Shown: positions 1 to 64,000 of the stretch, piece by piece | Layout: each line of letters starts with the position of its first letter | Numbering within the stretch: the first letter of the stretch is position 1 | Origin: Bryobacterales bacterium | Lineage (GTDB): Bacteria > Acidobacteriota > Terriglobia > Bryobacterales > Bryobacteraceae | DNA: 64,000 nt | Reading direction: 5' to 3' | NCBI GenBank assembly: GCA_963707465.1 | Contig: CAVPQK010000028.1 | Span: 33,638 to 97,637 of the forward strand | Made by a program: the position numbers and the translations under genes | Notes under the pieces: model-generated | Seen by the model: the letters and a program-made list of their open reading frames with translations, nothing else | What the model was told of the DNA's origin: nothing | Databases searched by the model: none

Positions 1-349
1 GTGTGTAGGTCGTATTGGCCTGCACCGTGGCGGCGAGGTTCTGCAAGATAGAGCCGGTGGTGGACGAATTGCCAATGGCCGCGACGTACAGTCCCGTGGA
101 GGGCGCGCGCGGATACTGCGTCGTTGAGAATTTCGCCACGTCGGTGCCTGGACCGACTGTCCAGCCGGTAATTCCATATTGGCCACAATTGGCGCCGGGC
201 GAACAGGTCAAAACGTCTATGTCGAACCTCGGATTGAGAATCGGGATTGGGACGGGCGTGGTAGTAGCGGACGCTCCCCGGCGGAAGAAGAGGGTCGCGG
301 CGCCCAATACCAGCAGCATTGCTATTACTATCAGAAAACGTTTCGTCAT
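1..349 (-). CDS. Small secreted protein, paralog family (N-terminal part only; 3' end lies outside the window)
   Basis: Absent from ORF track because truncated. Reverse complement from ATG (349..347) reads MTKRFLIVIAMLLVLGAATL..PVPIPILNPRFDIDVLTCSPGANCGQYGITGWTVGPGTDVAKFSTTQYPRAPSTGLYVAAIGNSS.., collinear with ORFs 390..977 and 1082..1699. GGAG upstream of the ATG. Confidence 0.7.
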   Translation of the reverse strand, partial: MTKRFLIVIAMLLVLGAATLFFRRGASATTTPVPIPILNPRFDIDVLTCSPGANCGQYGITGWTVGPGTDVAKFSTTQYPRAPSTGLYVAAIGNSSTTGSILQNLAATVQANTTYT

Positions 350-389
350 GATGTTAGCTCCGTTCGTTAAGGCGACTCCGTTGCGCAGC

Positions 390-977
390 TTATGGAGCCG
401 TCGGCGTAGCAGTCAGTACGACATCTTGGATGTCGGCTTGTCCATTGCCCTTACTCGTTATCAGAATTTGTAACGGCTGGCCTAATTGGGCGGGAGTGGC
501 CCCGGACTTATACACGACCAGGTCGGTCACAAAAGTACCGCCCAGTGGCGTGGCTTCGTGGCCGGAGGCCAGTGACACGTTTCCCGCCAGCAGAAACGCA
601 TTGTAGCCGGTGAAATCATAATCCAAACGGGCCCCCACTTCAAGCGTCAGAGTGTAGGTCGTGTTGGCCTGCAGAGTTGCGCCTAGTTTCTGAAAGATGG
701 AGCCGGGCGCGGATGAATTGCCAATGGCCGCGACGTACAGTCCCGTGGAGGGCGCGATCATCGGATACTGCGTCGTGGTCATGATTTGCACGTTGGTCTG
801 CGGACCAATCGTCCAGCCTGTAATTCCAAATTGCCAGCAACTGGAGCCCGGCGAACAGTTCAATACGTCCATGTCGAAACTGTGATTCAGTATCGGAATT
901 TCGACTGTTTGGGCCGGGGCGGATGCAGCTGAAACAAGGGTCGCGGCGGCCCATATCAGTGAAAGCGTATGTCCCAT
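390..977 (-). CDS. Small secreted protein, paralog family (signal peptide; ILNHSFD..GITGWT..QILITSKG motifs)
   Basis: 195-aa ORF with an N-terminal hydrophobic signal (AATLVSAASAPAQ). Clear similarity along the whole length to ORF 1082..1699. GGAGG RBS (ccgttgag/ggaggaac) upstream. Confidence 0.8.
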   Translation of the reverse strand: MGHTLSLIWAAATLVSAASAPAQTVEIPILNHSFDMDVLNCSPGSSCWQFGITGWTIGPQTNVQIMTTTQYPMIAPSTGLYVAAIGNSSAPGSIFQKLGATLQANTTYTLTLEVGARLDYDFTGYNAFLLAGNVSLASGHEATPLGGTFVTDLVVYKSGATPAQLGQPLQILITSKGNGQADIQDVVLTATPTAP

Positions 978-1024
978 CGATAGTTCCTCCGTTGAGTGAC
1001 CGGAGGGCGGGCAATCCTGCTCTG

Positions 1025-1055
1025 GCCGCCTGAAAGGCGGCTGCGGCCAAGATTG
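1025..1055. repeat. Short intergenic palindromic (REP-like) element; second copy at 52303..52334
   Basis: gccgcctgaaaggcggctgcggccaagattg here versus gccgcctggaaaggcggctgcggccaagattg at 52303..52334. Contains stem-loop GCCGCC-(T)GAAA-GGCGGC. Both copies are intergenic. Confidence 0.6.
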
Positions 1056-1081
1056 CCCCCCCCAGTAGTGTTTTCGAAAGC

Positions 1082-1699
1082 TTATTCGGCCGCGGCCGTC
1101 GGCGTCTGAGTAAGCACCACGTCTGAGATATTGACCTGTCCAGTCCCCTTACTCGTGATCAGAATCTGTAAAGGCTGGCCCAGTTGAGCGGGGGTGGCCC
1201 CGGACTCATACGTGATCACTTCGGTGACGAAGTTGCCGCCCACCGGAGTCGCTTTGTTACCGGAGGCCACGACGGCGTTTCCGGCCGCCAGCGACGCCAC
1301 ATAGCCGGTGAATACCTCATCCGCACGGGCCCCGACAGTCACGGTCAGAGTGTAAGTTGTGTTGGCCTGTACCGTGGCGCCAGCCGTCTGAAAGATGGAG
1401 CCGGTTACAGATGAATTACCGATGGCCGCGACGTAAATTCCCGTGGAGGGCGCGCTGGGATATTGCGTGGTTGAGAACTTAGCCACGTAGGTGGCCGGGC
1501 CGACTGTCCAGCCCGTAATTCCATATTGGTTGCAATTGGATCCCGGTCCACACGACAAGACGTCCATGTCGAAACTGTGATTCAGGATCGTGATTGGCAC
1601 CGGCTGTGCCTGGGCAGGGGCTGCTACAAAGAGAGTCGTAGTGGCGCAAGCCAGTACTGCCACTACCAAAGGGCGGGTCATCGAAAGTACGAGTTTCAC
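1082..1699 (-). CDS. Small secreted protein, paralog family
   Basis: 205-aa ORF with a signal peptide ending AAPAQAQ. Shares PI(T/P)ILNHSFDMDVL, GITGWTVGP, STGIYVAAIGNSS, ANTTYTLT and GATPAQLGQPLQILITSKG blocks with 390..977. Confidence 0.85.
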   Translation of the reverse strand: MKLVLSMTRPLVVAVLACATTTLFVAAPAQAQPVPITILNHSFDMDVLSCGPGSNCNQYGITGWTVGPATYVAKFSTTQYPSAPSTGIYVAAIGNSSVTGSIFQTAGATVQANTTYTLTVTVGARADEVFTGYVASLAAGNAVVASGNKATPVGGNFVTEVITYESGATPAQLGQPLQILITSKGTGQVNISDVVLTQTPTAAAE

Positions 1700-1861
1700 T
1701 GAAAGTTCCTCCGTTGAGCCGGCTTCTGACTTAGTTGTAGCTGTCAGTATGGCTCGCGCTTACTCTAACACATCATGATGTTACTGTCAAAACAAAATGA
1801 CATATGACAGGGTAGCCGCCGGGAGCGGACGTACTAAACGTCACCCTCGGCAGCGCGTAGA

Positions 1862-2279
1862 CTATTTAACGGCTGTGGGCGCGGCAGTCAGTCCGCCCAA
1901 TGGCATGGCTTTGTGACTGGAGACCAGTACCACGTTTCCGGCCAGAAGAGATGCCCCGTAACCGGTAAAAGGGTAATCGGCACGCGCCCCGATCCCCAAC
2001 GTCAAGGAAGGCGCAATACACGCCGGTGGAGGGGGCGTCCGGATATTGGGTTGTCGAGGCTTTGAAGACTCCGCTGTTTGGGCCCAGCGTCCAGCCCGTA
2101 AGCCCACCTGAGGAAGCGCCCGGCGAACCGTCTAAGACATCCAGGTCAAAGGACGGATTCAAGATTGGGATGGGGATTGCCTGCGCATCGGCGGGCGTTG
2201 TGAACGAGAGGGTCGCGGCGGCCCATGCGAGTATGGCTACCGCCGGATGGCGCGCCATCGAAAGAGCAAGTTTCATCAA
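1862..2279 (-). pseudogene. Decayed copy of the secreted paralog family (frameshift plus internal deletions)
   Basis: ORF 1866..2279 matches the family only to ..STGVY and then runs out of frame. The family block LGIGARADYPFTGYGASLLAGNVVLVSSHKAMPLGG is in another frame (ORF 1862..2107). The central (GNSS..ANTTYTL) and C-terminal (QILITSKG) blocks are missing. Confidence 0.65.
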
Positions 2280-2427
2280 AGGATCCTCCGTGAGCCGGGG
2301 GTCCGATTCTGTTGTGGCTATCGGTTTTTACGGCTCGCTGGCACTTTATCACATCATGATCTGTCAGTCAAATAAGTTCGAGAAAGCGGGGCCAGGGGGC
2401 TGTGCAGGCCGGGGAGGCCTGCCCCAC

Positions 2428-3462
2428 TCAGCAGATGTGCGCGCCGCGGGTCTCCACATACAGCGCGTACAGCGATTGCGCGGCGGCCATGAACAACAGG
2501 TTGCGCCGGCTGCCGCCGAAACACAAATTCGCGCACGGTTCCGGCAGCAGGATCTGACCGATGCGCTCACCCGCGGGCGTAAAGACCTGCACGCCATCGA
2601 ATCCCGCGCCGACCCAGCCGCAGCCCGCCCAGATGTTGCCATCCACATCCGCACGGATGCCATCCGCCAGCCCCGGCTTGGTGGACACAAACTCGCGCCC
2701 GTTGCGCAGGCTGCGCGCATCGGCCACATCGTAGACGCGAATGTTGCGCGGCGCGTCGGGATAATGCGTGGCGCCGGTGTCCACGATGTACAGCTTCTTA
2801 TAGTCGGGCGAAAAACACAGTCCGTTGGGCTTGTACATTTCGTCGAGCACCATTTCCATCCTGCCGGTCTGGCCATCGATGCGGTATACCGCCTCTTTCA
2901 ACTGCATCTCCGCGCGCGACCCCTCATACGCAGCCAGGATGCCATAGCCGGGATCGGTGAACCAGATGGCGCCATCCGGGTGCACCACGATATCGTTGGG
3001 CGCGTTGAGCGGCTTGCCGTTCCATTTGTCGGCCAGAACCGTCACGGCGCCATCCGGCTCGTAGCGCACCACGCGCCGGTTCAGGTGCTCACAGGAAAGC
3101 TCGCGGTGCTGATAGTCGAACGTGTTGCCGTTGCTGTTGCCGCTGGGAGAGCGGTAGGTGCTGATGTGGCCATCCTCTTCGAGCCAGCGCATCTGCGCGT
3201 TGTTGGGGATATCGCTCCACACCAGGTAGCGCCCTACCCCGCACCACGCAGGACCCTCGGCCCACAGCATGCCCGTGCGCAGCCGCCGGATCGGCGTGTT
3301 GTTGACCTTGTATTTGGCGAAGCGCTTGTCGAGCACCAGGACGTCGGGGTCGGGGTAGCGGATCGGATCCTTGCCGCTCCAGTCGCGCTGGGCGAGGGCC
3401 AACTGGGGAGCCAGCGCGCCAAGAGCCGCCAGGAAACTGCGCCTGCTGTTTTCGATATGCAT
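2428..3462 (-). CDS. SMP-30/gluconolactonase/LRE-family beta-propeller protein with Tat-type signal
   Basis: ORF 2428..3540. Start preferred at the internal ATG 3462 (MHIENSRRSFLAALGALAP = twin-arginine signal). PNDIVVHPDGAIWFTDP, PNGLCFSPD and ADGIRADVDGNIW repeats are typical of the family. Confidence 0.8.
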   Translation of the reverse strand: MHIENSRRSFLAALGALAPQLALAQRDWSGKDPIRYPDPDVLVLDKRFAKYKVNNTPIRRLRTGMLWAEGPAWCGVGRYLVWSDIPNNAQMRWLEEDGHISTYRSPSGNSNGNTFDYQHRELSCEHLNRRVVRYEPDGAVTVLADKWNGKPLNAPNDIVVHPDGAIWFTDPGYGILAAYEGSRAEMQLKEAVYRIDGQTGRMEMVLDEMYKPNGLCFSPDYKKLYIVDTGATHYPDAPRNIRVYDVADARSLRNGREFVSTKPGLADGIRADVDGNIWAGCGWVGAGFDGVQVFTPAGERIGQILLPEPCANLCFGGSRRNLLFMAAAQSLYALYVETRGAHIC

Positions 3463-3545
3463 ACTGGAAGGCCAGTATACATCAGCGCGGGGCAGGACTC
3501 CAGCCTCGGGCGGGCGGCGCCGGCTGCCGGCTCGTATCATAAGGA

Positions 3546-4754
3546 GTGATGCGAACCCTTTCCAGAATCATCCTCCTGGCTGCCCTGTTGGCCGCCGGCC
3601 TGGCCGCCGCCAGCCGTTTCGTGCACGCCGACGGGAAACGCATCGTGGCGCCCAACGGCGAGAAGCTGCTGCTGCGCGGCATCAACCTGGGCAACTGGCT
3701 GGTGCCCGAAGGCTACATGTTTCACTTCGACAAGGGACCGGCGTCCTACCGCGAGATTTCGGCGCTGTTCAACGACCTGATCGGCCCGGTGGAGGCCGCG
3801 CGATTCTGGAAGCAGTACCGCGACGCCTACATTTCCGAAGAAGACATCCGGTTCATCCACGAAGCCGGCTTCAACAGCGTGCGCATTCCATTTCACTCCG
3901 CGCTGATCGAAGACGGCACGGCATTCCCACTGCTCGACCGGGTGATCACCTGGTGCCGGCAGCGCCATCTTTGGGTGATCCTGGACATGCACTGCGCGCC
4001 CGGCGGGCAGACCGGAACCAATATCGACGATAGCTGGGGCTATCCGTGGCTGTTCGAGAGCGAAGAACAGCAGCAGTTGGCCGCGGGATTCTGGCGCAGC
4101 ATCGCGCAGCGGTATGCCGACGAGCCCGCGGTCCTCGGCTACGATCTGCTGAACGAGCCCATTCCGCCTCCCGTGGCGCGGTTGAATCCGCGCCTGGAGC
4201 CGGTCTACCGCAAAATAACCGAAGCCATCCGGCAGGTGGATGCGAACCACGCGATCATCCTGGGCGGTGCGCAGTGGGACAGCAATTTCGATGTGTTCGG
4301 GCCGCCCTTCGACAGCAACGCGATCTACACGTTCCACAAATACTGGACCGCGCCCACCAAGGATGTGATTCAGCCGTACCTGGATTTCCGCGAGCGCTAC
4401 CGCGCGCCGATCTGGATGGGCGAATCCGGCGAAAACCAGGACGCCTGGATTGCGCAATTCCGCGCCATGCTGGAGGCGAGCGACGTTGGGTGGGCCTTCT
4501 GGCCGTACAAGAAGATGGACGCGACATCATCGCCGGTGAGCTTTGCGCGGCCCGCGCACTGGGATGAGATGGTGGCCTACGCGGCGCTCGCCGGCGGCAT
4601 AGGCGCGGCGGAAGAGAAGATGAAGAAGCGGCCCCCGACGGACCATATACGCGCGGCGATGGCCGATCTGTTGGAGCAGATCAAGTGGGAGAAGTGCCGG
4701 GTAAACGATGGGTATCTGAAGGCGCTGGGGATGCGCGACCCAACCGCGAAGTGA
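3546..4754 (+). CDS. Glycoside hydrolase family 5 (cellulase-like), secreted
   Basis: 402-aa ORF with a signal peptide. LRGINLGNWL, catalytic-acid context DLLNEP and nucleophile context IWMGESGE fit the GH5 (beta/alpha)8 fold. Confidence 0.8.
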   Translation: MMRTLSRIILLAALLAAGLAAASRFVHADGKRIVAPNGEKLLLRGINLGNWLVPEGYMFHFDKGPASYREISALFNDLIGPVEAARFWKQYRDAYISEEDIRFIHEAGFNSVRIPFHSALIEDGTAFPLLDRVITWCRQRHLWVILDMHCAPGGQTGTNIDDSWGYPWLFESEEQQQLAAGFWRSIAQRYADEPAVLGYDLLNEPIPPPVARLNPRLEPVYRKITEAIRQVDANHAIILGGAQWDSNFDVFGPPFDSNAIYTFHKYWTAPTKDVIQPYLDFRERYRAPIWMGESGENQDAWIAQFRAMLEASDVGWAFWPYKKMDATSSPVSFARPAHWDEMVAYAALAGGIGAAEEKMKKRPPTDHIRAAMADLLEQIKWEKCRVNDGYLKALGMRDPTAK

Positions 4755-4791
4755 ATCCGTGCTACGCAACCGCGCCGCTGTTCCTGGCAAC

Positions 4792-5247
4792 TCAGAGACA
4801 GCCCGTATCCGGTCGATACATCCCGACTTTCGTCAGGATCTCCGAATCGTAAGCGTCGAAGGACCTCTTGGGGTCATTGCTCCTCCTCAGCAACAGATCC
4901 GGATCGTGGCGCTCCACGGCGGCGAATTCGATCGCCACGTAAACGTATGACTCGCTGCAAAACCACGGCGGGTCCTCTCGCCCGACTTGTACGAGATCGG
5001 CAAAATCGCCCCCGGCCTCGCCGCCGCCCACTTGTCTGAAGCTGGTGTTCCTCGCTCGAAGGTAGCCTTCCACTTCTCTGCGGGTTAACCCCAGCTTCAG
5101 ATCGCGGGAATATGCACGGAGGGCGGATTGATAAGTTGCCTCGCGGTTTCTTCTTGCTTCGACTTTCCGAAGATGCCGGAAACCGGTTGCGAAGAAAATC
5201 GCAACGATCACGACGGTGACTGCGGATAACCACCGGAATCGAATCAA
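4792..5247 (-). CDS. Hypothetical single-pass membrane protein (start uncertain)
   Basis: Only the C-terminal ~150 codons of ORF 4792..5598 look coding. The upstream part overlaps the SRPBCC gene in another frame. An in-frame TTG at 5247..5245 overlaps the SRPBCC stop (TTGA). TM segment WLSAVTVVIVAIFFATGF. Confidence 0.45.
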   Translation of the reverse strand: MIRFRWLSAVTVVIVAIFFATGFRHLRKVEARRNREATYQSALRAYSRDLKLGLTRREVEGYLRARNTSFRQVGGGEAGGDFADLVQVGREDPPWFCSESYVYVAIEFAAVERHDPDLLLRRSNDPKRSFDAYDSEILTKVGMYRPDTGCL

Positions 5248-5714
5248 TTTGCGTTCAGACCTTCCAGCCGCACGTAGCTCGCTTCCATGCCGCGCTCCAT
5301 GCCGGTGGCCAGCATTTGCGCGCGCGTGGCGGCGTCGGGCAGGGTCATGCGCAGGGTCATCAAAGTGCCGTCGCCGTCCGGTTCGAACCTGCATTCCACG
5401 TGGTTGTCCGGGGTGGGGTCGGGTAAAAACATGCGTTCCACATGGACGATCCGGTGGTAGGGCTCCAGTTCCAAGTATTCCCCGGTTACATGGAATCCGG
5501 CGCCCTTGGCGTTGGTCCACTCGTAGCGTATCTTCCCACCGGGCCGCGCCTCGCTGATACAAACGGGCATCGTCCAGCCGTCGGGGCCGAGCAGCCATTT
5601 CTGGATCAGCGCCGGCTCGGTATGGGCGCGGTACACCGCCTCGGGTGGCGCGGCAAAACGCCGGGTCACCACAATATGCGTATCGCCTTCGGTCTTTAGC
5701 GTCATTTTGGTCAT
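5244..5714 (-). CDS. SRPBCC-superfamily protein (AHSA1/Aha1-like)
   Basis: 156-aa ORF. Size, the PPEAVYRAHTEP..WL pattern and the position immediately downstream of an ArsR gene (ATGA overlap at 5711..5714) match the common ArsR-AHSA1 pair. Confidence 0.75.
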   Translation of the reverse strand: MTKMTLKTEGDTHIVVTRRFAAPPEAVYRAHTEPALIQKWLLGPDGWTMPVCISEARPGGKIRYEWTNAKGAGFHVTGEYLELEPYHRIVHVERMFLPDPTPDNHVECRFEPDGDGTLMTLRMTLPDAATRAQMLATGMERGMEASYVRLEGLNAN

Positions 5715-6058
5715 CGCGTTTCCCTTTTATCTTTCCTATGTTTTGGTTTCATGTCTGCCAGAACTTCGTCGAGCCGGTCGTAGTTGCGCGTCAAAGCTTC
5801 GCGCAGCATCGCCAACCACTGATCGATCGGTTCAATGCCGGCCTCCGCCAGCCGGCAAGGGCGCTTGGCGCCCTCGACGCGGCGCACGATCAAGCCCGCG
5901 CCTGCGAGCACCTTGAGGTGCCGCGAGATGGCCGGCTGCGTCATGGCGAACGGTTCCGCCAGCTCCATCACGGTGGCTTCGCCTTTGGCCAGGCGGGCCA
6001 GAATCGCGCGCCGGGTGGGGTCGGACAGGGCGGAGAAGGCGGCATCGAGGGTTGGCAT
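5711..6058 (-). CDS. ArsR/SmtB-family winged-helix transcriptional regulator
   Basis: LSDPTRRAILARLAKGEATVMELAEPFAMTQPAISRHLKVLAGAGLI is a canonical ArsR HTH. Confidence 0.9.
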   Translation of the reverse strand: MPTLDAAFSALSDPTRRAILARLAKGEATVMELAEPFAMTQPAISRHLKVLAGAGLIVRRVEGAKRPCRLAEAGIEPIDQWLAMLREALTRNYDRLDEVLADMKPKHRKDKRETR

Positions 6059-6070
6059 TTGGGACCTCTA

Positions 6071-6109
6071 TATAATCACTATGTTATATAACTTATATGT
6101 TATAGTCAA
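6071..6109 (-). promoter_or_regulatory. Putative promoter/operator of the arsR-SRPBCC operon
   Basis: AT-rich island in a GC-rich genome directly upstream of the arsR start. The minus strand reads TTGACT-N17-TAACAT. A perfect 10-bp palindrome GTTATATAAC (6083..6092) overlaps the spacer/-10. Confidence 0.35.
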
Positions 6110-6246
6110 GGAAAATCTTTCCCGCTGCGCTTATTTCTTGCCATCCCTACCGAACTGGAAGTTCTAAGGACCTAAAGTTCCTCTCCGCGCCCGCCGATCA
6201 CGTTTGCAAGAGGACGTCAACCAGACGTCCAACCAGGAGTTGGATA

Positions 6247-7527
6247 GTGTCGATCAAAGGAAAAATCATCGCGGTAGTAACCGGAACCCTTCTGGTAGGG
6301 GTCGCGGTCATGGGCTATCTGTTCAACCTGAACTACCGCGAGCAGGTGGCGCGCACCTCGGACGTAACCCTGCGCGGGTCCCGCGGCGCATTTGAGAACT
6401 TGCGCAAGGACAGCATGGACATGATGGCCGCGGCGTTGGAGGCCATGGCTTCGAACGAGGAGATCAACGCCGCGCTGGCCCATCGCGACCGCGGACAGTT
6501 GCTGAAGGCGGTCGCCCCGCTGTACCGGAGCTACCACGCGCAGTATGGCATCACGCACTGGTTTTACTGGGAGCCCGAGCCGGCCGGACAAGCCGAAGTC
6601 AAGGGTCTGGTGAACTTTCTGCGCGCGGCCACGCCGAACATCCATGGCGATCTGGTGGAGCGGGTGATGTTGGTCCAGGTCGCCCGGGACAAAGCTCTGG
6701 TGAGCGGGCTCGAGATGGGGATTACCGGCTTCGCCTTCAGGGTGGTGACGCCGGTGTATTGGAGAGGCAAGCTGTGCGGGTACTTCGAAATCGGCAAGGA
6801 TATCGGGAATTTCCTGGTCAGCATGAAACAGCAATCCGGCAATGATTACGGCCTGTTGCTTCTGAAGTCGCGGATGGACGCGGCGAAGTGGCGGTCGAGC
6901 CGCAAAAACTGGGGGCAACGGGACAATTGGGACGACATGAAAGACCTGCTGCTGGCCAAGAACACATACTCCGACGAGTCGATCCTCCGGTACGACGGCA
7001 GCCTCGACGGGATACCGGAGAGCGGCCAGGATCTCGGCTTGGTCGAACGCCACGCTGCCATCTACAGCCGGGGGGTGTTTCCGCTTTACGCGGCCGGCGG
7101 CGCCAAGGTCGGCGCGGTCTTCGTATTAAGCGACATCACCGCGCTGTACCAATCCGCGCATCAGACGATGGTGCGGGGGGTCCTCGCGATCATGCTGCTG
7201 ATGGCCATTACCGGAGTGGTGATGTGCGTGCTCTTCAACCGGCTCATTGTGGCCCGTCTGGAGCGCCTGATTCGCATCGCGACGCGGGTGGTCGGGGGCG
7301 AATTCGATTTGGAAGTGGTGCAATCGGCTCATGATGAGGTGGGGAAGTTCGAGGAACTTTTTGAGCGATTCCGGAGGGTGTTCGTGGATCTGGTCGGTGG
7401 CATGGAAGAGCAGCCTGCGTCTGCCGCGCAACCGGAGACCGCCGGGCTTCGGAGCGGGGAGGAAAGTAACCGTGGGGCAACTATACGACAGCCGCTGCAA
7501 GCTGGACCAGGTCATTCGCGAGCGTAA
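6247..7527 (+). CDS. Membrane sensor: periplasmic Cache-like domain + HAMP, no recognisable output domain
   Basis: GTG start. TM1 IIAVVTGTLLVGVAVMGYLF, ~280-aa extracytoplasmic region, TM2 GVLAIMLLMAITGVVMCVLF, followed by a HAMP-like segment (RLERLIRIATRVVGGEFDLEV..HDEVGKFEELF). The last ~20 codons have poor third-position GC. Confidence 0.7.
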   Translation: MSIKGKIIAVVTGTLLVGVAVMGYLFNLNYREQVARTSDVTLRGSRGAFENLRKDSMDMMAAALEAMASNEEINAALAHRDRGQLLKAVAPLYRSYHAQYGITHWFYWEPEPAGQAEVKGLVNFLRAATPNIHGDLVERVMLVQVARDKALVSGLEMGITGFAFRVVTPVYWRGKLCGYFEIGKDIGNFLVSMKQQSGNDYGLLLLKSRMDAAKWRSSRKNWGQRDNWDDMKDLLLAKNTYSDESILRYDGSLDGIPESGQDLGLVERHAAIYSRGVFPLYAAGGAKVGAVFVLSDITALYQSAHQTMVRGVLAIMLLMAITGVVMCVLFNRLIVARLERLIRIATRVVGGEFDLEVVQSAHDEVGKFEELFERFRRVFVDLVGGMEEQPASAAQPETAGLRSGEESNRGATIRQPLQAGPGHSRA

Positions 7528-7672
7528 GCTAGACCAGATCAACGTCTACGGGGAAATAGGTCTGAGAGCCGGGTTCCTGGTTTCGCTCATCAGGGCGACC
7601 ACCCCTGACGACGACGCCAAGGCCCAGAAGTTCCGGAAAGCGGCCCAGGAAGTCCTCAAGGTATCGCTCTAG
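7472..7672 (+). CDS. Small hypothetical protein (66 aa), or the displaced C-terminus of the upstream sensor
   Basis: GTG at 7472 preceded by GGGGAGGAAAG. Third-position GC is high throughout this frame, unlike the overlapping tail of ORF 6247..7527. No recognisable motif. Confidence 0.35.
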   Translation: MGQLYDSRCKLDQVIRERKLDQINVYGEIGLRAGFLVSLIRATTPDDDAKAQKFRKAAQEVLKVSL

Positions 7673-7818
7673 GCGATCGCCCGCAGGATCTGGTATCGGT
7701 TGAGTGCGCGATTCCGGACCACGGGCAGTCCCGCACGCTGATGCTGCTGCTTCGCAAAGCGCACCTGGGCGAGGTCAGCGTCACCGAAGAGCGGGGCTTA
7801 AGCCCGCCCCCCACTTCC

Positions 7819-9378
7819 TCATTCCGGCAGCGCCCAGGCGTACAGCACACCCTGTACGCCCTCCACCACGTATTGCCGGCCATCCAACTCGTACGTCATC
7901 GGCGAACTGACCATCGAACCGCCCGCGTTCACGTGCCATAGCGTCTTGCCCGTGGCCGGATCGAGCACCAGCAGGTTGCCTTGCGAATCGCCGGTGAACA
8001 GCACGTTGCCGGCGGTGGTCAGGATTCCCGCGGTGCTCTCGCCCGGACCCAACTCGTGGTTCCAGCGAATCTCGCCGGTGCGGTAATCGATGGCGCGCAG
8101 CGTGGACTCTTCATAGATATCGTGATCGCGCCCCGCCCAGCCCTCCGGCTTGCCCGTGGCGGTGTAATAAAAAATGCTGTACACGCGCCGCGCCACCACG
8201 TAGAACAAGCCCAAAGGCTGATCGAAACTGGGCGACATCCAATTGGTGGCGCCGTCGGAGCCGGGATACACCAGCCGTCCATCGGCGTGCGGCTCTTTTT
8301 CTTTGAGTGCCACCGGGCGGCCGCGCGCGTCGATGCCTGAAGTCCAGTTTGTGTCGATGAACGGCGCGGTCAGCAAATGCTCTCCGTTGGTCCGGTCGAG
8401 CACGAAGAAGAATCCGTTGCGGCTAGCCTGCGCCAGCAGCTTGCGCGGCTTGCCGGCGAAATCCGCGTCGAACAGCACCGGCGTCTCCACGGCGTCCCAA
8501 TCGTGCGTGTCGTGCGGCGAAGGCTGAAAGGACCATTTGAGCTTGCCCGTATCGGGATCCAGCGCCACGATGGAGCAGGTGTACAGGTTGTCGCCCGGGC
8601 GCGCATCGCCGGCCAGCACCGGATTCGGATTGCCCGTGCCCCAGTAGAGCAGATTGAGCGCGGGATCGTAAGTGCCCGTCATCCACGTCATGCCGCCGCC
8701 ATGGGTGATGGCGTCGCTATTGGCGGGCCAAGTCTCGGAGCCCGCCTCGCCGGGCCGCGGTTCCGTGTACCAGCGCCATTGCTGCTTGCCGGTCTCCGGG
8801 TCGACGGATTCCAGAAATCCGGGGATATCCGTGGCGTCTCCCGAGACGCCCGCAATTACGTGGTTGCCCACCACCAGCGGCGCCATGGTGGCGAAGTACC
8901 CGAGTTGCACGTCGGCCAGTACGATGTCCCACCGCACGCGCCCATCCTTAGCGTCCAGGCTGAGCAAATGCGCGTCCGGCGTTTCGAAGAACAGCCAGTT
9001 GCCCCACATGGCCAGGCCGCGATGGCCGATGTGGTCGCCGTCGGACTTCTTGTAGTGATAGTGCCAGACCTGCCGGCCGGTGCGCGCGTCGACCGCCCAC
9101 ACCTGCTCCGGCACGGTGAAGTACAGGATGCCGTTCACCTCCAGCGGTGTCGACTTAATGGCCGCCGAGTTGGCCTGGAAGGCCCAGGCCAGCGTCAACC
9201 GCTTGACGTTCGAAGCGTCGATCTGCTTGAGCGGGCTGTACCGGCGGCCGGTATAGTCGCCATTGTATGTCGGCCAGTTATCCGTGGGCGGTTTCAGCAG
9301 CGCGGCGGGATCCAACGCTTGCGCCAGCGTCGCGGCCGCGCTTGCGGCAATGCCGCCGCACAACGCCGCGCACCTCAT
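7819..9378 (-). CDS. PQQ-dependent (quinoprotein) dehydrogenase, 8-bladed beta-propeller
   Basis: ORF 7819..9522. Start preferred at ATG 9378 (MRCAALCGGIAASAAATLAQA signal), 8 nt after the cytochrome c stop. NWPTYNGDYTGRRYSPL, repeated W-docking motifs and YWGTGNPNP match the quinoprotein dehydrogenase family. Confidence 0.85.
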   Translation of the reverse strand: MRCAALCGGIAASAAATLAQALDPAALLKPPTDNWPTYNGDYTGRRYSPLKQIDASNVKRLTLAWAFQANSAAIKSTPLEVNGILYFTVPEQVWAVDARTGRQVWHYHYKKSDGDHIGHRGLAMWGNWLFFETPDAHLLSLDAKDGRVRWDIVLADVQLGYFATMAPLVVGNHVIAGVSGDATDIPGFLESVDPETGKQQWRWYTEPRPGEAGSETWPANSDAITHGGGMTWMTGTYDPALNLLYWGTGNPNPVLAGDARPGDNLYTCSIVALDPDTGKLKWSFQPSPHDTHDWDAVETPVLFDADFAGKPRKLLAQASRNGFFFVLDRTNGEHLLTAPFIDTNWTSGIDARGRPVALKEKEPHADGRLVYPGSDGATNWMSPSFDQPLGLFYVVARRVYSIFYYTATGKPEGWAGRDHDIYEESTLRAIDYRTGEIRWNHELGPGESTAGILTTAGNVLFTGDSQGNLLVLDPATGKTLWHVNAGGSMVSSPMTYELDGRQYVVEGVQGVLYAWALPE

Positions 9379-9386
9379 CCAGTTGT

Positions 9387-10133
9387 TCACTTCAGGGTCT
9401 CCAAATAGGCAAATAGATTGTGGATGTCCGCATCCGTGTACTTCGTCAGCATGTCCCGGTGGGCCTGCAGCGGATCGTTGACGCTGACCTTCACCTGGTC
9501 GCGCGGCCAGGAGTGATACCAACCGCCCGCGTCGTGCAGGGACACCGAAAAATCGTCCAGGTGGTCCAACTTGCCGCTAACTTGTTCGCCGGAAGGCGTG
9601 GTCACCGTGACGGTGACGGGCTTTGGGCGCGGGGCGAGGATGTGCTCCTCCAGATAGAGCGGCGCATACTTCTTCGCGATGCCCGCGAGATCGCCTGTTG
9701 GCGAATGGCACGTCGCGCACTTCCCTGCCCCGTTGAAATAAGCGCGGCCAGCATCGGCGTTACCGGTGAGCAGGCGCTCCAGCGGATAATCGCCGCCCAC
9801 GTGCGAGCTCTTGGCGGCCTGCACGACCCGCATATGCAGAAACGCCACAATATCCTGAATCGTGTTGTCCGGCAGCGGCAGCGCGGGCATGCCCTTGTCC
9901 GGGCGCCCGCTGCGAATCACGGGCCCGATCAGGTCGCCGCTCAAGTCCTTGTTCACCAGCGGCGAGCGCACCAGGTCGGGCGCGCGCGCGCCCGTGGCGT
10001 CGTCGCCGTGGCAGAAGCCGCAGGATTGCTCGAACTCCTTTTGTCCGCGCGCGGCGGGCGCGTGCTGCTGCGCGAATGCCGCGAGCGAAACCACCAACCA
10101 TGCGGCGCAAGAATAGACGATAGAGCGGATCAT
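9387..10133 (-). CDS. Dihaem c-type cytochrome, secreted
   Basis: Signal peptide and two CXXCH motifs (CGFCH, CATCH). Immediately upstream of and co-oriented with the quinoprotein dehydrogenase. Confidence 0.85.
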   Translation of the reverse strand: MIRSIVYSCAAWLVVSLAAFAQQHAPAARGQKEFEQSCGFCHGDDATGARAPDLVRSPLVNKDLSGDLIGPVIRSGRPDKGMPALPLPDNTIQDIVAFLHMRVVQAAKSSHVGGDYPLERLLTGNADAGRAYFNGAGKCATCHSPTGDLAGIAKKYAPLYLEEHILAPRPKPVTVTVTTPSGEQVSGKLDHLDDFSVSLHDAGGWYHSWPRDQVKVSVNDPLQAHRDMLTKYTDADIHNLFAYLETLK

Positions 10134-10185
10134 GGGATACCTTCATGTTGCCACAACGGAGGTTCCTCTGCGAACATGGGCAGAC

Positions 10186-11622
10186 ATGGCTTTTTTACGA
10201 ATCTCCGGCGCGGTGGCCGCCGCTTTATTTCTACCGCTGGCTTCGAGCGCGCAGCTTGACGACGCCACCCGCAGGCTCTCCCACGACATCTTTCGCCAGT
10301 TGATCGAAATCAACACCACCGATTCCGTGGGCAGCACCACCGTGGCCGCCGAAGCCATGCGCCGGCGCCTGCTGGACGCCGGGTTCGATCCGGCCGATGC
10401 CCGGGTCCTGGGACCCAACGATCGTAAAGGGAACCTGGTGGCGCGCCTGCACGGCACGGGCGCGCACCGGCCACTGCTGATCATCGGCCACATCGATGTG
10501 GTGGAAGCGCGCCGCGAAGACTGGACCACCAATCCCTTTGAATTCGTCGAAAAGGACGGCTACTTCTACGGACGCGGCACGCAGGATATGAAGGTCTCCG
10601 ACGCCGCCGCGGTCACCACCTTCATCCGCTTCAAGCGCGAAAACTACCGGCCCGATCGCGACATCATCCTGGCGCTGACCGCCGACGAGGAGGGCGGCAA
10701 ATCGAATGGCGTCGATTGGCTGCTGCGCAACCATCGCGACATGGTGGATGCCGAATTCGCGCTGAACCCGGATTCGGGCGGGGTCACTTCCGTCGACGGC
10801 AAACCACTGAACCTGGACGTCGAGGCCAGCGAAAAGCTGTACGCCGACTTCCAGTTGACCGCCACCAATCCGGGCGGCCACAGCTCGCTGCCCAAACCAG
10901 ACAATGCCATTTACCACATTGCGGACGCGCTGGCCCGCCTGGAGCGCTCGCCGTTCCCTTTCGAGTTGAACGAGGTGACCCGGACTTACTTCGAACGCCG
11001 CGCCGCGCTCGAAACCGGACAAACCGCCGATGACATGCGGGCAATTCTGCGCACGCCACCCGCCGCGGACGCGATCGTCCGCCTGTCGCGCGATGCCCGC
11101 TACAACTCGACGGTGCGCACCACCTGCGTGGCCACGCGGCTCAGCGGCGGCCACGCCAATAATGCCTTGCCGCAACTGGCGCAGGCCAACGTGAACTGCC
11201 GCATCCTGCCCGGCCACTCGGCGGAGGAAATCCGGCAGAAGCTGATCGCGATTTTCGCGGACCCCCAGGTCATCGTCCGTTTCGTGGATGGCGCCTACAA
11301 CATTTCCGACCGCGCGCCCGACAAGAAAGCGTTTCCGCCCATCTTGCCCAAGCCCGCCATCCTGCAGCCGCTGGAACGCGTGGCCGCGCAAATGTGGCCG
11401 GGGCTGCCGGTGATTCCGGACATGGAAACAGGCGCCTCTGACAGCATCTACACCATCGCCGCCGGAATTCCCACCTGCGGCGTGAATGGTGTGGCCATCG
11501 ATCAGGACGATATCCGTGCGCACGGCAAGGATGAGCGGGTGCGCATCGCCGCCTTCTACGACGGAGTGGATTTTTTCTACCGCTACCTGAAGGAACTCAC
11601 CCGGGAACCGGGCAAGCCGTGA
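10186..11622 (+). CDS. M20/M25/M40-family metallopeptidase, secreted
   Basis: ORF 10132..11622. Start preferred at ATG 10186 (MAFLRISGAVAAALFLPLASSAQ signal). LLIIGHIDVV, GRGTQDMK and LTADEEGG motifs. Confidence 0.8.
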   Translation: MAFLRISGAVAAALFLPLASSAQLDDATRRLSHDIFRQLIEINTTDSVGSTTVAAEAMRRRLLDAGFDPADARVLGPNDRKGNLVARLHGTGAHRPLLIIGHIDVVEARREDWTTNPFEFVEKDGYFYGRGTQDMKVSDAAAVTTFIRFKRENYRPDRDIILALTADEEGGKSNGVDWLLRNHRDMVDAEFALNPDSGGVTSVDGKPLNLDVEASEKLYADFQLTATNPGGHSSLPKPDNAIYHIADALARLERSPFPFELNEVTRTYFERRAALETGQTADDMRAILRTPPAADAIVRLSRDARYNSTVRTTCVATRLSGGHANNALPQLAQANVNCRILPGHSAEEIRQKLIAIFADPQVIVRFVDGAYNISDRAPDKKAFPPILPKPAILQPLERVAAQMWPGLPVIPDMETGASDSIYTIAAGIPTCGVNGVAIDQDDIRAHGKDERVRIAAFYDGVDFFYRYLKELTREPGKP

Positions 11623-11643
11623 TCCGTGAAGCGGCGCTATACG

Positions 11644-14600
11644 TCACGCTACTTCCCCGACAGGCTCGGAGCAGGCTTCCTCGATGGCGGCGAGAAGCAG
11701 GCTCGACTTGACGGGCTTGGCCAAGTAGCCGTCCATGCCAGCCCGACGGCAGCGTTCTTCGTCGCCCTTCATGGCCTCCGCCGTCATGGCAATGACAGGA
11801 AGGTGCCGGCCCGTTCCCTTTTCCCTTTCGCGAAGCGCCGCGGTGGCCTCCAGGCCGTCCATTTCCGGCATGTGCACGTCCATCAGCACGAGGTTAAAAG
11901 ACTGCTGGGCGAGCCGGTCTAAGGCCTCCCGGCCATTGCCCGCGGTAACCACCGTGTGACCATGCTTCTCCAGGAGCATCTGGGCAAGGAGTTGATTGAC
12001 GGCGTTATCCTCCACAAGAAGAATTCGCAGCGGGCGGGAGCCTTTCCCTTCCACCGTTTGGTGTGGTTGGCTGGGCGCGGCCTCGATAGGAGAGTCCGGC
12101 CGGTTCCCCTGGCTCATGATTTGTAATAGCGCTTTCCGCAGCTCGGCACGACGCACGGGCTTGGTCAGGTAACTGGCAATGCCGGCCTCGCGGCAGCGAG
12201 CCACGTGCTGGACCTGATCGGCGGAAGTCAGCATCATGATCAGGATGGAGTGGGCCAACTCCGGATCCTGCTGAACTTGCTGTGCCAGGGCGAACCCGTC
12301 GGTTTCCGGCATACACGCATCGGTGAACATCAGGCGGAACGGTTCCCCTGCCGCGGCGGCCTGCCGGAGCGCTTCAAGCGCGGTGGCCGCGCTGCCCGCT
12401 TCACCCACGGTCATGCCCCAGTGCCGCAGCGTTTCCGAAAGAATTCGCCGATTCGTGGCATTGTCATCCACCACCAGGACAGGAATCCCCTGCAGAGATT
12501 CCATTTCGAGAGCCGGGAGGGTGACCGCCGGGGACCCGGGCTGGACCTGGACCGTGAAATGAAAGCGGGTGCCCTGGCCGGCTTCGCTCTCCACCCAGAT
12601 CTCGCCGCCCAACAGCGCGATCAGCCGTGAGGAAATCGTAAGACCCAGGCCCGTCCCTCCGTACCTGCGCGTGGTCGACGTGTCCGCCTGGGAGAAGGCC
12701 TCGAAGATGAGCTTCTGTTTTTCCGGCGGAATGCCGATGCCCGTGTCGCTCATAGTGAACTGCAAAGTGACGCCGCCGGCGGACTCGCTCACCTTTGCCA
12801 CGCGCAAGCTCACTTCTCCCTGTTCGGTGAATTTCAGCGCGTTGCCGGCCAGATTGGTGATCACCTGGCGGAGGCGGATGGGGTCTGCGTGCACCACAGC
12901 CGGCGTATCCGGCCGCACCTCGCAGGTCAGCTCGATCCCTTTCTTCGAAGCCTGCAGGGCAAAGGACTTGACGGCCTCTTCCACGCAGTCGTTCAGGTCG
13001 AAGTCGATGGCGTCCATCTCCAGCTTGCCGGCTTCGATTTTGGAGAAGTCGAGGACATCGTTGATGACCGTGAGGAGAGCCTCGGCCGAGTTGCCGGCTA
13101 TGCGCAGGCATTCGGCCTGTTGGGGCGGCTGGGTATGTTGCGCCAACTCAATCATGCCCATCACTCCGTTCATGGGAGTACGGATTTCATGGCTCATGTT
13201 GGCGAGAAACTCGCTCTTGGCCCGGCTGGCAGCCTCCGCCGCATCCTTTAATGCGGCGGCCTGCGCCAACTGGCGGCGGATCGTCTCGGTCTGCCGGTTC
13301 ACCCGTTTTCGCAACACTGCCACCCAGGAAAGCACGGCCAGGGTGGCCGCCGACAGCAGACCGAGAACGGACAGGGCATGGCTTGCGGTCCACCAGGACG
13401 GGCTCCGTAGAACGACCACATCCCGGGGTGAACGGAGCAGGATTCGAAACGATTTGGGGCGGGCGGTGCCTTCCTGCCTGGCGGTCGCCTCGGCGTCCAC
13501 TTGCACAGAACAGATTCCGGTCACGCTGAGCCGGCTGCCTTCCTTCCAGACGGGCGTCGCAATGCGCGCGCCGCCGGGCAGGACCGCTGCAAACAGATAA
13601 CCTCCCGACGACAAGACCAAAGTGGGATCCTTGGCCACCGGGTCCTTCTCAAATAACGTGCCCTCAATCTGAACCAGTCGCGCGTCGTAGTCGCCGTCAA
13701 AGGCCTGCTGGGCCGTGACCATCCTGGAAATCATCGGTGGCCCGGTACGCGCTCGTCTGAAGATGGCCTCCGTCAATGTGGGATGGTAATCGCCGGCGGC
13801 GGGGAAGCCCACCACATCCGTCAGTTCTCCTGGATGGGCGGGCGCGGTTTCGGCCGTGGCGGCGCACAGCCCCGCCCCACCGTCCTGCAGGCAGATCAAT
13901 TGACCGGGCCACTGCAACGTTATCCTGCCTTGAATATGCGTTCGATGGCCGACCCCAACGCCGGCGGCATAGTGCAACAGGCCGCCAATCGGACGGATGG
14001 GCAATGCGAAGGGATCGACTGGCGCTTTTTCCTCGACTATTATGCCGGCGAACGCCGGAAAGAACAGGCGCGTACCGACCATCTGGCGTTCCCGATTGAA
14101 CAGAGGCGCCGCGTTTGCGCGCAGAAGGATCTTGGCGTCCACCAATCCGGCGTAGTTGGCGCCTTTTTCCGCCACCGTGGTTGCGCGGATCATGCCATCG
14201 TCCAAGGCCAGGCCCAGGGCCACGTTTCCGCTTAGGCGCGTCACGGAATGCACCACGCCTTCAACCTCTATCCACTGTCCATCGTGCGCCCCGGTGAGCA
14301 GGTTCGCGAGGCTGACGCGGGGAGCTGTGTCCGGCAGCCGGGACTCTCCCACCACGCTGACCACGGCCCGATCGACAATCGGCGCGAAGTCCCCTGGCCC
14401 GCTGACACCCACCACATCAACCAGGGTGCCCGCTTTTACGGGCTGAATCGACCGGGAAGGAACCGCGACAAAGACCCCGCCGCTGGCATCGTGCACGAAA
14501 AGCGCCCCATGCCGTTTATCGACATACGGATCATAGTAGGTCACGACCGCCCGCAGATGGACCGGGTAGGCCCGGGCGGCCCTTTCGGCTGTGAGGCTGT

Positions 14601-14757
14601 GTACTTCGCGCGCGGTAGTCAAGACTCCCAAGTTGCTTGGCCGTCCCAGCGGCGCCTGGCCGCACACCGCCGCCAGGCTTACCAGCAACAGGGAGGGCGC
14701 CAGAACCGGGAGTCGCCCCGGAGCCCGCGTCCATTGAACGCCGTTTCTGTTCGTCAT
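11644..14757 (-). CDS. Hybrid sensor histidine kinase with large periplasmic domain and two receiver domains
   Basis: 1037-aa ORF. Signal/TM, ~430-aa extracytoplasmic region, TM (ALSVLGLLSAATLAVLSWVAVL), H-box FLANMSHEIRTPMNGV, HATPase GGTGLGLTISSRL, REC1 VLVVDDNATNRRIL..DACMPETDG, REC2 ILLVEDNAVNQLL..VLMDVHMPEMDG. Confidence 0.9.
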   Translation of the reverse strand: MTNRNGVQWTRAPGRLPVLAPSLLLVSLAAVCGQAPLGRPSNLGVLTTAREVHSLTAERAARAYPVHLRAVVTYYDPYVDKRHGALFVHDASGGVFVAVPSRSIQPVKAGTLVDVVGVSGPGDFAPIVDRAVVSVVGESRLPDTAPRVSLANLLTGAHDGQWIEVEGVVHSVTRLSGNVALGLALDDGMIRATTVAEKGANYAGLVDAKILLRANAAPLFNRERQMVGTRLFFPAFAGIIVEEKAPVDPFALPIRPIGGLLHYAAGVGVGHRTHIQGRITLQWPGQLICLQDGGAGLCAATAETAPAHPGELTDVVGFPAAGDYHPTLTEAIFRRARTGPPMISRMVTAQQAFDGDYDARLVQIEGTLFEKDPVAKDPTLVLSSGGYLFAAVLPGGARIATPVWKEGSRLSVTGICSVQVDAEATARQEGTARPKSFRILLRSPRDVVVLRSPSWWTASHALSVLGLLSAATLAVLSWVAVLRKRVNRQTETIRRQLAQAAALKDAAEAASRAKSEFLANMSHEIRTPMNGVMGMIELAQHTQPPQQAECLRIAGNSAEALLTVINDVLDFSKIEAGKLEMDAIDFDLNDCVEEAVKSFALQASKKGIELTCEVRPDTPAVVHADPIRLRQVITNLAGNALKFTEQGEVSLRVAKVSESAGGVTLQFTMSDTGIGIPPEKQKLIFEAFSQADTSTTRRYGGTGLGLTISSRLIALLGGEIWVESEAGQGTRFHFTVQVQPGSPAVTLPALEMESLQGIPVLVVDDNATNRRILSETLRHWGMTVGEAGSAATALEALRQAAAAGEPFRLMFTDACMPETDGFALAQQVQQDPELAHSILIMMLTSADQVQHVARCREAGIASYLTKPVRRAELRKALLQIMSQGNRPDSPIEAAPSQPHQTVEGKGSRPLRILLVEDNAVNQLLAQMLLEKHGHTVVTAGNGREALDRLAQQSFNLVLMDVHMPEMDGLEATAALREREKGTGRHLPVIAMTAEAMKGDEERCRRAGMDGYLAKPVKSSLLLAAIEEACSEPVGEVA

Positions 14758-14941
14758 GTTTTCCCGCCGAAGTCAGCTACCGGCACACTCTCCCGTTCCC
14801 GCGATGCAGGTCTTCCGGGCGTCGCTCTTCTTCATCGACGGTCTACTGCCGGAACTGTAGGGCGTGCATGGGTATTCTGCCCCGCATTGGCGGGCGTCCT
14901 TCCCCACAGGGATCCCCACGAAGTACGATGAGAGCAGCGGT

Positions 14942-16666
14942 ATGAATACGTGTTCTCTGGCGCTTGCCGCGCTAGTTCTCTGCTCCTCCCGGGTGGCCTC
15001 GGCACAAACGGCGGTAGTGACGGGCGAAGCGGAGGTGTCGACGCGCGACGAGCCCGTGACATTCAAGGTCGAGAGCAACCTGGTGGAGGTACCCGTCGTG
15101 GTGCGGGACCGCCAGGGGCGTGCGGTGGGGAATCTCCGCAAGGAGGATTTCCGCATTTTGGACAAAGGCAAGCCGCAGGAGATCAGCAAGTTCTCGGTGC
15201 AGAGGGCGGCCCAGGCGACGGCGCCGGAATCGCGCGCGGCAGGCGCCCCGGCTGAAGACGGCCATGCGCCGGCCTCCGGGAACGGGGCCGTTGCGCCTCC
15301 GGCGATGCCCAATCATTTCGTCGCCTTTGTTTTCGACGACGTCAATATCCGCTTTGAAGACTTGCCGCAGGTGCGCGCGGCAGTCGGGAGATATATACGG
15401 TCGTCGATCGGGCCGCAAGACCGCGTGGCTCTCTATACCACGTCGGGCCGGATCGGCGTGGATTTCACCGATAATCCGGAGGCTCTCAGCGGGCCTCTGC
15501 TTAAAATCGCCCCGGTTCCCATCGGGGCGCCCAGCTTTGGCACCTGCGGGACGTACGTGAGTTATTTTCAGGCGGCGCAGATCGACGAGCAGGTAGGGCT
15601 CGAGCCCTTCCCGTCCGATGCCCAGAAATGTCTGGCGTTAAGAGTGGCGATCGAGGAATTCGGGGACTTCCATACCGCCTTGCAGTATGTGCGCGATGCT
15701 TACACCAGCGGGCTGCAGGAGACGCGGGCGGCGTTGGCGGCGCTCAAGATCGTGGTCGAGCGCATGGCGGCGATGCCGGGACAACGGAGCGTGGTTTTCG
15801 TGTCTCCCGGCTTGTTTGTTCCAGCGGATCTGCGGAACGCGAGCTCCGATCTGACGGCGCTGGCCATTCGATCCAAGGTGCTGATCGGCTCTATTAACGC
15901 GCGGGGAGTCTGGACCGTGCCGGAATACGATGCGTGCCGGCCAGGCGCACCCGCACAGGGGGTCCAGGACGAAGTGGCGTTCCGGACGCTGGAAGCCGAG
16001 GCTATCACGGACGAGCTGATCGCGTTGGCTGAGGACACCGGGGGCACGCTAAACCTCGACAACGATTTCGATGGCGGGGTGCGGAAAGCGACGGCGACGC
16101 CGGAGTATCTTTACGTGCTGGGTTTCGTGCCGCAGAACCTGAAAAACGATGGCCGCTTCCATGCGCTGAAGGTCACGCTCAGCTCGGACGGGCATGCCAC
16201 CCTGCAGGCGCGCCGCGGGTACTGGGCGCCGAACCACGCGGAGGATCCCGTGGAGGCCTTGAGGCAGGAGATGGAGAGCGCGGTGTTCGCGCGCGAAGAG
16301 ATCCACAACCTTCCCGTGGAAATGCATACGCGGGTGACCAAGACCGGCGATGCGGAGAAGCTGAACGTGCTGGCCAGCGTGGATCTGAAGCAGATTCACC
16401 TGCGCAAGGTGGACGACCGCAACCGGAACGATGTGGTCATTGTGACGGCAGTGTTCGACGCCAACGGCATCTTCATCGCCGGTACGCAGAAGACCTTGCA
16501 GCTTCGCCTGCGCGACGAGACGGTACGGGGGCTGGAGCAGAAACCGCCCGTGACGATCGAGACGCTCTTCGACATGCGGCCCGGCAGTTACCTGGTCCGG
16601 CTGGTCGCGCGCGATGCCGAGGGCCAGCAGATTACGGCGGAAAATGCGGCGGTACAGATTCCGTAG
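14942..16666 (+). CDS. VWA-domain protein, Acidobacterial VWFA-related type (TIGR03436-like)
   Basis: ORF 14864..16666. Start at ATG 14942 (MNTCSLALAALVLCSSRVASAQ). FKVESNLVEVPVVVRDRQGRAVGNLRKEDFRILDKGKPQEI is the signature N-terminal block of this family. C-terminal RGYWAP motif. Confidence 0.8.
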   Translation: MNTCSLALAALVLCSSRVASAQTAVVTGEAEVSTRDEPVTFKVESNLVEVPVVVRDRQGRAVGNLRKEDFRILDKGKPQEISKFSVQRAAQATAPESRAAGAPAEDGHAPASGNGAVAPPAMPNHFVAFVFDDVNIRFEDLPQVRAAVGRYIRSSIGPQDRVALYTTSGRIGVDFTDNPEALSGPLLKIAPVPIGAPSFGTCGTYVSYFQAAQIDEQVGLEPFPSDAQKCLALRVAIEEFGDFHTALQYVRDAYTSGLQETRAALAALKIVVERMAAMPGQRSVVFVSPGLFVPADLRNASSDLTALAIRSKVLIGSINARGVWTVPEYDACRPGAPAQGVQDEVAFRTLEAEAITDELIALAEDTGGTLNLDNDFDGGVRKATATPEYLYVLGFVPQNLKNDGRFHALKVTLSSDGHATLQARRGYWAPNHAEDPVEALRQEMESAVFAREEIHNLPVEMHTRVTKTGDAEKLNVLASVDLKQIHLRKVDDRNRNDVVIVTAVFDANGIFIAGTQKTLQLRLRDETVRGLEQKPPVTIETLFDMRPGSYLVRLVARDAEGQQITAENAAVQIP

Positions 16667-16688
16667 CATATTGCGAAGGAGGCTGAGC

Positions 16689-17729
16689 ATGCGAGCGACG
16701 ATGCTATTGGTTGCGGCCCTGGGTTCGCTGGCGGCCATGGGCGCACAGGTACAGTCCGGCGAGACTTTTGAGGCGGGCGTGACCATGATTCAAGTGCCGG
16801 TGGTGGTACGCGACCACGATGGCCATTTTGTCGGCAACCTGGGCAAGGACGACTTTCAACTCTTCGACAATGGCAAGCGGCAGGAGATCGCCAGCTTCTC
16901 GCTGGAGAGGACCGGCCAGATGGCTCCCGACCGGTCGTTGCCCGATGGCGGCGCTCCCGCGCCCAAGGCGGGCGGAACGGGGATGGCGATTCCGACGCGG
17001 TTCGTCACATACTTTTTCGATGACCTCACTATCCGGGATCCAGGCGATCTGAAGCGCATCCGGGATGCGGCCACCGAGCAGCTCGGCGGGTTGCAGCCGG
17101 GCGACCGCGCGGCTATCTTCACTTCGTCATGCCGCGTGGAGCTGGATTTCACAAGCGATCGGCAGAAGCTGCAGGAGGCGGTCGCGCGCATGCAATTGCG
17201 GCCCGCGCCGGTGTGCCGGGTGTCGCAGAGCCAGACGCTGCAGATAGAGCTGTTGAAAGCGATCGTAGGCAAGATGGCGAATCTGCCCGGGCGGCGGGAC
17301 ATCATCCTGACCTCGTCCGGTTTCCATACCGGGCCCAATCGCCCGTATGAGGAGCCGGAACTGATCGAGGCCGCCATCCGCGCGAAGGTGTCGATCAACG
17401 CGGTGGATACCGGCGAGGCGACCGATTTCACAGGCGCTGGCGCCGCCAGCGCCATGGGCTCGAACCGGCCGCCGCGATACGATAACGGAACGAATCCGAT
17501 CGTGCTGGTGAATCTGGCGCATGGCACCGGCGGGGCCTACGTCACCGGCAACGACTTCACCTCGAGCTTCCGCAAGCTGGCGACGCCGGAGAGCCACTAT
17601 GTGCTGGGCTTCGTTCCTACCGGCAAGGCGGACGGGCGGTTTCATCAATTAAAGGTGAAGCTGGAGAATGCGCATAAGCTGACCGTCGAGGCGCGCAACG
17701 GGTACTATGCAGCGCCGCGTGCGGAGTGA
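16689..17729 (+). CDS. VWA-domain protein, Acidobacterial VWFA-related type (second copy)
   Basis: ORF 16614..17729. ATG 16689 preceded by AGGAGG. FEAGVTMIQVPVVVRDHDGHFVGNLGKDDFQLFDNGKRQEI..ARNGYYA parallels the upstream gene. Confidence 0.8.
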   Translation: MRATMLLVAALGSLAAMGAQVQSGETFEAGVTMIQVPVVVRDHDGHFVGNLGKDDFQLFDNGKRQEIASFSLERTGQMAPDRSLPDGGAPAPKAGGTGMAIPTRFVTYFFDDLTIRDPGDLKRIRDAATEQLGGLQPGDRAAIFTSSCRVELDFTSDRQKLQEAVARMQLRPAPVCRVSQSQTLQIELLKAIVGKMANLPGRRDIILTSSGFHTGPNRPYEEPELIEAAIRAKVSINAVDTGEATDFTGAGAASAMGSNRPPRYDNGTNPIVLVNLAHGTGGAYVTGNDFTSSFRKLATPESHYVLGFVPTGKADGRFHQLKVKLENAHKLTVEARNGYYAAPRAE

Positions 17730-17930
17730 GGGGTTTATATCGGCTACCGCTGGATTACGACGCTGACGACAGGATGCGTGGGGTGGGCGATTAAAACAGG
17801 TTCAGCAGGTCGTAGCTATGCCCAACGATCGGGCGTACCAGCAGGCGGCGGCCAAGACGGGTCACCCGGAATGGAGCTTCAACGCCGTGGATCTTTGTGG
17901 CGGCGGCCACGCAGATCGATTGTGCCGCAC

Positions 17931-19580
17931 TTACCCCGCGGTACGCCGCATCATCGCGCGCTTCACCTGCTCCAGTAAAGCGTGCGCGCGCGGAAGGCTC
18001 TCCACGGCCTGCCGCACTTCCGGGTCGTTGGTCCAGTCCAGGCGGTCGGCCGCGTGCTTGTCAAACGCGCGCGCATATAACTCCACCCGGATCTGTTCTT
18101 CCACCCAGGCGCGATTCTGGGCGAATTCCTCGTCGGTGAAAATCGTGCCCTGCTGCCGCAGATAGCCGCGGAAGCGCTCCACCACCGCGTTATCGGGCGA
18201 CCAGCCCTGCTGCAGATGGGGCGTCTCCGCGCCAAAATACACCGAACCGAAGCGGAAGAACTCGCCCGGCTGGGGGAAACGCACGCGGCGCTGGAAAGCG
18301 TTCATCATTTGCGGAGGGAATTTCTCGTCCGGCGTGATGCCGCCGCCGCCGTATACCGTGCGGCCGCTGTCGGTCATCTTCACATCGTTCGAGTTCTGCG
18401 CGTCTTCCTGCCGGTTGTGATAGTAATAATCGAAAAATGAGCGGTGCGCGTAATCGCGCTGGATGAGCCGTCCGCTGGGCGTGTAGTAACGCGCGATGGT
18501 CAGCAGCAGCGCGGCATCCTCCGACAGCGGAAATTGCGCCTGCACCAGCCCCTTGCCGAAAGTGCTTTCTCCCATCACCCAGGCCCGGTCGTGATCCTGC
18601 AACGCCCCCGCTACGATTTCAGAAGCGGAAGCCGTATTGCGGTTCACCAGCACCACCACCGGATATTGCCGGCCATGATTGCCGGTTTTCGCGCGGAACA
18701 CCTGCTCGGGCTCCGAACGGCCGCGGTGCGAGACCACGGTCTGGTCCTTGCGCAGGAAGTGTCCAGCCACTTCGACGGCTTCGTTCAGCAATCCGCCGCG
18801 GTTCTCCCGCAGGTCCAGGATCAGGCCATTCACGTTGTCCTCGCCCAAGCGGCGCAGGTCTTCTTCCATGTCGCGCCCGGCGCTCTGGGCTTCAAAGGTC
18901 TGAATGTACACATAAGCGATGCCCGGCCGCACCCAGAAAGCGTCCACTACGCTGGGGAAGATTTCGCCGCGCGTCACCATGAAGGAGACCATCTTGTTGG
19001 CTCCATAGCGGCTTACCCCGACTTTCACCAGGGTGCCCCGCGGCCCCTTCAGCCGGTCGGCCACGGCGGCGGAATCTTCGCCTTCCACGTTGTGGTCGTC
19101 GACCGCGGCGATTGTGTCTCCGCGCCGCAGCCCCGCGCGCGCCGCCGGCGAATCCGGAAACGCCTGCACCACCACCACGTGCGGCCCGTCCATCATCACT
19201 TCCATGCCGACGCCGTAATACTGCCCGCGCTGCTTTTGCTGCAGCTGCCGATACTCTTCGGGGTCCAGAAAGTTGGAGTGCGGATCGAGGGTGCGCAGCA
19301 TGCCCGGAATGGCGCCCTCGTAGATGGCCTTATCCGGCGTGATGGCGTCCGCAAAGTTCTCTTCGATCAAGGCGTACGCGGAGGCGAACGATTTCACGTT
19401 GCCGCGCAGGTCGCCTTCCGATTGACCGGTCGCGGTATGCGCGACACCTGGGACCAAAAGGCCGGCGATCAAGCCGCCCAAGACAATCGTCAGCGGCAGG
19501 AGTGCCGCGGAACTGGTTTTCTTAGTTCTGCCGGAGTCTTTCGCCACGCGCCAAGCCCTCGTTGACAACCATAATAGCAC
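17931..19580 (-). CDS. S41-family C-terminal processing (tail-specific) peptidase with PDZ domain
   Basis: PDZ block VVVVQAFPDSPAARAGLRRGDTIAAVD. Catalytic region GLILDLRENRGGLL..VVLVNRNTASASEIVAGALQD..GESTFGKGLVQ. Confidence 0.9.
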   Translation of the reverse strand: MLLWLSTRAWRVAKDSGRTKKTSSAALLPLTIVLGGLIAGLLVPGVAHTATGQSEGDLRGNVKSFASAYALIEENFADAITPDKAIYEGAIPGMLRTLDPHSNFLDPEEYRQLQQKQRGQYYGVGMEVMMDGPHVVVVQAFPDSPAARAGLRRGDTIAAVDDHNVEGEDSAAVADRLKGPRGTLVKVGVSRYGANKMVSFMVTRGEIFPSVVDAFWVRPGIAYVYIQTFEAQSAGRDMEEDLRRLGEDNVNGLILDLRENRGGLLNEAVEVAGHFLRKDQTVVSHRGRSEPEQVFRAKTGNHGRQYPVVVLVNRNTASASEIVAGALQDHDRAWVMGESTFGKGLVQAQFPLSEDAALLLTIARYYTPSGRLIQRDYAHRSFFDYYYHNRQEDAQNSNDVKMTDSGRTVYGGGGITPDEKFPPQMMNAFQRRVRFPQPGEFFRFGSVYFGAETPHLQQGWSPDNAVVERFRGYLRQQGTIFTDEEFAQNRAWVEEQIRVELYARAFDKHAADRLDWTNDPEVRQAVESLPRAHALLEQVKRAMMRRTAG

Positions 19581-19631
19581 TGTGAACGCGGCTTGTATGT
19601 CAGGCTCGGTGCGCCGGCCGACGGCTCGGGG

Positions 19632-19976
19632 CTACGCTACCCTGCTTGCCCGGGGTGCCTTCGGCTTAACGGCGGATACCAGCCGAATCTGGACCCTTTT
19701 GCCGACCGCCTCGGCTATGCGGCGCAACATCGCGAGGGAGTCCCCTCCGTAGTCAGCGTCCTCCAGGCTGCCGATCACCGCGGCGGTAGTGCCGACTTTC
19801 CTCGCCAGTGCCCGATAGCTCAAGCCTGACTTGGTGCGCAGGTCGTACACCTTGGTTGCCACTTCGGTATCGAAAAGCGCCTTTTCGTAGAACGCCTCAT
19901 GCTCCGGGCTGCCAGCGATGAAGCGGTCGTAGGAGTATGGCAGTGCCTCCGAATAGAACCTTCTCTTTGTCGCCAT
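19632..19976 (-). CDS. XRE-type HTH antitoxin (HigA-like)
   Basis: ORF 19632..20060. Start at ATG 19976, 4 nt after the toxin stop. HTH LRTKSGLSYRALARKVGTTAAVIGSLE. Confidence 0.7.
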   Translation of the reverse strand: MATKRRFYSEALPYSYDRFIAGSPEHEAFYEKALFDTEVATKVYDLRTKSGLSYRALARKVGTTAAVIGSLEDADYGGDSLAMLRRIAEAVGKRVQIRLVSAVKPKAPRASRVA

Positions 19977-19980
19977 TTCG

Positions 19981-20358
19981 CTATTTTCCTTTCGGCGGAA
20001 TAAATGAGTGCCTCGCCGGGTTGGCCCGAAATCGCGCCATCCTCCGGATCGCCCGCTCAATCTCCGCGGCGGGCTCTTCGGCTTCCTTCGTCAGGCCATG
20101 TGAAACCACGATCGCCTCGCTGCCATGAAAGAAGTAAAGGATGCGATACTGCACGCCCGCAAAAGACGGGCGCAATTCGTGGATACCGTCCCGGAGGTAA
20201 TCGGCGGCCGGTCTCCGCAGTTCATGCCCTTCCGACTCCAGCCGTGCGAGGTAGACGTGGCATTTGTCATTCGCTTTGCCGGGCAACTCGGCGAACCAGG
20301 CAAGGGTGGAGACCGTCTGGTCCAGCTCCGCGTAGTAGATAAGCTTTGTCCGCGGCAC
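19981..20358 (-). CDS. RelE/ParE-superfamily toxin, Gp49/HigB-like
   Basis: 125 aa. LRDGIHELRPSFAGVQYRILYFFHGSEAIVVSHGLTK fits the Gp49-like/HigB pattern. Toxin-first order with a downstream HTH antitoxin. Confidence 0.7.
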   Translation of the reverse strand: MPRTKLIYYAELDQTVSTLAWFAELPGKANDKCHVYLARLESEGHELRRPAADYLRDGIHELRPSFAGVQYRILYFFHGSEAIVVSHGLTKEAEEPAAEIERAIRRMARFRANPARHSFIPPKGK

Positions 20359-20492
20359 AACATATTCTACTGTTCGTCAATCTGCGGAACTTTGTCAAAT
20401 TCGCCAGATTCGGCCCGGCGGTCGCGCACGCCGATCTTGCCGGGGACGGCATCTGTGTCCATCCGTGGTTCCAGTCTGTTAAGCTGCTGGAA

Positions 20493-21335
20493 GTGGCCGA
20501 ACCTACCGGCCAGGCGCCGAAGCCCCCCAAGGTATCGGCCCTGGTGGTTTCCTACAATCGAAAAGACTTCTTGCGGCGCGCGCTGGAGGCGCTGGAGCGG
20601 TCCGAAGCTCGCGACTCGATCGAGATCGTGGTGGTGGATAACGGTTCCACCGACGGCAGCCAGCAGCTCGAAGCCGAATTCCCGCGCGCGCGGTTCATCC
20701 GCATTCCGCGCAATTTCGGCTTGACCAAAGCCCTCAATCTGGCCGTGCGCGGCTCCGAAGCCGAGTACGTCTTCTTTCTGCATGAAGACACGGAAGTCTT
20801 CCCCGAAACGGCCCGGTTGCTGGCGGCCCTGCTGGATGCCCAACCCGATGCGGGCGCGGTCTGCCCGCTGCTGGTGGACGACGCGGACCGCCCTGCGCCG
20901 CAATTGGGAAAGTTTCCGCCGGATGACACCTGGCGTCCCGCCGAGCCAGGGCCGGATCCCATGCCTGTGGATTACGCGCGCGGCGCCGCCCTGATGATGC
21001 GCCGTTTTTTCTTCACCTCTATCGGGCAGATCGACGAGCGCTACGGGCAATTCGGGAGCGATGCGGACCTGTGCTACCAACTGCGCCGCGCGGGGAAGAA
21101 AATCATGCTGCTGCCCCAGGCGCGCGCCCGCCACCAGGGGCGCGCCGCCGAATCGGCCCTGCGCATCGCCGACCGCCAGCAGGGCACGACCGCCTGGATC
21201 GGCAAATACGACGGCTTCTGGAGCGGCCTGGGGGCGCAGATCGCCGCCATCTTCGGCGCCCTCGGTTCACTTCAGTTAACAGTGCTCAAGTATCTTTTGG
21301 CCGGCCAGAAGGTTGACGGAAGTCAACAGGAGTAA
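20493..21335 (+). CDS. Family 2 glycosyltransferase (start uncertain: GTG 20493 or ATG 20346)
   Basis: VSALVVSYNRKDFLRRAL..IVVVDNGSTDGS..FFLHEDTEV is the GT-A/GT2 signature. The ATG 20346 extension overlaps the divergent toxin gene start. Confidence 0.8.
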   Translation: MAEPTGQAPKPPKVSALVVSYNRKDFLRRALEALERSEARDSIEIVVVDNGSTDGSQQLEAEFPRARFIRIPRNFGLTKALNLAVRGSEAEYVFFLHEDTEVFPETARLLAALLDAQPDAGAVCPLLVDDADRPAPQLGKFPPDDTWRPAEPGPDPMPVDYARGAALMMRRFFFTSIGQIDERYGQFGSDADLCYQLRRAGKKIMLLPQARARHQGRAAESALRIADRQQGTTAWIGKYDGFWSGLGAQIAAIFGALGSLQLTVLKYLLAGQKVDGSQQE

Positions 21336-21382
21336 TTGGGAAAGCGCGCCCAAGGGTAGCCGTTTCCGCTATCATGTGACTA

Positions 21383-21850
21383 GTGGACGCTATTCTTTGG
21401 ATACTGTTACCGGGCTTCGTGGCCGTCGGTTCCGGCCTGTTGGCGTTCTATATCATGCAGTCCCGCATGGAAGTCGCGCTGGCCCGCGAACGGGAAGCCA
21501 TGGCGCAGGCGCGCGGCACGCTGGAAGCCGAGAAGAATTCGCTCGAACAAGCCTTGCGCGGCGCCAAAGACTCCGCCCGGCGTGAGGCGCTGGACGAATT
21601 CCTGGCCGATGTGCACGTGGAGCAGCGGCACTACGTGAAAGACAACAAACTGCTGTTCCAGAACCGCAAGGCGCTGGTGTTGCAAGAGCGCATCTTCTTC
21701 CGCAATATCCCGCTGTCCAACTGGATCGAGCACGAGATCGTTCTGCAGGAAGGCGAGGATGCGGACAAGGCCGCCCGCAGCCTCACTTCCTTCGTCGATG
21801 TCGTGGGCATGGCGCAGCCGGTTCCCAACGGCAACCGCCTGCTGCGCTGA
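21383..21850 (+). CDS. Hypothetical membrane-anchored protein with coiled-coil segment
   Basis: GTG start. N-terminal TM ILWILLPGFVAVGSGLLAFYI, then a charged helical region. No recognisable family. Confidence 0.55.
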   Translation: MDAILWILLPGFVAVGSGLLAFYIMQSRMEVALAREREAMAQARGTLEAEKNSLEQALRGAKDSARREALDEFLADVHVEQRHYVKDNKLLFQNRKALVLQERIFFRNIPLSNWIEHEIVLQEGEDADKAARSLTSFVDVVGMAQPVPNGNRLLR

Positions 21851-21898
21851 TCGAGCGCGTATTCCAGTCCTTCGCCGCCGGGTATCATGTAGCTTCCT

Positions 21899-23179
21899 AT
21901 GCCCATCCGCTGGCTTCTGATCTTCTGGATGTTCGCCATCAGCGCCATCTCCTTCCTGGACCGCGTTAACATCTCCATCGCCGCCAGCTTCCTCCAGCAG
22001 GAGTTTCACATCACCGACCTGCAGCTCGGACACGTGTTCAGCGCCTTCCTGGTAGGCTATGCGCTGTTTCAGGCGCCGGCCGGCCGCCTGGCGGATCGCT
22101 TCGGGCCCCGCCTGATCCTGACGCTGGGCACGCTGTGGTGGGGCATCTTCACGGCCCTTACGGCCATGGTTTCGGCGCGCATGGCCGGTCTGCTGCTGGT
22201 GCTGCTGGCCGTGCGCTTTTCGCTCGGCGCGGGCGAAGCGGTGCTGTTTCCGGCTTCCAACCGCTTGGTCGCCAACTGGATTCCCTCGCGGGAACGCGGC
22301 CTGGCCAACGGGATCATCTTCGCCGGCGTGGGCGCGGGCGCGGGCATCACCCCGCCGCTGGTTACCTATATCGTCATGCATTACGGATGGCGCGCGTCGT
22401 TCTGGATCAGCGCGGCGATCGGCCTGGCCGCCGGCGGCGCGTGGTATTGGCTGGCCCGCGACCGGCCCGAAGACCACCCCTGGGTTACGCCGCAGGAAAC
22501 CGCGTTCATCGAGCAGGGATTGCCCGAACTGCCCGCCGAACTTGAAATCGGCAAGCCGCTGCCCTGGAGCAAAATATTTGGCAGCAAGGATGTCCTGGCG
22601 ATTGCCTTCAGTTATTTCACGTACGGCTACGCCGCCTGGATCTTCTTTGCGTGGTTCTTCATTTATCTCAGCAAGGTGCGCGGCCTGGATCTCAAATCCA
22701 GTTCCTATTACGCCATGCTGCCGTTCATCGCCATGGCCGTGGGCTCCACGCTGGGCGGCCGGATCAGCGATATCCTGACGCGGCGCTACGGCAACCGCAT
22801 CGGCCGCTGCGGCGTGGCGGTGGCGGGAATTGCGCTGGCCGCCGTCTTCATCGCCTCGGGAACCCAGGTCGAGAGCGCGCGCCTGGCCAGCGTGGTGCTG
22901 GCGGGCGGCGCGGGCGCCCTATATCTTTCGCAAAGCTCCTTCTGGTCCGTGACCGCCGACATGGCCGGCGCATCGGCGGGCTCAGTGTCCGGGGTGATGA
23001 ACATGGGCGGCCAGATCGGCGGCATCGTCACCGCTTCGCTGACCCCGTTGATCGCCCACCAATTCAGTTGGACGGCGTCGTTCCTGGTGGCCGCCGCGCT
23101 CTGCGCCGCCGGTTCGGTGGCGTGGCTGGTGGTGGATCCCGAAGTGGAACTCGGGGCTAGCGCGGCGCACACGCATTAA
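21899..23179 (+). CDS. MFS transporter (anion:cation symporter-like)
   Basis: 426 aa, ~12 predicted TM segments. FLDRVNISIAA and GRLADRFGPR (loop 2-3 motif) are typical of MFS/ACS-type carriers. Confidence 0.85.
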   Translation: MPIRWLLIFWMFAISAISFLDRVNISIAASFLQQEFHITDLQLGHVFSAFLVGYALFQAPAGRLADRFGPRLILTLGTLWWGIFTALTAMVSARMAGLLLVLLAVRFSLGAGEAVLFPASNRLVANWIPSRERGLANGIIFAGVGAGAGITPPLVTYIVMHYGWRASFWISAAIGLAAGGAWYWLARDRPEDHPWVTPQETAFIEQGLPELPAELEIGKPLPWSKIFGSKDVLAIAFSYFTYGYAAWIFFAWFFIYLSKVRGLDLKSSSYYAMLPFIAMAVGSTLGGRISDILTRRYGNRIGRCGVAVAGIALAAVFIASGTQVESARLASVVLAGGAGALYLSQSSFWSVTADMAGASAGSVSGVMNMGGQIGGIVTASLTPLIAHQFSWTASFLVAAALCAAGSVAWLVVDPEVELGASAAHTH

Positions 23180-23209
23180 ATCTGCTACATTCGTCATAAT
23201 ACGAAAGCG

Positions 23210-23722
23210 ATGAAGCCGCCCATCCCGCTTAACGAGCACGCGCGCGTGGATCTGTTGCGGCAGTACGGCGTACTGGACACGGCCGCGGAGCCCGCCTTCG
23301 ACGAGATCGCGCAGCGGGCCGCCGAGATCTGCCAGACCCCCATCTGCCTGATCGTCTTCGTGGACCGGGACCGGGCATGGTTCAAGTCAAACATCGGTTT
23401 TGAGTTTCGCGAGATTCCCCGCGATAACTCTTTCTCGGCTTACGCGATCTGCCAGGACCAACTGTACGTAGCCCCGGACTTGCTGGCCGACGAGCGTTTC
23501 TCGCACAACCCGCTGGTGACACAGAAGCCGCACCTCCGATTCTACGCGGGGATGCCGCTGCTTTCACCCGAAGGTCTGGCGCTGGGCACGCTATGCGTGA
23601 TCGACCGCAAGCCCCGCGAACTGACCGCGGAACAGGCGGAGAAGCTGAAGGAACTGGCGAAGGGCGCGGTCCTGCTGCTCGAAATCCGGCGCGCCGGCGG
23701 CCAGCCTCCCGCGCGTCCCTGA
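23210..23722 (+). CDS. Stand-alone GAF-domain protein
   Basis: NEHARVDLLRQYGVLDTAAEPAFDEI..ICLIVFVDRDRAWFKS..FYAGMPLLSPEGLALGTLCVIDRKPR is the common GAF-only pattern. Confidence 0.75.
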   Translation: MKPPIPLNEHARVDLLRQYGVLDTAAEPAFDEIAQRAAEICQTPICLIVFVDRDRAWFKSNIGFEFREIPRDNSFSAYAICQDQLYVAPDLLADERFSHNPLVTQKPHLRFYAGMPLLSPEGLALGTLCVIDRKPRELTAEQAEKLKELAKGAVLLLEIRRAGGQPPARP

Positions 23723-23733
23723 AGGCCCCGTTT

Positions 23734-24567
23734 ATGCCCTTCGCCGGCATGCACGTCCTCGCTCTGGAGAGCCGCCGCGCGGCGGAGATCGCCGAGTTGA
23801 TTCGCAAACAGGGAGGCGAACCGGTAGTGGCTCCGTCGATGCGCGAAGCACCGCTGGACCGAAACGAGGCGGCTTTTGAGTTCGCCGAGCGGCTCTTTGC
23901 CGGCGAGTTCGACATGATGATCCTGCTGACCGGCGTGGGCACGCGCCTGCTGCATCAGACGCTCGCGACGCGTTATGCACCGGAGCGCTTTGTCGAGGCC
24001 TTGCGCGGGATTACCGTGGTCGCCCGCGGACCGAAGCCGGCCGCCGTCCTGCGCGGACTCAACGTGCCGGTCACGATCGCCGTGCCGGAGCCGAATACCT
24101 GGCGCGAGTTGCTGGCCGCTATCGGCGATCGCCCGGAGCGCCGCATTGCCGTCCAGGAATACGGACGCCCGAACGGCGAGCTGCTGGATGCCCTGCGCCA
24201 GCGCGGCGCGGAAGTGACCACCGTGCGCGTTTACCAATGGGACCTGCCGGAAGACAGCGAACCGCTGCGCGCTGCCGCCCGCCGCCTGGCCGCCGGCGAA
24301 CTGCAGGTGGCGCTGTTCACCACATCGATTCAGATCGAGCACCTGCTGCGCATCGCCGCCGAGGGCGGGATCGAAGCGGCTGTGCTATCGGCCTTGCGCC
24401 GGATGGTGGTTGCCTCTATCGGTCCTACCACCAGCGAAGCGCTGGAAGAAGCCGGCGTGCACCCCGACCTGGAGCCCACGCATCCGAAGATGGGCTTCCT
24501 GGTCCAGGAGACGGCGCAGCGCGCGGAACAGATCCTGCGCGGCAAGAACCTGGGACGGGAAGGTTGA
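23734..24567 (+). CDS. hemD: Uroporphyrinogen-III synthase (HEM4 family)
   Basis: ORF 23593..24567. Start at ATG 23734, after the GAF gene stop. Two-lobe HEM4-like pattern (VLALESRRAAEIAELI..MMILLTGVGTRLL..VALFTTSIQIEHLL..ASIGPTTSEAL). Confidence 0.6.
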   Translation: MPFAGMHVLALESRRAAEIAELIRKQGGEPVVAPSMREAPLDRNEAAFEFAERLFAGEFDMMILLTGVGTRLLHQTLATRYAPERFVEALRGITVVARGPKPAAVLRGLNVPVTIAVPEPNTWRELLAAIGDRPERRIAVQEYGRPNGELLDALRQRGAEVTTVRVYQWDLPEDSEPLRAAARRLAAGELQVALFTTSIQIEHLLRIAAEGGIEAAVLSALRRMVVASIGPTTSEALEEAGVHPDLEPTHPKMGFLVQETAQRAEQILRGKNLGREG

Positions 24568-24572
24568 CGGGA

Positions 24573-24761
24573 ATGCCGAAGTGCGCGGTGTGTGGCGGAG
24601 CGAGGGAAGTATTGTGCACGCGGTGCCGCGTGCCGGGATCGCGCGAGGTGGGGCGTCAAGCGAAGGTCTGCGAGGGCTGCAAACGCAGGGGGAAGATTGA
24701 GTGTCCGGCGTGCGGGGGCACCGGAAAAGCCGCCCGCGGCAGTGGCGTGACGGCCCACTAA
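24573..24761 (+). CDS. Small cysteine-rich protein with DnaJ-type CxxCxGxG zinc-finger repeats (62 aa)
   Basis: In-frame ATG 24573 inside ORF 24237..24761, 5 nt after the hemD stop. MPKCAVCGGAREVLCTRCRV..VCEGCKRRGKIECPACGGTGKA carries four CxxC pairs. Confidence 0.5.
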   Translation: MPKCAVCGGAREVLCTRCRVPGSREVGRQAKVCEGCKRRGKIECPACGGTGKAARGSGVTAH

Positions 24762-24768
24762 CGACCCG

Positions 24769-25341
24769 CTAGCGCTGGCCCAGCCATTCCAGCATGCTCA
24801 AAGCGACCTTTTCGACGCAGCACGACAGGACGTGGTCCAGATCGCTGGTCCACAAGCCGGTACCGATGGAGAACACCAGCACTTCGGACGATTCAGATTC
24901 CCGAATGGCGGCCTCCATCTGATCGTGAACGGTCAAAGCGGCGGGCTCGCTCAAGGCATCCAGGAACCGCGCGAATGCCACGAACTCGAAGGCGAAATCG
25001 GCGCGCAACCGCGCGCGCATTTCAGGCGGAACGACGGCCACGATTTCCACCGGGCCGGTGCGCGAATCGTGGCAGTAGATCATGGCGACCGCGCAGTCGC
25101 TCAGGGCGTGGATTACGCTGAAGAACCGGGTGGCCGCTTCTCCCTGGACGTTGCAGCTCACCGGGCCATACCACGACCGGCCGTGCGCGGCTTGGAGCGC
25201 TTGCGCCAGGCGCCCGGACACGCGGGGGGAGGGGCTCAATCCGGTCGGCCCGTTCCACGACTCGGTGCGCGCATCCCAGCCGTATAGCTGGATGCGGCCT
25301 TCCTCGCCGCTCTGGGACGCGTAGGCGCGGTCAGGATGCAT
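24769..25341 (-). CDS. Hypothetical protein
   Basis: 190-aa ORF with coding-like composition. No recognisable motif. Confidence 0.5.
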   Translation of the reverse strand: MHPDRAYASQSGEEGRIQLYGWDARTESWNGPTGLSPSPRVSGRLAQALQAAHGRSWYGPVSCNVQGEAATRFFSVIHALSDCAVAMIYCHDSRTGPVEIVAVVPPEMRARLRADFAFEFVAFARFLDALSEPAALTVHDQMEAAIRESESSEVLVFSIGTGLWTSDLDHVLSCCVEKVALSMLEWLGQR

Positions 25342-25435
25342 GGATACAACAGGGCAAGTATAGCATAAAAGGTCTTATAGTCTGTTTATGACCCGGCGGG
25401 ATTGAGGATCAACGGGCGCGCCCGCTGCACGATCC

Positions 25436-28400
25436 CTAGAAAATGAGCTTCATGCCGAACTGAATCTGCCGCGAGGTGGTCGCCGTCGCAGTGATCAACC
25501 CCGCTGACGGGCTGATCGCCGTGCCCGAGAAGACGATGGCGTTGGGCGTGCCGAAGTTGGCATGGTTCATTATGTTGAAGAATTCCGAGCGGAGCTGGAG
25601 CTTCATTCGCTCGGCGATGGCGATGTCCTTCGCTAGCGACAGGTCCAGTTCCGCCAGTCCCGGGCCCAGGTAAGTGCCGCGGCCGAGGTCTCCGTATGTT
25701 CCGGCCGCGGGCAGGACGAACGCCGCCGGATTGAACCACTGGTTCGGGTTGCCCAGCACCACTGGTCCGCTGAATGCGGGGTTCGGGGAGGGCCGGTCGG
25801 GGTTTCGCGTATCGCCATCGCCGGACCGGTTCGCGCCGATCTGCGGAGTGAACGGGAAGCCGCTCAACAAGGTCGCAATTCCATTGACCCGCCATCCCCC
25901 CAGCCAGCGGTTATTGCCTCCAAAGGGCAGAGCGTACATCCAGGAGATGCTGCCCTGACTGGCTACGTCCAACGCGGAGGGTCCCCAGTCCCGCCCCAGA
26001 TCGCTGCGATCCAGGATCATCTGCGCCTGGTTATTGGCTTGCGCGCCGGTGAGCGCGGAATTCATGTCGAGACTCTTCGACCAGGTGTAATTGGCCCGGA
26101 ATTCCAGGCCATGCGTGAGGCGGTGGCTCACGTCGACCTGGAGAGCGTTGTAACTGGTGTTGCCTTCCGTGTACCAGAAGAAACCTGCGCCCAGGTAAGG
26201 GTTCGGCCGCGTGCCGACGGGGATGTACTGCGCGCCGTCGGGCACCGTGCTGGTGGTGGTGCCCGGCGTTCCGCCCGCCTTGCAGCCGCCGGCGGTGGCG
26301 CAAATCTGGGCGGGGATGGTGTTGGGGTCCACGCTGAGAAGGCCGTGGTATCCGAACGATCCCACGTAGGCCAGCCGCAGGACCGAGTTGCGATCGAGCT
26401 GCCGCTCCAGGGCGAAGCGCCACTCCTCGACCGTGGGCGTTTTGGCGTTGGGCTGTACGCCTTGCGGCGCGTAGGTGGTGCAAGGCGCGGGCACGCCAGG
26501 CCCGCAGGAGGGCGGCGGCACGACGTTCGGCAGAATGGGCAGGATCGAAGGCAGCGAGACGCCGGCGAACGAAAGGGCGCCGTTGTATGGCGGGACGGAA
26601 TTCAGGAGAAAGCTGAGATCGTCGATCAGGGAGTAGTAAGTGCCGAAGCCGGCGCGCAGCACCGTACGGCCATTGCCGAAGATATCCCAAGCCAGCGCGA
26701 TCCGCGGTCCGAACAAATGGGTCGCATTGTTTTGGGTGAAAGCGGAGTGGCCCACGATGGGCGTGGTTACCAGGATGCCGTCACCATTGGTGATGTAGTT
26801 GGCGGCGCGCCCGGCCTCTTCATTCCATCCGGTGGTGAATTCGTGCCGAATGCCTGCCTCGAACGTGAGATTTGGCAGCAGCTTGATGGTGTCCTGGAGA
26901 TACCAGGCCCCTTCCAGACTTCTCCAGCCCAGCTCACTCGGGCTGGGCACTACCTGGAAAGTGGTGACCTTGCCCTGCAGAAAGGTGGTCAGGCTGGCGA
27001 AGCTGGCTTGTCCCAACTGCCGCGAGGCGGTGTCATCGTTATCCTGCAAGCGCTGAAACCAAATCCCGGCGCTGATTTGATGCTTCCCCGTGACGATTTG
27101 GACGCTGTCGGTCCCGGTGAAAAGATTGCGGCGGGTCCAGGCGTTCGCGGCATTGTTAGGCCCGGCGGAGACAACGGATCCCGAACCTGTGGTGGTCACG
27201 CCGCCGCCGATCACGATTCCGCCCGGCCCCAGCGCGCCGACAAACGAGTCGCTCGCCGGAAAGGAAGTCTCGGGGGCCGAATCCAGGTTAAAGCCCGCAC
27301 GGGAGAATCCGGCGTCAAATGTATTCAGCACTCGCGGGGAAAAAACGTGGGTCTCCTGCGCGCTGGCGACCTGGGAGCGCAGCGTTTCATAAGACGCAAA
27401 CAGCGGATCGGCCAGCGGGATGAGATTGTTTCCGTCATCGATCGTGTAGACGCCCGCGAGCCAATCGCGACCGCCGAGCGCGTAATCGGCGCGGGTATTG
27501 CCGAAATCTTCACGGATGGCCTGGCGGGGATTGCTGTAGTCGAGCGCGGTGCCGGTGGGCAGCCCGCCGACGAGCCTCTCCGCGCCGTTTGCCTGAGGCC
27601 AAAAAGACATATAGGTGAGCATCGCCGGGTTCAAGTTCGCGACCGGTTTATATACGCCCGAAGCATTGGGCAGCATACCCAGGCGCGCTTCCGCGTCCGG
27701 AACGACGGCCACGTTGCTGACCGCCAGGGCCTCGCGGAAGCCTTCGTAATTACCAAACAGGAACAGCTTGTTCTTCCGTAGCGGCCCGCCCAGCGCGCCT
27801 CCGAACTGATTCCGGCGAAAGGGAGGGACGGAAGCCTGATCGAAGAAGTTGCGGGCGTCGAGCGCGCTGTTGCGCAAGAACTCAAACACCGAACCGTGCA
27901 GCACGTTGGAGCCGGACTGGGTGGCGACGCTGACTTGAGCGCCGGCGCGCTTACCGTACTCCGCGCCGTAGGTATCGGTCACCACATTGAACTCGCGGAT
28001 GGCGTCGATGCCCAGCAATTCTCCGCTGGCGCCTCCCGGGGTGACGCCGAGCTGGCTGGCGCCGGTGTATTCGATGCCATTCAACAGGAACAGGTTTTCC
28101 GCGGTCCGCCGGCCTTCCACCGAAAAAGTGTTGCCGTCGCTGGTACTGGTCTCGGCGCTCTTCAGGGCGCTGAAATTGATGGAGCCCGGATTCAGAGCGA
28201 TCAGGTTATCGAAGCTTCTTCCGTTGAGCGGCAGATCTTTCACTTCGCGTTCGCCAACCATGCCGGCGGCCGACGCGGTGGTGGTGTTGACCACCGGCGC
28301 CTGCTCGGAAACCGTGACCTGCTGGGCCAGATCGCCAACTTCCAGGCGCAGGTTGGCGACCGCCTCCTGGCCTATGCGCAGATCGATACCGGAGCGCAAG

Positions 28401-28657
28401 GCCGCCTTGAACCCGGGCTTTTCCGCCTTCACCTCCTGCGGCCCGAGAGGCAGGGAGAGGACTTTGTAGTTGCCATCCGCATTTGTAGCAGTGGTGCGCG
28501 ATGCGCCGGTCTCCAGGCTCTTGACCGTCACCGTGGCGCCCGCGATAGGGCTGCCGGAGGGATCCTCCACTCTTCCGGAAATGGAGGCGGACTGGGCCCA
28601 CGCCGGCGCGGCAATAAGGGCCGCAACCCAAAGCAGATGTCTAAACATATAAATCAA
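25436..28657 (-). CDS. TonB-dependent-receptor-like outer-membrane protein with N-terminal CarboxypepD_reg domain
   Basis: 1073 aa. Signal peptide, ISGRVEDPSGSPIAGATVTVKSLETG..DGNYKV (carboxypeptidase-regulatory fold), plug-like LPLNGRSFDNL, C-terminal beta-barrel ending QFGMKLIF. Confidence 0.85.
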   Translation of the reverse strand: MIYMFRHLLWVAALIAAPAWAQSASISGRVEDPSGSPIAGATVTVKSLETGASRTTATNADGNYKVLSLPLGPQEVKAEKPGFKAALRSGIDLRIGQEAVANLRLEVGDLAQQVTVSEQAPVVNTTTASAAGMVGEREVKDLPLNGRSFDNLIALNPGSINFSALKSAETSTSDGNTFSVEGRRTAENLFLLNGIEYTGASQLGVTPGGASGELLGIDAIREFNVVTDTYGAEYGKRAGAQVSVATQSGSNVLHGSVFEFLRNSALDARNFFDQASVPPFRRNQFGGALGGPLRKNKLFLFGNYEGFREALAVSNVAVVPDAEARLGMLPNASGVYKPVANLNPAMLTYMSFWPQANGAERLVGGLPTGTALDYSNPRQAIREDFGNTRADYALGGRDWLAGVYTIDDGNNLIPLADPLFASYETLRSQVASAQETHVFSPRVLNTFDAGFSRAGFNLDSAPETSFPASDSFVGALGPGGIVIGGGVTTTGSGSVVSAGPNNAANAWTRRNLFTGTDSVQIVTGKHQISAGIWFQRLQDNDDTASRQLGQASFASLTTFLQGKVTTFQVVPSPSELGWRSLEGAWYLQDTIKLLPNLTFEAGIRHEFTTGWNEEAGRAANYITNGDGILVTTPIVGHSAFTQNNATHLFGPRIALAWDIFGNGRTVLRAGFGTYYSLIDDLSFLLNSVPPYNGALSFAGVSLPSILPILPNVVPPPSCGPGVPAPCTTYAPQGVQPNAKTPTVEEWRFALERQLDRNSVLRLAYVGSFGYHGLLSVDPNTIPAQICATAGGCKAGGTPGTTTSTVPDGAQYIPVGTRPNPYLGAGFFWYTEGNTSYNALQVDVSHRLTHGLEFRANYTWSKSLDMNSALTGAQANNQAQMILDRSDLGRDWGPSALDVASQGSISWMYALPFGGNNRWLGGWRVNGIATLLSGFPFTPQIGANRSGDGDTRNPDRPSPNPAFSGPVVLGNPNQWFNPAAFVLPAAGTYGDLGRGTYLGPGLAELDLSLAKDIAIAERMKLQLRSEFFNIMNHANFGTPNAIVFSGTAISPSAGLITATATTSRQIQFGMKLIF

Positions 28658-28725
28658 TAGTTTAGCGCCACCGCCCGCGCGCTCACAGGGTCAAACGGTC
28701 CAGTACTGCGCTGGTTGGCCTCGCA

Positions 28726-28734
28726 TGGTATACT
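28726..28734 (+). promoter_or_regulatory. Possible extended -10 element (TGGTATACT) upstream of pqqA
   Basis: TGnTATACT lies 21 nt upstream of the pqqA GTG. No convincing -35. Confidence 0.25.
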
Positions 28735-28754
28735 TTCTCGCATAGGAGGGAAGC

Positions 28755-28832
28755 GTGAACTGGACAACACCGGATTTTCAAGAAGTTTCAGTTAGTTGCG
28801 AGATCAATTCCTACGCACCGGCTGAAATCTAG
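28755..28832 (+). CDS. pqqA: PQQ precursor peptide PqqA (25 aa)
   Basis: Too short for the ORF track. AGGAGGG RBS, then a GTG start: (M)NWTTPDFQEVSVSCEINSYAPAEI. Conserved W-x-x-P and the E-x-x-x-Y cross-link pair (EINSY). The stop is 2 nt before pqqB. Confidence 0.85.
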   Translation: MNWTTPDFQEVSVSCEINSYAPAEI

Positions 28833-28834
28833 CC

Positions 28835-29743
28835 GTGCTGGTGAGTGTGCTCGGCGCCGCAGCCGGCGGCGGATTCCCGCAGTGGAACTGCAATTGTGAT
28901 AATTGCCGCCGGCTCCGCGCCGGGATTTTGCGCGCCAAGGCCCGCAGCCAAATCCAGGTAGCCGTGAGCGCGGATGGCCACGCATGGCACCTGCTGGGCG
29001 CGTCTCCCGATCTGAGCAAACAGATCGAATCCAATCCCTGCCTTCATCCCCGGCACGGCCCGCGCGATTCCCCGATTGCTTCCGTCGTGCTAACCTGCGC
29101 GGAAGTCGACCAGTCGCTGGGGCTGCTCCTGTTGCGCGAGATGCACACGTTTAAGGTGTATGCGACGGCGTCGGTGCGCGACATCCTGCGCGAAGACAAC
29201 AGCATGTTCCGCATGCTGCACCGCGTGCCCGGACAAGTGGAGTGGCGCGTTTTTCGCCCCGGCACGACTTTCGAAATCGAAAGCGGCTTACAGGTGGAAG
29301 CGATTCCGATGGGCGGCGGATACCCCAGCTATGTGAGCGGCGAGCGGCTGGCGGGCTGCCGCGCGGACGAAGCCGTGGTGGGGCTTTCGGTGCGAGGCGG
29401 GGGCCGCAGCCTGCTTTTCCTGCCGGGCGTTCCGGGAATCGACGATGCGCTGGTCGCGCGCATGGAACAGAGCGATCTGGTATTGCTGGATGGAACCTTC
29501 TGGTCCGACGACGAATTCATCCGGGTGTGGCCGGAGGCACGCACCGCCAGGCAAATGGGGCATCTGCCGATTTCCGGGCCGGGCGGCAGCCTGGAGCGCC
29601 TGGCCGGGCTCGGCCGCCCGCGCAAAGTCTTCCTGCACATCAACAACACCAACCCGATCCTGGACGAAGATAGCGCCGAACATCGCGCGGTGCTGGAGGC
29701 CGGTTGGGAAGTGGCCTGCGACGGGATGACAATAACGTTATGA
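28835..29743 (+). CDS. pqqB: PQQ biosynthesis protein B (metallo-beta-lactamase fold)
   Basis: LGAAAGGGFPQWNCNCDNC N-terminal signature. 302 aa. Operon position. Confidence 0.9.
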   Translation: MLVSVLGAAAGGGFPQWNCNCDNCRRLRAGILRAKARSQIQVAVSADGHAWHLLGASPDLSKQIESNPCLHPRHGPRDSPIASVVLTCAEVDQSLGLLLLREMHTFKVYATASVRDILREDNSMFRMLHRVPGQVEWRVFRPGTTFEIESGLQVEAIPMGGGYPSYVSGERLAGCRADEAVVGLSVRGGGRSLLFLPGVPGIDDALVARMEQSDLVLLDGTFWSDDEFIRVWPEARTARQMGHLPISGPGGSLERLAGLGRPRKVFLHINNTNPILDEDSAEHRAVLEAGWEVACDGMTITL

Positions 29744-30480
29744 GCGACGAACTCCTGACCGCCGCCGAGTTACACGCGCGCCTGCAATCGGTGGGCGACC
29801 AGTTTTATCACCACCGGCATCCGTTTCATCTGCGGATGCACGAGGGGCAACTGACGCGCGGCCAGTTGCAGGCCTGGGCCTTGAACCGCTATTACTACCA
29901 GAGCCGCATACCGATCAAGGATGCGATCATTCTGTCGCGTTCCGATGATCCCGAATTCCGGCGCGCGTGGCGCAAGCGCGTGGTGGATCACGACGGCAGC
30001 CGCGCCGGAGAAGGCGGCATCGAGCGCTGGCTGCAGTTGGCCGAGGCCACCGGGCTGGAGCGCGAGCGCGTCATCGGGGGCCGCGAGATCCTGCCGGGCA
30101 CGCGCTACGCGGTGGATGCATATCTGAATCTGGTTTCGCGGGGGACCTTGCTCGAAGCCACGGCGTCTTCGTTGACGGAGCTGTTTTCCGGCCGTTTGAT
30201 CGCCCTGCGCATGGATGCGATGCGCAAACATTATGCCTGGATGGAGCCGGGCTTATCGTACTTCCAGGCGCGGCTGACGCAGGCGCCCGAAGATGCCGCG
30301 TTCACCATCGATTGGGTCACCCGCCAGGCGGCCACGCGCGCCCAACAGGAGTCGGCCATCGCGGCACTGCGCGCCAAGTGCGACATCCTCTGGGCGCAGC
30401 TCGACGCGCTGTATTACGCCTACGTGCAGCCGGGCTGGCCGCCACCGGGAGCGTTCCGTCCGGAGGATGGCGCCCGGTGA
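29740..30480 (+). CDS. pqqC: Pyrroloquinoline-quinone synthase PqqC
   Basis: ATG 29740 overlaps the pqqB stop (ATGA). FYHHRHPFHLRMHEGQLTRGQLQAWALNRYYYQ is the PqqC signature. Confidence 0.9.
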   Translation: MSDELLTAAELHARLQSVGDQFYHHRHPFHLRMHEGQLTRGQLQAWALNRYYYQSRIPIKDAIILSRSDDPEFRRAWRKRVVDHDGSRAGEGGIERWLQLAEATGLERERVIGGREILPGTRYAVDAYLNLVSRGTLLEATASSLTELFSGRLIALRMDAMRKHYAWMEPGLSYFQARLTQAPEDAAFTIDWVTRQAATRAQQESAIAALRAKCDILWAQLDALYYAYVQPGWPPPGAFRPEDGAR

Positions 30481-30749
30481 CGGCCGCCAACATTCCCCGG
30501 CTCGCGCGCGGTTGCCGGCTTTCCGAGGACTCCGCGCAGGGCTGGGTGCTGCTGATCCCCGAAGGGGTGTTGCGCCTGAGCGGTCCCGGCCCGCGCATCC
30601 TGCAGCGCTGCGACGGCTCGCGCAGCCTGGCGGACATCGTGCGCGAACTGGCGGCCGAGTTCGCCGAGCCGGACGCGGCGCGCGTGGAAGCCGAAACCGC
30701 CGCCTTCCTGGATCGCCTGGTGGCACGGCGAATCGTGGTGGTGGAGTGA
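30477..30749 (+). CDS. pqqD: PQQ biosynthesis peptide chaperone PqqD
   Basis: GTG 30477 overlaps the pqqC stop (GTGA). 90 aa. PRLARGCRLSEDSAQGWVLLIPEGVLRLSGPGPRILQRCDG..IV..LA is PqqD-like. Confidence 0.85.
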   Translation: MTAANIPRLARGCRLSEDSAQGWVLLIPEGVLRLSGPGPRILQRCDGSRSLADIVRELAAEFAEPDAARVEAETAAFLDRLVARRIVVVE

Positions 30750-31831
30750 CGGTGCAGCCGCAAGCCCTGATCGCCGAAGTGACGCATCGCTGCCCGCTGC
30801 ATTGCGTGTACTGCTCGAATCCTCTGGCCATGCGCCCGCGCGGCGACGAGATGCCGGCCGAGGTCTGGACGCGCATTTTTCGCGAAGCCGCGGCGCTCGG
30901 TGTGCTGCACGTTCACCTGACGGGCGGCGAGCCGCTGCTGCGTCCGGATCTGGAAGAACTGGTGCGCGCGGGCCGCGCCGCGAACCTTTACGTGAACCTG
31001 ATTACCTCGGGCATCGGACTGGGAGAGCGGAGGCTGGACGCCCTGATCGACGCGGGCCTCGACCACCTGCAGCTCAGTTTTCAGGACGCCGACGAAGTGC
31101 CCGCCGATGAGTTCGCCGGCGCGCGGGTGCATGCCCGCAAACTGGCGCTGGCGAAAATCGTGGGAGCGCGGCAAATCGGGTTTACGCTCAACGCCGTGGT
31201 TCACCGGCGGAACCTGGATCGGCTGGAGGAGATCGTGGCGATGGCCGAGAGGCTGGGCGTGGATCGCCTGGAAATCGCCAACGTGCAGTATTACGGCTGG
31301 GCCATCGAGAATCGCGAGAACCTGATGCCTACACGGCGGCAACTGGACGCTTGCGTGGCCACCGTGCGTGCGCACCAGGAGCGGCTGAAGGGGCGCATGC
31401 GCATCGATTTCGTGCCGCCGGATTACTACGCGCGCTATCCGAAAGCCTGCATGGGTGGGTGGGGGCGCTCGCTGATGGTGATCGACCCAGCGGGCTTCGT
31501 GCTGCCGTGCCACGCGGCGGGCGTGATTCCGGGGCTGACCTTCGAGAATGTACAGTCTCATCCGCTGGGCTGGATCTGGGAAGAATCCGCCGCCTTCCAG
31601 CGCTTCCGCGGGGAAGGCTGGATGCCCGAGCCGTGCCGCAGTTGCGACCGCCGGCACGAGGATTTCGGCGGCTGCCGCTGCCAGGCTCTGCTGCTGACCG
31701 GCGACGCCAGCGCCACCGATCCGGTCTGCTCGCTAGCCCCCGATCGCAAGCTGGTGGATGCGGTGATCGCGCGCGCCAACGCGTCTGCCGGCAACGCGGC
31801 CGGCTGGGTCTACCGCATCGATCCGGCGTAG
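30746..31831 (+). CDS. pqqE: Radical-SAM/SPASM enzyme PqqE
   Basis: GTG 30746 overlaps the pqqD stop (GTGA). CPLHCVYC radical-SAM cluster motif. C-terminal SPASM cysteines (CRSCDRRHEDFGGCRCQA). Confidence 0.9.
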   Translation: MTVQPQALIAEVTHRCPLHCVYCSNPLAMRPRGDEMPAEVWTRIFREAAALGVLHVHLTGGEPLLRPDLEELVRAGRAANLYVNLITSGIGLGERRLDALIDAGLDHLQLSFQDADEVPADEFAGARVHARKLALAKIVGARQIGFTLNAVVHRRNLDRLEEIVAMAERLGVDRLEIANVQYYGWAIENRENLMPTRRQLDACVATVRAHQERLKGRMRIDFVPPDYYARYPKACMGGWGRSLMVIDPAGFVLPCHAAGVIPGLTFENVQSHPLGWIWEESAAFQRFRGEGWMPEPCRSCDRRHEDFGGCRCQALLLTGDASATDPVCSLAPDRKLVDAVIARANASAGNAAGWVYRIDPA

Positions 31832-31902
31832 TTGGCGCCTCCGCAATTCTTACCAAATTTTTACAAAAATCCGGCACTCGACGAAGTGGAGTCTGCTAGA
31901 TT

Positions 31903-33480
31903 GTGGCGAGTATGCGCTTGAAAATGAGTGTTGCCGTTATCGGTTTCATCACGATACTGTCGCAGGAAGCCGCCGGGGGGTGTACGCCGAACGGAAACAA
32001 GTTCGACCTGGCGCCCTTGCTAAACGCGGTCGGGCAATATGACGAGAGCGTGGCCGTCCTGCCCGGCGGCGGCCTCAACGGCGCGGACCTGGTGATCGGA
32101 ACAGCCTTGGATACACGTGCGCTGCTGCCGGTCGGGTTTGTGGGCGACGTCATGGCGGATGCGATGTACGTCCAGCGCGACGCCTCGGATTGCGGCGCGG
32201 ACCTGGAGGGAGAACTACCCTACATCTCTTCCGCCGTCCTGGGGGATTTCGAGATATTCGGCCACCCCATAGTCGTGGCCGATCCCGCGCACAACGCTTT
32301 CTTTCTCGCCGATCTGCGGTACAACGGCGCCGGCATGGCAGTCGGGCTGCTCAAAACCACGCCGGCGATTCTCCTCAATACGGCCAACTGCCCGAACGGC
32401 ACGGTGGCGAACACGGTTCCCTGCTTCGTCGAGGCGGGCCAGATCGCCAATTACGAGACGTTCGAAACCATCACCAACCTGTTCGACCCTTCCATTGCGG
32501 TGGACCAGCGGACCACCGGGACCGGCGCCGGCGATGTGTACGTGGTCAGCGCGCAAACCAACCTCGCTGGCAAGGATCAGCCATCCTCGCTTACGCTCTC
32601 GGCCTGCGCCAACAGCATGGAGGTGTGCGGGTCGCAAATCACCATCAGCGGCGCGGACCAGCGGGCCGGCGCTCCCTGGGTTTATGTGCAGCCGAATGGC
32701 GTTATTACGGTTTCCTTCGTGAATGCACAAGAGGTTAGCCCCTCCAGTCCGCTCGAAATCCGTTTCGTCGACTGCACGCCGCGCGGAGCCCCCGAATCCC
32801 CCACTTGCGGCACGCCGATCGCCGTCCTGACCGAAAACCAGCCAGCGGGCATTCCGGGCGAGATCCAACTTACCCCGCAAAATATCAACCCGATTGTGCT
32901 CGAGTCCCAGGACCCCACGCTTCCCAAGCACGTGGACCGCCTGGAGAGTGACGGCACGACCGTGACCACATTTCTGGTATACGACCGTTGTGACGTGGCG
33001 CTCGACGCGGTGGGCGATGCCTACCCGCTTTGTCCGAAAACCGATGTGGTGGTTACATGCTCGACCGACGGCGGGGATACCTGGTCTCCGATCCAGAAGG
33101 TGTCCGCTGCCGAGGGCCAGCAATTATTCGGAAACATCGCGCTGGATGCGTCCACCGGGACCGTGAACATTACCTACTACTCGACCGAGAACGACCCGCT
33201 GAAGACGCGCATGCAAGTCTTTCTCGCCCAGATCCTGCCTGGCCAGACGACGGCCGGCACGCCGCAGCAGATTACCTCGTCTCTGTACGACGGCCCGCTC
33301 GGCGGTTTCAATAATACCGAAAGCCTGCCCGGCAACTATCTGGGCATTGCCGCGGGAGGCACCGGAGTCGCCGGCCAAAGTGTGGTCTATATCCACTTCA
33401 CCGGCAGCGCCGCCAACGGAGACTATGGCGGCGTGCCGTTTCCGGTGATCAACAATGTCCTGACGAGATTCCAGTATTAG
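31903..33480 (+). CDS. Secreted cysteine-rich protein with BNR/Asp-box (sialidase-fold-like), paralog 1
   Basis: 525 aa. Signal peptide. Asp-box STDGGDTWS. Collinear with ORF 33495..35288 (e.g. GAGDVYV, STG TVNI/SIVYY, GTG.AGQS blocks). Confidence 0.65.
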   Translation: MASMRLKMSVAVIGFITILSQEAAGGCTPNGNKFDLAPLLNAVGQYDESVAVLPGGGLNGADLVIGTALDTRALLPVGFVGDVMADAMYVQRDASDCGADLEGELPYISSAVLGDFEIFGHPIVVADPAHNAFFLADLRYNGAGMAVGLLKTTPAILLNTANCPNGTVANTVPCFVEAGQIANYETFETITNLFDPSIAVDQRTTGTGAGDVYVVSAQTNLAGKDQPSSLTLSACANSMEVCGSQITISGADQRAGAPWVYVQPNGVITVSFVNAQEVSPSSPLEIRFVDCTPRGAPESPTCGTPIAVLTENQPAGIPGEIQLTPQNINPIVLESQDPTLPKHVDRLESDGTTVTTFLVYDRCDVALDAVGDAYPLCPKTDVVVTCSTDGGDTWSPIQKVSAAEGQQLFGNIALDASTGTVNITYYSTENDPLKTRMQVFLAQILPGQTTAGTPQQITSSLYDGPLGGFNNTESLPGNYLGIAAGGTGVAGQSVVYIHFTGSAANGDYGGVPFPVINNVLTRFQY

Positions 33481-33494
33481 GAGGAGCGAGCAAA

Positions 33495-35288
33495 ATGAAG
33501 ACATTGAAAACCATCCTGATTGCCTGCCTCGTGGGATCGATGATGGCGATAGCGCTCGGTTCAGAGAATACGCGGGGCCCCCATTCGCGCGCCAAACGGC
33601 CACCGATTCCGGCCAACTTGCGGCGCTCGGCAACCCTCCGATTCCTGGCGTCCGAGGAAGGCCGCAGCCTCATGCAAGTCGCCGGACATCCGTTGTCCGG
33701 ATATTTCAACCAGGCGTTCGGCAATCCGTCAGCGGCGGCGCTGGAGGCAGCCCAAGCCCGGCTGCCGCGCCTCACCGCCCTCTCCAGCCCGCGCGCCGAG
33801 GTCCCGGCGGCGACGGTGCCGTGCACGGGAGACTCCGGGGCGCGCTTTAACCTGGAGCCGCGCGCCGGCGCGGTCCCCCAGCAGAGCGCGGCCGCCGACT
33901 TCATCCTGAACGGCGCCGCCGCGGGGGCGGACTTGATCGTGCAGACGGCCAACGACTGGCGCGGCGCTTTCCCCAGCAGCACCTGGGATAACAGCACGAG
34001 CGGTTATTACGTGCATCGCTCCACCACCGCCGATTGCAGCGTGCAGTTTGAAGGTGGCCTGCCGAGCTTCACGGTTTCAGGCGGCACGGCCATGGGTGTG
34101 GGAGATGCTTCGGTGGTTGCGGATGCCACGCGCGGCGCCTTCTTCATGGCGGACATGCGTTTCGGGCCGATCTCGGGCATCGGCCTGTTCCGGGCTTCGG
34201 CGGCCAGTCTGCTGAACGCCACGATGTGTCCTAACGGCACGCATCTGCAAACGCAGGCCGCCTCCTGTTGGATGCAGACCCCGCCGGTGATCGTGAATCC
34301 GGTCTCACAACCGTATTTCGATTCGCAGTTCAATCTGGCAGTGGACGAGCGCTCGAGCGGGCTCGGCGCGGGGGATGTCTACATCGCGGCCAATGCATAC
34401 GTCACCAGCCAGAGTTCCGATGAGGTGTTCGTCACCGCCTGCACCAACTCCACGCTGAAGTGCAGTCCGCTGGTGCTCGTGAACAACAACGACATCGCCT
34501 TTCCCTATGTGCAGGTGCGGCCCGATGGCCTGATCGCCATTTCCTATGTGGGATCCGGCTCGCAACTCTTTTTCGTGACCTGCACACCGGCGGGCGCTCC
34601 GAATCCCCCCGTGTGCGGCCAGCCCACCGTAGTGACCACCATCGCCAATGCGCTTCCGACAAATAGCGAAGGGGAGCTGACCACGCCATTGAATGGCATT
34701 GACAATTTCGTGGTGTTCACCTACCCGAAACACGCCACTCGCCGGGAATCCAGCGGCAGCTTCACCACGTTCCTGGTCTATGACGATTGCAAAGATCCGT
34801 ATAGCTCCCCGCCACCGCCGACCCCCACCCCGACCATTTGCATGGATGCGGAAGTGAATCTGACTCTTTCGACCGACAATGGCCTAACGTGGTCGACGCC
34901 CGTCTCTGTCGATACCGCCAGCGGGCACCACTTCTATCCCTCCGTCGCGGTCGATCAGTCCACCGGAACGGTGAGCATCGTCTATTACACGACCGAAGGC
35001 AACGCTTTTCATCATTACGCGCGCGTGTTCCTGAACCAAATCGCGCCGGGCTCGACCGCGATTGGCGCCGCGCAACAGGTGACCACCGCGCTCGCTCCGA
35101 TGGATATCGCGCCCGGCTTTCTGAACCTTAACCTCGACGATTTCCACCTGGGGGCCATCGCCCGCGGCACGGGAACGGCGGGCCAGAGCCACCTCTATAC
35201 TTCATTCAATCGCACGCTGGTGGAAGGAACCTACCAGGGAAAACCGCTTCCCGACAAGAATAATCACATCAGCTTGAAGACATACTGA
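33495..35288 (+). CDS. Secreted cysteine-rich protein with BNR/Asp-box, paralog 2
   Basis: 597 aa. Signal peptide. Asp-box STDNGLTWS. AGGAG RBS upstream. Paralogous to 31903..33480. Confidence 0.65.
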   Translation: MKTLKTILIACLVGSMMAIALGSENTRGPHSRAKRPPIPANLRRSATLRFLASEEGRSLMQVAGHPLSGYFNQAFGNPSAAALEAAQARLPRLTALSSPRAEVPAATVPCTGDSGARFNLEPRAGAVPQQSAAADFILNGAAAGADLIVQTANDWRGAFPSSTWDNSTSGYYVHRSTTADCSVQFEGGLPSFTVSGGTAMGVGDASVVADATRGAFFMADMRFGPISGIGLFRASAASLLNATMCPNGTHLQTQAASCWMQTPPVIVNPVSQPYFDSQFNLAVDERSSGLGAGDVYIAANAYVTSQSSDEVFVTACTNSTLKCSPLVLVNNNDIAFPYVQVRPDGLIAISYVGSGSQLFFVTCTPAGAPNPPVCGQPTVVTTIANALPTNSEGELTTPLNGIDNFVVFTYPKHATRRESSGSFTTFLVYDDCKDPYSSPPPPTPTPTICMDAEVNLTLSTDNGLTWSTPVSVDTASGHHFYPSVAVDQSTGTVSIVYYTTEGNAFHHYARVFLNQIAPGSTAIGAAQQVTTALAPMDIAPGFLNLNLDDFHLGAIARGTGTAGQSHLYTSFNRTLVEGTYQGKPLPDKNNHISLKTY

Positions 35289-35302
35289 AAGCGGTTTCAC
35301 CC

Positions 35303-36049
35303 TCAGGCGCGCAGGCCGAAGCGAGTCAGCATTTCGCGCCGCCCCAGGCTGGTGACGCCTAAGGCCCGGCTGTCGAGATCCTGAACCACCCATTTCCTTT
35401 GCAGCGCGATTTCCAGAAGCGCGGCGCCCAACGCGCCGCCGATATGCGGGCGGCGTTCACTCCAATCCAGGCAGGCGTACGCGAACTGGCGGCGGCGCGT
35501 CCGGATTTCGGCCACGTCAATGCCGAGCGCCGTAAACCCCTTCGTGCCAGGCGAAGCGAGCTGGAGCGCATGGCCGCCGCCCGTGGCGCCGGCTGACAAC
35601 CAGCCAAGCACCTGGAACCGGTCGTGTAACGCGACAGCCAGGGCGCCCGCCATGTGATCGTAGCAAGTGCGCGCGGCGCGCAGCCGGCTGGGTGTGCTGG
35701 GCACGAACTGGCCGCGAGAGGCGCCGGCCAGGACGCTCAGCCCTTCGAGCGCACTGGCCACGTGGGGCTCTTCCAGGCTGTAATAGCGATGCTTACCCTG
35801 GACGAACACTTTTACCAGACGGGCCGCCGTCAGCCGCTTCAGGTGCGTGCTGGCAGTTGACGGGCTCACGTCAGCCACCATCGCCAGCTCGGTGCTGGTT
35901 CGCGCATGGCCGTCCACCAGGCAATAGAGCATCCGAGCCCGGGCCGGCTCACCGATGGCGGCCGCAATTCTGGAGACTGCCGCGTCAACTGGCTCTTCTA
36001 CATCCATACTTCGATAGTAACCGAAGCGTGGATGTTCGACAACCGGCAT
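35303..36049 (-). CDS. ArsR-type winged-helix regulator with C-terminal extension domain
   Basis: GEPARARMLYCLVDGHARTSTELAMVADVSPSTASTHLKRLTAARLV is an ArsR-like HTH. The start may be the internal MDVEEP. Confidence 0.7.
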   Translation of the reverse strand: MPVVEHPRFGYYRSMDVEEPVDAAVSRIAAAIGEPARARMLYCLVDGHARTSTELAMVADVSPSTASTHLKRLTAARLVKVFVQGKHRYYSLEEPHVASALEGLSVLAGASRGQFVPSTPSRLRAARTCYDHMAGALAVALHDRFQVLGWLSAGATGGGHALQLASPGTKGFTALGIDVAEIRTRRRQFAYACLDWSERRPHIGGALGAALLEIALQRKWVVQDLDSRALGVTSLGRREMLTRFGLRA

Positions 36050-36065
36050 CCCGCCCGCGCTGCGG

Positions 36066-37490
36066 TTAGCGCGTTCCGCTGGCTTGGATCAGGTCGACCA
36101 GGCCGTTGACAATCCCATCCTCGGCACAGCCGGGCTTGAGGCGCGAACCGAGAACCTGAAAAGTATTCTCCCCAAAAGCCGCGTCGTTGGGCACGTATCC
36201 GGAACCGGCGCTCCCGTTGGCGAGGGTCACGAGCAGCGTATCGGCCAGCGGCGAGGCCGCCTTCAACTTCAGGCCGATCTCGGTGAAGATCTCCGCATTA
36301 ACCGAGGTCACCGCGATGTTGCCAATTCGGATCAGGCCGAGGCGGAAGTGCACCGGGTCGCCGTCCTCATATTTGCCAGGCGTGCCTTCGCGCGCATTAT
36401 CCAGGCGCTTGCGTCCCGGGCAGGTGATGGTCGACTGCGCGGCGGAGATGGCCGGAGCGGGATCCATCCGCGTGGTATTGGTCATCACCCGGATCACCTC
36501 CTCGCCGAGCAGCACGCCTTCACTCTCCATCACCTTTTCCATCACGTCGATTACCTGCGGGTCGGCCTTGTGCGCCTGAACCTTGCCGTCGCGCAGAGGG
36601 GCTTCGATCGGCTCCCGGGTCATGGCGTTGCCGGTGATTTTCGCGCCGTAACGGGAGGCCATCACGTTGGTCGAGGCGCGCAGGTAGAGTGGATTCTGAT
36701 CGCCCGAAGCGCCCTGCGCGAACACCGCCGCAATCTTGTCGCCGTACGCCTGTTCGACATGGCGCGAGGCCGCGCCGCAGAAGTCGGCACTGGTGATGTC
36801 GCTCAGGAAGCCGTTGACCGGGTGCATGGCATAGGTCATGTAGACCGCGATGGGCTGGCCCGCGAGCGATTCGAACTTGATCACGGCGACGGTCTTATCC
36901 GACGGTCCATTCAGGTTCGGGGCCTGGGTCCAGAGGTGCGTGCCGGTGTCGATATTGTCACGGCTCACATTGAGATAAGAGAAGCCGGCGCCGAAGCCGA
37001 CGCGCGCGGGCTGGAGGTTCGCCTGGGCCTGCTTTACGGCGTCCAGTATCTTGGCCACGATGGGCGGCGGCGGCGCATTGGGATCTGGCGCGGGCGGACG
37101 GCCGCCGGCCTGGCCGAAGCGCCGGAAGGGTTGATCGCCCGATGCAAATGCACTATGCGTGTGAGTGACCGAAAGGAGGATATTCGCCACGGGGCAATCG
37201 AGCGCCGCGGCGACCTGTTTCGAAGCGGCCGCCCAGACGTTGTCGACGAGCATGCTCTGGTCGGCGCCGATCAACGCAGCGCGGGCGACGCCGTTGTCCA
37301 GCACAATGGCGCGCACGTAAAGCTTCTCGTGCGCGTATTTGCCCGAAGGCGGATTGGCCGGGTCAGCCGCCGGCGTGATGTCGATGCGCGCGGCGCCCAC
37401 GCGCAGGCTCTGCGCCCTCGCCGGGGCGCATGCAGCCAGCCAAAACGCCAGCACGGCCGGCGCTACGATGACTCTCTTTTTCGCGATCAT
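36066..37490 (-). CDS. Neutral/alkaline ceramidase-like hydrolase, secreted
   Basis: ORF 36066..37517. ATG 37490 preceded by GAGGAA. RIDITP..EKLYVRAIVLDNG..LLSVTHTHSA resembles the Ceramidase_alk N-terminal signature. Confidence 0.55.
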   Translation of the reverse strand: MIAKKRVIVAPAVLAFWLAACAPARAQSLRVGAARIDITPAADPANPPSGKYAHEKLYVRAIVLDNGVARAALIGADQSMLVDNVWAAASKQVAAALDCPVANILLSVTHTHSAFASGDQPFRRFGQAGGRPPAPDPNAPPPPIVAKILDAVKQAQANLQPARVGFGAGFSYLNVSRDNIDTGTHLWTQAPNLNGPSDKTVAVIKFESLAGQPIAVYMTYAMHPVNGFLSDITSADFCGAASRHVEQAYGDKIAAVFAQGASGDQNPLYLRASTNVMASRYGAKITGNAMTREPIEAPLRDGKVQAHKADPQVIDVMEKVMESEGVLLGEEVIRVMTNTTRMDPAPAISAAQSTITCPGRKRLDNAREGTPGKYEDGDPVHFRLGLIRIGNIAVTSVNAEIFTEIGLKLKAASPLADTLLVTLANGSAGSGYVPNDAAFGENTFQVLGSRLKPGCAEDGIVNGLVDLIQASGTR

Positions 37491-37554
37491 TTTTCCATTT
37501 CCTCGATGAACGACCATTCTAAGTGCCCGCGCGCGTTAGCGGAGCAGCCTCGCG

Positions 37555-37911
37555 CTACGCACTATAGTGAGCCACAACTCTTGTCACTTTGCCGCTCGCC
37601 GATAACTCCATAAACTCCGCGGTGCGTGTCCCCTTTTGATTCGCATAGTAAAGCACGACGCTGCTAAGGCCCCAGAGTACGTCCTCCAGATGAAAGTGGA
37701 GGTCAGGATAAGCTTCCAGCCCTCGCTGAAAGTAGGCTCTCAGGTTTGTCTTGCCGGCCACCTTGCCATCCGCCGTACCCAACAATTGCGCGGCAACTGG
37801 AGAGGTCAGTTCAATTTCGTCGTCATAATGCGCGATGATTGAGTCCAGATCGTGAGCGTTCCAAGCGGCAACCCAATGGTTGGCTAAATTCCAAGCTGCA
37901 TCCCTATTCAT
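37555..37911 (-). CDS. NTF2/SnoaL-like fold protein
   Basis: 118 aa. WVAAWNAHDLDSIIAHYDDEIEL fits the SnoaL-like pattern. Start ATG overlaps the GT1 stop (ATGA). Confidence 0.65.
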   Translation of the reverse strand: MNRDAAWNLANHWVAAWNAHDLDSIIAHYDDEIELTSPVAAQLLGTADGKVAGKTNLRAYFQRGLEAYPDLHFHLEDVLWGLSSVVLYYANQKGTRTAEFMELSASGKVTRVVAHYSA

Positions 37912-39152
37912 TCGCCCTCCTCTTCAGCGGTTCCGGAGACCAACTCGATCAGGCGCCGCGCGGCGATGTCCGCGCCATCGGTGCGCACCGCGGCGGCGAC
38001 GGCGCGGGCACGGGCCGCCACGTCCGGCGCGACGGTGCGGCTGAGCGCTTCGGTCAGGGAGCCGGCGGTGGGCGCGCCGGGGGCGTGGGCGGTTCCTATC
38101 CCGAGGTCGCGAACTCTGGCTGCCCAGTAATGCTGGTCGTACATCTGAGGCACGATGACCTGCGGCGCTCCGGCCTGTGCGGCAACGGTGGTGGTTCCTG
38201 CGCCACCGTGGTGTACGACAGTGGCGACCCGCCTGAAAAGCGCCTGCAGGTTTTCTTCCCCGATGGAAAGGCAGTCGGGCGCGTTGTCCGGCAGTGTCAG
38301 GCCGGCCCACCCACGGGACACGACCGCGCGGCGGCCGACCGCGCGGGCCGCGGTGATCATCGCCTGGCTCACGTCCTGTGGAGCGCGCATGCTGCCGAGG
38401 CCGAAGTAGACGGGTGGCTCGCCGGCGTCGAGGAACGCCTCCAGTTCCACGGAGAGATGCCTCTGGTCCAAGCGAATCCACGCGCCCGTCTGGACCACAT
38501 CCAGGTCCGCGGTCTCGGGCCAGGGCGCCAACGCCGGGTCGGCGGCCAGCCATGGCCGCTCGGTGAAGATGTGGCTCCGCACGTCGGAGACTGGCGCCAA
38601 ACCGGCCGCCGCCCGATGGGAGTTGATAGCCGCGGCCCAGAGGTCGTTCCAGCGTTTCGCGTCCTGAGTCCACAGCGTGCGATTGTCGATTGTGCCGTCC
38701 GCGGGAGGTTGTACCCACGACGGCAATGGGGGCGGCGCATGGTGTGGGGATGGCAGGGTGATCGGGCACCACGCCGCGTAAACGTAGGGGACTGCCATCT
38801 GCTCCGCAACCGAGTGAAGGGCGAATTGAAGCGCCATGCCCGCCACCAGAATGTCACAGCCCCTTGCGGCCGCCGTGATTGCCTCGAACTGGCCGGCGAC
38901 AGTGTCCTCCAGTAATTGACGGAGTTGCTGTGGCGTTGGCGGGGCCTGCGCGGCTGATGGGCTGGGCGTCGCGGTCTGGCGCACCTCGGGTCCGACCGGC
39001 ACGAACGGAATCCCGAGGGTGCCGATCCACTCGCGGAAGTCAGGCGGCGCGCAGATACGGACTTGGTGGCCAAGCTCCCTCAACCGCAATGCCAACGCCA
39101 CCATTGGCTGGACGTCGCCACGAGACCCGATGGTCGACAGCAGCACTCGCAT
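37908..39152 (-). CDS. Family 1 glycosyltransferase (UDP-glycosyltransferase/MGT-GtfB-like)
   Basis: ORF 37908..39224. Start at MRVLLSTIGSRGDVQP (ATG 39152). C-terminal nucleotide-sugar motif VVHHGGAGTT..PQVIVPQMYDQ. Confidence 0.85.
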   Translation of the reverse strand: MRVLLSTIGSRGDVQPMVALALRLRELGHQVRICAPPDFREWIGTLGIPFVPVGPEVRQTATPSPSAAQAPPTPQQLRQLLEDTVAGQFEAITAAARGCDILVAGMALQFALHSVAEQMAVPYVYAAWCPITLPSPHHAPPPLPSWVQPPADGTIDNRTLWTQDAKRWNDLWAAAINSHRAAAGLAPVSDVRSHIFTERPWLAADPALAPWPETADLDVVQTGAWIRLDQRHLSVELEAFLDAGEPPVYFGLGSMRAPQDVSQAMITAARAVGRRAVVSRGWAGLTLPDNAPDCLSIGEENLQALFRRVATVVHHGGAGTTTVAAQAGAPQVIVPQMYDQHYWAARVRDLGIGTAHAPGAPTAGSLTEALSRTVAPDVAARARAVAAAVRTDGADIAARRLIELVSGTAEEEGE

Positions 39153-39269
39153 AGGAGCACCTCTCCGGTAGGAACGTTGTGAAGGATAAGCTGCCTGCAC
39201 CGAAAATCCAGGCCGCATGCCCATGTTAGGCGGATTCGGGCGTGGGAATCAATTTGAAAATTGCTTTTT

Positions 39270-41744
39270 TTACTCGTGCCGCAGCGCCGTCACCGGCTCT
39301 ACCGCCGCTGCCCGGCGCGCGGGGAGGAACGCGGCGAGCAGCCCTGTCAGCGCGACAGCCAGACCCGACAAGCCCAGGACCCTCGGATCGAGCGACGACA
39401 CACCGTGTAGCATGCCTGCCAACAGGCGGTCGCCCGCCAGGGACCCGGCCAAACCAAGGACCAGCCCGGCCGCGACCAGCAGCATAGCCTGCTTCAGTAC
39501 CATGGAGAGCACCGCCTGGCGGCTGGCGCCGAGAGCGATGCGCACGCCGATCTCGCGCGTGCGACGGGTCACCGAGTAGGCCATAACTCCGTAGAGGCCG
39601 ACCGTCGTGAGCAGAAGTGCAATTCCGGCGAAGCAACCGAGCAGCAGCGTGTGGAAGCGCGGCTGGGCGATTTGCGCCGAGAGCAGGTCATCCATGGTGC
39701 GGACCTGAAACACAGGCACCAGCGGGTCGAGCGCGGACACCTGCGCGCGAACGGCCGTTTCGAGAGTGCGCGGCGGGACGGAAGTACGCACCATCATCAC
39801 CGGCGCCTGCCACACAAGCTGCCGGTAAGGAAAGTAGTAGATAGGCTGCGGCTCGGCATCCAGCGCAAACAGCTTGGCACTGCCAACTTCGCCCACGATT
39901 TCGTGGAGGGATTCTTTCGTTTCGCCGGGACCGGTGGCGCCCGGCGTGATGCGCTTGCCGATCACATTCTGGCCGGGGAAGAACTTCTCGGCGAACGCCT
40001 TGTTCACGATGAGGACGCGGGGGGCCTGGGCATCGTCATGCTGGCTGAACAGACGCCCTTCGAGCAGTGGAATGCCCGCCGTGGAGAAGTAGCCGGGGGT
40101 GGCGAAGGCCATGCGCGCGGAAGGACGGTTTGAAGGTCCTTCGGGGCGCTCCTCAATATTGAACGAGACGGTGGCGTTGTCTCCACCCAGCGGCAGAGGC
40201 CACACGCCGGCCGCCGACTGCACGCCGGGCAAAACGCGGACGCGCTCCAGCAATTGATCGTAGAAGACCACCTGCCGCGTGGCGTTATATTGCGCGTCCG
40301 GGAGGTTGAACCAGAAAGTCAGGAGATGGTCGGGCTTGAGGCCGAGATCGCCTTTTTCCAGGTGGAGAAAGCTGGCCATCAACAAGCCGGCGCCGCTTAC
40401 CAGAATCAGGCCCAGCGCCACCTGGACCACCACCAGTGCGCTCCGGGTGCGGTCGTGCTGCCGGGAATTGCCGCGACTGCCCTCGCTCAGCGAACCGGAC
40501 AGATCGGTCCGGGAAGCCTGCAGGGCCGGCGCGATTCCAAAGACGATGCTGGTCAGCAGCGCCAGGATTAGTGAAAACGCAAACACCCGCCCGTCCATGC
40601 CGGCCTGGGCCAGTCGCGGGATGCTGTCGCCACCGGCGCGAAGCACGATACTCAGCGCGTATCCCGCGACGACGGTTCCGGCTGCGCCGCCGAGCACAGC
40701 CAGCAGCGCGCTCTCGGTGAGCAGTTGGCGCAGAACGCGCCTGCGACTGGCGCCCAGCGCCGCGCGCAACGACATTTCACGCCCGCGGGCGACGGTGCGC
40801 GCCAGCAGCAGGTTTGCGATGTTGGCGCAGGCGATCAGGAGCACCAGGCCGACCGCGCCCAGAAGGATGAGCAGCGGTTCGCGAGAGTTGCCCACCAGCG
40901 TTTCCAGAGCAGGCTGCACGAACGCCTGACGGTAGTTGGAATTGCTATCCGGGTACTGTTTCGCGAGCGCCTGCGAGATCGCGTTCAGATCGGCGCCGGC
41001 TTGTTGGATGCGAACTCCAGGCTTGAGCCGCCCGAGGGCGGTCAACAAGTGCGCGCCGCGCTGTGCGGTAATCGGCTCATCACCTGGCGGAGCTTCTTTA
41101 TCTGAAGCGATGGTGATCCAGAGCTGGATGTGGGGCGCATTCACGGGAAATGCGAATCCGGCGGGAGCGACTCCCACGACGGTGAACGGTTTCCGGTCGA
41201 GCGTGATGCTGCGTCCCAAGATGCCGCGGTCCGCTCCGAATTGCCGCTGCCAGAACTCATGGCTCAGCACCACCACGTGCGTGCCGGGCGCCTCCTCGGA
41301 TTCGAGGAAGCCGCGCCCCAACTGGGGTTGGACGCCCAGAGCCGGGAACAGGTCCCAGGTGGCCATTTCGCCGTCAAGCTGCTGCGGTTCTCCGGCGCCG
41401 GTCAGCACGACGTTGGTATCGCGCCCCGTGATCAAGTGCTGGAACGAATGATTCCGTGCGCGCAGATCGAAGAAGTCCGGATACGAAAGCGAGCCGGGGA
41501 CGGGTGCGCCGCGAGTGTTCAGCGCCTTCACCGTGACGAGACCGTCCGGCTCGGCATACGGCAGCGGCTTCAGCAATACCGCGTTCACCACGCTGAAGAC
41601 GGCGGTATTGGCGCCGATGCCCAGTGCGAGGGTAAGCACGGCCGCGGCGGCAAAGCCGGGCGAGTTGCGTAACTGCCGGAAGGCGTAGCGAAGGTCCCGC
41701 GCGAGGATCGACATGCTGTTCCCGGAAGGCATGTTGGGGGCCAA
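39270..41744 (-). CDS. ADOP-type duplicated MacB/FtsX permease
   Basis: 824 aa. N-terminal [45 protein letters not shown]. Two MacB_PCD+FtsX halves, the second ending in ..[19 protein letters not shown]. Confidence 0.85.
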
Positions 41745-41853
41745 TGCGGGAGCATTGACCCGTCAGGGGTTAGGGCGGGTGCGGGCGGGCAGGGTTGTCC
41801 GAAATCGGACGAAGATGTTTGCGTGCGGACATGGCGCCGCCCCGGCGGCCGTT

Positions 41854-42597
41854 CTAGAGCGCCAGTTCTTTGCGATACATCATGTCTTGGACGTCGAATT
41901 TGGCCTTGATCTCCAGCTTGCCCAGTTGCGTCGTGAAGCTCACTTCCTTGTCCTGAGCCGTCAACTGCAGCACGTCGTGCGAGAACCCGAATAACAACAC
42001 GTTGGTCTCGAACCCGGCCGATCCCTGCTGCACCGTCCCGGGCTGCGCGGGAGACTTGCCCTTCGGCTCCAGGTAAGTCAGGTTCTTGATGCGGTCGAGC
42101 ACGTCCTGGCTGAGTCCCTTCGCGTCGGAATCGCCGTCATCGGAGTGCTGGCGATCTCCAGTAACAATCGGGATGCCGCTCACGCTAATGACGTAAGAGT
42201 TGGCCAAACCCTCCGGAATCGGAGATTTCAATGCTTCCTGAATCGGTTTGGCGCTGACCCAGCGCACCACGCCGTGGTACTGGATGGGGGCCGGACCACC
42301 CATGCCGCCGCCGCGCCGGCCGCGGCCCATCCCGCCACCGCCCATCCCCCCACCACCGGGGTATCCGACCCCACTGTTGTTGCCGGTGCTGCCCGATTGG
42401 CGCAGCGAGACGCTGACCGGTTTTGCCCACGGCGACTTCGTCTTCATCTTTTCAATTTCATCGCTCGACCACTGCGATGGATCTTTCTTATTCCAGAATT
42501 CCGAATCTCCGGCGTACAGGCGAAACCAGGACTGCGCGCCGGCTCCCGAAGCGAGCATCAGGAGTCCGCGGCGGGTGAAACGGCGTGTTTGAAGCAT
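41854..42597 (-). CDS. Hypothetical secreted protein with Gly/Met-rich low-complexity insert
   Basis: 247 aa. Tat-like RRFTRRGLLMLASGAGA N-terminus. GYPGGGGMGGGGMGRGRRGGGMGG tract. Confidence 0.6.
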   Translation of the reverse strand: MLQTRRFTRRGLLMLASGAGAQSWFRLYAGDSEFWNKKDPSQWSSDEIEKMKTKSPWAKPVSVSLRQSGSTGNNSGVGYPGGGGMGGGGMGRGRRGGGMGGPAPIQYHGVVRWVSAKPIQEALKSPIPEGLANSYVISVSGIPIVTGDRQHSDDGDSDAKGLSQDVLDRIKNLTYLEPKGKSPAQPGTVQQGSAGFETNVLLFGFSHDVLQLTAQDKEVSFTTQLGKLEIKAKFDVQDMMYRKELAL

Positions 42598-42908
42598 AGT
42601 GGTGGTGTCCTAACCTCCGTGAGACGTTATCTGAGGTCCCAAAGGTTGCAGTATTAACGCGCACGTTTCGTTTTTTTTGAGGCCCGATCGCCAAACTGGT
42701 CGACCATGCGGGCGCGCGGACGGTTATCCATCGATATCGCCGGCCGCTAACTGCCGGTGGGCACGGCGCCCCTAGGCTGTACCTTGACCCGTACGCGTGG
42801 TATCCGCTGGGGCGAAGCCCTGTGCGTACAATTTCAGACATGACAACCTTCGTCCACATGCCGAGCGGTAGAAGCATCACGAAGCTTGTTCCAAGGAGGA
42901 AATCGACG

Positions 42909-43097
42909 ATGACGAGTTCTTTGCGCAACCTGTTGACAGACGATCGAGGCCAGGACCTGATCGAATATACGCTGCTGATGGCCTTTGTGGCGCTTGCGTC
43001 CGCTACGCTGTTTGCCGCCGCCGGCACCAGCGTCAGCCTGATCTGGAGCACAACCAACTCTCAGTTGACCGCCGCGGCAGCCAGCGCGGCCAGCTAG
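42909..43097 (+). CDS. flp: Flp/Fap-family type IVb pilin (62 aa)
   Basis: ATG 42909 preceded by AGGAGG. DDRGQDLIEYTLLMAFVALASATLF is the Flp G/x-x-x-x-E-Y processing and hydrophobic motif. Confidence 0.75.
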   Translation: MTSSLRNLLTDDRGQDLIEYTLLMAFVALASATLFAAAGTSVSLIWSTTNSQLTAAAASAAS

Positions 43098-43199
43098 AGG
43101 CTACACACTGCAACGCTTACTCGCCGATCTGCGCCCTGCGCGACGACGTCACCCCGATCACTGGTAAGCTATCGGGGTGAAGGTCTACGAGCGAGAGTC

Positions 43200-46034
43200 A
43201 TGACCAGAATTGCCGACCTGCTGGCCCGCGATTTTTCGAGACCTATCGAAGAGTTCGTCAAGGTCGACAACCACGATCCGGATACTGTCTTCACCGAACT
43301 GACCGAATACATTGCGACGGATCGTATCAAAGCCGAGTACGAGCGCCTGTTTTCCGCGATGGCGGCCGCTTCGAAATCGTCCAGCGAAAACATTGGAGTC
43401 TGGATTTCCGGATTCTTCGGCTCAGGCAAATCCTCCTTCGCGAAGAACCTCGGGTATGTTCTGGCGAACCGCGAAGTACATGGCGCCCCCGCCAGTTCGC
43501 TTTTCCTGAAGCAGGTGGAATCCAAGCGGGTCACCGAGTGCGTGGAGTTCCTCAATGCAGCGGTCCCGTACGAGACCTTCATGTTCGACGTTCAGGTGGA
43601 GCTGCCGGTCGAAATCAAGCCGGAGCAGCTCATTGAAGCCATGTACCGGGTCCTGCTGCGCGATCTTGATTATGCGGAAGACCCCGATATCGCGGAGCTG
43701 GAGATTGAACTCGAAAAAGAGGGCAAGCTGGCGGCGTTTCAGGATCTCTGTCAGGCGGAATACCAGGAAGAGTGGAGAAAGCTCCGCAAAAGCAGCCGGA
43801 AACTTGAAGGCACCAGCGCCTTGCTTCACCGGCTCGATCCCCGAAGTTACCCCGCGACTGACACGTGGTTGAACATGGTTACGGCCCGGCCTTCAAGAAC
43901 CTTGAGTGTCAAAGACCTGGTTGACAGGTCATTCGATCTATGCAACATCCGCCGTCACGGGAAGGCCTTCGCTTTCGTCCTGGACGAAATGGGCCAATTC
44001 GGCGAACGCCTCGGAAACCTGCTCGAAATCGTCGAACGGTTTGGCAGGGAAAGCCGTGAACGGTCGAACGCCGGGAACATCCCGGGGCCCGTGTGGATCA
44101 TCGTTACGGCCCGGCAAGATCTGGAAGAGATCGACAAGTACCTGGTAGCCAACTGCATCGACCTGCCCAAACCACAGGACCGTTTCAGGCACCAGATCGA
44201 CCTATCCTCGGCCGGCATCCGCGAGGTTGTCACCCGCCGCGTGTTGCGCAAGAAGGAGAGCCAGGAGATTATCCTCAGGAAGCTGTTCCGCGAACGCGGT
44301 GCGTCGCTCAATCAGAATGTCAGGTTGGAAAAGAGCTCCCGCCACACGGAGTTCGACGAAGAGCAGTTTGTCCACTCTTATCCTTACCTTCCGCATTTGA
44401 TCGACCTCTCGGTCGACATCATGGCGGGCATGCACGTACAACCCAATGCGTCAAAGTACGTCGACAGCAGCAACCGTTCCATCGTCAAGCAGTCTTTCGA
44501 AATGCTCACGTCGGACCTGACCCGGCTCGCCGATGAGCCCGTCTCCGTCCTCGTGAGCATCGACAAGATCTATGAGCTGGTGGAAGGAAATACTCCCTGG
44601 GAGAAGCGGAAGGACATACTCGACATTCGCCAACGCTACGACGACGACAAAGACTACCCTGGGATGGCATCGCGAGTGGCGAAGGCCATATGCCTCATGG
44701 AGTTTGCCCAGACGGACCTGCCGCGCACGACGAAGAACATCGCCGCATTGCTGGTCCAGCGTGTCACGGAGGCCCCACCCGCACTTGCGGTTGCGGGGAT
44801 CCTCGATCACCTGAAAGGGGCGCAGTATGTCCACGAGACCAAGGCCGGATGGAAGCTCTATGATTTCGATGAACTGCGTCGCACGGCGGCCGCCCTGGGA
44901 TGGCTGGGCAGATGGGTGGGAGGAGTCACTCCCCGGAAGCCGGGGTGGCAGAGCGGACTGATCCAATGGGTGAAGAAGCTGCTGGCTCGCTCGTTGAATT
45001 GGTATACGTGGCCATTGCGCCAATTCCATGACTCAGTAAGTCAATCGCTCCAGGAAACAATCGGCGCCCTTGACCACCTATCGATGAACATGGTTGCCCT
45101 GGACCGCCATTCCATGAACATGGTGGCCCACGAGCGCAATCCGACCGATAGATTCGCGCCTCAGTTGTTGGACCACCTTTCCATGAATAGAGTCGCGCTG
45201 GACCGCCTGTCGATGGACATGATTGCCCTTGAAGCGCGGCTGGCGCGGGTGGAGAAGACCAGGGCCAGGATGGAAACGGACTGGGACCAGGAGAAAACGG
45301 CTTACATTATCGGACTCTTTGGCACCGGACGCCGGTATATCAATGAACTGATGCTCGAGCACATTGGAGAGAGGGCGAAATATTTTAGGGATACGATCGC
45401 CTTGCATCCAGGTCCGACACCGATGATCTACAGCGGCCATGCCACGGTGAGGCATCTGTCTCGCGCGCAAGAGCCGCCGGCTGTAATGGGCCGTATCTTA
45501 GAAGCGGTCAGCTCCGGATTCGCCACTGTGATTTTCGTCTATCGTCACCCTCTCGATTCGTTGTTGACGAATTGGATTTGGTGGCGGACATACATTCGCG
45601 AGAACGTCTTGATTTCTGGAATCTCGCAGGTTTATCAGAACACGGACGATCTATGTGCCGAGTTGGAGCGGAACTTTCTCGACTTCAAAGCCTTTGCCGA
45701 AGGCGACCCCGATTTTTTTGCGGGCATGCCAGGCCCGCCATTTCTGTCTTTTAGGCAGTTTGTCGAGGAAACCGATCTTCATTTCCAAGCCGCCCCGCTC
45801 ACGTTGCGCCTGGAGGACTTCATGATCGATCCTTGCCAAGAGTTTTCCAAGATCGCCGAACTCATGTCAGTCCCTCTCGAGCGGAGCCGCTTACGTATTG
45901 TCCCCCCGAAAACCAAGCCCTATGGCTATTTGGCTGTTAAAGACAAAGTCCCTCAATTCAGAGACTTTATTGACGGGCTGAATGCGGAGACAAAAGGGCG
46001 GATTGAGAAGCTCGGCTATGATATGACTGTGTAA
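43200..46034 (+). CDS. Fusion protein: BrxC/PglY-like P-loop ATPase region + decapeptide-repeat linker + sulfotransferase-like C-terminal domain
   Basis: 944 aa. The N-terminus (IADLLARDFSRPIEEFVKVD...TEYIATDRI...GVWISGFFGSGKSSFAKNLGYVL) matches my recollection of the BREX BrxC N-terminus and Walker A. Walker B-like AFAFVLDEMGQF. C-terminal ~250 aa carry IIGLFGTGRRY (5'-PSB-like loop) and VYRHPLDSLLT (R-x-P-x-D-x-x-x-S/T, 3'-PB-like), as in PAPS-dependent sulfotransferases. Confidence 0.7.
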   Translation: MTRIADLLARDFSRPIEEFVKVDNHDPDTVFTELTEYIATDRIKAEYERLFSAMAAASKSSSENIGVWISGFFGSGKSSFAKNLGYVLANREVHGAPASSLFLKQVESKRVTECVEFLNAAVPYETFMFDVQVELPVEIKPEQLIEAMYRVLLRDLDYAEDPDIAELEIELEKEGKLAAFQDLCQAEYQEEWRKLRKSSRKLEGTSALLHRLDPRSYPATDTWLNMVTARPSRTLSVKDLVDRSFDLCNIRRHGKAFAFVLDEMGQFGERLGNLLEIVERFGRESRERSNAGNIPGPVWIIVTARQDLEEIDKYLVANCIDLPKPQDRFRHQIDLSSAGIREVVTRRVLRKKESQEIILRKLFRERGASLNQNVRLEKSSRHTEFDEEQFVHSYPYLPHLIDLSVDIMAGMHVQPNASKYVDSSNRSIVKQSFEMLTSDLTRLADEPVSVLVSIDKIYELVEGNTPWEKRKDILDIRQRYDDDKDYPGMASRVAKAICLMEFAQTDLPRTTKNIAALLVQRVTEAPPALAVAGILDHLKGAQYVHETKAGWKLYDFDELRRTAAALGWLGRWVGGVTPRKPGWQSGLIQWVKKLLARSLNWYTWPLRQFHDSVSQSLQETIGALDHLSMNMVALDRHSMNMVAHERNPTDRFAPQLLDHLSMNRVALDRLSMDMIALEARLARVEKTRARMETDWDQEKTAYIIGLFGTGRRYINELMLEHIGERAKYFRDTIALHPGPTPMIYSGHATVRHLSRAQEPPAVMGRILEAVSSGFATVIFVYRHPLDSLLTNWIWWRTYIRENVLISGISQVYQNTDDLCAELERNFLDFKAFAEGDPDFFAGMPGPPFLSFRQFVEETDLHFQAAPLTLRLEDFMIDPCQEFSKIAELMSVPLERSRLRIVPPKTKPYGYLAVKDKVPQFRDFIDGLNAETKGRIEKLGYDMTV
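45069..45227 (+). repeat. In-frame 30-nt (decapeptide) repeats inside the BrxC-like fusion gene
   Basis: LDHLSMNMVA (45069..45098), LDRHSMNMVA (45099..45128), 13-aa spacer, LDHLSMNRVA (45168..45197), LDRLSMDMIA (45198..45227). Visible at the nucleotide level (ctKgaccRcc..tcSatgRa..). Confidence 0.9.
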
Positions 46035-46038
46035 GCGC

Positions 46039-46806
46039 CTATGCGCGCCGCGCCGCCCACGCGCGAGTCGTATAGATTGTCTCGATGGCCGTCAGACCGG
46101 CAATGCGCTTCTCGGCGAAATCCAGGAAGTCGCGGAAGAGTTCCGCACCTAATTGCACCTGGAGATCGTTTACCGAGCGCCACGCGCCGATATACTGCTC
46201 GGGAGTTTGGCGCACGCTGTGTCTGCCTTCGAGGTACAGAACGTCGGTGAATTGCGGCTTGGCGCTCAACAACTCGGTCAGCCGCTCGGTAATGCCGGAG
46301 CGGCCCGACGATACACGGCGGACGTCAGGCTTGAGCCGCGCGATCTGCGCCTCGATTTCGACCAGCACCGGGTTGGCTTCGATGAAGCGCGGATTCCACA
46401 GGGCCACAAATGCCCCGCCCGGCCGCAGGATGCGATGGAACTCGGCGCACGCTTTGTCGAAATCGGCCCAGTGAAGCGACGAAGCCATGCTCACCAGATC
46501 GGTTGAGCCGTCCGGCAATCCGGTGGCTTCCGCCGAACCTTTGCGCCAAACAATATCCGTCCCGCGCGACGCCGCGATGCCTTGCTCGCGCATGTCGTCA
46601 TTAGGTTCCACGGCGACGACTGAATGCAAGCCGCGGGCCGCGAGCATGCGCGTCCAAATGCCCGTGCCGGCGCCGACGTCGGCGGCATCGAGGCTGGCGG
46701 CATCGCGCCCGGCATAGCTCAGGATCGCGTTCGCGACCTGCGGCGCATATCCCGGCCGGAACTTAGCGTAGTCCCCTGCCAACCCTGTGAAATCTCCGTG
46801 TTTCAT
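46039..46806 (-). CDS. Class I SAM-dependent methyltransferase
   Basis: ORF 46039..46932. Start at ATG 46806 (MKHGDFTGLAGDYAKFRPGY), 13 nt after the upstream stop. Motif I DVGAGTGIWT. Post-I VVAVEPNDDM. Confidence 0.85.
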   Translation of the reverse strand: MKHGDFTGLAGDYAKFRPGYAPQVANAILSYAGRDAASLDAADVGAGTGIWTRMLAARGLHSVVAVEPNDDMREQGIAASRGTDIVWRKGSAEATGLPDGSTDLVSMASSLHWADFDKACAEFHRILRPGGAFVALWNPRFIEANPVLVEIEAQIARLKPDVRRVSSGRSGITERLTELLSAKPQFTDVLYLEGRHSVRQTPEQYIGAWRSVNDLQVQLGAELFRDFLDFAEKRIAGLTAIETIYTTRAWAARRA

Positions 46807-46819
46807 GGCTGTTTCATCG

Positions 46820-47596
46820 CTACGCCGGCTCACTACCGGATAGCGCGTCCTCGAGCTGGAGTTCTCCGTCCCTGACCATATCCTGGTACAGCGCCACGTC
46901 TTCCGGATTATCGATTTCGCCCCATTGGCCATCGGTGGCGAAGGTGCTGATGGGGGCCAGCTTTCCGGCCAGCAGCCGGCGCAGCAATCCGGTCACATCA
47001 AGGCGATCGCGGATCGCCGCATCCAGTGTGCTGAGTAGCGCCTCGACAGCACTCCATGCCGACGGCGTGAATTTGAAGAGGCCCATATATTGCCCCTCGA
47101 TATCCTCGATCCGCGCCGTCTTGCCGCCGATCTCCAGCAATTGGCCCGCGGCATCGACCCCGAAGGTTTCGGCGTCGGCCAAGGGATCGGCAAAACGCCG
47201 GGTCCACAGGCGGCGCCAGGCCCGGTCGTAACTGATCACCAACTGGCCCGCCGCAGCGGCCAGGCCGCGCACCAACTCGCCGCGGTAGAAGATGTCGCCA
47301 TAGCTGACGATGACCGGTCCCTCCCGCAGCCAGGTCGCGGCCGCGGCGAGCGACATCACCATATTGGTTTCGGCCCATCGTTCGTTGGCGAAATAGGAGA
47401 CTCCGGGAAAATCGACCATCTCGGCGCGATAACCGCGAACGATCCCGATCTCGTCCGCCCCGCCCCGCCTGAGTGCCGCGATCTGGCGCTCGATCAACGG
47501 CTTGCCTGCGAGCTCGACCAGGCACTTCGGGCGATCGGCGCCCAGATGCCCCATGCGGCTGCCGCGGCCGGCGGCGAGAATAACGGCGCGCATCAT
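46820..47596 (-). CDS. Nucleotidyltransferase (NTP_transf_3/LicC-like; candidate CTP:phosphoglutamine cytidylyltransferase analogue)
   Basis: ORF 46820..48043 is a long false extension. The true start ATG 47596 overlaps the upstream stop (ATGA). MMRAVILAAGRGSRMG..PKCLVELAGKPLIERQI is the sugar-/phospho-nucleotidyltransferase signature. Confidence 0.8.
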   Translation of the reverse strand: MMRAVILAAGRGSRMGHLGADRPKCLVELAGKPLIERQIAALRRGGADEIGIVRGYRAEMVDFPGVSYFANERWAETNMVMSLAAAATWLREGPVIVSYGDIFYRGELVRGLAAAAGQLVISYDRAWRRLWTRRFADPLADAETFGVDAAGQLLEIGGKTARIEDIEGQYMGLFKFTPSAWSAVEALLSTLDAAIRDRLDVTGLLRRLLAGKLAPISTFATDGQWGEIDNPEDVALYQDMVRDGELQLEDALSGSEPA

Positions 47597-48195
47597 GCGA
47601 GCCCGAAAACCTGGCGGAACAGCGCCACGTCGGCAGGCGAGAACTGGGCGGACCGCTCCGGGTGCCACATGATACCAATTATAGGCTCGGCCGAATGGCG
47701 AATCGCTTTGACTACGCCATCGTCGGCGACCGCCCAGACTTCCAGCGGCGGCCGCGAGTCGAAGGCGGCAAAGCGATGATAGCTGTTGACCTCTTTCCGC
47801 TCGCCGTCGATTCGGATCGCCTGACATGGCGCCACATGGCCTTCGACGCGACGTAACGGAATATCGAAACGCTGCTGAACCACTTGCATGCCGCGGCACA
47901 CGCCCAGCACCGGCAGCCCGCGCTGCTGGACCCAATCGAGCAACGCATTTTCGACGGCATCGCGTTCGGGGGCATCGCCGCCCAACGCCGCCAGATCGTT
48001 GCCGCCGGTCAACACCAACCCGCCGATGCCGGCCCCTTCGCACAAAGCCAGAGCCACGTCGGTGACGTTGGGGATCGGCACCGGAAGCAGTCCGCAGGCC
48101 GCCAGGAACTTAGTCCACGCCTGATCCAGGCAATCGCGGCGCTCGCCATAGCCTGGAACCACCCATACCCGCTGGGTGACAGCGACGGCTCTCAT
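47593..48195 (-). CDS. Class I glutamine-amidotransferase-like (peptidase C26) hydrolase
   Basis: Start ATG 48195 overlaps the upstream stop (ATGA). Nucleophile elbow LGVCRGMQ and GIMWHPE His-Glu context. Confidence 0.8.
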   Translation of the reverse strand: MRAVAVTQRVWVVPGYGERRDCLDQAWTKFLAACGLLPVPIPNVTDVALALCEGAGIGGLVLTGGNDLAALGGDAPERDAVENALLDWVQQRGLPVLGVCRGMQVVQQRFDIPLRRVEGHVAPCQAIRIDGERKEVNSYHRFAAFDSRPPLEVWAVADDGVVKAIRHSAEPIIGIMWHPERSAQFSPADVALFRQVFGLA

Positions 48196-51100
48196 GCGAT
48201 GACCAGGACCTTCTGGTTGGTGCAATCCAGGCAAAGCGTTCGCGCCTTCTGCCAGCGCAGGAACAGGGCTTCGCCGGCGCCGATGACAGCGGGAATGCCC
48301 AATTCGCCGGCGCGGATCGCCATGTGTGAATTGGCGCCGCCGAACTGGGTGACGAATCCGCTGATTTCGCGAGTGAAGATCCAGTCGAAGCCTGGATCCG
48401 CGCTGGGCACGAAGAGAATCTTTCCGGCGAAGGTCTCCGGCGGGTCACCGATCGAGGCGACCGGCGCGGTGACGCTCTTTCGCGTAATGAAATTCGGCTG
48501 GCTCGGGGGAAGGTGAAATGCGAACACTTCGGCGGGCGACGCGATGACCGGCGGAAGCACGAGATTGCGTGTCAGCGCGTGACGCTCCCTGCCGCGCGCG
48601 ACACTCTCCAGCAAAGCCTCGCGCACCGAACCGCTTTCGCTATAGAGCGTTTGGATCACGCCGTAATCCAGAAATGCACAGTCCTCTACCGAGAGACCGT
48701 GATCTGCACCCAACTGCCCGATCAGCGACAGAGCGTGGCTCAGGCTTCGCGTGAACACGAACTTCGCATATTCGCGGCCCTCGATGCCGGCCTTGATGAA
48801 CTCGATGAAACTCAAGACATCGATGTCGAGCTCATGTTCCTTGAGCAGATGCTCGATGCGGCGCAACTGCTCGATCGAAAGCGCGAAGCGCGGGGGCGCG
48901 GGCGGCGCCGGCCGGGCACTCAACCAGTCGAAATAGAGATTGGGCGCCTCGTCGTAGCGCGGCGACAGAATGTCGTAGGTCCCCGGCCGGAGGTGGCCGT
49001 AGCGCGCCAGGAAGTCGGGCTTTGGAAGCTGCGCGAAATCCCGCCCGATGCGCGATCCGACGGTATCGACACTGGCCATGAACGCCGCGACCTCTTCGGC
49101 ATTGAGCACGCCCACCTCGATGAAGGACTCGAGCATTTGAACCGCTATAAAGCCGGCCCGCGCGAGACCGGCGAACGGCAGCGTGCCGTACCGCTTGCAG
49201 TCCTCGATCAACCAGTAGATGCGGCTGATCTTGTCGATCTCCGCGTTGCAGATTAACGGGAGCCGCTCGGCCAGCAGGTCGATTTTCGCGCGGTCGCGCC
49301 GCCACAGCGCGGTTTCGCCATGCATGATGCGATTGGTAAGGCGCCGTAAGGCGCGCGAAAGGTCGGCTAGGTCCTGCGGAGAAAATCCGTATTCGGCGAG
49401 CCGGCCCATGCGCTTCGGCAAATCGAGGGCGTAGCAGGAGAAGACGATTTCAAATTCGACCTTATCGTGGAGATGCGGCTCCGACAGGAGGCGATCGATG
49501 TAGTAGTTGACCAGACGCGCGGCGAGATCGTCTGGCAGGTCGCGTGGTACGAAGGAATTGAAGCTGACACGCACATCGATATAAGGCAGTCCGTGAAAGC
49601 TGACCAACAGCGGAAAACTGCGCAGATTCTGGTAGCCGTAATTGTCCCGCTGATAGGCCCAGATCGCGTCGGTGATGAGTTCGCAATAAAGCGACAACGC
49701 CAGAGGCCCAGGCCGCACCCCGATAATCTCGGCCGGGTTCCAGTCCGGCATGACGCCGAAGATCGCGCGGCTGCCGTGCAGGTAGGGATGCGGGCGGCTG
49801 AGCAGCTCGACCTTTCGGGCAACATCGGCCAGCGCGGTGTCGACTTGCGTGTCGGCTGCCCGCCCATGGCGGTCGACGGCGAGAGGGCGCACTTGCAAAA
49901 GGTAGAGCTGCCCGTCATCGCCGAGGGCGAATTCCACGTCTATGGCATCACACCCGAGCGTGGTTTCGAGCTCGCGGACCAGAGCGACGACCGGCGCGAG
50001 CGGCGGTGGGCAGGCATCCGGCCGCGATCGGAGGCACAGAAAGGTCTTGAGATTGTCGCCGGCGCCGGCGGTCACGCGATCGGTCAAGCCGGAATGGTCG
50101 TCGTAATTAATAACGAAGTAGGGACCGCCGCTGGGACTGCGCGAGAAGACCACCCCGGCCATCGCCACACGCTCGAGCATGGGCTGTACAAAGACTTGAT
50201 CGTCGTCTCTTCCGGTGGTGCCTGCATCGTGGGTGAACGAGGCAATCACCCGGTCGATTGCCTGTGCCACGGCGGCGCTGCCGGCAACGCCGAGAACGGA
50301 ATCGTACCTGCCGGCCTGGGAGTTGCGGGCCGCGCCATCCTCGCCCCGTGCACTGCTCCGCACGATGACGCGATCTGAACCCCAGGGAGCCGCCGCGACG
50401 GCGGCCAGCACCCGAGCGGCGTCCGCGCGCCAATCGCCAACCGAGAACCGCACCTGGGGCAGGACGCGCCCGCCGCGCAGAAGGGGCGCCAGCAGTTCCA
50501 GAGATTCCGCCTTCGTTTGGAAGGCGACCGTCCGCACCGGCTGCGCCGCACCGGCGCCATTGCGCCTGGCGCCTAACGCCAGGATGCGATCAACCGCCGC
50601 CGAAACGTCGAGTGACCCATAATTGTCGAGCACCAGGTCGGGCGCTTCGGGCGCCTCCGCCGGCACGTCCAGGCCGACCACGTCGCACGTCTCGCCGCGC
50701 CGCGCCGCCGCGTAGATGCCCTTGGTATCCCGGCGCTCCAGCTCTTCCATCGGGACCCGCAGGTAGATCTCGCGATAACCGGGGATGTTCTCGCGGTTCC
50801 AACGCTGCACCTCGTGAAACAGCGAGATGGTGGCGCAGACCACATCGGCGCCCTGCTCTGCCAGCAACCGGCACAGCCGCGCATTCCGCATCGCCGATCG
50901 CCGCCGATGGTCTGCGCTGTGGTCAAGATCTTCGGCGATCACAGCGCGGAGCGTGTCGCCATCGAGGAAGGTTGCCGCTCGACCGGAGGCTCGCAGCCGG
51001 CTCCACAACTCTCGCCCCAAGGTGGTCTTGCCGGCGCCGGATAACCCGGTAATCCAGTAGACGCGCCCCGGCGTGGCGTGCTGTTCGGCTTCAGGCTGGC

Positions 51101-51218
51101 CTCCCGCCTCTGGTGTGTTGGTCAGCACAGAAGTCTTCAAGCGTTCATGGAGCTGCCGGTCAGCGGCAATCCGGTCCCGGGGTAAATGTGTCAATTGTGT
51201 TAACGATGATGAGCGCAC
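48192..51218 (-). CDS. Bifunctional protein: CysC-like (adenylylsulfate-kinase-family) kinase fused to PPDK/PEP-synthase-like ATP-grasp + phosphohistidine (PEP-utilizer) enzyme
   Basis: N-terminal VYWITGLSGAGKTTLGREL..FLDGDTLR (APS-kinase family). Middle VIVRSSARGEDGAARNSQAGRYDSVLGV (PPDK_N). C-terminal ISGFVTQFGGANSHMAIRAGELGIPAVIG (swivelling phospho-His domain). The exact start is uncertain. Confidence 0.8.
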   Translation of the reverse strand: MRSSSLTQLTHLPRDRIAADRQLHERLKTSVLTNTPEAGGQPEAEQHATPGRVYWITGLSGAGKTTLGRELWSRLRASGRAATFLDGDTLRAVIAEDLDHSADHRRRSAMRNARLCRLLAEQGADVVCATISLFHEVQRWNRENIPGYREIYLRVPMEELERRDTKGIYAAARRGETCDVVGLDVPAEAPEAPDLVLDNYGSLDVSAAVDRILALGARRNGAGAAQPVRTVAFQTKAESLELLAPLLRGGRVLPQVRFSVGDWRADAARVLAAVAAAPWGSDRVIVRSSARGEDGAARNSQAGRYDSVLGVAGSAAVAQAIDRVIASFTHDAGTTGRDDDQVFVQPMLERVAMAGVVFSRSPSGGPYFVINYDDHSGLTDRVTAGAGDNLKTFLCLRSRPDACPPPLAPVVALVRELETTLGCDAIDVEFALGDDGQLYLLQVRPLAVDRHGRAADTQVDTALADVARKVELLSRPHPYLHGSRAIFGVMPDWNPAEIIGVRPGPLALSLYCELITDAIWAYQRDNYGYQNLRSFPLLVSFHGLPYIDVRVSFNSFVPRDLPDDLAARLVNYYIDRLLSEPHLHDKVEFEIVFSCYALDLPKRMGRLAEYGFSPQDLADLSRALRRLTNRIMHGETALWRRDRAKIDLLAERLPLICNAEIDKISRIYWLIEDCKRYGTLPFAGLARAGFIAVQMLESFIEVGVLNAEEVAAFMASVDTVGSRIGRDFAQLPKPDFLARYGHLRPGTYDILSPRYDEAPNLYFDWLSARPAPPAPPRFALSIEQLRRIEHLLKEHELDIDVLSFIEFIKAGIEGREYAKFVFTRSLSHALSLIGQLGADHGLSVEDCAFLDYGVIQTLYSESGSVREALLESVARGRERHALTRNLVLPPVIASPAEVFAFHLPPSQPNFITRKSVTAPVASIGDPPETFAGKILFVPSADPGFDWIFTREISGFVTQFGGANSHMAIRAGELGIPAVIGAGEALFLRWQKARTLCLDCTNQKVLVIA

Positions 51219-51272
51219 CCATTAGGTTACACGGGTGCCTGGCGGGAAATCCAGCCGGCGCCGGCACTCCCT

Positions 51273-51827
51273 TCACTTCGCCGCCGGGTCGCCGTGCTCG
51301 ATGTAGTTCTTCAAACGCAACAACTGCTCCTTCAGGACGGAATCGACCGGCGCAGCCCAGGTATTCAAACCCGCGGGCAAATACCCAGTGACCGCATAGG
51401 TGAATTCGAGCTTGGTGTCGCCCGCTCCGGCGTCGAGTTGAAACTTCATGCTGCCGGCGGCGGCGATCGATTGCAGCGGCCCCAGCGCCCCAGTGAAGAC
51501 GATCGACTTGCCGGGCATCAGCGAGATCACTTCCATATGGCGGACCACCCCGGAGTTGGGCAGTTTCTCGCAGAAGCATCCCATGGCCTTCTCTTCAATA
51601 CTCAGATTGTGGGCGTCGTGTGTGTAGGTGTGCGCCGGGTCCCACCAATCGCCGACGTTATGCACGATCCGCCGGTAGACCTCCTCGGGGGCAGCCCGGA
51701 TGTTCATCGTGGTCTTTATGGTGAAGCCGTTGCTGGCCGAGTCGGCTACTTCCGCGCGTACCGCGCCGGCGCCAAGTGCCAGGGCCATCGGGAAAACGAA
51801 TGCGAGCCTTTTCATAAAATGCCTCAA
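51273..51827 (-). CDS. SRPBCC-fold protein with signal peptide
   Basis: 184 aa. MKRLAFVFPMALALGAGAVRA signal. RAAPEEVYRRIVHNVGDWW fits the START/AHSA1-like pattern. Lies 54 nt upstream of the kinase-fusion gene on the same strand. Confidence 0.6.
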   Translation of the reverse strand: MRHFMKRLAFVFPMALALGAGAVRAEVADSASNGFTIKTTMNIRAAPEEVYRRIVHNVGDWWDPAHTYTHDAHNLSIEEKAMGCFCEKLPNSGVVRHMEVISLMPGKSIVFTGALGPLQSIAAAGSMKFQLDAGAGDTKLEFTYAVTGYLPAGLNTWAAPVDSVLKEQLLRLKNYIEHGDPAAK

Positions 51828-51869
51828 CTGATTCTAAAACACACCCGATCCCGACCGATGATTTTCGCG

Positions 51870-52253
51870 CTACCGACTTTCCTTTACGACCCGTCCGTTG
51901 AGCCGTTGGAGGGGCCGGACATCGTGCGGATAGAGCCTGGCGAATGTGTCGATCTCCTCCGGCGAGATATCCACCGGCGTCTTCAGCACAAACCACCTGA
52001 CTCCCTCGGTACACGGCAGAGCTGGGTCTTTGGGATATGTTCCCAAATCTGTTGAATGGTGGGGTTCGCCCTTCCTGCTTTCAGGAGAACCGCGACGCCG
52101 ACTCCCACAAGCAAGAAACTTCGCTTTCCGGCGGGCCACTCCTGTATCTGCGGGCGCCAAGACCTCGACTATTGCCAGCAGGACAAACGTCATCCAGCCT
52201 TTTCCCAGATGCGAACCGTGCTTAAGCATATCCGGGATCATACAGGTTGGCAC
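51870..52253 (-). CDS. Hypothetical protein (weak call)
   Basis: 127-aa ORF. Only the C-terminal half has coding-like third-position GC. No motif. Confidence 0.25.
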   Translation of the reverse strand: MPTCMIPDMLKHGSHLGKGWMTFVLLAIVEVLAPADTGVARRKAKFLACGSRRRGSPESRKGEPHHSTDLGTYPKDPALPCTEGVRWFVLKTPVDISPEEIDTFARLYPHDVRPLQRLNGRVVKESR

Positions 52254-52302
52254 ACCGTGGGGCGGGCTATTCAGCCCGCGGACCCGCTCTCCAGCGGGTC
52301 CA

Positions 52303-52334
52303 GCCGCCTGGAAAGGCGGCTGCGGCCAAGATTG
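52303..52334. repeat. REP-like palindromic element (copy of 1025..1055) within a cluster of three stem-loops (52262..52345)
   Basis: Consecutive hairpins gcgggc-tattca-gcccgc, ggacccgct-ctcc-agcgggtcc and gccgcc-tggaaa-ggcggc, then ggccaagattggcc. Confidence 0.6.
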
Positions 52335-52363
52335 GCCGCCCTCCAGGCGAGGCGGAATCTGTG

Positions 52364-53381
52364 CTAATCATCCACTCCGTGGAATGCCGGCCCACGCGGT
52401 CCGCCTCCGACTTCCTTGTAGGTATAAAACAATCCGTACGAGAATTTCAGTTCCTCGTACTGACCCCAGGGCGCCGCGTATTCGTACCAGGCCGGCGGAG
52501 CCGGCCGCCAACTTTGTATGTTCGTCGAAATAATCCGATAGTGGCCGGGCTGGGACGCATCGAATGCCGGGCCGTCGTCGGTCCAGTCCTCCAGATCCAC
52601 AGCGAGGCTCCCAATGCCGAAGTCCTTGTAGGCGGCTCTTCGGTAGTATTGAACGCCGGCGGACGCATAGTGCGCGTGAGAGTCACAGGCGACATAAATG
52701 ATGGGATGCCGGCCCGAAAAGCGCAGCGCGGAGATACCGCCCAGCCACTTGCTGAATGCGTGCCGCGAGAGGTATACATCCTGCAGCCGCCAGGGCAAGC
52801 CCGATATTCCGCCGGCGCGAACCAGCCGCAGGGTAACGTGCTCCCAGTCGCCGTAATGTACCCATCCGGACGTGATCGTCGACGACCCGGCCGATAGTCA
52901 AGTGAAATTTGGCTGGACCGTTGAACGGATAGAAGAACCAGAACTGAAGATCGAGGTAACTTCGATCCGCGCCTTCGAGCACGGAGACAAATGCCTTGGC
53001 GCGCGACTGGTTGCCGGAAATCACACTGTCGGAGAGGTGCAACCAGCAACGGAAATCCGGCCGCGACGCGCGTGGATCGTCTTGCGCCCGCCGCCACGCG
53101 GTGGGGAGATCGGTGCCCGCAACAATCGCGGCGGTGCGCACGCCTTCCATCGAAAAAGTCTCGTACGTGTCGGGATGATGAACGAGACCCCACTGCAGAG
53201 CCGTCTTCCCTGAATTCAGAATATATTCCGGATCGTCCATCAGGTACCGCTCCTTCGAATGCAGTTTCATCACGGGTCCGAAGGCTTGAATCAGTTGCTC
53301 GACCTCCGCCTTCGACAGGGCGCTGCCGCCAAAGGCAGGCAGCGTGACCAGGGAGTTGATCAACAGAAATGCGCAGCGCAT
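52364..53381 (-). pseudogene. Vps62/DUF946-like gene interrupted by a single frameshift
   Basis: ORF 52683..53381 (..LDLQFWFFYPFNGPAKFHLTIG) and ORF 52364..52798 are one gene in two frames. The downstream frame, read upstream of its first Met, gives GWVHYGDWEHVTLRLVRAGGISGLPWRLQDVYLSRHA. The frame switch must lie between 52866 and 52897 (frame-B stop at 52898..52900). Confidence 0.7.
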
Positions 53382-53649
53382 TATTCCCTATGCGTGCTAC
53401 GCGGATTACAATACCACGGTTTTTCCGATTTCACCGCGCGGCTGCAAGGCCGGGGCGCCTTCACGCAACGAAGTCAGCCCGTAATCTCATGAAAACACAA
53501 GCCAGGCACGCCCAGCCTCCCTCGCCGCCGCCGTATTGCCGTGCTACCCTGATATCGGGAAAACTCCCGCCGCTCGCCGCAAGGCGTTCTGCCGGAAGCA
53601 CCCGTGCTCTTTGACCAATTTCAACCGCAGCCGGGCGCAGCCCCACGGC

Positions 53650-54178
53650 AGCCGACGCAACAAATGCAACGTGATGCAACGCTCCACCGAAAAACGCGAC
53701 ATGTCGGGAATTTTCGGAAGGCCCAATTCCAGAGACCGGTGTCCTGTCGGCGTTTAGCCGTGCCGCGCAACAAAATGCAACCAAACGCAACATGTCAACG
53801 AAAAAACGCTAAGCGCAACAGCCCGAGCGCCGGTGCCCTATCGGCGTTCATCGGCGGCCAATATGCCTTTTGCGAAGCGAACCCAATTCCAGAGACCGCG
53901 CAACAAATGCAACCAACGCAACACGTCAACGAAAAAACGATAAGCGTAACAGCCCGAGCGCCGGTGCCCTATCGGCGCTCATCGGCGTTCATCGGCGGCC
54001 AATATGCCCTTTGCGAAACGAACCCAATTCCAGAGACCGCGCCACAAATGCAACCTAACGCAACACGTCAACGAAAAAACGAAAACGATGCGCGTAACAG
54101 GCCCGAACGCCAGCGTCCTGCCCGTTGAGACAAAAATGGGCACCACCGCGGGAATTTTCGGAAGAACCCAATTCCCCG
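53650..54178. repeat. Degenerate non-coding tandem repeat array, about 4 units of ~110-160 bp
   Basis: Anchor cccaattcc(agagaccg) at 53722, 53882, 54023 and 54167. Anchor gc(a/c)acaaa(a)tgcaac at ~53657, 53767, 53900 and 54041. Shared core ..aacgcaaca(c/t)gtcaacgaaaaaacg..agcccgagcgccggtgccctatcggcg..catcggcggccaatatgcc.. The array is flanked by gggaattttcggaag at 53706 and 54150. Confidence 0.85.
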
Positions 54179-54487
54179 TGCCCCAAAATACCGGAGCCTT
54201 AACTCAAGCGCGGCAACTGCAAGCAAATGCTCAGGTTAACCAGGCGCCTCCGTGAAATTGGGATTGTTTGGTCAGCGCACCGCGTCTCCCGCGAGCGCCC
54301 AACTCGGCCCGGGGCGCCTCAGCCGTTGGGGCCGGCTGGTACTGGCCGGCACGCTGGCGCCGTTTGGGCGCCGCTCGATGGAACGCAATGCAACACCAAA
54401 AGCGAAAGAACGTCACCTGGTGGCCTCGGCGGGCCTGAAGTACACGTATGCGCCATGAGCCGCCCATGAAGCAGTAAGCTGGATGGG

Positions 54488-57118
54488 ATGGATATCAATC
54501 GTTTCACGGAAAAACTCCAGGAGGCGATCCGGGCGGCCCAAAGCAAAGCCACCCGGTACGGCCATCAACAGCTCGACGTCGAGCACCTCTTTGCCGCCCT
54601 GCTCGAACAGGAGGGCGGCTTGGCAGGCTCTATCCTGTCACGCGCGGGGGTCAACGTCGACACGCTGCGGCCGCGGCTCGAACACGAGCTGGACCGGCTG
54701 CCGAAGGTCACTGGGCCATCCGGCGCTCCTGACCAGATTTTCGTCAGCGCCCGCCTGAACCGGCTACTGACCGCGGCGGAAGACGAGGCCAAAAAGCTCA
54801 AGGACGAATATATTTCCGTCGAGCATGTGCTGCTGGCGCTCACCGACGACGGCGGCTTCAGCGGACGGCTGTTACGCGAATACGGCGCGTCGCGCGAGCG
54901 GCTGATGCAGGCGCTGCGCGAAGTGCGCGGCAGCCAGCGGGTGACATCGCAGAATCCGGAGGCCACTTACGAAGCCCTGGAGCGTTACGGCCGCGACCTG
55001 ACCAAGCTGGCGAGCCAGGGCAAGCTGGACCCCGTGATCGGCCGCGACGAGGAGATCCGGCGCGTGATCCAGGTGCTGTCGCGGCGCACCAAGAACAACC
55101 CGGTGCTGATCGGCGAACCGGGCGTGGGCAAGACCGCGATCGTGGAGGGACTGGCGCTGCGCATCGTGCGCGGCGACGTTCCGGAAGGCCTGAAGAACCG
55201 GCGCATTGTGTCGTTGGATATGGGCGCGCTGATCGCGGGCGCCAAGTTTCGCGGCGAGTTTGAAGAGCGGCTGAAGGCGGTCTTGAAAGAGGTGCAGGAG
55301 GCCGCCGGCGACATCATCCTGTTCATCGACGAGCTGCACACGGTGGTGGGCGCGGGCAAGGCCGAAGGGTCCATGGACGCCGGCAACCTGCTGAAGCCCA
55401 TGCTGGCGCGCGGCGAGCTGCACTGCATCGGCGCCACCACGCTCGACGAATATCGCAAGAACATCGAAAAGGATGCGGCGCTGGAGCGGCGCTTCCAACC
55501 GGTGCGGGTGGACCAGCCTTCGGTCGAAGACACCATCTCGATTTTGCGCGGCCTGAAGGAACGGTACGAAGTGCATCACGGCGTGCGCATCAAGGATTCG
55601 GCGCTGGTGGCCGCGGCGATTTTGTCGAATCGCTACATCACGGACCGGTTTCTGCCCGATAAAGCTATCGACCTGGTGGACGAGGCGGCGGCCAAGCTGC
55701 GCACCGAGATCGACTCCATGCCGGCGGAGTTGGACGAAATCCTGCGACGCACGATGCAGCTTGAAATCGAGCGCTCGGCGCTGAAAAAGGAGAAGGACGC
55801 GGCGTCACGCGACCGGCTGAAGAAGCTCGAAAAAGAACTCGGGAATCTGAAGGCGGAAGGCGATGCCTTGAAGGCGCGCTGGCAAGCCGAGAAGCAGACG
55901 GTCGCCAGTTTGCGCGCGTTGCGGGAGCAGATCGAGCAGACCAAGGTGGAGATCGAGAAGGCGGAGCGCGCCTACGACCTGAATCGGGCGGCCGAGCTGA
56001 AGTATGGGAAGCTGGCGGAGCTGGAGAAGCGCTTGCATGCCGAGTTGGAGCAGTTCACGAAGAAGCAGGCGCAGTCGCCGCTGATCAAAGAAGAGGTGGG
56101 CGAGGAAGATATCGCGGAGGTGGTCAGCCGCTGGACGGGCGTACCGGTGACCAAGCTGCTGGCGGGCGAGATGCAGAAGCTGCTGCAGCTGGAAGATGAG
56201 TTGCACCAGCGCGTGATCGGGCAGGATGAAGCCGTCACGGCGGTGGCGGAGGCGGTGATTCGCGCGCGCTCCGGATTGAAGGATCCGAACCGGCCGATCG
56301 GCAGCTTTATTTTCCTGGGACCGACGGGCGTGGGCAAGACCGAGCTGGCGCGGGCGCTGGCGCAGTTTCTGTTCGACGACGAACGCGCCATGATTCGCAT
56401 CGACATGTCGGAATATCAGGAGAAACACACCGTGGCGCGGCTGATCGGCGCGCCGCCCGGATACGTGGGGTATGAAGAGGGCGGCCAATTGACCGAAGCG
56501 GTGCGGCGGCGGCCGTATTCCGTGGTGCTATTCGATGAGATTGAGAAGGCGCACCACGATGTGTTCAACGTGATGCTGCAGGTGCTCGACGATGGGCGCC
56601 TCACGGATGGGCAGGGGCGCACGGTGGACTTCCGCAACACCATCGCGATCATGACTTCCAACATCGGCAGCGCGCGCATCCTGGAGTATCGCGGCGGGTT
56701 TGCCGGCGAGGGATACGAACGGATGAAGGAAGCCGTGCTGGAGGAGATGCGGCGTCATTTCCGGCCGGAGTTTCTGAATCGCGTGGATGAGGCGATCGTG
56801 TTTCATGCGCTGGGCGAGGACCAGTTGAAGCAGATCGTGGAGATCCAGTTGGAGCGGTTGCGGGCGCGGCTGGCGGACCGGCACATCACGCTGAGGCTCA
56901 CCGACGCGGCGCGGTTGAACCTGGTGCATACCGGCTTCGATCCGCATTACGGCGCGCGTCCGCTGAAGCGCGCGATTCAGAAGAAGGTGGAGACGCCGCT
57001 GGGCCGGATGATTTTGAAGGGCGAGGTGCGCGACGGGCAGCAGCTTACGGTGGATGCCGACGGGGAGGGGGAACTGACGTTCGCGACAACGGCAGAGAAG
57101 GCGTCGCGGCAGGGCTAG
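54488..57118 (+). CDS. clpB: ATP-dependent chaperone/disaggregase ClpB
   Basis: 876 aa. Clp_N repeats, Walker A GEPGVGKT (NBD1) and GPTGVGKT (NBD2), long coiled-coil M-domain between them. Confidence 0.97.
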
Positions 57119-57291
57119 CGGGACGAGCGGCGACCCGCATTCACGCATGCGCGAGGCCCAAGGTGCGTACGTCGGCTGTGTGGCCCCCCAAAGCCGGGCG
57201 TGGCTTCCGCCGGCGCATTGATCGGGTCGAGATTCGCTTGGGCAGCGGTCCACGGGCGGCGGGCGCAACGGCGGGTGTACACTAATCGCTA

Positions 57292-58701
57292 ATGCGCTGG
57301 CTCGTCTGTCTGCTGATTCAACTGGCGCTTTCCGGCGCCGATTGGACACAATTTCGCGGACCGAACGGCTCGGGCGTGTCACCCTCCAAGGGCCTGCCAG
57401 AGCAGTTCGGCCCGCAAAAGGACGTTGTCTGGAGAACGGCGTTGCCGCCGGGACATTCCTCACCGGTCTTTAGTGCGGACCACATCTTCGTCACCGCATT
57501 CGAGGGCAAGAGCCTGCTCACGATCTGCCTCGACCGCGACAGCGGTAAGGTGCTATGGCGGCGGGAGGCGCCACGGGAACGGGTGGAGAGTTTCCAGCCG
57601 GCGAACGGACCCGCGTCTCCATCTCCGGTCACAGATGGAGCCAATGTTTACGTATTCTTTGGCGACTTCGGGCTGTTGTCCTACGGACCGGATGGCCAGG
57701 AGCGCTGGCGTTTGCCGCTGGGTCCGTTCAACAATCCAAACGGTCACGGCTCCTCGCCAATCCTCGCCGATGGAAAGTTGGTGCTCATCTGCGATCAGGA
57801 CACCGGGTCGTACTTGATTGCTGTCGATCCCACGGTTGGGCGGGTGCTCTGGAAGACGATGCGGCCGGAATATACGCGCGGTTACGCCACTCCCGCCGTG
57901 TACCGGCCCAAACGTGGCCCGGCGGAGTTGATCGTCCCCGGCGCCTACGAAGTGGCCTCCTACGCCCTTGAGACAGGAGAGAAACTGTGGTGGGTGCGCG
58001 GCATGGCGTGGCAACTCAAGACCGTGCCGGTAGTCGATCGCGACCTCATCTTTGTGAGTGGCTGGGAAACCGAGGGTGATCGGCAACAACGCATCAAGAT
58101 ACCTGAATTTCCCGAGATTCTGGCAAAATATGACACGGACCACGACGGCAAGGTGTCGCGGGACGAGATGCGCCTGAGCGATATTGCGGGATGGTTTGCC
58201 GAGGTCGATTTGAACCACGACGGCTACCTTGACGCCGGCGAGTGGCAGTTCTACCGGGCGCGGGTTGCCTCCGAGAACTGTCTGGTGGCCATTCGCTCCG
58301 GCGGCCGCGGAGATGTTACCGGAAGCCACGTGCTCTGGAGATACCGCAAGGCGATACCCAATACGTCGTCGCCGCTGCTATATCAAGGCGTCATCTACCT
58401 GGTGCGCGACGGGATCTTTACGAGCTTGAACCCGAACGATGGCGAAGTGTATAAGCAGGCGCGTCTCACCGGCGCACTCGGGCGCTATTGGTCTTCGCCG
58501 GTCGCCGCGGACGGCAAGATTTTTCTGGCAAGCGAAGACGGGAGAGTCGTGGTGCTGCGGGCGGACCCGAATTGGGAGATCCTGGCGGTTAATGGCCTCG
58601 ACGAGGACATCTTCGCCACACCTGCGATTCTCGATGGACGGATTTACGTCCGCACGCGTGAGGCACTCTACTGTTTCGCCAAGAAGCGCGAGCACAAATA
58701 G
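57292..58701 (+). CDS. PQQ-like (BamB-type) beta-propeller repeat protein with an inserted EF-hand pair
   Basis: Signal peptide. DWTQFRGPNGSGV N-terminus typical of PQQ_2/PQQ_3 repeat proteins. Two canonical 12-residue Ca-binding loops, DTDHDGKVSRDE and DLNHDGYLDAGE. Confidence 0.75.
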   Translation: MRWLVCLLIQLALSGADWTQFRGPNGSGVSPSKGLPEQFGPQKDVVWRTALPPGHSSPVFSADHIFVTAFEGKSLLTICLDRDSGKVLWRREAPRERVESFQPANGPASPSPVTDGANVYVFFGDFGLLSYGPDGQERWRLPLGPFNNPNGHGSSPILADGKLVLICDQDTGSYLIAVDPTVGRVLWKTMRPEYTRGYATPAVYRPKRGPAELIVPGAYEVASYALETGEKLWWVRGMAWQLKTVPVVDRDLIFVSGWETEGDRQQRIKIPEFPEILAKYDTDHDGKVSRDEMRLSDIAGWFAEVDLNHDGYLDAGEWQFYRARVASENCLVAIRSGGRGDVTGSHVLWRYRKAIPNTSSPLLYQGVIYLVRDGIFTSLNPNDGEVYKQARLTGALGRYWSSPVAADGKIFLASEDGRVVVLRADPNWEILAVNGLDEDIFATPAILDGRIYVRTREALYCFAKKREHK

Positions 58702-58729
58702 CTGGGGATATCAGATGGCGCCCCGTGGC

Positions 58730-59935
58730 TCACCTTAGTGCCGACTCCGCGATCTGCGACAACGCATGCTTGGCCACTTCGGCCGAACCATCGTTCATCT
58801 GCGGCAGAAAGATGATTACCAGTTCGTTTTTTGGATCTACCGTCCCAGCCGTACCGAAAGCGCCGCCGTGGCCGAAACTCCCTGCAGACAGCAGATCGAA
58901 CTGTAGCTGGTTCGCGACACTCAAGGTCAGGCCATAGCCGGAGTGGTCCGGAGTGTGATCCTGGGTCATCAAAGCCAGCGACTGCGCGGAAAGATATCGC
59001 CGGCCATTATAAACTCCGCCGTTCGCCAGCATCTGATAAAAATGGAACAAGTCGGTGGCCGTCGAATAGAGTCCCAGCTCGGGGCCCGGATACTTCGCGC
59101 CTGCCCGGTATGCAGCCGGATCTCCGGCTTGCGCCCTCTCTCGCGAGAGCGCCAGCTTACCCTGGTCGTGTTGGTAAATCATCGCAATACGGCCTCGTTT
59201 GGACTCTGGCGGATAGAAGAACGAATCCACCATGCCCAGCGGCGAGAGAATCCGGGCTTCGACGAATTGGGAATAGTCGCGGCCGGACAAAACTTCGACA
59301 ATGCGCCCCAGCGTGGCGATTCCCATGTTGCTGTACCGGTAGTTCTTCCCTGGCTCCGCGATGAGATGTTCGTGCGCGTAGCCACGAACGGCGTCCGCCA
59401 AAGTCGCATCCAGAGTGAAATTGATGCGGCTCAAGGGACCGCTGGACGGCAGGAAGCCGAACCCCGAGGTGTGGGACATCAACTGCCAGACAGTCATCGG
59501 GCGCGCGGGAGAATGCGTGACCGGAGAGCCATCAGGCCGCTTCTCGTCGACCAGTTGCCCCTTGAACTCCGGCAGATAATCTTCGACCGGCCGCGTCAAA
59601 TCGAGCTTGCCTTCCTCCACGAGCATCATGGCCGCCAAGCCGGTGAAAGACTTCGTTTGGGACATGATCTGCACTATGGTGTCGGGGCGCATTGGCTTGC
59701 GCTTCTCGATATCGCTAAATCCGGCCGCATCGAGGGCCACCACCTGTCCGCGATGCGCCACCAGGTACACCGCTCCTGAAATGGAGCCGTTACCGACTGA
59801 CTCTTTCATCCGCGCGGAAATCAATTTCAACCGCTCGGAATCGATGGATCCAGCGGCGGCCACAAGCGGCGCCAGAGACACGGCGGCGCCAACCAAAATG
59901 AATAACCGGCGGGATGCATTCTGTGATCGCAGCAT
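58730..59935 (-). CDS. Serine hydrolase of the beta-lactamase/transpeptidase (class C-like) family
   Basis: Signal peptide. S-x-x-K motif SQTKSF. Y-x-N motif YSN. Confidence 0.8.
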   Translation of the reverse strand: MLRSQNASRRLFILVGAAVSLAPLVAAAGSIDSERLKLISARMKESVGNGSISGAVYLVAHRGQVVALDAAGFSDIEKRKPMRPDTIVQIMSQTKSFTGLAAMMLVEEGKLDLTRPVEDYLPEFKGQLVDEKRPDGSPVTHSPARPMTVWQLMSHTSGFGFLPSSGPLSRINFTLDATLADAVRGYAHEHLIAEPGKNYRYSNMGIATLGRIVEVLSGRDYSQFVEARILSPLGMVDSFFYPPESKRGRIAMIYQHDQGKLALSRERAQAGDPAAYRAGAKYPGPELGLYSTATDLFHFYQMLANGGVYNGRRYLSAQSLALMTQDHTPDHSGYGLTLSVANQLQFDLLSAGSFGHGGAFGTAGTVDPKNELVIIFLPQMNDGSAEVAKHALSQIAESALR

Positions 59936-59994
59936 GCTAGCGATTGTAATCGAGTTTCAGAACCGGTTGTTGGCCTGCGACAAACAATCCGCGC

Positions 59995-60933
59995 TCACTT
60001 TGCCGGTCTGCCGTGATCCAGGCATAATGCGATCAGATCGGAGACGTTCGCCTCTCCCACACACATCACCGTGTCCGCGCCGCCCCAGTAGATCTTTATG
60101 GTTCCATCGGACTCCGCAACGGCGCCACAGGTGAACACGACGTTGTGGACATATCCCGTGATTTCCCAGGGATCTTCCGGCTGCAAGATCCACGAGTCGC
60201 CCACCGCGATCACCTTCGCCGGGTTCAGAAGATCGTGTAGAGCGACGCCCAGGCGATAGACCGCTCCATCCATCGTCTGGAAAACACCGTGATAGATGGA
60301 AAGCCACCCCCGGTCCGTTTTGATCGGCGGCGCGCCCGGACCGATTTTCATTTCGTCCCAGTGATAGGGTTCGGGCCGCATGATGAGCTGGGCTTCGCCC
60401 CAGAAACGCAGATCCGGAGAATACGAAATCCAGATCGACCACGGGGCGATTTCCGAGTGCGGACGGTCCAGCCTGGCATACAGGCCCCCGAATTTCTCCG
60501 GGAAGATCACTACATTCCGATAGTCCGCCTCCGTGATGAGCGAGACCCGTTCCACTTGCAGGAAGTCCTTCGTCTTGGCCAGTGCGATGCGCACGCCATT
60601 TCGCGAGTAAGCGCTGTAGGTGATGACATACTCCCCATCCAACAGCGTCACTCGTGGATCTTCGACGCCGAACTCTTCATAGGCCGCAAAAGGGCCGTCC
60701 CGCGCGGGACTCAGAAAGGGCTGCGGATCGGCGGTGAACCGGAATCCGTCCGGGCTGCGCGCCAAACCGATGATGGATCGTCCCGTGCGCAGGTGCGAAC
60801 GGAAAAGCATGACGTATTCGTCCCCGTGCTTCACCACTGCCGCATTGTGCACGGTCTCCACCGGGTAGGGGATATCGGTCTTGGTAAGGATGGGGTTCCC
60901 GGCGTACCTTCTAACTATGTCCGGCTTCATCAT
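59995..60933 (-). CDS. GH130-family glycoside phosphorylase/hydrolase (beta-mannoside type)
   Basis: 312 aa. RYAGNPILT..VHNAAVVKHGDEYVMLFR..EDPRVT..GEYVITYSAY..DEMKIGPGAPPIKTDRGWLSIYHGV fits the GH130 five-bladed propeller pattern. Confidence 0.75.
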   Translation of the reverse strand: MMKPDIVRRYAGNPILTKTDIPYPVETVHNAAVVKHGDEYVMLFRSHLRTGRSIIGLARSPDGFRFTADPQPFLSPARDGPFAAYEEFGVEDPRVTLLDGEYVITYSAYSRNGVRIALAKTKDFLQVERVSLITEADYRNVVIFPEKFGGLYARLDRPHSEIAPWSIWISYSPDLRFWGEAQLIMRPEPYHWDEMKIGPGAPPIKTDRGWLSIYHGVFQTMDGAVYRLGVALHDLLNPAKVIAVGDSWILQPEDPWEITGYVHNVVFTCGAVAESDGTIKIYWGGADTVMCVGEANVSDLIALCLDHGRPAK

Positions 60934-60945
60934 CGTCTCATCGCC

Positions 60946-61974
60946 TCAAGCTGCTTCCAGTTCGAAAATCGTCCGGTAGACCTGCTCGTACGCCTTCACC
61001 ATGGCTTCGATGGAAAAGCGCTCCTGGACCCGCCGACGGCATGCGCCGCGATCTATCGTGGACAGACGCGCCAGGGCCTGCGCGGCTTCGTGGACATTGT
61101 TCACCAGGAAGCCCGTTTGACCCTCGGCAATGACCTCACGGCAGGAGCCCAGGTCCATGGCGATCACGGGCACGCCGGCGGCATTGGCTTCCACCAGGAC
61201 AAGTCCGAATCGTTCCGGAATGGTGTTCAGATGCAGCAAGGCTCGGGCGCTCCGGAATAACTCGTTCTTGCCCGCCACGTCCACCGGCCCGATGTAGCGG
61301 ATGATCGCATCCAGGTAAGGCTCCACCTGTTCCCGGAAATAGGTCCGATCCTGGATGATGCCGGCGATGAGCAGTGGCAGCCTGGTCAAGCGAGCCACCT
61401 CGATCGCCAGATGGACACCCTTGTCAGGGTGAATCCGGCCGAGAAAAATCAGGTGATCCCCGCCACGGGGCTGAAGCGGGTACAACGAAAGGTCGATTCC
61501 GTTGTAAACCGTGGCCAGGTAATTCAGCCCCGGCGCGCGATCAGAATTGCTGATGGAGACATAATATCCGTCACGATATTTCTCATAGACTGGCATGATT
61601 TGGGGCGACGAGAATCCGTGGATGGTCGTGAGGACCGGCGTTTTAACCAGGCGGGTGTAGGCCAGGGCCATGAAGTCGTAATGGCTGTGGATCAGGTCAA
61701 ACTCTGCCGCGTGCTCGAATGCCTCGGAGATGTGCAGGTATTCCGCAACTTTGGCATCGACGGATGGATCCTCCTCGTACCCCCGATCCACCACGGCATG
61801 CAGGTGAGCGCGGGTCACCGAATCCCCAGTGGCGAACAATGTCACATCCCAGCCACGGGCCACCAGTCCTTCGGCGATGTTGCCGGCCACCGTCTCCCAC
61901 GCGCCGTATTGCCGGGGAGGTGTGCGCCACGCGACCGGCGCGAGGACAGCCACTCTTTTGTTGCGGATGGTCAT
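60946..61974 (-). CDS. Family 4 (GT-B) glycosyltransferase
   Basis: VAVLAPVAWRTPPRQYGAWETV N-terminus. C-terminal E-x7-E region PERFGLVLVEANAAGVPVIAMDLGSCREVI. Confidence 0.85.
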   Translation of the reverse strand: MTIRNKRVAVLAPVAWRTPPRQYGAWETVAGNIAEGLVARGWDVTLFATGDSVTRAHLHAVVDRGYEEDPSVDAKVAEYLHISEAFEHAAEFDLIHSHYDFMALAYTRLVKTPVLTTIHGFSSPQIMPVYEKYRDGYYVSISNSDRAPGLNYLATVYNGIDLSLYPLQPRGGDHLIFLGRIHPDKGVHLAIEVARLTRLPLLIAGIIQDRTYFREQVEPYLDAIIRYIGPVDVAGKNELFRSARALLHLNTIPERFGLVLVEANAAGVPVIAMDLGSCREVIAEGQTGFLVNNVHEAAQALARLSTIDRGACRRRVQERFSIEAMVKAYEQVYRTIFELEAA

Positions 61975-62135
61975 ACTATTAAAATGGCCGTTCCGGCATC
62001 TACCGCTACCGCGGGGCCCGTGGCCACGTTCGCTCGAGGGCGGCCTGAGAGGCCGCTATCCAGGCCGAGGGCCTGCCCCACAGGCCACTGACCACTGAAT
62101 GCCGGGTGACGAGAGGGGGCTTGGCCGAAAAACAT

Positions 62136-62212
62136 TGGTGCGCCCGGAGGGACTCGAACCCCCGGCCTACTGGTTCGAAGCCAGCCGCTCTATCCAACTG
62201 AGCTACGGGCGC
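62136..62212 (-). tRNA. tRNA-Arg (anticodon UCG), CCA encoded
   Basis: Reverse complement GCGCCCGTAGCTCAGTTGGATAGAGCGGCTGGCTTCGAACCAGTAGGCCGGGGGTTCGAGTCCCTCCGGGCGCACCA folds as a cloverleaf with a 7-bp acceptor, D-arm GCTC/GAGC, anticodon loop CTTCGAA and T-loop GGTTCGAGTCC. Confidence 0.95.
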
Positions 62213-62227
62213 GCACCTGAACAGATT

Positions 62228-63151
62228 TTACCGCGAACAGACCGCCAATAAATAACGGCCGTCCTGGCTGGGGATCTGGTCCAGGATACGGAGGCCGCCG
62301 CGGTCCACCAGCAACGCCTGGAGCGCTTCGGCGGTAAACCTGTAGCTGAAGTTGAGATTGATGTGCTCGCCGCGTTCGACCAGCACTTCGCGATCCGGGG
62401 TCGAGATGCGCAGGTCGCGGTCCGGGCGGAAGTGCGCGGCCGTCACATGCAGACCGCCGATAGTCTTGTCGCGCCTGGTTTCAAAGCGCACTTCTCCGTC
62501 GTCGGCGGAAACTCCCAGCGCGGCCAGCGGGGCGAACGCAAACTGCCGCAGGGAATCTTCGTGCGGCGCGCTGCCGTTGGTCTGATAGATCTCGGCGTCC
62601 AGGACCAGGCGGTCGTCGCCATGCAGGCACTGCGCCAGGTGCTTGATCTGATCGAGCGGATCGAATCCTCCCAGCGTGTTGCCGGACATCATGAGCAGCT
62701 TGGGCGATTCGGCGGCGTCGGAGGCGAAGACGAGGTGCATGGGGCTCGAGATATCGGCCTTGATGCCGGCGGTTTCAATGTCCAGATCCTCGGCGCCGGC
62801 GCAGGCCATTTCGAGCAGCGCCTGGCTGGCATCCACGGGATAATACTTCAATTCGCGGCCAGACTGGCGGATGGCGTCGAGCAGCAGCCGATCGGTCGAG
62901 CCATCGCCCGCACCGAAACTGATCGCGTGAACGGGAGCGCCGAAGGGTACGAGCAGCCAGGCGACTTTGGCGGCGAGCTGTTGCCAGGCGCGGCGCAGGC
63001 CGGCGAATGCGGGATCGGCTGCGCGCGCCAGCCATGCGCGCACCGGCAACGGACCCCAATAGAAGAATTTCTCGGGAAGGTCGCGCGCCTCGACGGCCTC
63101 GGTTAGCTCCTGGACGATCTCCGCTTCGGTGAGGACGACGTCAATCTTCAT
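62228..63151 (-). CDS. Methyltransf_33 (EgtD/histidine N-alpha-methyltransferase-like) family protein
   Basis: 307 aa. SFGAGDGSTDRLLL..YYPVDASQALL..MMSGNTLGGFDP..DRLVLDAEI resembles the EgtD-like layout. Substrate unknown. Confidence 0.45.
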   Translation of the reverse strand: MKIDVVLTEAEIVQELTEAVEARDLPEKFFYWGPLPVRAWLARAADPAFAGLRRAWQQLAAKVAWLLVPFGAPVHAISFGAGDGSTDRLLLDAIRQSGRELKYYPVDASQALLEMACAGAEDLDIETAGIKADISSPMHLVFASDAAESPKLLMMSGNTLGGFDPLDQIKHLAQCLHGDDRLVLDAEIYQTNGSAPHEDSLRQFAFAPLAALGVSADDGEVRFETRRDKTIGGLHVTAAHFRPDRDLRISTPDREVLVERGEHINLNFSYRFTAEALQALLVDRGGLRILDQIPSQDGRYLLAVCSR

Positions 63152-63163
63152 GGGTCTACTTAA

Positions 63164-63934
63164 CTATAAACCCATGATCTGAAGACCGGCGTCGACGAAG
63201 ATGGTGTTGCCGGTGACACCGCGGCCCAAGTCGCTAGCGAGGAACACGGCGGTGTCGGCAACCTCGGTGGGGTCGGTGTTGCGGCGGAGCGGCGAGCGGG
63301 CCGCGGCATACTCCATCATGGTGGCCAGGTCCTTGACGGCGCGCGCGGAAGCCGTTTTGACCGCACCGGCGGAGATGGCGTTGACGCGGATGCGCTGGGG
63401 TCCCAGATCGCTGGCGAGGTAGCGGACCGAGGCTTCGAGCGAGGCTTTGGCCACGCCCATCACGTTGTAATTGGGGATCACGCGCGTGGCGCCGAGGTAG
63501 GTGAGGGTCATCAGCGCGCCGCCGTTGGTCATCATGGGGGTGGTGGCGCGGGCCACGGCCACGATGGAATACGCGCTTACCTCCTGCGCCAACAGAAAGC
63601 CGGCGCGCCCGGTTTCCACGAAGGGACGAGACAGGTCTTCGCGATTCGCGAAAGCCAGGCTGTGGACCACGGCGTCGAGCGGGCGGCCGAGAGCGCGCAG
63701 CGATTCGGTGAGGGCGAGCAGGTCTTCTTCTTTAGTGACGTCGCAGGGCCAGAGGCCCGCCAGCGGCATGCCGGCCGACATTTCTTCGATGGCGATTTTC
63801 TGGCGGTCGCCCAGATAGGTGAGCGCCAGAGTTGCGCCTTCGCGCCAGAAAGCTTGCGCGATGGCGTAAGCCAGGCTCCATTTGTTCGCGATTCCGAGGA
63901 TGAGGGCGGTTTTGCCCTCTAGCAAATTTGGCAT
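63164..63934 (-). CDS. fabI: Enoyl-[acyl-carrier-protein] reductase (NADH), FabI
   Basis: LEGKTALILGIANKWSLAYAIA N-terminus. Catalytic Y-x6-K context YNVMGVAKASLEA. ISAGAVKT. Confidence 0.9.
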   Translation of the reverse strand: MPNLLEGKTALILGIANKWSLAYAIAQAFWREGATLALTYLGDRQKIAIEEMSAGMPLAGLWPCDVTKEEDLLALTESLRALGRPLDAVVHSLAFANREDLSRPFVETGRAGFLLAQEVSAYSIVAVARATTPMMTNGGALMTLTYLGATRVIPNYNVMGVAKASLEASVRYLASDLGPQRIRVNAISAGAVKTASARAVKDLATMMEYAAARSPLRRNTDPTEVADTAVFLASDLGRGVTGNTIFVDAGLQIMGL

Positions 63935-63953
63935 GGGCGTGATTGTGTCAAGA

Positions 63954-63987
63954 GCCGGACTGAAGTCCGGCGCGGGCTAAAGCCCGC
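63954..63987. other. Two adjacent GC-rich stem-loops (function unknown; possibly the terminator of a gene beyond the window, or a REP-like element)
   Basis: gccggac-tgaa-gtccggc (63954..63971) followed directly by gcgggc-taaa-gcccgc (63972..63987). Same style as the hairpin cluster at 52262..52345. Confidence 0.4.
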
Positions 63988-64000
63988 CCTCCATTCTATC

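What the first reader, a model, noticed from the sequence alone, without database searches (positions are those of the whole stretch)
43200..46034. BrxC/PglY-like P-loop protein with no other BREX gene, fused to a sulfotransferase-like domain
The first ~80 residues, including GVWISGFFGSGKS, and the following ~500 residues look like the BREX ATPase BrxC/PglY. The window contains no PglX methyltransferase, PglZ phosphatase, BrxA/B/L or Lon-like gene. The protein is also ~250 aa shorter than typical BrxC in that region. Instead it ends in a ~250-aa domain with an IIGLFGTGRRY loop and a VYRHPLDSLLT motif. These resemble the 5'-phosphosulfate- and 3'-phosphate-binding motifs of PAPS-dependent sulfotransferases. 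I am not aware of this domain combination being described.
Basis: partly seen in the sequence, partly recalled or inferred. Interest (0 to 1): 0.85.

Follow-up and report, generated by a model that had tools for sequence, protein, structure and literature searches.

The report
BREX ATPase half fused to phosphoramidate-type transferase
A soil Acidobacteria gene joins the ATP-binding front half of the phage-defence protein BrxC to a sulfotransferase-shaped enzyme domain, and that domain is genetically tied not to BREX or sulfate activation but to a gene set resembling the Campylobacter pathway that makes a phosphoramidate donor for decorating surface sugars, a chemistry so far reported only from Campylobacter.

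Summary
ORF 43200-46034 (+) encodes 944 aa. Residues 1-553 are a clear homologue of the BrxC N-terminal unit (AAA+ ATPase plus first winged helix). Residues 700-944 adopt a sulfotransferase fold. No other BREX gene is in the window.

The architecture is real: more than 100 full-length homologues exist in Acidobacteriota.

The interpretation needs revising. The sulfotransferase-like domain is a small, isolated family. It also occurs alone, with a helical module, or fused to a methyltransferase plus GT2 glycosyltransferase.

In 42 of 71 evaluable loci it lies next to a four-gene cassette, whichever N-terminus it has:
- an APS-kinase-like domain fused to a PPDK-like kinase (NCBIfam PRK05849, E=1.7e-277);
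- a C26 amidohydrolase that JGI names N5-(cytidine 5'-diphosphoramidyl)-L-glutamine hydrolase;
- a nucleotidyltransferase;
- a SAM methyltransferase.

This matches the Campylobacter Cj1415-Cj1420 O-methyl-phosphoramidate pathway, whose product, 3'-phospho-CDP-amidate, is a PAPS analogue. Distant members (29-33% identity) keep the linkage with an unfused, rearranged cassette.

Best reading: a candidate phosphoramidate transferase for surface glycans that has captured a BrxC-derived ATP-dependent assembly module. The donor, the acceptor and the ATPase role are inferred, not shown.

The parts
43200..46034 (+). Whole ORF, 944 aa: BrxC N-terminal unit + helical module + sulfotransferase-fold domain
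   Evidence: ORF list and translation. The exact protein is on JGI contig Ga0665309_00001528. More than 100 full-length homologues at 55-82% identity.
43200..44858 (+). BrxC-type N-terminal unit (aa 1-553): AAA+ ATPase core (~25-345), helical lid (~350-480), winged helix (~489-553)
   Evidence: PADLOC BrxC E=3.9e-110. PDB BrxC NTD E~1e-37. Foldseek top hits 9zdx/9zll/9zn5. Domain boundaries from the AF2 model. Corresponds to BrxC(Aci) 1-551, i.e. AAA+ plus wHTH1 (PMC13326643).
43395..43433 (+). Walker A, GVWISGFFGSGKS (K77)
   Evidence: Coordinates. K77 is conserved in 40/43 family members. Identical to the BrxC motif in the PDB alignment.
43974..44000 (+). Walker B, FVLDEMGQF (D262, E263)
   Evidence: Coordinates. 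D262 43/43, E263 34/43.
44859..45299 (+). Helical 'mid' module (aa 554-700): YDFDELRR...VKKLLAR.L.WYT.P...F..SVS motif, LDHxSMNMVALD repeats, two long helices
   Evidence: Also occurs without BrxC-N at the start of ~420-aa relatives, and in three tandem copies in P0246/P0247. Helices 586-642 and 655-687 in the model. No Pfam or NCBIfam hit.
45066..45129 (+). 30-bp x 2.1 tandem repeat encoding the LDHxSMNMVA repeat in the linker
   Evidence: Tandem Repeats Finder. This region is length-variable in the family alignment.
45300..46031 (+). Sulfotransferase-fold domain (aa ~700-944), candidate phosphoramidate transferase
   Evidence: AF2 pLDDT 77. The top 50 PDB fold hits are all sulfotransferases, found again with the full-length model. 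Only 129 representatives in 1.84e9 proteins.
45306..45338 (+). P-loop-like IIGLFGTGRRY, in the position of the sulfotransferase 5'-phosphosulfate-binding loop
   Evidence: Strand 700-705 then helix 711-726. G708, G710, R711 and Y713 are invariant.
45537..45569 (+). VYRHPLDSLLT, in the position of the sulfotransferase 3'-phosphate-binding motif (R-x-x-x-D-x-x-x-S/T)
   Evidence: Strand 775-781 then helix 784-801. R782, H783, P784, D786, S787, L789 and T790 are invariant.
46039..46806 (-). SAM-dependent methyltransferase (255 aa), tail-to-tail with the ORF (4-bp gap); candidate counterpart of Cj1419/Cj1420
   Evidence: Methyltransf_11/25/23. Conserved next to ST-family genes.
46820..47596 (-). 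MobA-like/sugar-phosphate-type nucleotidyltransferase (258 aa); candidate counterpart of Cj1416
   Evidence: NTP_transf_3 E=1.8e-21. Found in 40 of 81 ST-family loci.
47593..48195 (-). Class-I glutamine-amidotransferase-fold/Peptidase_C26 hydrolase (200 aa); candidate counterpart of Cj1417
   Evidence: Best NCBIfam hit is NF045546, gamma-glutamyl-CDP-amidate hydrolase, E=1.7e-32 but below cutoff. JGI names this exact protein N5-(cytidine 5'-diphosphoramidyl)-L-glutamine hydrolase.
48192..51140 (-). 982-aa fusion: APS-kinase-like domain (aa 24-188) + PPDK_N ATP-grasp + PEP-utilizer swivel domain (aa 203-981); candidate Cj1415 + Cj1418 counterparts
   Evidence: APS_kinase 115 bits. NF004508/PRK05849 E=1.7e-277. 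The PRK05541 subfamily cutoff is passed, while the canonical CysC models TIGR00455 and PRK03846 are not. The same parts are separate genes in L090/L091.

Best explanation
The ORF belongs to an Acidobacteriota family of sulfotransferase-fold transferases. This family acts as the fifth gene of a cassette homologous to the Campylobacter jejuni O-methyl-phosphoramidate (MeOPN) donor pathway. The cassette (glutamine-kinase-like + APS-kinase-like fusion, C26 amidohydrolase, nucleotidyltransferase, SAM methyltransferase) is inferred to make 3'-phospho-CDP-amidate. That compound is a PAPS analogue with phosphoramidate in place of sulfate. The C-terminal domain is inferred to bind this donor in the way sulfotransferases bind PAPS: a P-loop for the 5' diphosphoramidate, RHPLDSLLT for the 3' phosphate, and a conserved His as base. 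It would then transfer the phosphoramidate to a hydroxyl of a surface polysaccharide, with methylation by the adjacent methyltransferase. In this member the transferase and its helical module are fused to the BrxC N-terminal unit (AAA+ plus first winged helix). In BREX, that unit self-associates on ATP binding and did not bind DNA on its own. Here it most likely acts as an ATP-dependent oligomerisation or gating scaffold for the transferase, not as part of a DNA-directed BREX system. Shown here: the homologies, the fold, the architecture series and the gene linkage. Inferred: the donor, the acceptor and the role of the ATPase.
For: BrxC N-terminal unit. The boundary at aa 553 coincides with the BrxC(Aci) 1-551 construct and with the start of the free-standing ~420-aa relatives.

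Sulfotransferase fold: plus weak TEG12/Teg14 sequence hits at the LRLEDFMIDP motif.

Architecture is real and conserved.

Linkage to the cassette:
- 42/71 evaluable ST-family loci have it within 10 kb, 39 of them convergent; for fusions it is 17/28 with a median gap of 51 bp.
- Reciprocal test: both evaluable cassette-anchored loci have an ST-family gene right after the methyltransferase.
- Unbiased clustering finds only the cassette genes as recurrent neighbours.
- Distant members at 29-33% identity keep the linkage with an unfused, reordered cassette whose proteins are 36-52% identical.

Cassette identity: PRK05849 E=1.7e-277; best hit gamma-glutamyl-CDP-amidate hydrolase; the kinase domain passes PRK05541 but not the canonical CysC models; JGI name for the hydrolase; pathway chemistry in PMC11800397.

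Glycan acceptor: P0242 is methyltransferase + GT2 + this domain. Wza/Wzc/Wzx/Wzy genes lie beside cassette loci L086/L089. Glycosyltransferases lie beside L091/L092.

ATPase: Walker A, Walker B and sensor 2 are conserved.
Against: No biochemical data exist for any member, and the donor is inferred only from gene linkage.

The cassette hydrolase scores below the NCBIfam cutoff (113 vs 250 bits), and the nucleotidyltransferase and methyltransferase hits are generic.

The equivalences PRK05849 = Cj1418 family and PRK05541 = Cj1415 family rest on my memory plus domain composition. I could not retrieve the Campylobacter sequences.

The exhaustive profile search reached nothing resembling the ~600-aa Campylobacter MeOPN transferases Cj1421/Cj1422. 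So this would be a non-orthologous transferase.

About 40% of family loci lack the cassette within 10 kb, although genomes have several ST-family genes and apparently one cassette.

Fold-match scores are modest (E~1e-3, TM~0.4, model pLDDT 77).

The residue aligned with the BrxC arginine finger is Arg in only 17/43 fusion proteins, and some members have internal deletions in the ATPase. The module may therefore be degenerating rather than regulatory.
Confidence: 0.55

Rival explanations
1. One reading: the C-terminal domain is a genuine PAPS-dependent sulfotransferase, and the neighbouring APS-kinase domain supplies PAPS for sulfation of a glycan or metabolite.
For: All top fold matches are PAPS-dependent sulfotransferases. 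The 3'-PB-like motif is invariant. A full-length APS_kinase domain lies three genes away. Some loci carry extra Pfam-recognised sulfotransferases near the cassette: the L005 Sulfotransfer_3 protein and the L090 Stf0-like protein.
Against: The kinase domain is fused to a glutamine-kinase-like protein, or operonic with one. It passes only the PRK05541 subfamily model and fails the canonical CysC models. No ATP sulfurylase is among the called genes within 10 kb. The C26 hydrolase and nucleotidyltransferase have no role in sulfate activation but are exactly what the CDP-amidate pathway needs. The P-loop sequence GxFGTGRRY differs from canonical PKxGTT-type loops, and no sulfotransferase HMM matches.
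Confidence: 0.2
2. It is a BREX-derived anti-phage or DNA-modification system. The BrxC module would recognise or load on foreign DNA, and the transferase would modify DNA or a phage component using the cassette's nucleotide donor.
For: Strong BrxC homology, with weak SspC-type hits. The ORF is GC-poorer than its flanks. An integrase and a resolvase lie just beyond the cassette in L004. In Campylobacter, MeOPN status affects phage infection (titles and text).
Against: No PglZ, PglX, BrxA, BrxB or BrxL is in the window, and none appears as a recurrent neighbour. The retained BrxC segment corresponds to the construct that showed no DNA binding; the alpha+beta and second wHTH regions implicated in DNA binding are absent. 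The same transferase occupies the same position without any BrxC part. The family is confined to essentially one phylum and its catalytic domain is very highly conserved, unlike arms-race genes. Fusions to GT2 glycosyltransferase and neighbouring polysaccharide genes point to glycans.
Confidence: 0.1
3. The BrxC part is a functionless or decaying passenger from an old gene fusion. The protein works simply as a transferase, like its shorter paralogues.
For: The residue aligned with the BrxC Arg finger is Arg in only 17/43 members. Some members keep only aa ~342-553 or have internal deletions of aa ~100-230. Fusion and mid-only forms are intermingled in the ST-domain tree.
Against: More than 100 full-length copies retain the 550-aa module at 55-82% overall identity, with Walker A Lys 40/43, Walker B Asp 43/43 and sensor-2 Arg 38/43. 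Several genomes keep two fusion copies. Such retention across orders implies purifying selection on the module.
Confidence: 0.12

Closest known systems
BrxC/PglY, the AAA+ (ORC/Cdc6-clade) ATPase of BREX systems (structures 9zdx, 9zll, 9zn5)
   Same: Residues 1-553 are homologous to the BrxC N-terminal unit (AAA+ core, helical lid, first wHTH). The Walker A motif is identical, and Walker B and sensor 2 are conserved. The boundary matches the experimentally defined 1-551 unit.
   Different: It lacks the alpha+beta domain, the second wHTH and the long C-terminal coiled coil of BrxC. No PglZ, PglX or BrxB is nearby. It carries a catalytic transferase domain instead. It falls below the NCBIfam BrxC whole-protein cutoff. 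The Arg finger is degenerate in much of the family.
Campylobacter jejuni O-methyl phosphoramidate (MeOPN) capsule-modification system, Cj1415-Cj1422
   Same: The neighbouring cassette has the same enzyme set: an APS-kinase-like kinase, a PPDK-like (glutamine) kinase, a C26 amidohydrolase, a nucleotidyltransferase and SAM methyltransferase(s), with a candidate transferase gene adjacent. Polysaccharide genes lie nearby in several loci.
   Different: A different phylum (soil/peat Acidobacteriota). The two kinases are fused in most loci. The candidate transferase has a sulfotransferase fold, is conserved at its C-terminus and variable at its N-terminus, and is not detectably related to the ~600-aa Cj1421/Cj1422. 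No poly-G phase-variation tract. The modification itself has not been observed in these organisms.
PAPS-dependent sulfotransferases (e.g. SULT1A1, StaL/Teg12, heparan-sulfate 3-OST, TPST)
   Same: Same overall fold. A P-loop after the first strand and an R-x-x-x-D-x-x-x-S/T element at a strand-helix junction, where sulfotransferases bind the 5' and 3' phosphates of PAPS. The canonical motifs are from established knowledge of the family.
   Different: No match to any Pfam/NCBIfam sulfotransferase model. Divergent P-loop (GxFGTGRRY). Genomic partner is a phosphoramidate-donor cassette rather than a sulfate-activation one. The family is isolated in sequence space, with 129 representatives in 1.84e9 proteins.

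Membership tests
BREX system / BrxC | N-terminal ORC/Cdc6-clade AAA+ ATPase with BrxC-type Walker A/B, followed by a wHTH | tested here: met
   PADLOC BrxC E=3.9e-110. PDB BrxC NTD E~1e-37. Foldseek E=3e-18. Motif conservation.
BREX system / BrxC | Full BrxC architecture (~1200 aa: alpha+beta domain, second wHTH, C-terminal coiled coil) | tested here: not met
   Only model positions 6-543 of 1180 are matched. NCBIfam gives 360 bits against a cutoff of 400. The BrxC architecture is described in PMC12839542.
BREX system / BrxC | Co-located PglZ phosphatase, PglX/BrxX methyltransferase and, in type 1, BrxA, BrxB and BrxL | tested here: not met
   PADLOC scan of 46 window ORFs. No such recurrent neighbour in 81 related loci.
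PAPS-dependent sulfotransferases | Sulfotransferase alpha/beta fold | tested here: met
   The top 50 PDB fold hits are all sulfotransferases; E down to 1.1e-3, TM ~0.4. Found again with an independent full-length model.
PAPS-dependent sulfotransferases | Match to a curated sulfotransferase profile (Pfam Sulfotransfer_1/2/3/4, Stf0) | tested here: not met
   No hit for the protein or its C-terminal part. The relative P0258 reaches only 18.8 bits against a cutoff of 22.
PAPS-dependent sulfotransferases | 5'-PSB loop and 3'-PB motif in the canonical structural positions | tested here: inconclusive
   The positions fit: strand-loop-helix at 700-726 and strand-helix at 775-801. The 3'-PB-like residues are invariant. 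However, the P-loop sequence is non-canonical, and no residue-level structural alignment was available.
PAPS-dependent sulfotransferases | Use of PAPS as donor | not testable with these tools
   Needs enzymology. Context argues against it: no ATP sulfurylase among the genes within 10 kb, and the kinase is of the Cj1415-like subfamily.
MeOPN-type phosphoramidate modification system (Cj1415-Cj1422) | PPDK-like three-domain kinase of the L-glutamine-kinase family (Cj1418) | tested here: met
   NF004508/PRK05849 gives 922 bits against a cutoff of 501 over aa 203-981, with PPDK_N and PEP-utilizers domains. That PRK05849 is the Cj1418 family is from memory.
MeOPN-type phosphoramidate modification system (Cj1415-Cj1422) | Gamma-glutamyl-CDP-amidate hydrolase (Cj1417) | tested here: inconclusive
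   Best NCBIfam hit is NF045546 over its full length, but at 113 bits against a cutoff of 250. JGI names the exact protein N5-(cytidine 5'-diphosphoramidyl)-L-glutamine hydrolase.
MeOPN-type phosphoramidate modification system (Cj1415-Cj1422) | APS-kinase-like CDP-amidate 3'-kinase (Cj1415) and a cytidylyltransferase (Cj1416) | tested here: inconclusive
   The kinase domain passes PRK05541 (174 vs 127 bits) and fails the canonical CysC models. The nucleotidyltransferase hits are generic. Substrate specificity is untested.
MeOPN-type phosphoramidate modification system (Cj1415-Cj1422) | Transferase homologous to Cj1421/Cj1422 | tested here: not met
   The exhaustive profile search with the ST-like domain found 129 representatives, and every long one examined was accounted for by family architectures, none Campylobacter-like.
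MeOPN-type phosphoramidate modification system (Cj1415-Cj1422) | Presence of a P-N (methyl) phosphoramidate on a glycan | not testable with these tools
   Needs NMR or mass spectrometry of polysaccharide from a cassette-bearing acidobacterium.

The most novel reading that the evidence does not exclude
The fusion could be a new kind of BREX-derived device. In this reading, the BrxC ATP switch (possibly sensing phage infection or foreign nucleic acid through partners not yet recognised) gates phosphoramidate decoration of the cell-surface polysaccharide. The cell would then change or mask phage receptors on demand. That would be defence by regulated surface chemistry rather than by DNA discrimination.
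Probability: 0.07. Interest if true: 0.9.

Novelty: new variant of a known kind. Interest (0 to 1): 0.68.

Why it matters
Three points.

1. Phosphoramidate (P-N) glycan modification and its glutamine-kinase pathway are described in the literature held here as confined to Campylobacter. A conserved, widespread homologous cassette in abundant soil and peat Acidobacteriota suggests this chemistry is far more common in nature.

2. The transfer step of the Campylobacter pathway has not been reconstituted. A sulfotransferase-fold family tightly linked to the cassette is a chemically sensible candidate for an enzyme using the PAPS-like donor, and it can be tested directly in vitro.

3. It is a clear case of the BrxC N-terminal ATP-dependent assembly unit, cut at the same boundary used by structural biologists, being reused outside BREX on a metabolic enzyme. 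This bears on how defence ATPases evolve. It also warns that defence-finder hits to BrxC in Acidobacteriota are not BREX.

Tried and rejected
- **Truncated or pseudogenised BrxC, or an assembly chimera.** Rejected: more than 100 full-length homologues across several orders have conserved motifs.
- **Hidden BREX partners.** None in the PADLOC scan of window ORFs, in the unbiased neighbour clustering, or in the Pfam/PADLOC check of minor recurrent neighbours. Those were a second methyltransferase, a phosphoesterase, a TonB-type OMP and unknowns.
- **Sequence-level link to sulfotransferases.** A profile search of PDB sequences gave only E~0.1 hits to TEG12/Teg14. hhalign of the domain profile against the L005 Sulfotransfer_3 protein was uninformative, probability 1.4%.
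- **Solved Campylobacter MeOPN enzymes.** PDB sequence searches with three cassette proteins returned only generic APS kinases, amidotransferases and nucleotidyltransferases.
- **Primary papers on Cj1415/1416/1418.** PMC5938747, PMC5629633 and PMC5938751 are not held.
- **ST-domain tree to date the fusion.** Star-like, without support values; only a loose separation of fusion/mid forms from ST-only forms.
- **Phase-variation tracts.** None; the longest runs are T7 and C6.
- **Promoter and terminator scans.** Nothing above chance.
- **Upstream 247-aa and 62-aa ORFs.** Not conserved with the family, and no family hits.


Full report
**Observation.** The window has an ATG-initiated ORF at 43200..46034 (+) encoding 944 aa. 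The three quoted motifs are at aa 66-78, 703-713 and 780-790. The first 553 residues match BrxC models strongly, but only the first half of each model. PADLOC PDLC02476 gives E=3.9e-110 for aa 4-553 against positions 6-543 of 1180. NCBIfam BREX_BrxC gives 360 bits, under its 400-bit cutoff. Pfam gives nothing above threshold, and the last 294 residues hit nothing in Pfam or NCBIfam. Sequence search of the PDB finds the recently solved BrxC N-terminal-domain structures at E~1e-37 over aa 3-528. Walker A is identical, and the Walker B and Arg-finger positions align. An AlphaFold2 model of the whole protein (pLDDT 67.5) has those structures as its seven best fold matches, E 3e-18 to 5e-14. They are followed by RdrA, ORC/Cdc6 and STAND ATPases. 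A PADLOC scan of 46 ORFs called across the window found BrxC hits for this ORF only, and no PglX, PglZ, BrxA, BrxB or BrxL.

**The architecture is genuine.** More than 100 full-length homologues (55-82% identity, ~100% coverage) exist. The named ones come from Bryobacteraceae, and several contigs hold two copies. A scan of reference genomes returned 79 loci, almost all from Acidobacteriota MAGs from peat, bog and soil: Bryobacterales, Terriglobia, Acidoferrales, Ca. Sulfotelmatobacter and Korobacteraceae. The source contig is a 97.6-kb JGI metagenome contig. Within the family, the C-terminal ~245 aa are the most conserved part; GLFGTGRRY, HPGPTPMIYSGHAT and YRHPLDSLLTNWxWWR are nearly invariant. 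Residues ~625-700 are variable and repetitive.

**What the two halves are.** The literature shows that Acinetobacter BrxC residues 1-551 comprise the AAA+ ATPase and the first winged helix. This unit is ordered in cryo-EM, dimerises around ATP, is compatible with a heptameric ring, and binds BrxB:PglZ. On its own it showed no DNA binding; the downstream alpha+beta and second wHTH regions were implicated in that (PMC13326643). The full BrxC domain order is given in PMC12839542. Our protein keeps this 1-551 unit almost to the residue and nothing beyond it. In the fusion family the Walker A Lys (40/43), Walker B Asp (43/43) and sensor-2 Arg (38/43) are conserved. The residue aligned with the trans-acting Arg finger is Arg in only 17/43 members; the window's protein has it, as R328.

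For the C-terminal domain, an AlphaFold2 model (pLDDT 77, pTM 0.79) gave 50 of 50 top PDB matches to PAPS-dependent sulfotransferases. These include SULT1A1, SULT7A1, plant SOTs, StaL, TPST and heparan-sulfate 3-OST. The scores are modest, E from 1.1e-3 and TM about 0.4. The full-length model recovered sulfotransferases again. The only sub-threshold PDB sequence hits were TEG12 and Teg14, which I know as glycopeptide sulfotransferases. GLFGTGRRY lies in a strand-loop-helix, and RHPLDSLLT begins a helix directly after a strand. From established knowledge of the family, these are the settings of the sulfotransferase 5'-PSB and 3'-PB elements.

**The C-terminal module is independent, and the BrxC fusion is one variant among several.** A search with aa 690-944 found about 1000 relatives at 65-83% identity that are only ~290 aa or ~420 aa long. 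The ~420-aa forms begin at the equivalent of aa ~553 (YDFDELRR...), exactly where the BrxC match ends. An exhaustive HMM search of 1.84 billion representatives found only 129 proteins at E<=1e-3. None of the long hits examined is an ordinary sulfotransferase, so the family is small and isolated. The architectures found are:
- domain alone;
- one or three copies of the helical 'mid' module plus domain;
- full BrxC-N plus mid plus domain;
- forms keeping only BrxC aa ~342-553;
- forms with internal deletions of aa ~100-230;
- P0242, with SAM methyltransferase + GT2 glycosyltransferase + domain;
- P0284, with DUF4214 and a weak GT11-like region + domain.

**Genomic context.** Directly downstream of the ORF, tail-to-tail with a 4-bp gap, lie four genes on the minus strand:
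- a SAM methyltransferase (46039-46806);
- an NTP_transf_3 nucleotidyltransferase (46820-47596);
- a Peptidase_C26/GATase (47593-48195);
- a 982-aa protein with a complete APS_kinase domain, a PPDK_N ATP-grasp and a PEP-utilizer swivel domain (48192-51140).

The same block flanks homologues at 62% and 55% identity, in different orientations. A tblastn map of all loci shows the block within 10 kb of 42 of 71 evaluable ST-family loci, convergent in 39. It occurs with all three forms: fusion 17/28 (median gap 51 bp), mid+ST 11/17, ST-only 14/26. Genomes carry several ST-family genes, but in the genomes sampled only one of those loci carries the cassette, and loci without it often hold tandem ST paralogues. 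Starting instead from the cassette, both evaluable loci have an ST-family gene right after the methyltransferase. Both also lie beside Wza/Wzc/Wzx/Wzy-type polysaccharide genes. Unbiased clustering of all neighbours finds only the four cassette genes as widely recurrent, plus a second methyltransferase in 10 loci; nothing is BREX-like. The most telling result comes from distant ST-like members at 29-33% identity. They sit directly upstream of, and co-directional with, an unfused and reordered cassette: a separate 143-174-aa APS-kinase-like gene, a methyltransferase, a 771-aa PPDK-like protein, a C26 hydrolase and a nucleotidyltransferase. Those proteins are only 36-52% identical to the window's, and glycosyltransferases lie nearby. 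Linkage that survives this much divergence, rearrangement and fusion/fission indicates a functional unit.

**What the cassette is.** Four lines of evidence bear on its identity:
- NCBIfam places aa 203-981 of the 982-aa protein in PRK05849 (E=1.7e-277, above cutoff).
- Its kinase domain falls in the PRK05541 subfamily (above cutoff) but below the cutoffs of the canonical CysC models.
- The best hit of the 200-aa protein is gamma-glutamyl-CDP-amidate hydrolase, below cutoff.
- JGI independently names this exact protein, and many homologues, N5-(cytidine 5'-diphosphoramidyl)-L-glutamine hydrolase.

In Campylobacter jejuni, Cj1415-Cj1418 make CDP-phosphoramidate 3'-phosphate from glutamine, ATP and CTP. 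Cj1421/Cj1422 are the genetically defined MeOPN transferases, and Cj1419/Cj1420 are unassigned in that paper; from memory they are predicted methyltransferases (PMC11800397, PMC3907429). From my own knowledge, Cj1418 is the PPDK-like L-glutamine kinase, Cj1416 the cytidylyltransferase, Cj1417 the C26 hydrolase and Cj1415 the APS-kinase-like 3'-kinase. I could not retrieve the primary papers or sequences to verify this. The donor is a close analogue of PAPS, so a sulfotransferase-fold enzyme is a chemically natural acceptor-side catalyst. No ATP sulfurylase is among the genes within 10 kb.

**Interpretation.** The most likely reading (about 0.55) is that the ORF encodes a phosphoramidate-type transferase acting on a surface glycan. 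It would use the cassette's donor, with a BrxC-derived ATP-dependent self-association module attached through a helical linker. The homologies, fold, architecture series and linkage are shown. The donor, the acceptor and the role of the ATPase are inferred. The rivals are:
- a true PAPS sulfotransferase (0.2);
- a BREX-like defence or DNA-modification function (0.1);
- a decaying passenger ATPase (0.12; this concerns only the N-terminal part and is compatible with the transferase reading).

Points against the main reading: there is no biochemistry; the cassette annotation partly rests on sub-cutoff or automated names; nothing resembling the ~600-aa Campylobacter transferases was detected, and those have a conserved N-terminus and a variable C-terminus; and the fold-match statistics are modest.

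**Novelty.** No paper in the library holds both BrxC and sulfotransferase, or both methyl phosphoramidate and Acidobacteria. The 2026 BREX survey does not mention sulfotransferases or Acidobacteria. Reviews describe MeOPN as known only from Campylobacter and its glutamine kinase as C. jejuni-specific. As of 2025 the transfer step awaited elucidation. I class the finding as a new variant of known kinds: a MeOPN-type system in a new phylum, with a new candidate transferase class and an exapted BrxC module. It is not a member of BREX, nor a proven sulfotransferase.

Noticed in passing
window 45300-46031, and ST-family genes in L001-L085: The DNA encoding the ST-like domain is GC-poorer than its locus in 91 of 92 family members (median -7.5 points; here 52% vs 64% in the flanks). 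The cassette kinase is slightly GC-richer (+3 points). This persists across orders, so it is not simply a recent transfer of this gene. The cause is unknown.
   Followed up: partly
L005:8322-9800, also L014, L016, L060: In four loci a ~490-aa protein passing the Pfam Sulfotransfer_3 threshold (29.4 vs 27 bits) sits next to the same cassette. It is a second, unrelated sulfotransferase-like candidate partner.
   Followed up: partly
L090:17782-19509: Beside the unfused cassette there is a 575-aa protein with Stf0-type Sulphotransf + DUF6065 domains, followed by type I secretion genes (HlyD-like protein, C39-peptidase ABC transporter).
   Followed up: no
P0242, P0246, P0247 (representatives): P0242 fuses a SAM methyltransferase, a GT2 glycosyltransferase and the ST-like domain in one 903-aa protein. 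P0246 and P0247 carry three tandem copies of the helical 'mid' module before the domain, possibly a length-setting or oligomerising element.
   Followed up: partly
L018, L020, L022, L025, L034, L044, L046, L048, L049, L051: A second SAM methyltransferase paralogue (~263 aa, ~54% identical to the cassette one) recurs in 10 loci. It gives a generic PADLOC 'mad2' hit that reflects the methyltransferase fold.
   Followed up: partly
L004:19080-22573: A phage-type integrase and a resolvase lie just beyond the cassette in one homologous locus, hinting that the region can be mobile there.
   Followed up: no
L086:12297-13038: The ST-family gene next to this cassette is split into two overlapping pieces. 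This is either a frameshift or a sequencing error, so possibly a pseudogene.
   Followed up: no
window 42909-43097 (+): A 62-aa ORF just upstream (MTSSLRNLLTDDRGQDLIEYTLLMAFVALAS...) looks by eye like an Flp-type pilin, but it has no Pfam hit at E<=0.001. It is not conserved next to the family.
   Followed up: partly
window 30293-35288 (+): A radical-SAM/SPASM protein (512 aa) is followed by two proteins of 525 and 597 aa with no Pfam match, possibly a peptide-modification cluster. It appears unrelated to the finding.
   Followed up: no
window, various ORFs: The PADLOC scan of all window ORFs also gave hits to Csa3 (two ORFs, E=2e-19), PDC-M37B (2.4e-39), DolB (2.1e-29, probably the ClpB at 54488-57118), pVip, PD-T4-6 and others. 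These are probably generic domain similarities. The ORFs responsible were not identified.
   Followed up: no

Follow-up and report, generated by a model that had tools for sequence, protein, structure and literature searches.

A soil acidobacterium carries what appears to be a full Campylobacter-type enzyme set for a phosphoramidate (P–N) donor, in a cassette that is widespread in bacteria. The four genes of its minus-strand operon and a convergent gene probably belong to a single module for the synthesis and use of an activated phosphoramidate donor, in a layout resembling PAPS-dependent sulfation. The part assigned with most confidence, and very probably correct, comprises steps 1–4, which would be run by the first three gene products (G1–G3) and end in 3'-phospho-CDP-amidate; their substrates were carried over from the biochemistry of Campylobacter jejuni Cj1415–Cj1418, and the likeness to these proteins was judged via curated HMMs. 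Whether the sulfotransferase-fold protein is the phosphoramidate transferase, for which it is our candidate, is an even call. The features within the 64-kb stretch analysed (the window) are as follows.

48192..51218, minus strand: G1, CysC-like kinase fused to an L-glutamine-kinase-like PPDK-type enzyme (ORF/translation, Pfam, IMG)
50577..51071, minus strand: CysC-like kinase domain, G1 residues 50–214 (NCBIfam NF004041 PRK05541)
48198..50534, minus strand: glutamine-kinase-like domain, G1 residues 229–1007 (equivalog NF004508 PRK05849)
47593..48195, minus strand: G2, class-I amidotransferase-fold hydrolase (Pfam Peptidase_C26/GATase, NF045546)
46820..47596, minus strand: G3, MobA/LicC-like nucleotidyltransferase (Pfam NTP_transf_3, IMG name)
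46039..46806, minus strand: G4, class-I SAM methyltransferase (Pfam Methyltransf_11/25)
43200..46034, plus strand: convergent ORF of 944 aa, overlooked as a conserved partner in the original prediction
43200..45185, plus strand: BREX BrxC-like P-loop ATPase half, then a repeat-containing linker (NF033441)
45237..46034, plus strand: sulfotransferase-fold domain, C-terminus of the 944-aa ORF (AF2 models, conserved position)

The operon and its predicted donor pathway

Inspection of the gene junctions verified the predicted four-gene coupled operon: the ATG of G2 overlaps the G1 stop in an ATGA, G2 and G3 are joined by the same type of overlap, and 13 nt lie between the TAG stop of G3 and G4. The motifs quoted for G2 and G3 (GVCRGMQ, WHPE as MWHPER, and ILAAGRGSRMG) were all located in the translations. 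In C. jejuni NCTC 11168, Cj1418 is the glutamine kinase, Cj1416 the CTP:phosphoglutamine cytidylyltransferase, Cj1417 the gamma-glutamyl-CDP-amidate hydrolase and Cj1415 the cytidine diphosphoramidate kinase. The match to this methyl phosphoramidate (MeOPN) donor pathway claimed in the original prediction was supported by the curated HMMs and by IMG names.

Pfam and NCBIfam models agreed that G1 is a fusion of a CysC-like kinase and a PPDK-like enzyme, with the Pfam domains APS_kinase (residues 52–198), PPDK_N and PEP-utilizers (residues 932–1001). The ORF comprises 1008 aa when counted from GTG at 51218, IMG starts it at TTG 51140 (982 aa), and homologues are typically about 973 aa long; the real start is likely TTG 51140 or GTG 51128. 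The PPDK-like part consists of an ATP-grasp domain, a central domain and, at the C-terminus, a phospho-His swivel domain, and its motifs, including DWNPAE (49728..49745) and NSHMAIR (48312..48332; wider motif GGANSHMAIR, with the catalytic His at about 48320), were invariant or almost so across 25 diverse homologues. It matched the equivalog NF004508/PRK05849 at 922.5 bits (cut-off 501) over model positions 7–788 of 789. That model carries only the label 'hypothetical protein'; we take it to be the family of Cj1418, in keeping with IMG, which names the 982-aa protein P0001, 100% identical to G1, 'glutamine kinase' and labels G1 homologues of 83–100% identity likewise.

A different substrate for this enzyme, which would then be PEP-synthase-, rifampicin-phosphotransferase- or prodigiosin-ligase-like in an operon making an unrelated nucleotide-activated compound, is highly improbable. 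The PGAP label on G1 homologues is merely 'PEP-utilizing enzyme', and the PPDK-like part gave partial, weak matches to the PpsA, Rph and PigC models; however, these reached 40–59 bits against cut-offs of 600–1350 and covered shared ATP-grasp or His domains only, whereas NF004508 was matched end to end, and a GATase-fold hydrolase and a nucleotidyltransferase are invariably found together with the enzyme.

The kinase domain of G1, with its P-loop GLSGAGKTT at 51021..51047, passed the PRK05541 subfamily model NF004041 (174.2 bits, cut-off 127) and failed the true APS-kinase model TIGR00455 apsK (115.4 bits, cut-off 138.7). The same pattern was found in four cassette-linked kinases from distant phyla (L076, L073, L057 and L085). 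By analogy with Cj1415, the domain is probably a cytidine diphosphoramidate 3'-kinase.

For G2 (200 aa), the predicted amidotransferase-like hydrolase stood at the level of family and best model: the top NCBIfam match, full-length, was NF045546 GCDPHdlase (gamma-glutamyl-CDP-amidate hydrolase; E 1.7e-32), although its 113 bits lie below the cut-off of 250. The same model was the top match for three distant G2 homologues. Across 69 cassette homologues, 90% or more retained the triad motifs, with Cys in GVCRGMQ (47884..47904) and His and Glu in MWHPER (47653..47670), and a role like that of Cj1417, gamma-glutamyl-CDP-amidate hydrolase, is suggested. The nucleotidyltransferase assignment of G3 (258 aa; ILAAGRGSRMG at about 47552..47578) was borne out by Pfam NTP_transf_3 and by the IMG name of the identical protein (P0422, 100%), 'L-glutamine-phosphate cytidylyltransferase'. 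The nearest PDB entry is LicC (1jyk). The proposed function, that of a CTP:phosphoglutamine cytidylyltransferase like Cj1416, has no curated model. G4 (255 aa) is a class-I SAM methyltransferase by Pfam Methyltransf_11/25, as claimed, with VGAGTG at 46660..46677 and motifs conserved among homologues; its putative role is O-methylation of the phosphoramidate.

Under these assignments, the glutamine-kinase-like part of G1 would use ATP to turn L-glutamine into phosphoglutamine, and G3 would convert phosphoglutamine and CTP to CDP-L-glutamine, from which the Cys-His-Glu hydrolase G2 would remove glutamate to leave cytidine diphosphoramidate. The CysC-like domain of G1 would then phosphorylate the 3'-OH, yielding 3'-phospho-CDP-amidate, a structural analogue of PAPS.

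Distribution of the cassette

The cassette is not peculiar to acidobacteria: at least 593 species genomes from many phyla carry it, usually with a methyltransferase. Neighbourhood counts centred on the glutamine-kinase gene in 80 loci from many phyla revealed a conserved gene set, with the nucleotidyltransferase beside that gene in 73 loci, the GATase in 68, and a methyltransferase homologous to G4 in 66; the CysC-like kinase was either fused to the glutamine kinase or adjacent. In the closely related loci the fusion was universal (40/40). Since the identical set and order recur in dozens of independent genomes, chance juxtaposition of the four genes is ruled out. Annotation pipelines already recognise the cassette in part.

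The convergent gene and the predicted transfer step

The convergent sulfotransferase-fold gene family, here named A1, was present directly after the methyltransferase gene in 30 of the 40 closely related loci; the gene is typically convergent, with its start 2.1–2.4 kb beyond the end of the glutamine-kinase gene. Locus L001 encodes a stand-alone protein of 285 aa at the equivalent position, 63% identical to the domain described here. No Pfam or NCBIfam model was found for A1 (no Pfam match even at E=10), the A1 profile exhibited no significant similarity to known sulfotransferases in the PDB (E>1), and hhalign gave a probability of 2% for the Sulfotransfer_3 group. Two independent AF2 models (pLDDT 70.9 and 83.6) matched PAPS sulfotransferases only, with TM-scores of only 0.35–0.45; for the second model, all 45 PDB matches at E<=1e-3 were PAPS sulfotransferases (best 3ckl_A, 4.9e-6). 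The invariant motifs GLFGTGR and RHPxDSLLT fall at the 5'-phosphosulfate- and 3'-phosphate-binding positions of sulfotransferases; in the domain studied here they occur as GLFGTGRRY (45312..45338) and RHPLDSLLTNW (45543..45575), accompanied by LRLEDF (45804..45821). The domain may accordingly place the phosphoramidate on an acceptor hydroxyl, most likely of a cell-surface glycan, releasing cytidine 3',5'-bisphosphate, and G4 would O-methylate the group to methyl phosphoramidate.

Sulfotransferases also accompany distant cassettes: Pfam Sulfotransfer_3 proteins occurred in 20 of 39 such loci, mostly within 3 kb, and Sulfotransfer_1 proteins on the Azospirillum plasmid p6 with the cassette. True CysQ (TIGR01331, 232 bits, cut-off 228.8) is encoded in the Chitinilyticum and Chitinibacter cassettes, translationally coupled between the GATase and nucleotidyltransferase genes, which fits clearing of the 3',5'-bisphosphate by-product. 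Sulfotransferase, CysC and CysQ are, however, the toolkit of ordinary sulfation as well. The partners could thus be ordinary PAPS-dependent enzymes and the CysC-like domain (also) an APS kinase; the locus would then combine sulfation with a distinct CDP-amidate branch, with the true phosphoramidate transferase elsewhere. Besides these associations, the Pfam APS_kinase match of the kinase domain (E 3e-33) and the cysDN genes and sulfate-type (SLC13) permease adjoining the cassette on Vibrio alfacsensis plasmid pVa1 favour such a reading, which we nevertheless consider improbable: the kinase and its four relatives lie under the apsK and over the PRK05541 cut-off, the kinase is fused to the glutamine kinase in every close locus, CysQ is coupled within the cassette, and the cassette has no further conserved partner that could be the transferase. 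In addition, tblastn with Vibrio CysD and CysN proteins found no homologues in the 64-kb window, in line with the CysD/CysN part of the predicted absence of ATP sulfurylase.

The phosphoramidate donor pathway could also be correct with the group, methylated or not, placed on an acceptor other than a capsule-type glycan: a protein, the head group of a lipid, a small-molecule natural product or something tied to phage defence. No capsule or kps locus was found around the operon in the window, nor could an acceptor be recognised there, and for some of the A1 paralogues the surroundings are unrelated to glycans (e.g. L005). Phage defence was considered because of the BrxC-like half of the convergent ORF (GFFGSGKS at 43410..43433), which matched NF033441 BREX_BrxC at E 1e-107 and 361.8 bits (cut-off 400) over positions 2–541 of 1173; its fusion to the sulfotransferase-fold domain was found in seven loci, recurring in L014, L016, L020, L026, L041 and L042. 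Further P–N natural products also exist (PMC6429109). Such an acceptor is nonetheless unlikely, as the informative contexts favour glycans: an A1 paralogue in L004 sits in a polysaccharide gene cluster (GTs, DegT, Wzy_C), WcbI is present at L088, DegT aminotransferases occur in nine cassette loci, and the Azospirillum and Vibrio plasmid clusters contain glycosyltransferases, fucose synthase and PEP-CTERM EPS genes.

Comparison with known systems

The C. jejuni enzymes Cj1415–Cj1418 convert Gln, ATP and CTP to CDP-phosphoramidate 3'-phosphate (PMC11800397). The operon described here shares with that pathway the four enzyme families in one operon, a SAM methyltransferase alongside, and presumably the chemistry up to 3'-phospho-CDP-amidate (PMC11800397). 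It differs in that kinase and glutamine kinase form one protein of ~975 aa, in gene order, in having one methyltransferase rather than Cj1419 and Cj1420, and in its conserved neighbour, a sulfotransferase-fold protein that has no Pfam family. The host, in turn, is a high-GC soil acidobacterium, and the window contains no kps/capsule locus.

PAPS-dependent sulfation likewise employs a CysC-family kinase for a 3'-phosphorylated nucleoside-diphospho donor; the sulfotransferase-fold transferase candidate with its conserved 3'-phosphate-binding-type motif, and CysQ in some cassettes, extend the likeness. In contrast to that system, the kinase fails the apsK equivalog, the window lacks detectable CysD/CysN, and the group transferred would be phosphoramidate, not sulfate, from a cytidine, not an adenosine, nucleotide.

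MeOPN-like clusters have also been predicted outside Campylobacter, for example on the extrachromosomal Borg elements of Methanoperedens (bioRxiv 10.1101/2024.11.05.622173). The Borg cluster resembles the present cassette as a set of glutamine kinase, cytidylyltransferase and hydrolase predicted from structure or annotation, located in surface-glycan regions in the Borgs. Neither the CysC-like kinase fusion nor the sulfotransferase-fold partner was reported for Borgs, and the breadth of distribution seen here goes beyond that report.

Operon layout and family assignments

In Campylobacter jejuni, Gln, ATP and CTP are converted to CDP-phosphoramidate 3'-phosphate via Cj1418, Cj1416, Cj1417 and Cj1415 (PMC11800397), and the original prediction read a four-gene operon of the window as a donor pathway of this O-methyl phosphoramidate (MeOPN) type. 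The coordinates and junctions proposed for the genes, G1–G4, were borne out, including two ATGA overlaps and a 13-nt gap, and every quoted motif was found.

48192..51218, minus strand: G1, CysC-like kinase fused to a PPDK-like enzyme, the putative glutamine kinase; ORF of 1008 aa counted from GTG
47593..48195, minus strand: G2, GATase-fold hydrolase; 200 aa, its ATG sharing ATGA with the G1 stop
46820..47596, minus strand: G3, nucleotidyltransferase; 258 aa, ATGA-type overlap with G2
46039..46806, minus strand: G4, SAM methyltransferase; 255 aa, 13 nt downstream of G3

Pfam analysis assigned APS_kinase, PPDK_N and PEP-utilizers to G1, Peptidase_C26/GATase to G2, NTP_transf_3 to G3 and Methyltransf_11/25 to G4. 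The start of G1 is ambiguous, with candidates within 51128..51218 at GTG 51218, TTG 51194, TTG 51140 and GTG 51128; the IMG product starts at TTG 51140 and has 982 aa, and homologues are usually about 973 aa long. The NCBI/ENA product (P0002, 899 aa) would lose the kinase P-loop and looks like a start-site annotation error. A 97.6-kb IMG metagenome contig was 100% identical to the window across the proteins compared. Named close homologues came from MAGs of Terriglobales, Ca. Sulfotelmatobacter, Korobacteraceae, Acidiferrales and Bryobacteraceae, so that the description of the host as "Acidobacteriota-like" is reasonable. Next to the operon, the window encodes a Vps62-like protein, ClpB, a MacB-type permease, a GT28 glycosyltransferase and, upstream, a secreted protein of 184 aa (51273..51827). 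The secreted protein showed no conservation with the cassette in the compared loci and was dropped as a member of the system. No signal above background emerged near the operon from scans for promoters and terminators or from an Rfam search.

Comparison with the Cj1415–Cj1418 families was made through curated HMMs. In the C-terminal part of G1, residues 281–385 and 932–1001 matched PPDK_N and PEP-utilizers, respectively, and Pfam detected no PEP-utilizers_C (PEP/pyruvate TIM-barrel) domain. The NF004508/PRK05849 equivalog aligned to residues 229–1007 over model positions 7–788 of 789 with 922.5 bits (cut-off 501). This model is named "hypothetical protein", and many G1 homologues are named "glutamine kinase" in IMG; we take the family to be that of Cj1418. 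The swivel-domain motif GGxNSHM, which carries the catalytic His (window site 48312..48332), was invariant among 25 diverse homologues. The domain layout, the full-length family match and the catalytic His agree with the proposal that this part is a Cj1418-type L-glutamine kinase, and it is predicted as such. Models for PEP synthase, for rifampicin phosphotransferase and for prodigiosin ligase scored only 40–59 bits against cut-offs of 600–1350, and these identities are unlikely.

The kinase domain of G1 passed PRK05541 (residues 50–214, 174.2 bits, cut-off 127), a subfamily that presumably includes Cj1415, and scored below the cut-offs of TIGR00455 apsK (115.4 bits, cut-off 138.7), PRK00889 and PRK03846. 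Kinases of four other, distant cassettes likewise passed PRK05541 and failed apsK. The curated HMM comparison thus sets the CysC-like domain apart from assimilatory APS kinases, as had been proposed. The proposed absence of ATP sulfurylase was confirmed for the CysD/CysN type, since a tblastn search of the 64-kb window with Vibrio CysD and CysN gave no match at E ≤ 1e-3. Given the failed apsK model and the window without a CysD/CysN homologue, ordinary sulfate assimilation ranks low.

Of 69 G2 homologues, at least 90% kept GVCRGMQ and MWHPER, which carry the Cys-His-Glu triad. The best NCBIfam model was NF045546, gamma-glutamyl-CDP-amidate hydrolase, which was matched over its whole length and led the next by 23 orders of magnitude. 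The score of 113.1 bits lies below the cut-off of 250, and equivalog membership therefore does not follow. G2 homologues from Firmicutes cassettes also scored merely 107–128 bits, and hydrolases from four distant cassettes shared the NCBIfam pattern of G2. The assignment of G2 as a Cj1417-type hydrolase accordingly stood in its fold, triad and best model and fell short at the curated cut-off. For G3, the GxGxR signature (ILAAGrGsR) was conserved among cassette homologues, and NCBIfam matches were to generic nucleotidyltransferase models only, none being specific for CTP:phosphoglutamine cytidylyltransferase. The nearest solved structure was LicC. An identical G3 protein is named "L-glutamine-phosphate cytidylyltransferase" in IMG, many close homologues are named "choline kinase", and the NCBI name is "phosphocholine cytidylyltransferase family". 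A PDB sequence search found no Cj1415–Cj1418 homologue nearer than generic APS kinases, PuuD/Lin1909-type amidotransferases and LicC. Overall, the catalytic motifs (G2 triad, nucleotidyltransferase GxGxR and SAM motif I) were kept across 69–75 cassette homologues.

Conservation and distribution of the cassette

Searched exhaustively with HMMER, 1.84 billion cluster representatives contained 5,331 of the glutamine-kinase family at E ≤ 1e-3, of which 1,595 reached E ≤ 1e-30; stand-alone (about 780 aa) and N-terminally extended (about 1,000 aa) forms were both seen in the best 150 clusters. With each GTDB species represented by one genome, a two-motif scan gave at least 599 stretches, 593 of them confirmed, and loci were compared in the best 80 of the at least 593 confirmed stretches (40 close relatives and 39 distant). 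The glutamine-kinase gene was accompanied by a nucleotidyltransferase gene in 73, a hydrolase gene in 68 and a methyltransferase gene in 66 of these best 80 loci. The CysC-like kinase was fused to the glutamine kinase in all 40 close-relative loci; in 30 of the 39 distant ones, a neighbouring gene of its own encoded it. The placing of G3 as a nucleotidyltransferase encoded beside the glutamine kinase and hydrolase is thus backed by NTP_transf_3, GxGxR and its neighbourhood in 73/80 loci, and the overall interpretation of a MeOPN-type donor operon is supported by the family assignments and the conservation of the cassette.

Beyond Acidobacteriota, the best 80 loci included MAGs labelled Planctomycetota, Binatota, Gemmatimonadota, Eremiobacterota, Actinomycetota and Proteobacteria, with 76–88% identity to the acidobacterial cassette. 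These cassettes (L006, L008, L017, L022, L024, L028, L029, L032, L034, L035, L048 and L056) carry the labels Isosphaeraceae, Binataceae, Gemmatimonadales, Solirubrobacteraceae, Eremiobacterota, Alpha-/Gammaproteobacteria and Actinomycetota, and reflect either recent horizontal transfer among peat/soil bacteria or mis-binned MAGs. Transposase genes border the cassette in loci L001 and L088. Cultured carriers among the best 80 included Azospirillum, Chitinibacter tainanensis, Chitinilyticum litopenaei, Pseudomonas taiwanensis, Paenibacillus kobensis, Cohnella boryungensis, Clostridium guangxiense and Anaerotruncus colihominis. Plasmid-borne homologues were found in Azospirillum, Vibrio alfacsensis, Cupriavidus and Agrobacterium, where PGAP gives only the name "PEP-utilizing enzyme".

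Metagenomes scanned for DWNPAE written in AT-rich codons gave 120 low-GC loci, 119 of which were true glutamine-kinase homologues and most of which apparently derive from marine assemblies; the glutamine kinase/hydrolase/nucleotidyltransferase triad was present in these loci. Many loci of this set (L090–L209, GC 0.20–0.30) had the triad with no detectable CysC-like kinase in the flanks covered, a hint that some low-GC lineages stop at CDP-amidate or encode the kinase elsewhere. No Campylobacter was identifiable among the best 80 loci, by name among 20 diverse/AT-rich cluster representatives, or among the low-GC metagenome loci.

In RefSeq, the cassette genes still bear the names "PEP-utilizing enzyme", "adenylyl-sulfate kinase" and "phosphocholine cytidylyltransferase family", so that standard annotation largely hides the pathway. 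The original prediction also described an uncharacterised acidobacterial pathway outside a capsule context. No capsule locus was found in the window, in line with this description, but the cassette is widespread and IMG already labels its enzymes. A review called the glutamine kinase "C. jejuni-specific" (PMC9561416), and MeOPN sugars have been stated to be known from Campylobacter only (PMC6429109); the breadth of the cassette, as predicted from homology, contrasts with both statements. A similar set was predicted earlier in Borg elements in a 2024 preprint (bioRxiv 10.1101/2024.11.05.622173).

Sulfotransferase-type partners of the cassette

The original prediction missed a convergent gene, the 944-aa ORF 43200..46034, whose stop codon lies 4 nt away from that of G4 and which consists of two parts.

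43200..45185, plus strand: BrxC-like P-loop ATPase part; first 660 aa of the ORF
45237..46034, plus strand: C-terminal domain, belonging to the family termed A1 here

The A1 domain of the window, about 270 C-terminal residues, was 63% identical to a 285-aa stand-alone protein at the same position in another acidobacterial contig, locus L001. The family has about 980 members, mostly from Acidobacteriota and all named "hypothetical". An A1 gene lay beside the cassette in 30 of the 40 close-relative loci, on the opposite strand and with its start typically 2.1–2.4 kb beyond the end of the glutamine-kinase gene. Two extra contigs picked via the A1 protein had an identical arrangement, and the 64-kb window contained a single A1 copy. 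An A1 paralogue (64% identical) is encoded at 8001..8870 of L004, away from any cassette, within a polysaccharide biosynthesis cluster containing DegT aminotransferase, GT4/GT2, GHMP kinase, NTP transferase, Asn-synthase-like and Wzy_C genes.

Two AlphaFold models of A1, built on independent alignments, were compared with the PDB. For the window domain (pLDDT 70.9), the best 50 matches were all sulfotransferases, with E from 1.2e-3; for the homologue P0143 (pLDDT 83.6, pTM 0.78), 45 matches at E ≤ 1e-3 were all PAPS-dependent sulfotransferases (best 4.9e-6, TM 0.35–0.45). The motif GLFGTGR follows a predicted core beta-strand and precedes a helix, and the core strand after it leads into R-H-P-x-D-S-L-L-T. 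These two motifs were invariant in A1 alignments of 31 and 63 members, and a C-terminal LRLEDF..DP is a further invariant motif of the family. On our own reading, these motifs sit at the 5'-phosphosulfate and 3'-phosphate sites of sulfotransferases, the first two corresponding to the canonical strand-loop-helix that binds the 5'-phosphate and to the 3'-phosphate motif RxPxDxxxS/T. Sequence profiles gave no Pfam match at E ≤ 10 and none in NCBIfam, the A1 profile matched the PDB at E > 1, and the hhalign probability of a relation to the Sulfotransfer_3 proteins of distant cassettes was 2%. Because the TM-scores are modest and sequence-profile methods found no significant match, the sulfotransferase fold of A1, an assignment drawn from comparison of modelled folds, is probable rather than proven.

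The N-terminal part of the ORF matched NF033441 BrxC at E 1e-107 with 361.8 bits (cut-off 400) over model positions 2–541 of 1173. Further BREX genes (PglX, PglZ, BrxL etc.) were not found nearby, where the neighbours are MacB-like, GT28 and others without a known family. The half-length match below the cut-off and the missing partner genes speak against a BREX system. The BrxC-like/A1 fusion is real, because the architecture recurs in six Bryobacterales/Acidobacteriaceae loci (L014, L016, L020, L026, L041 and L042) at 57–67% identity. Its linker contains a 30-bp tandem repeat (45066..45129, 2.1 copies, 82% match) encoding LDHLSMN(M/R)VALDR-like peptides. G+C content at 42000..46000, which spans the 944-aa ORF, was 0.57–0.59, compared with 0.63–0.65 in the flanks, and two small unannotated ORFs (41854..42597 and 42488..43057) share this stretch, which may be a more recent acquisition.

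Distant cassettes without A1 encode other sulfotransferase-type proteins. Pfam Sulfotransfer_3 proteins were found in 20 of the 39 distant loci, mostly ≤3 kb from the glutamine-kinase gene and as tandem pairs in L034, L047 and L076, and the cluster on Azospirillum lipoferum 4B plasmid p6 (L086) encodes two Sulfotransfer_1 proteins. An inositol-monophosphatase-family gene was present in 11 loci, including two CysQ genes translationally coupled with the hydrolase and nucleotidyltransferase genes.

L052 12902..13717: CysQ gene of Chitinibacter tainanensis, between the hydrolase and nucleotidyltransferase genes, ends overlapping
L065 12869..13696: CysQ gene of Chitinilyticum litopenaei, between the hydrolase and nucleotidyltransferase genes, ends overlapping

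The Chitinilyticum CysQ passed the TIGR01331 equivalog (232.2 bits, cut-off 228.8). The L086 cluster also encodes a GDP-fucose synthase, a glycosyltransferase, a DUF1566 protein, a C1q-domain protein and an 846-aa "adenylyl-sulfate kinase" (5653..8193), whose CysC-like domain, 52% identical to that of the window, is C-terminal only. Its 640-aa N-terminal region had no Pfam match, and a sulfotransferase-like identity for it was not confirmed by Pfam, the A1 HMM or the fam15 HMM and was dropped. On V. alfacsensis plasmid pVa1 (L087, 3644..7838), divergent cysD, cysN and SLC13 permease genes lie beside a 1002-aa kinase/glutamine-kinase fusion, the sole context found with genuine sulfate activation adjacent to the cassette; this locus also adjoins a PEP-CTERM/XrtA exopolysaccharide glycosyltransferase cluster. 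Glycan contexts elsewhere comprise the glycosyltransferase, DegT and Wzy_C genes of L004, WcbI in L088, and glycosyltransferase, fucose and PEP-CTERM exopolysaccharide genes on plasmids. These contexts favour, without proving, a surface polysaccharide as the acceptor.

A proposed PAPS-like route for phosphoramidate transfer

The PAPS economy has three parts: the kinase is of the CysC family, the transferase has the sulfotransferase fold, and the nucleotidase is CysQ. Because these parts are here wired to a phosphoramidate branch, we infer a PAPS-like use of 3'-phospho-CDP-amidate: this compound would serve as the donor, sulfotransferase-fold proteins would move phosphoramidate from it to the acceptor, and CysQ would remove the by-product cytidine 3',5'-bisphosphate. 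Transfer by a sulfotransferase fold with clearance by CysQ is thus proposed by analogy. The combination of CysC-family kinase, sulfotransferase fold and CysQ could instead represent ordinary sulfation, as the cysDN and SLC13 permease genes adjoining the V. alfacsensis pVa1 cassette would suggest; however, the cassette kinase domains fail the apsK model and are fused to a glutamine kinase, the window has no CysD/CysN-type sulfurylase by tblastn, and clustering of all flanking ORFs revealed no other conserved transferase candidate. In the literature searched, no link was found between the C. jejuni MeOPN transferases Cj1421/Cj1422 and the sulfotransferase fold. That A1 and the cassette-linked Sulfotransfer_3/1 proteins are the missing phosphoramidyl transferases, and that MeOPN-like decoration is widespread, is a joint claim that we advance tentatively, as somewhat short of probable.

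The phosphoramidate transfer step had not been reconstituted as of 2025 (PMC12409886); the pairing of sulfotransferase fold and CysQ offers a concrete, testable candidate for this uncharacterised step, and the analogy to PAPS as donor a directly assayable mechanism. At least 593 species genomes carry the complete donor cassette, and the protein clusters number about 1,600. If it works as proposed, cell-surface P–N chemistry would be far commoner than assumed, including in abundant peat/soil Acidobacteriota, and phosphoramidate (MeOPN-like) decoration would be a widespread surface chemistry in soil, marine and gut bacteria.

The MeOPN donor pathway of C. jejuni is known and labelled in IMG, whereas the kinase/glutamine-kinase fusion is new here. 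In contrast to the C. jejuni genes, the window operon sits outside a capsule context and in a very different phylum. Relative to the C. jejuni pathway as described, what is new is the breadth of the cassette and its conserved pairing with sulfotransferase-fold proteins, joined in places by CysQ.
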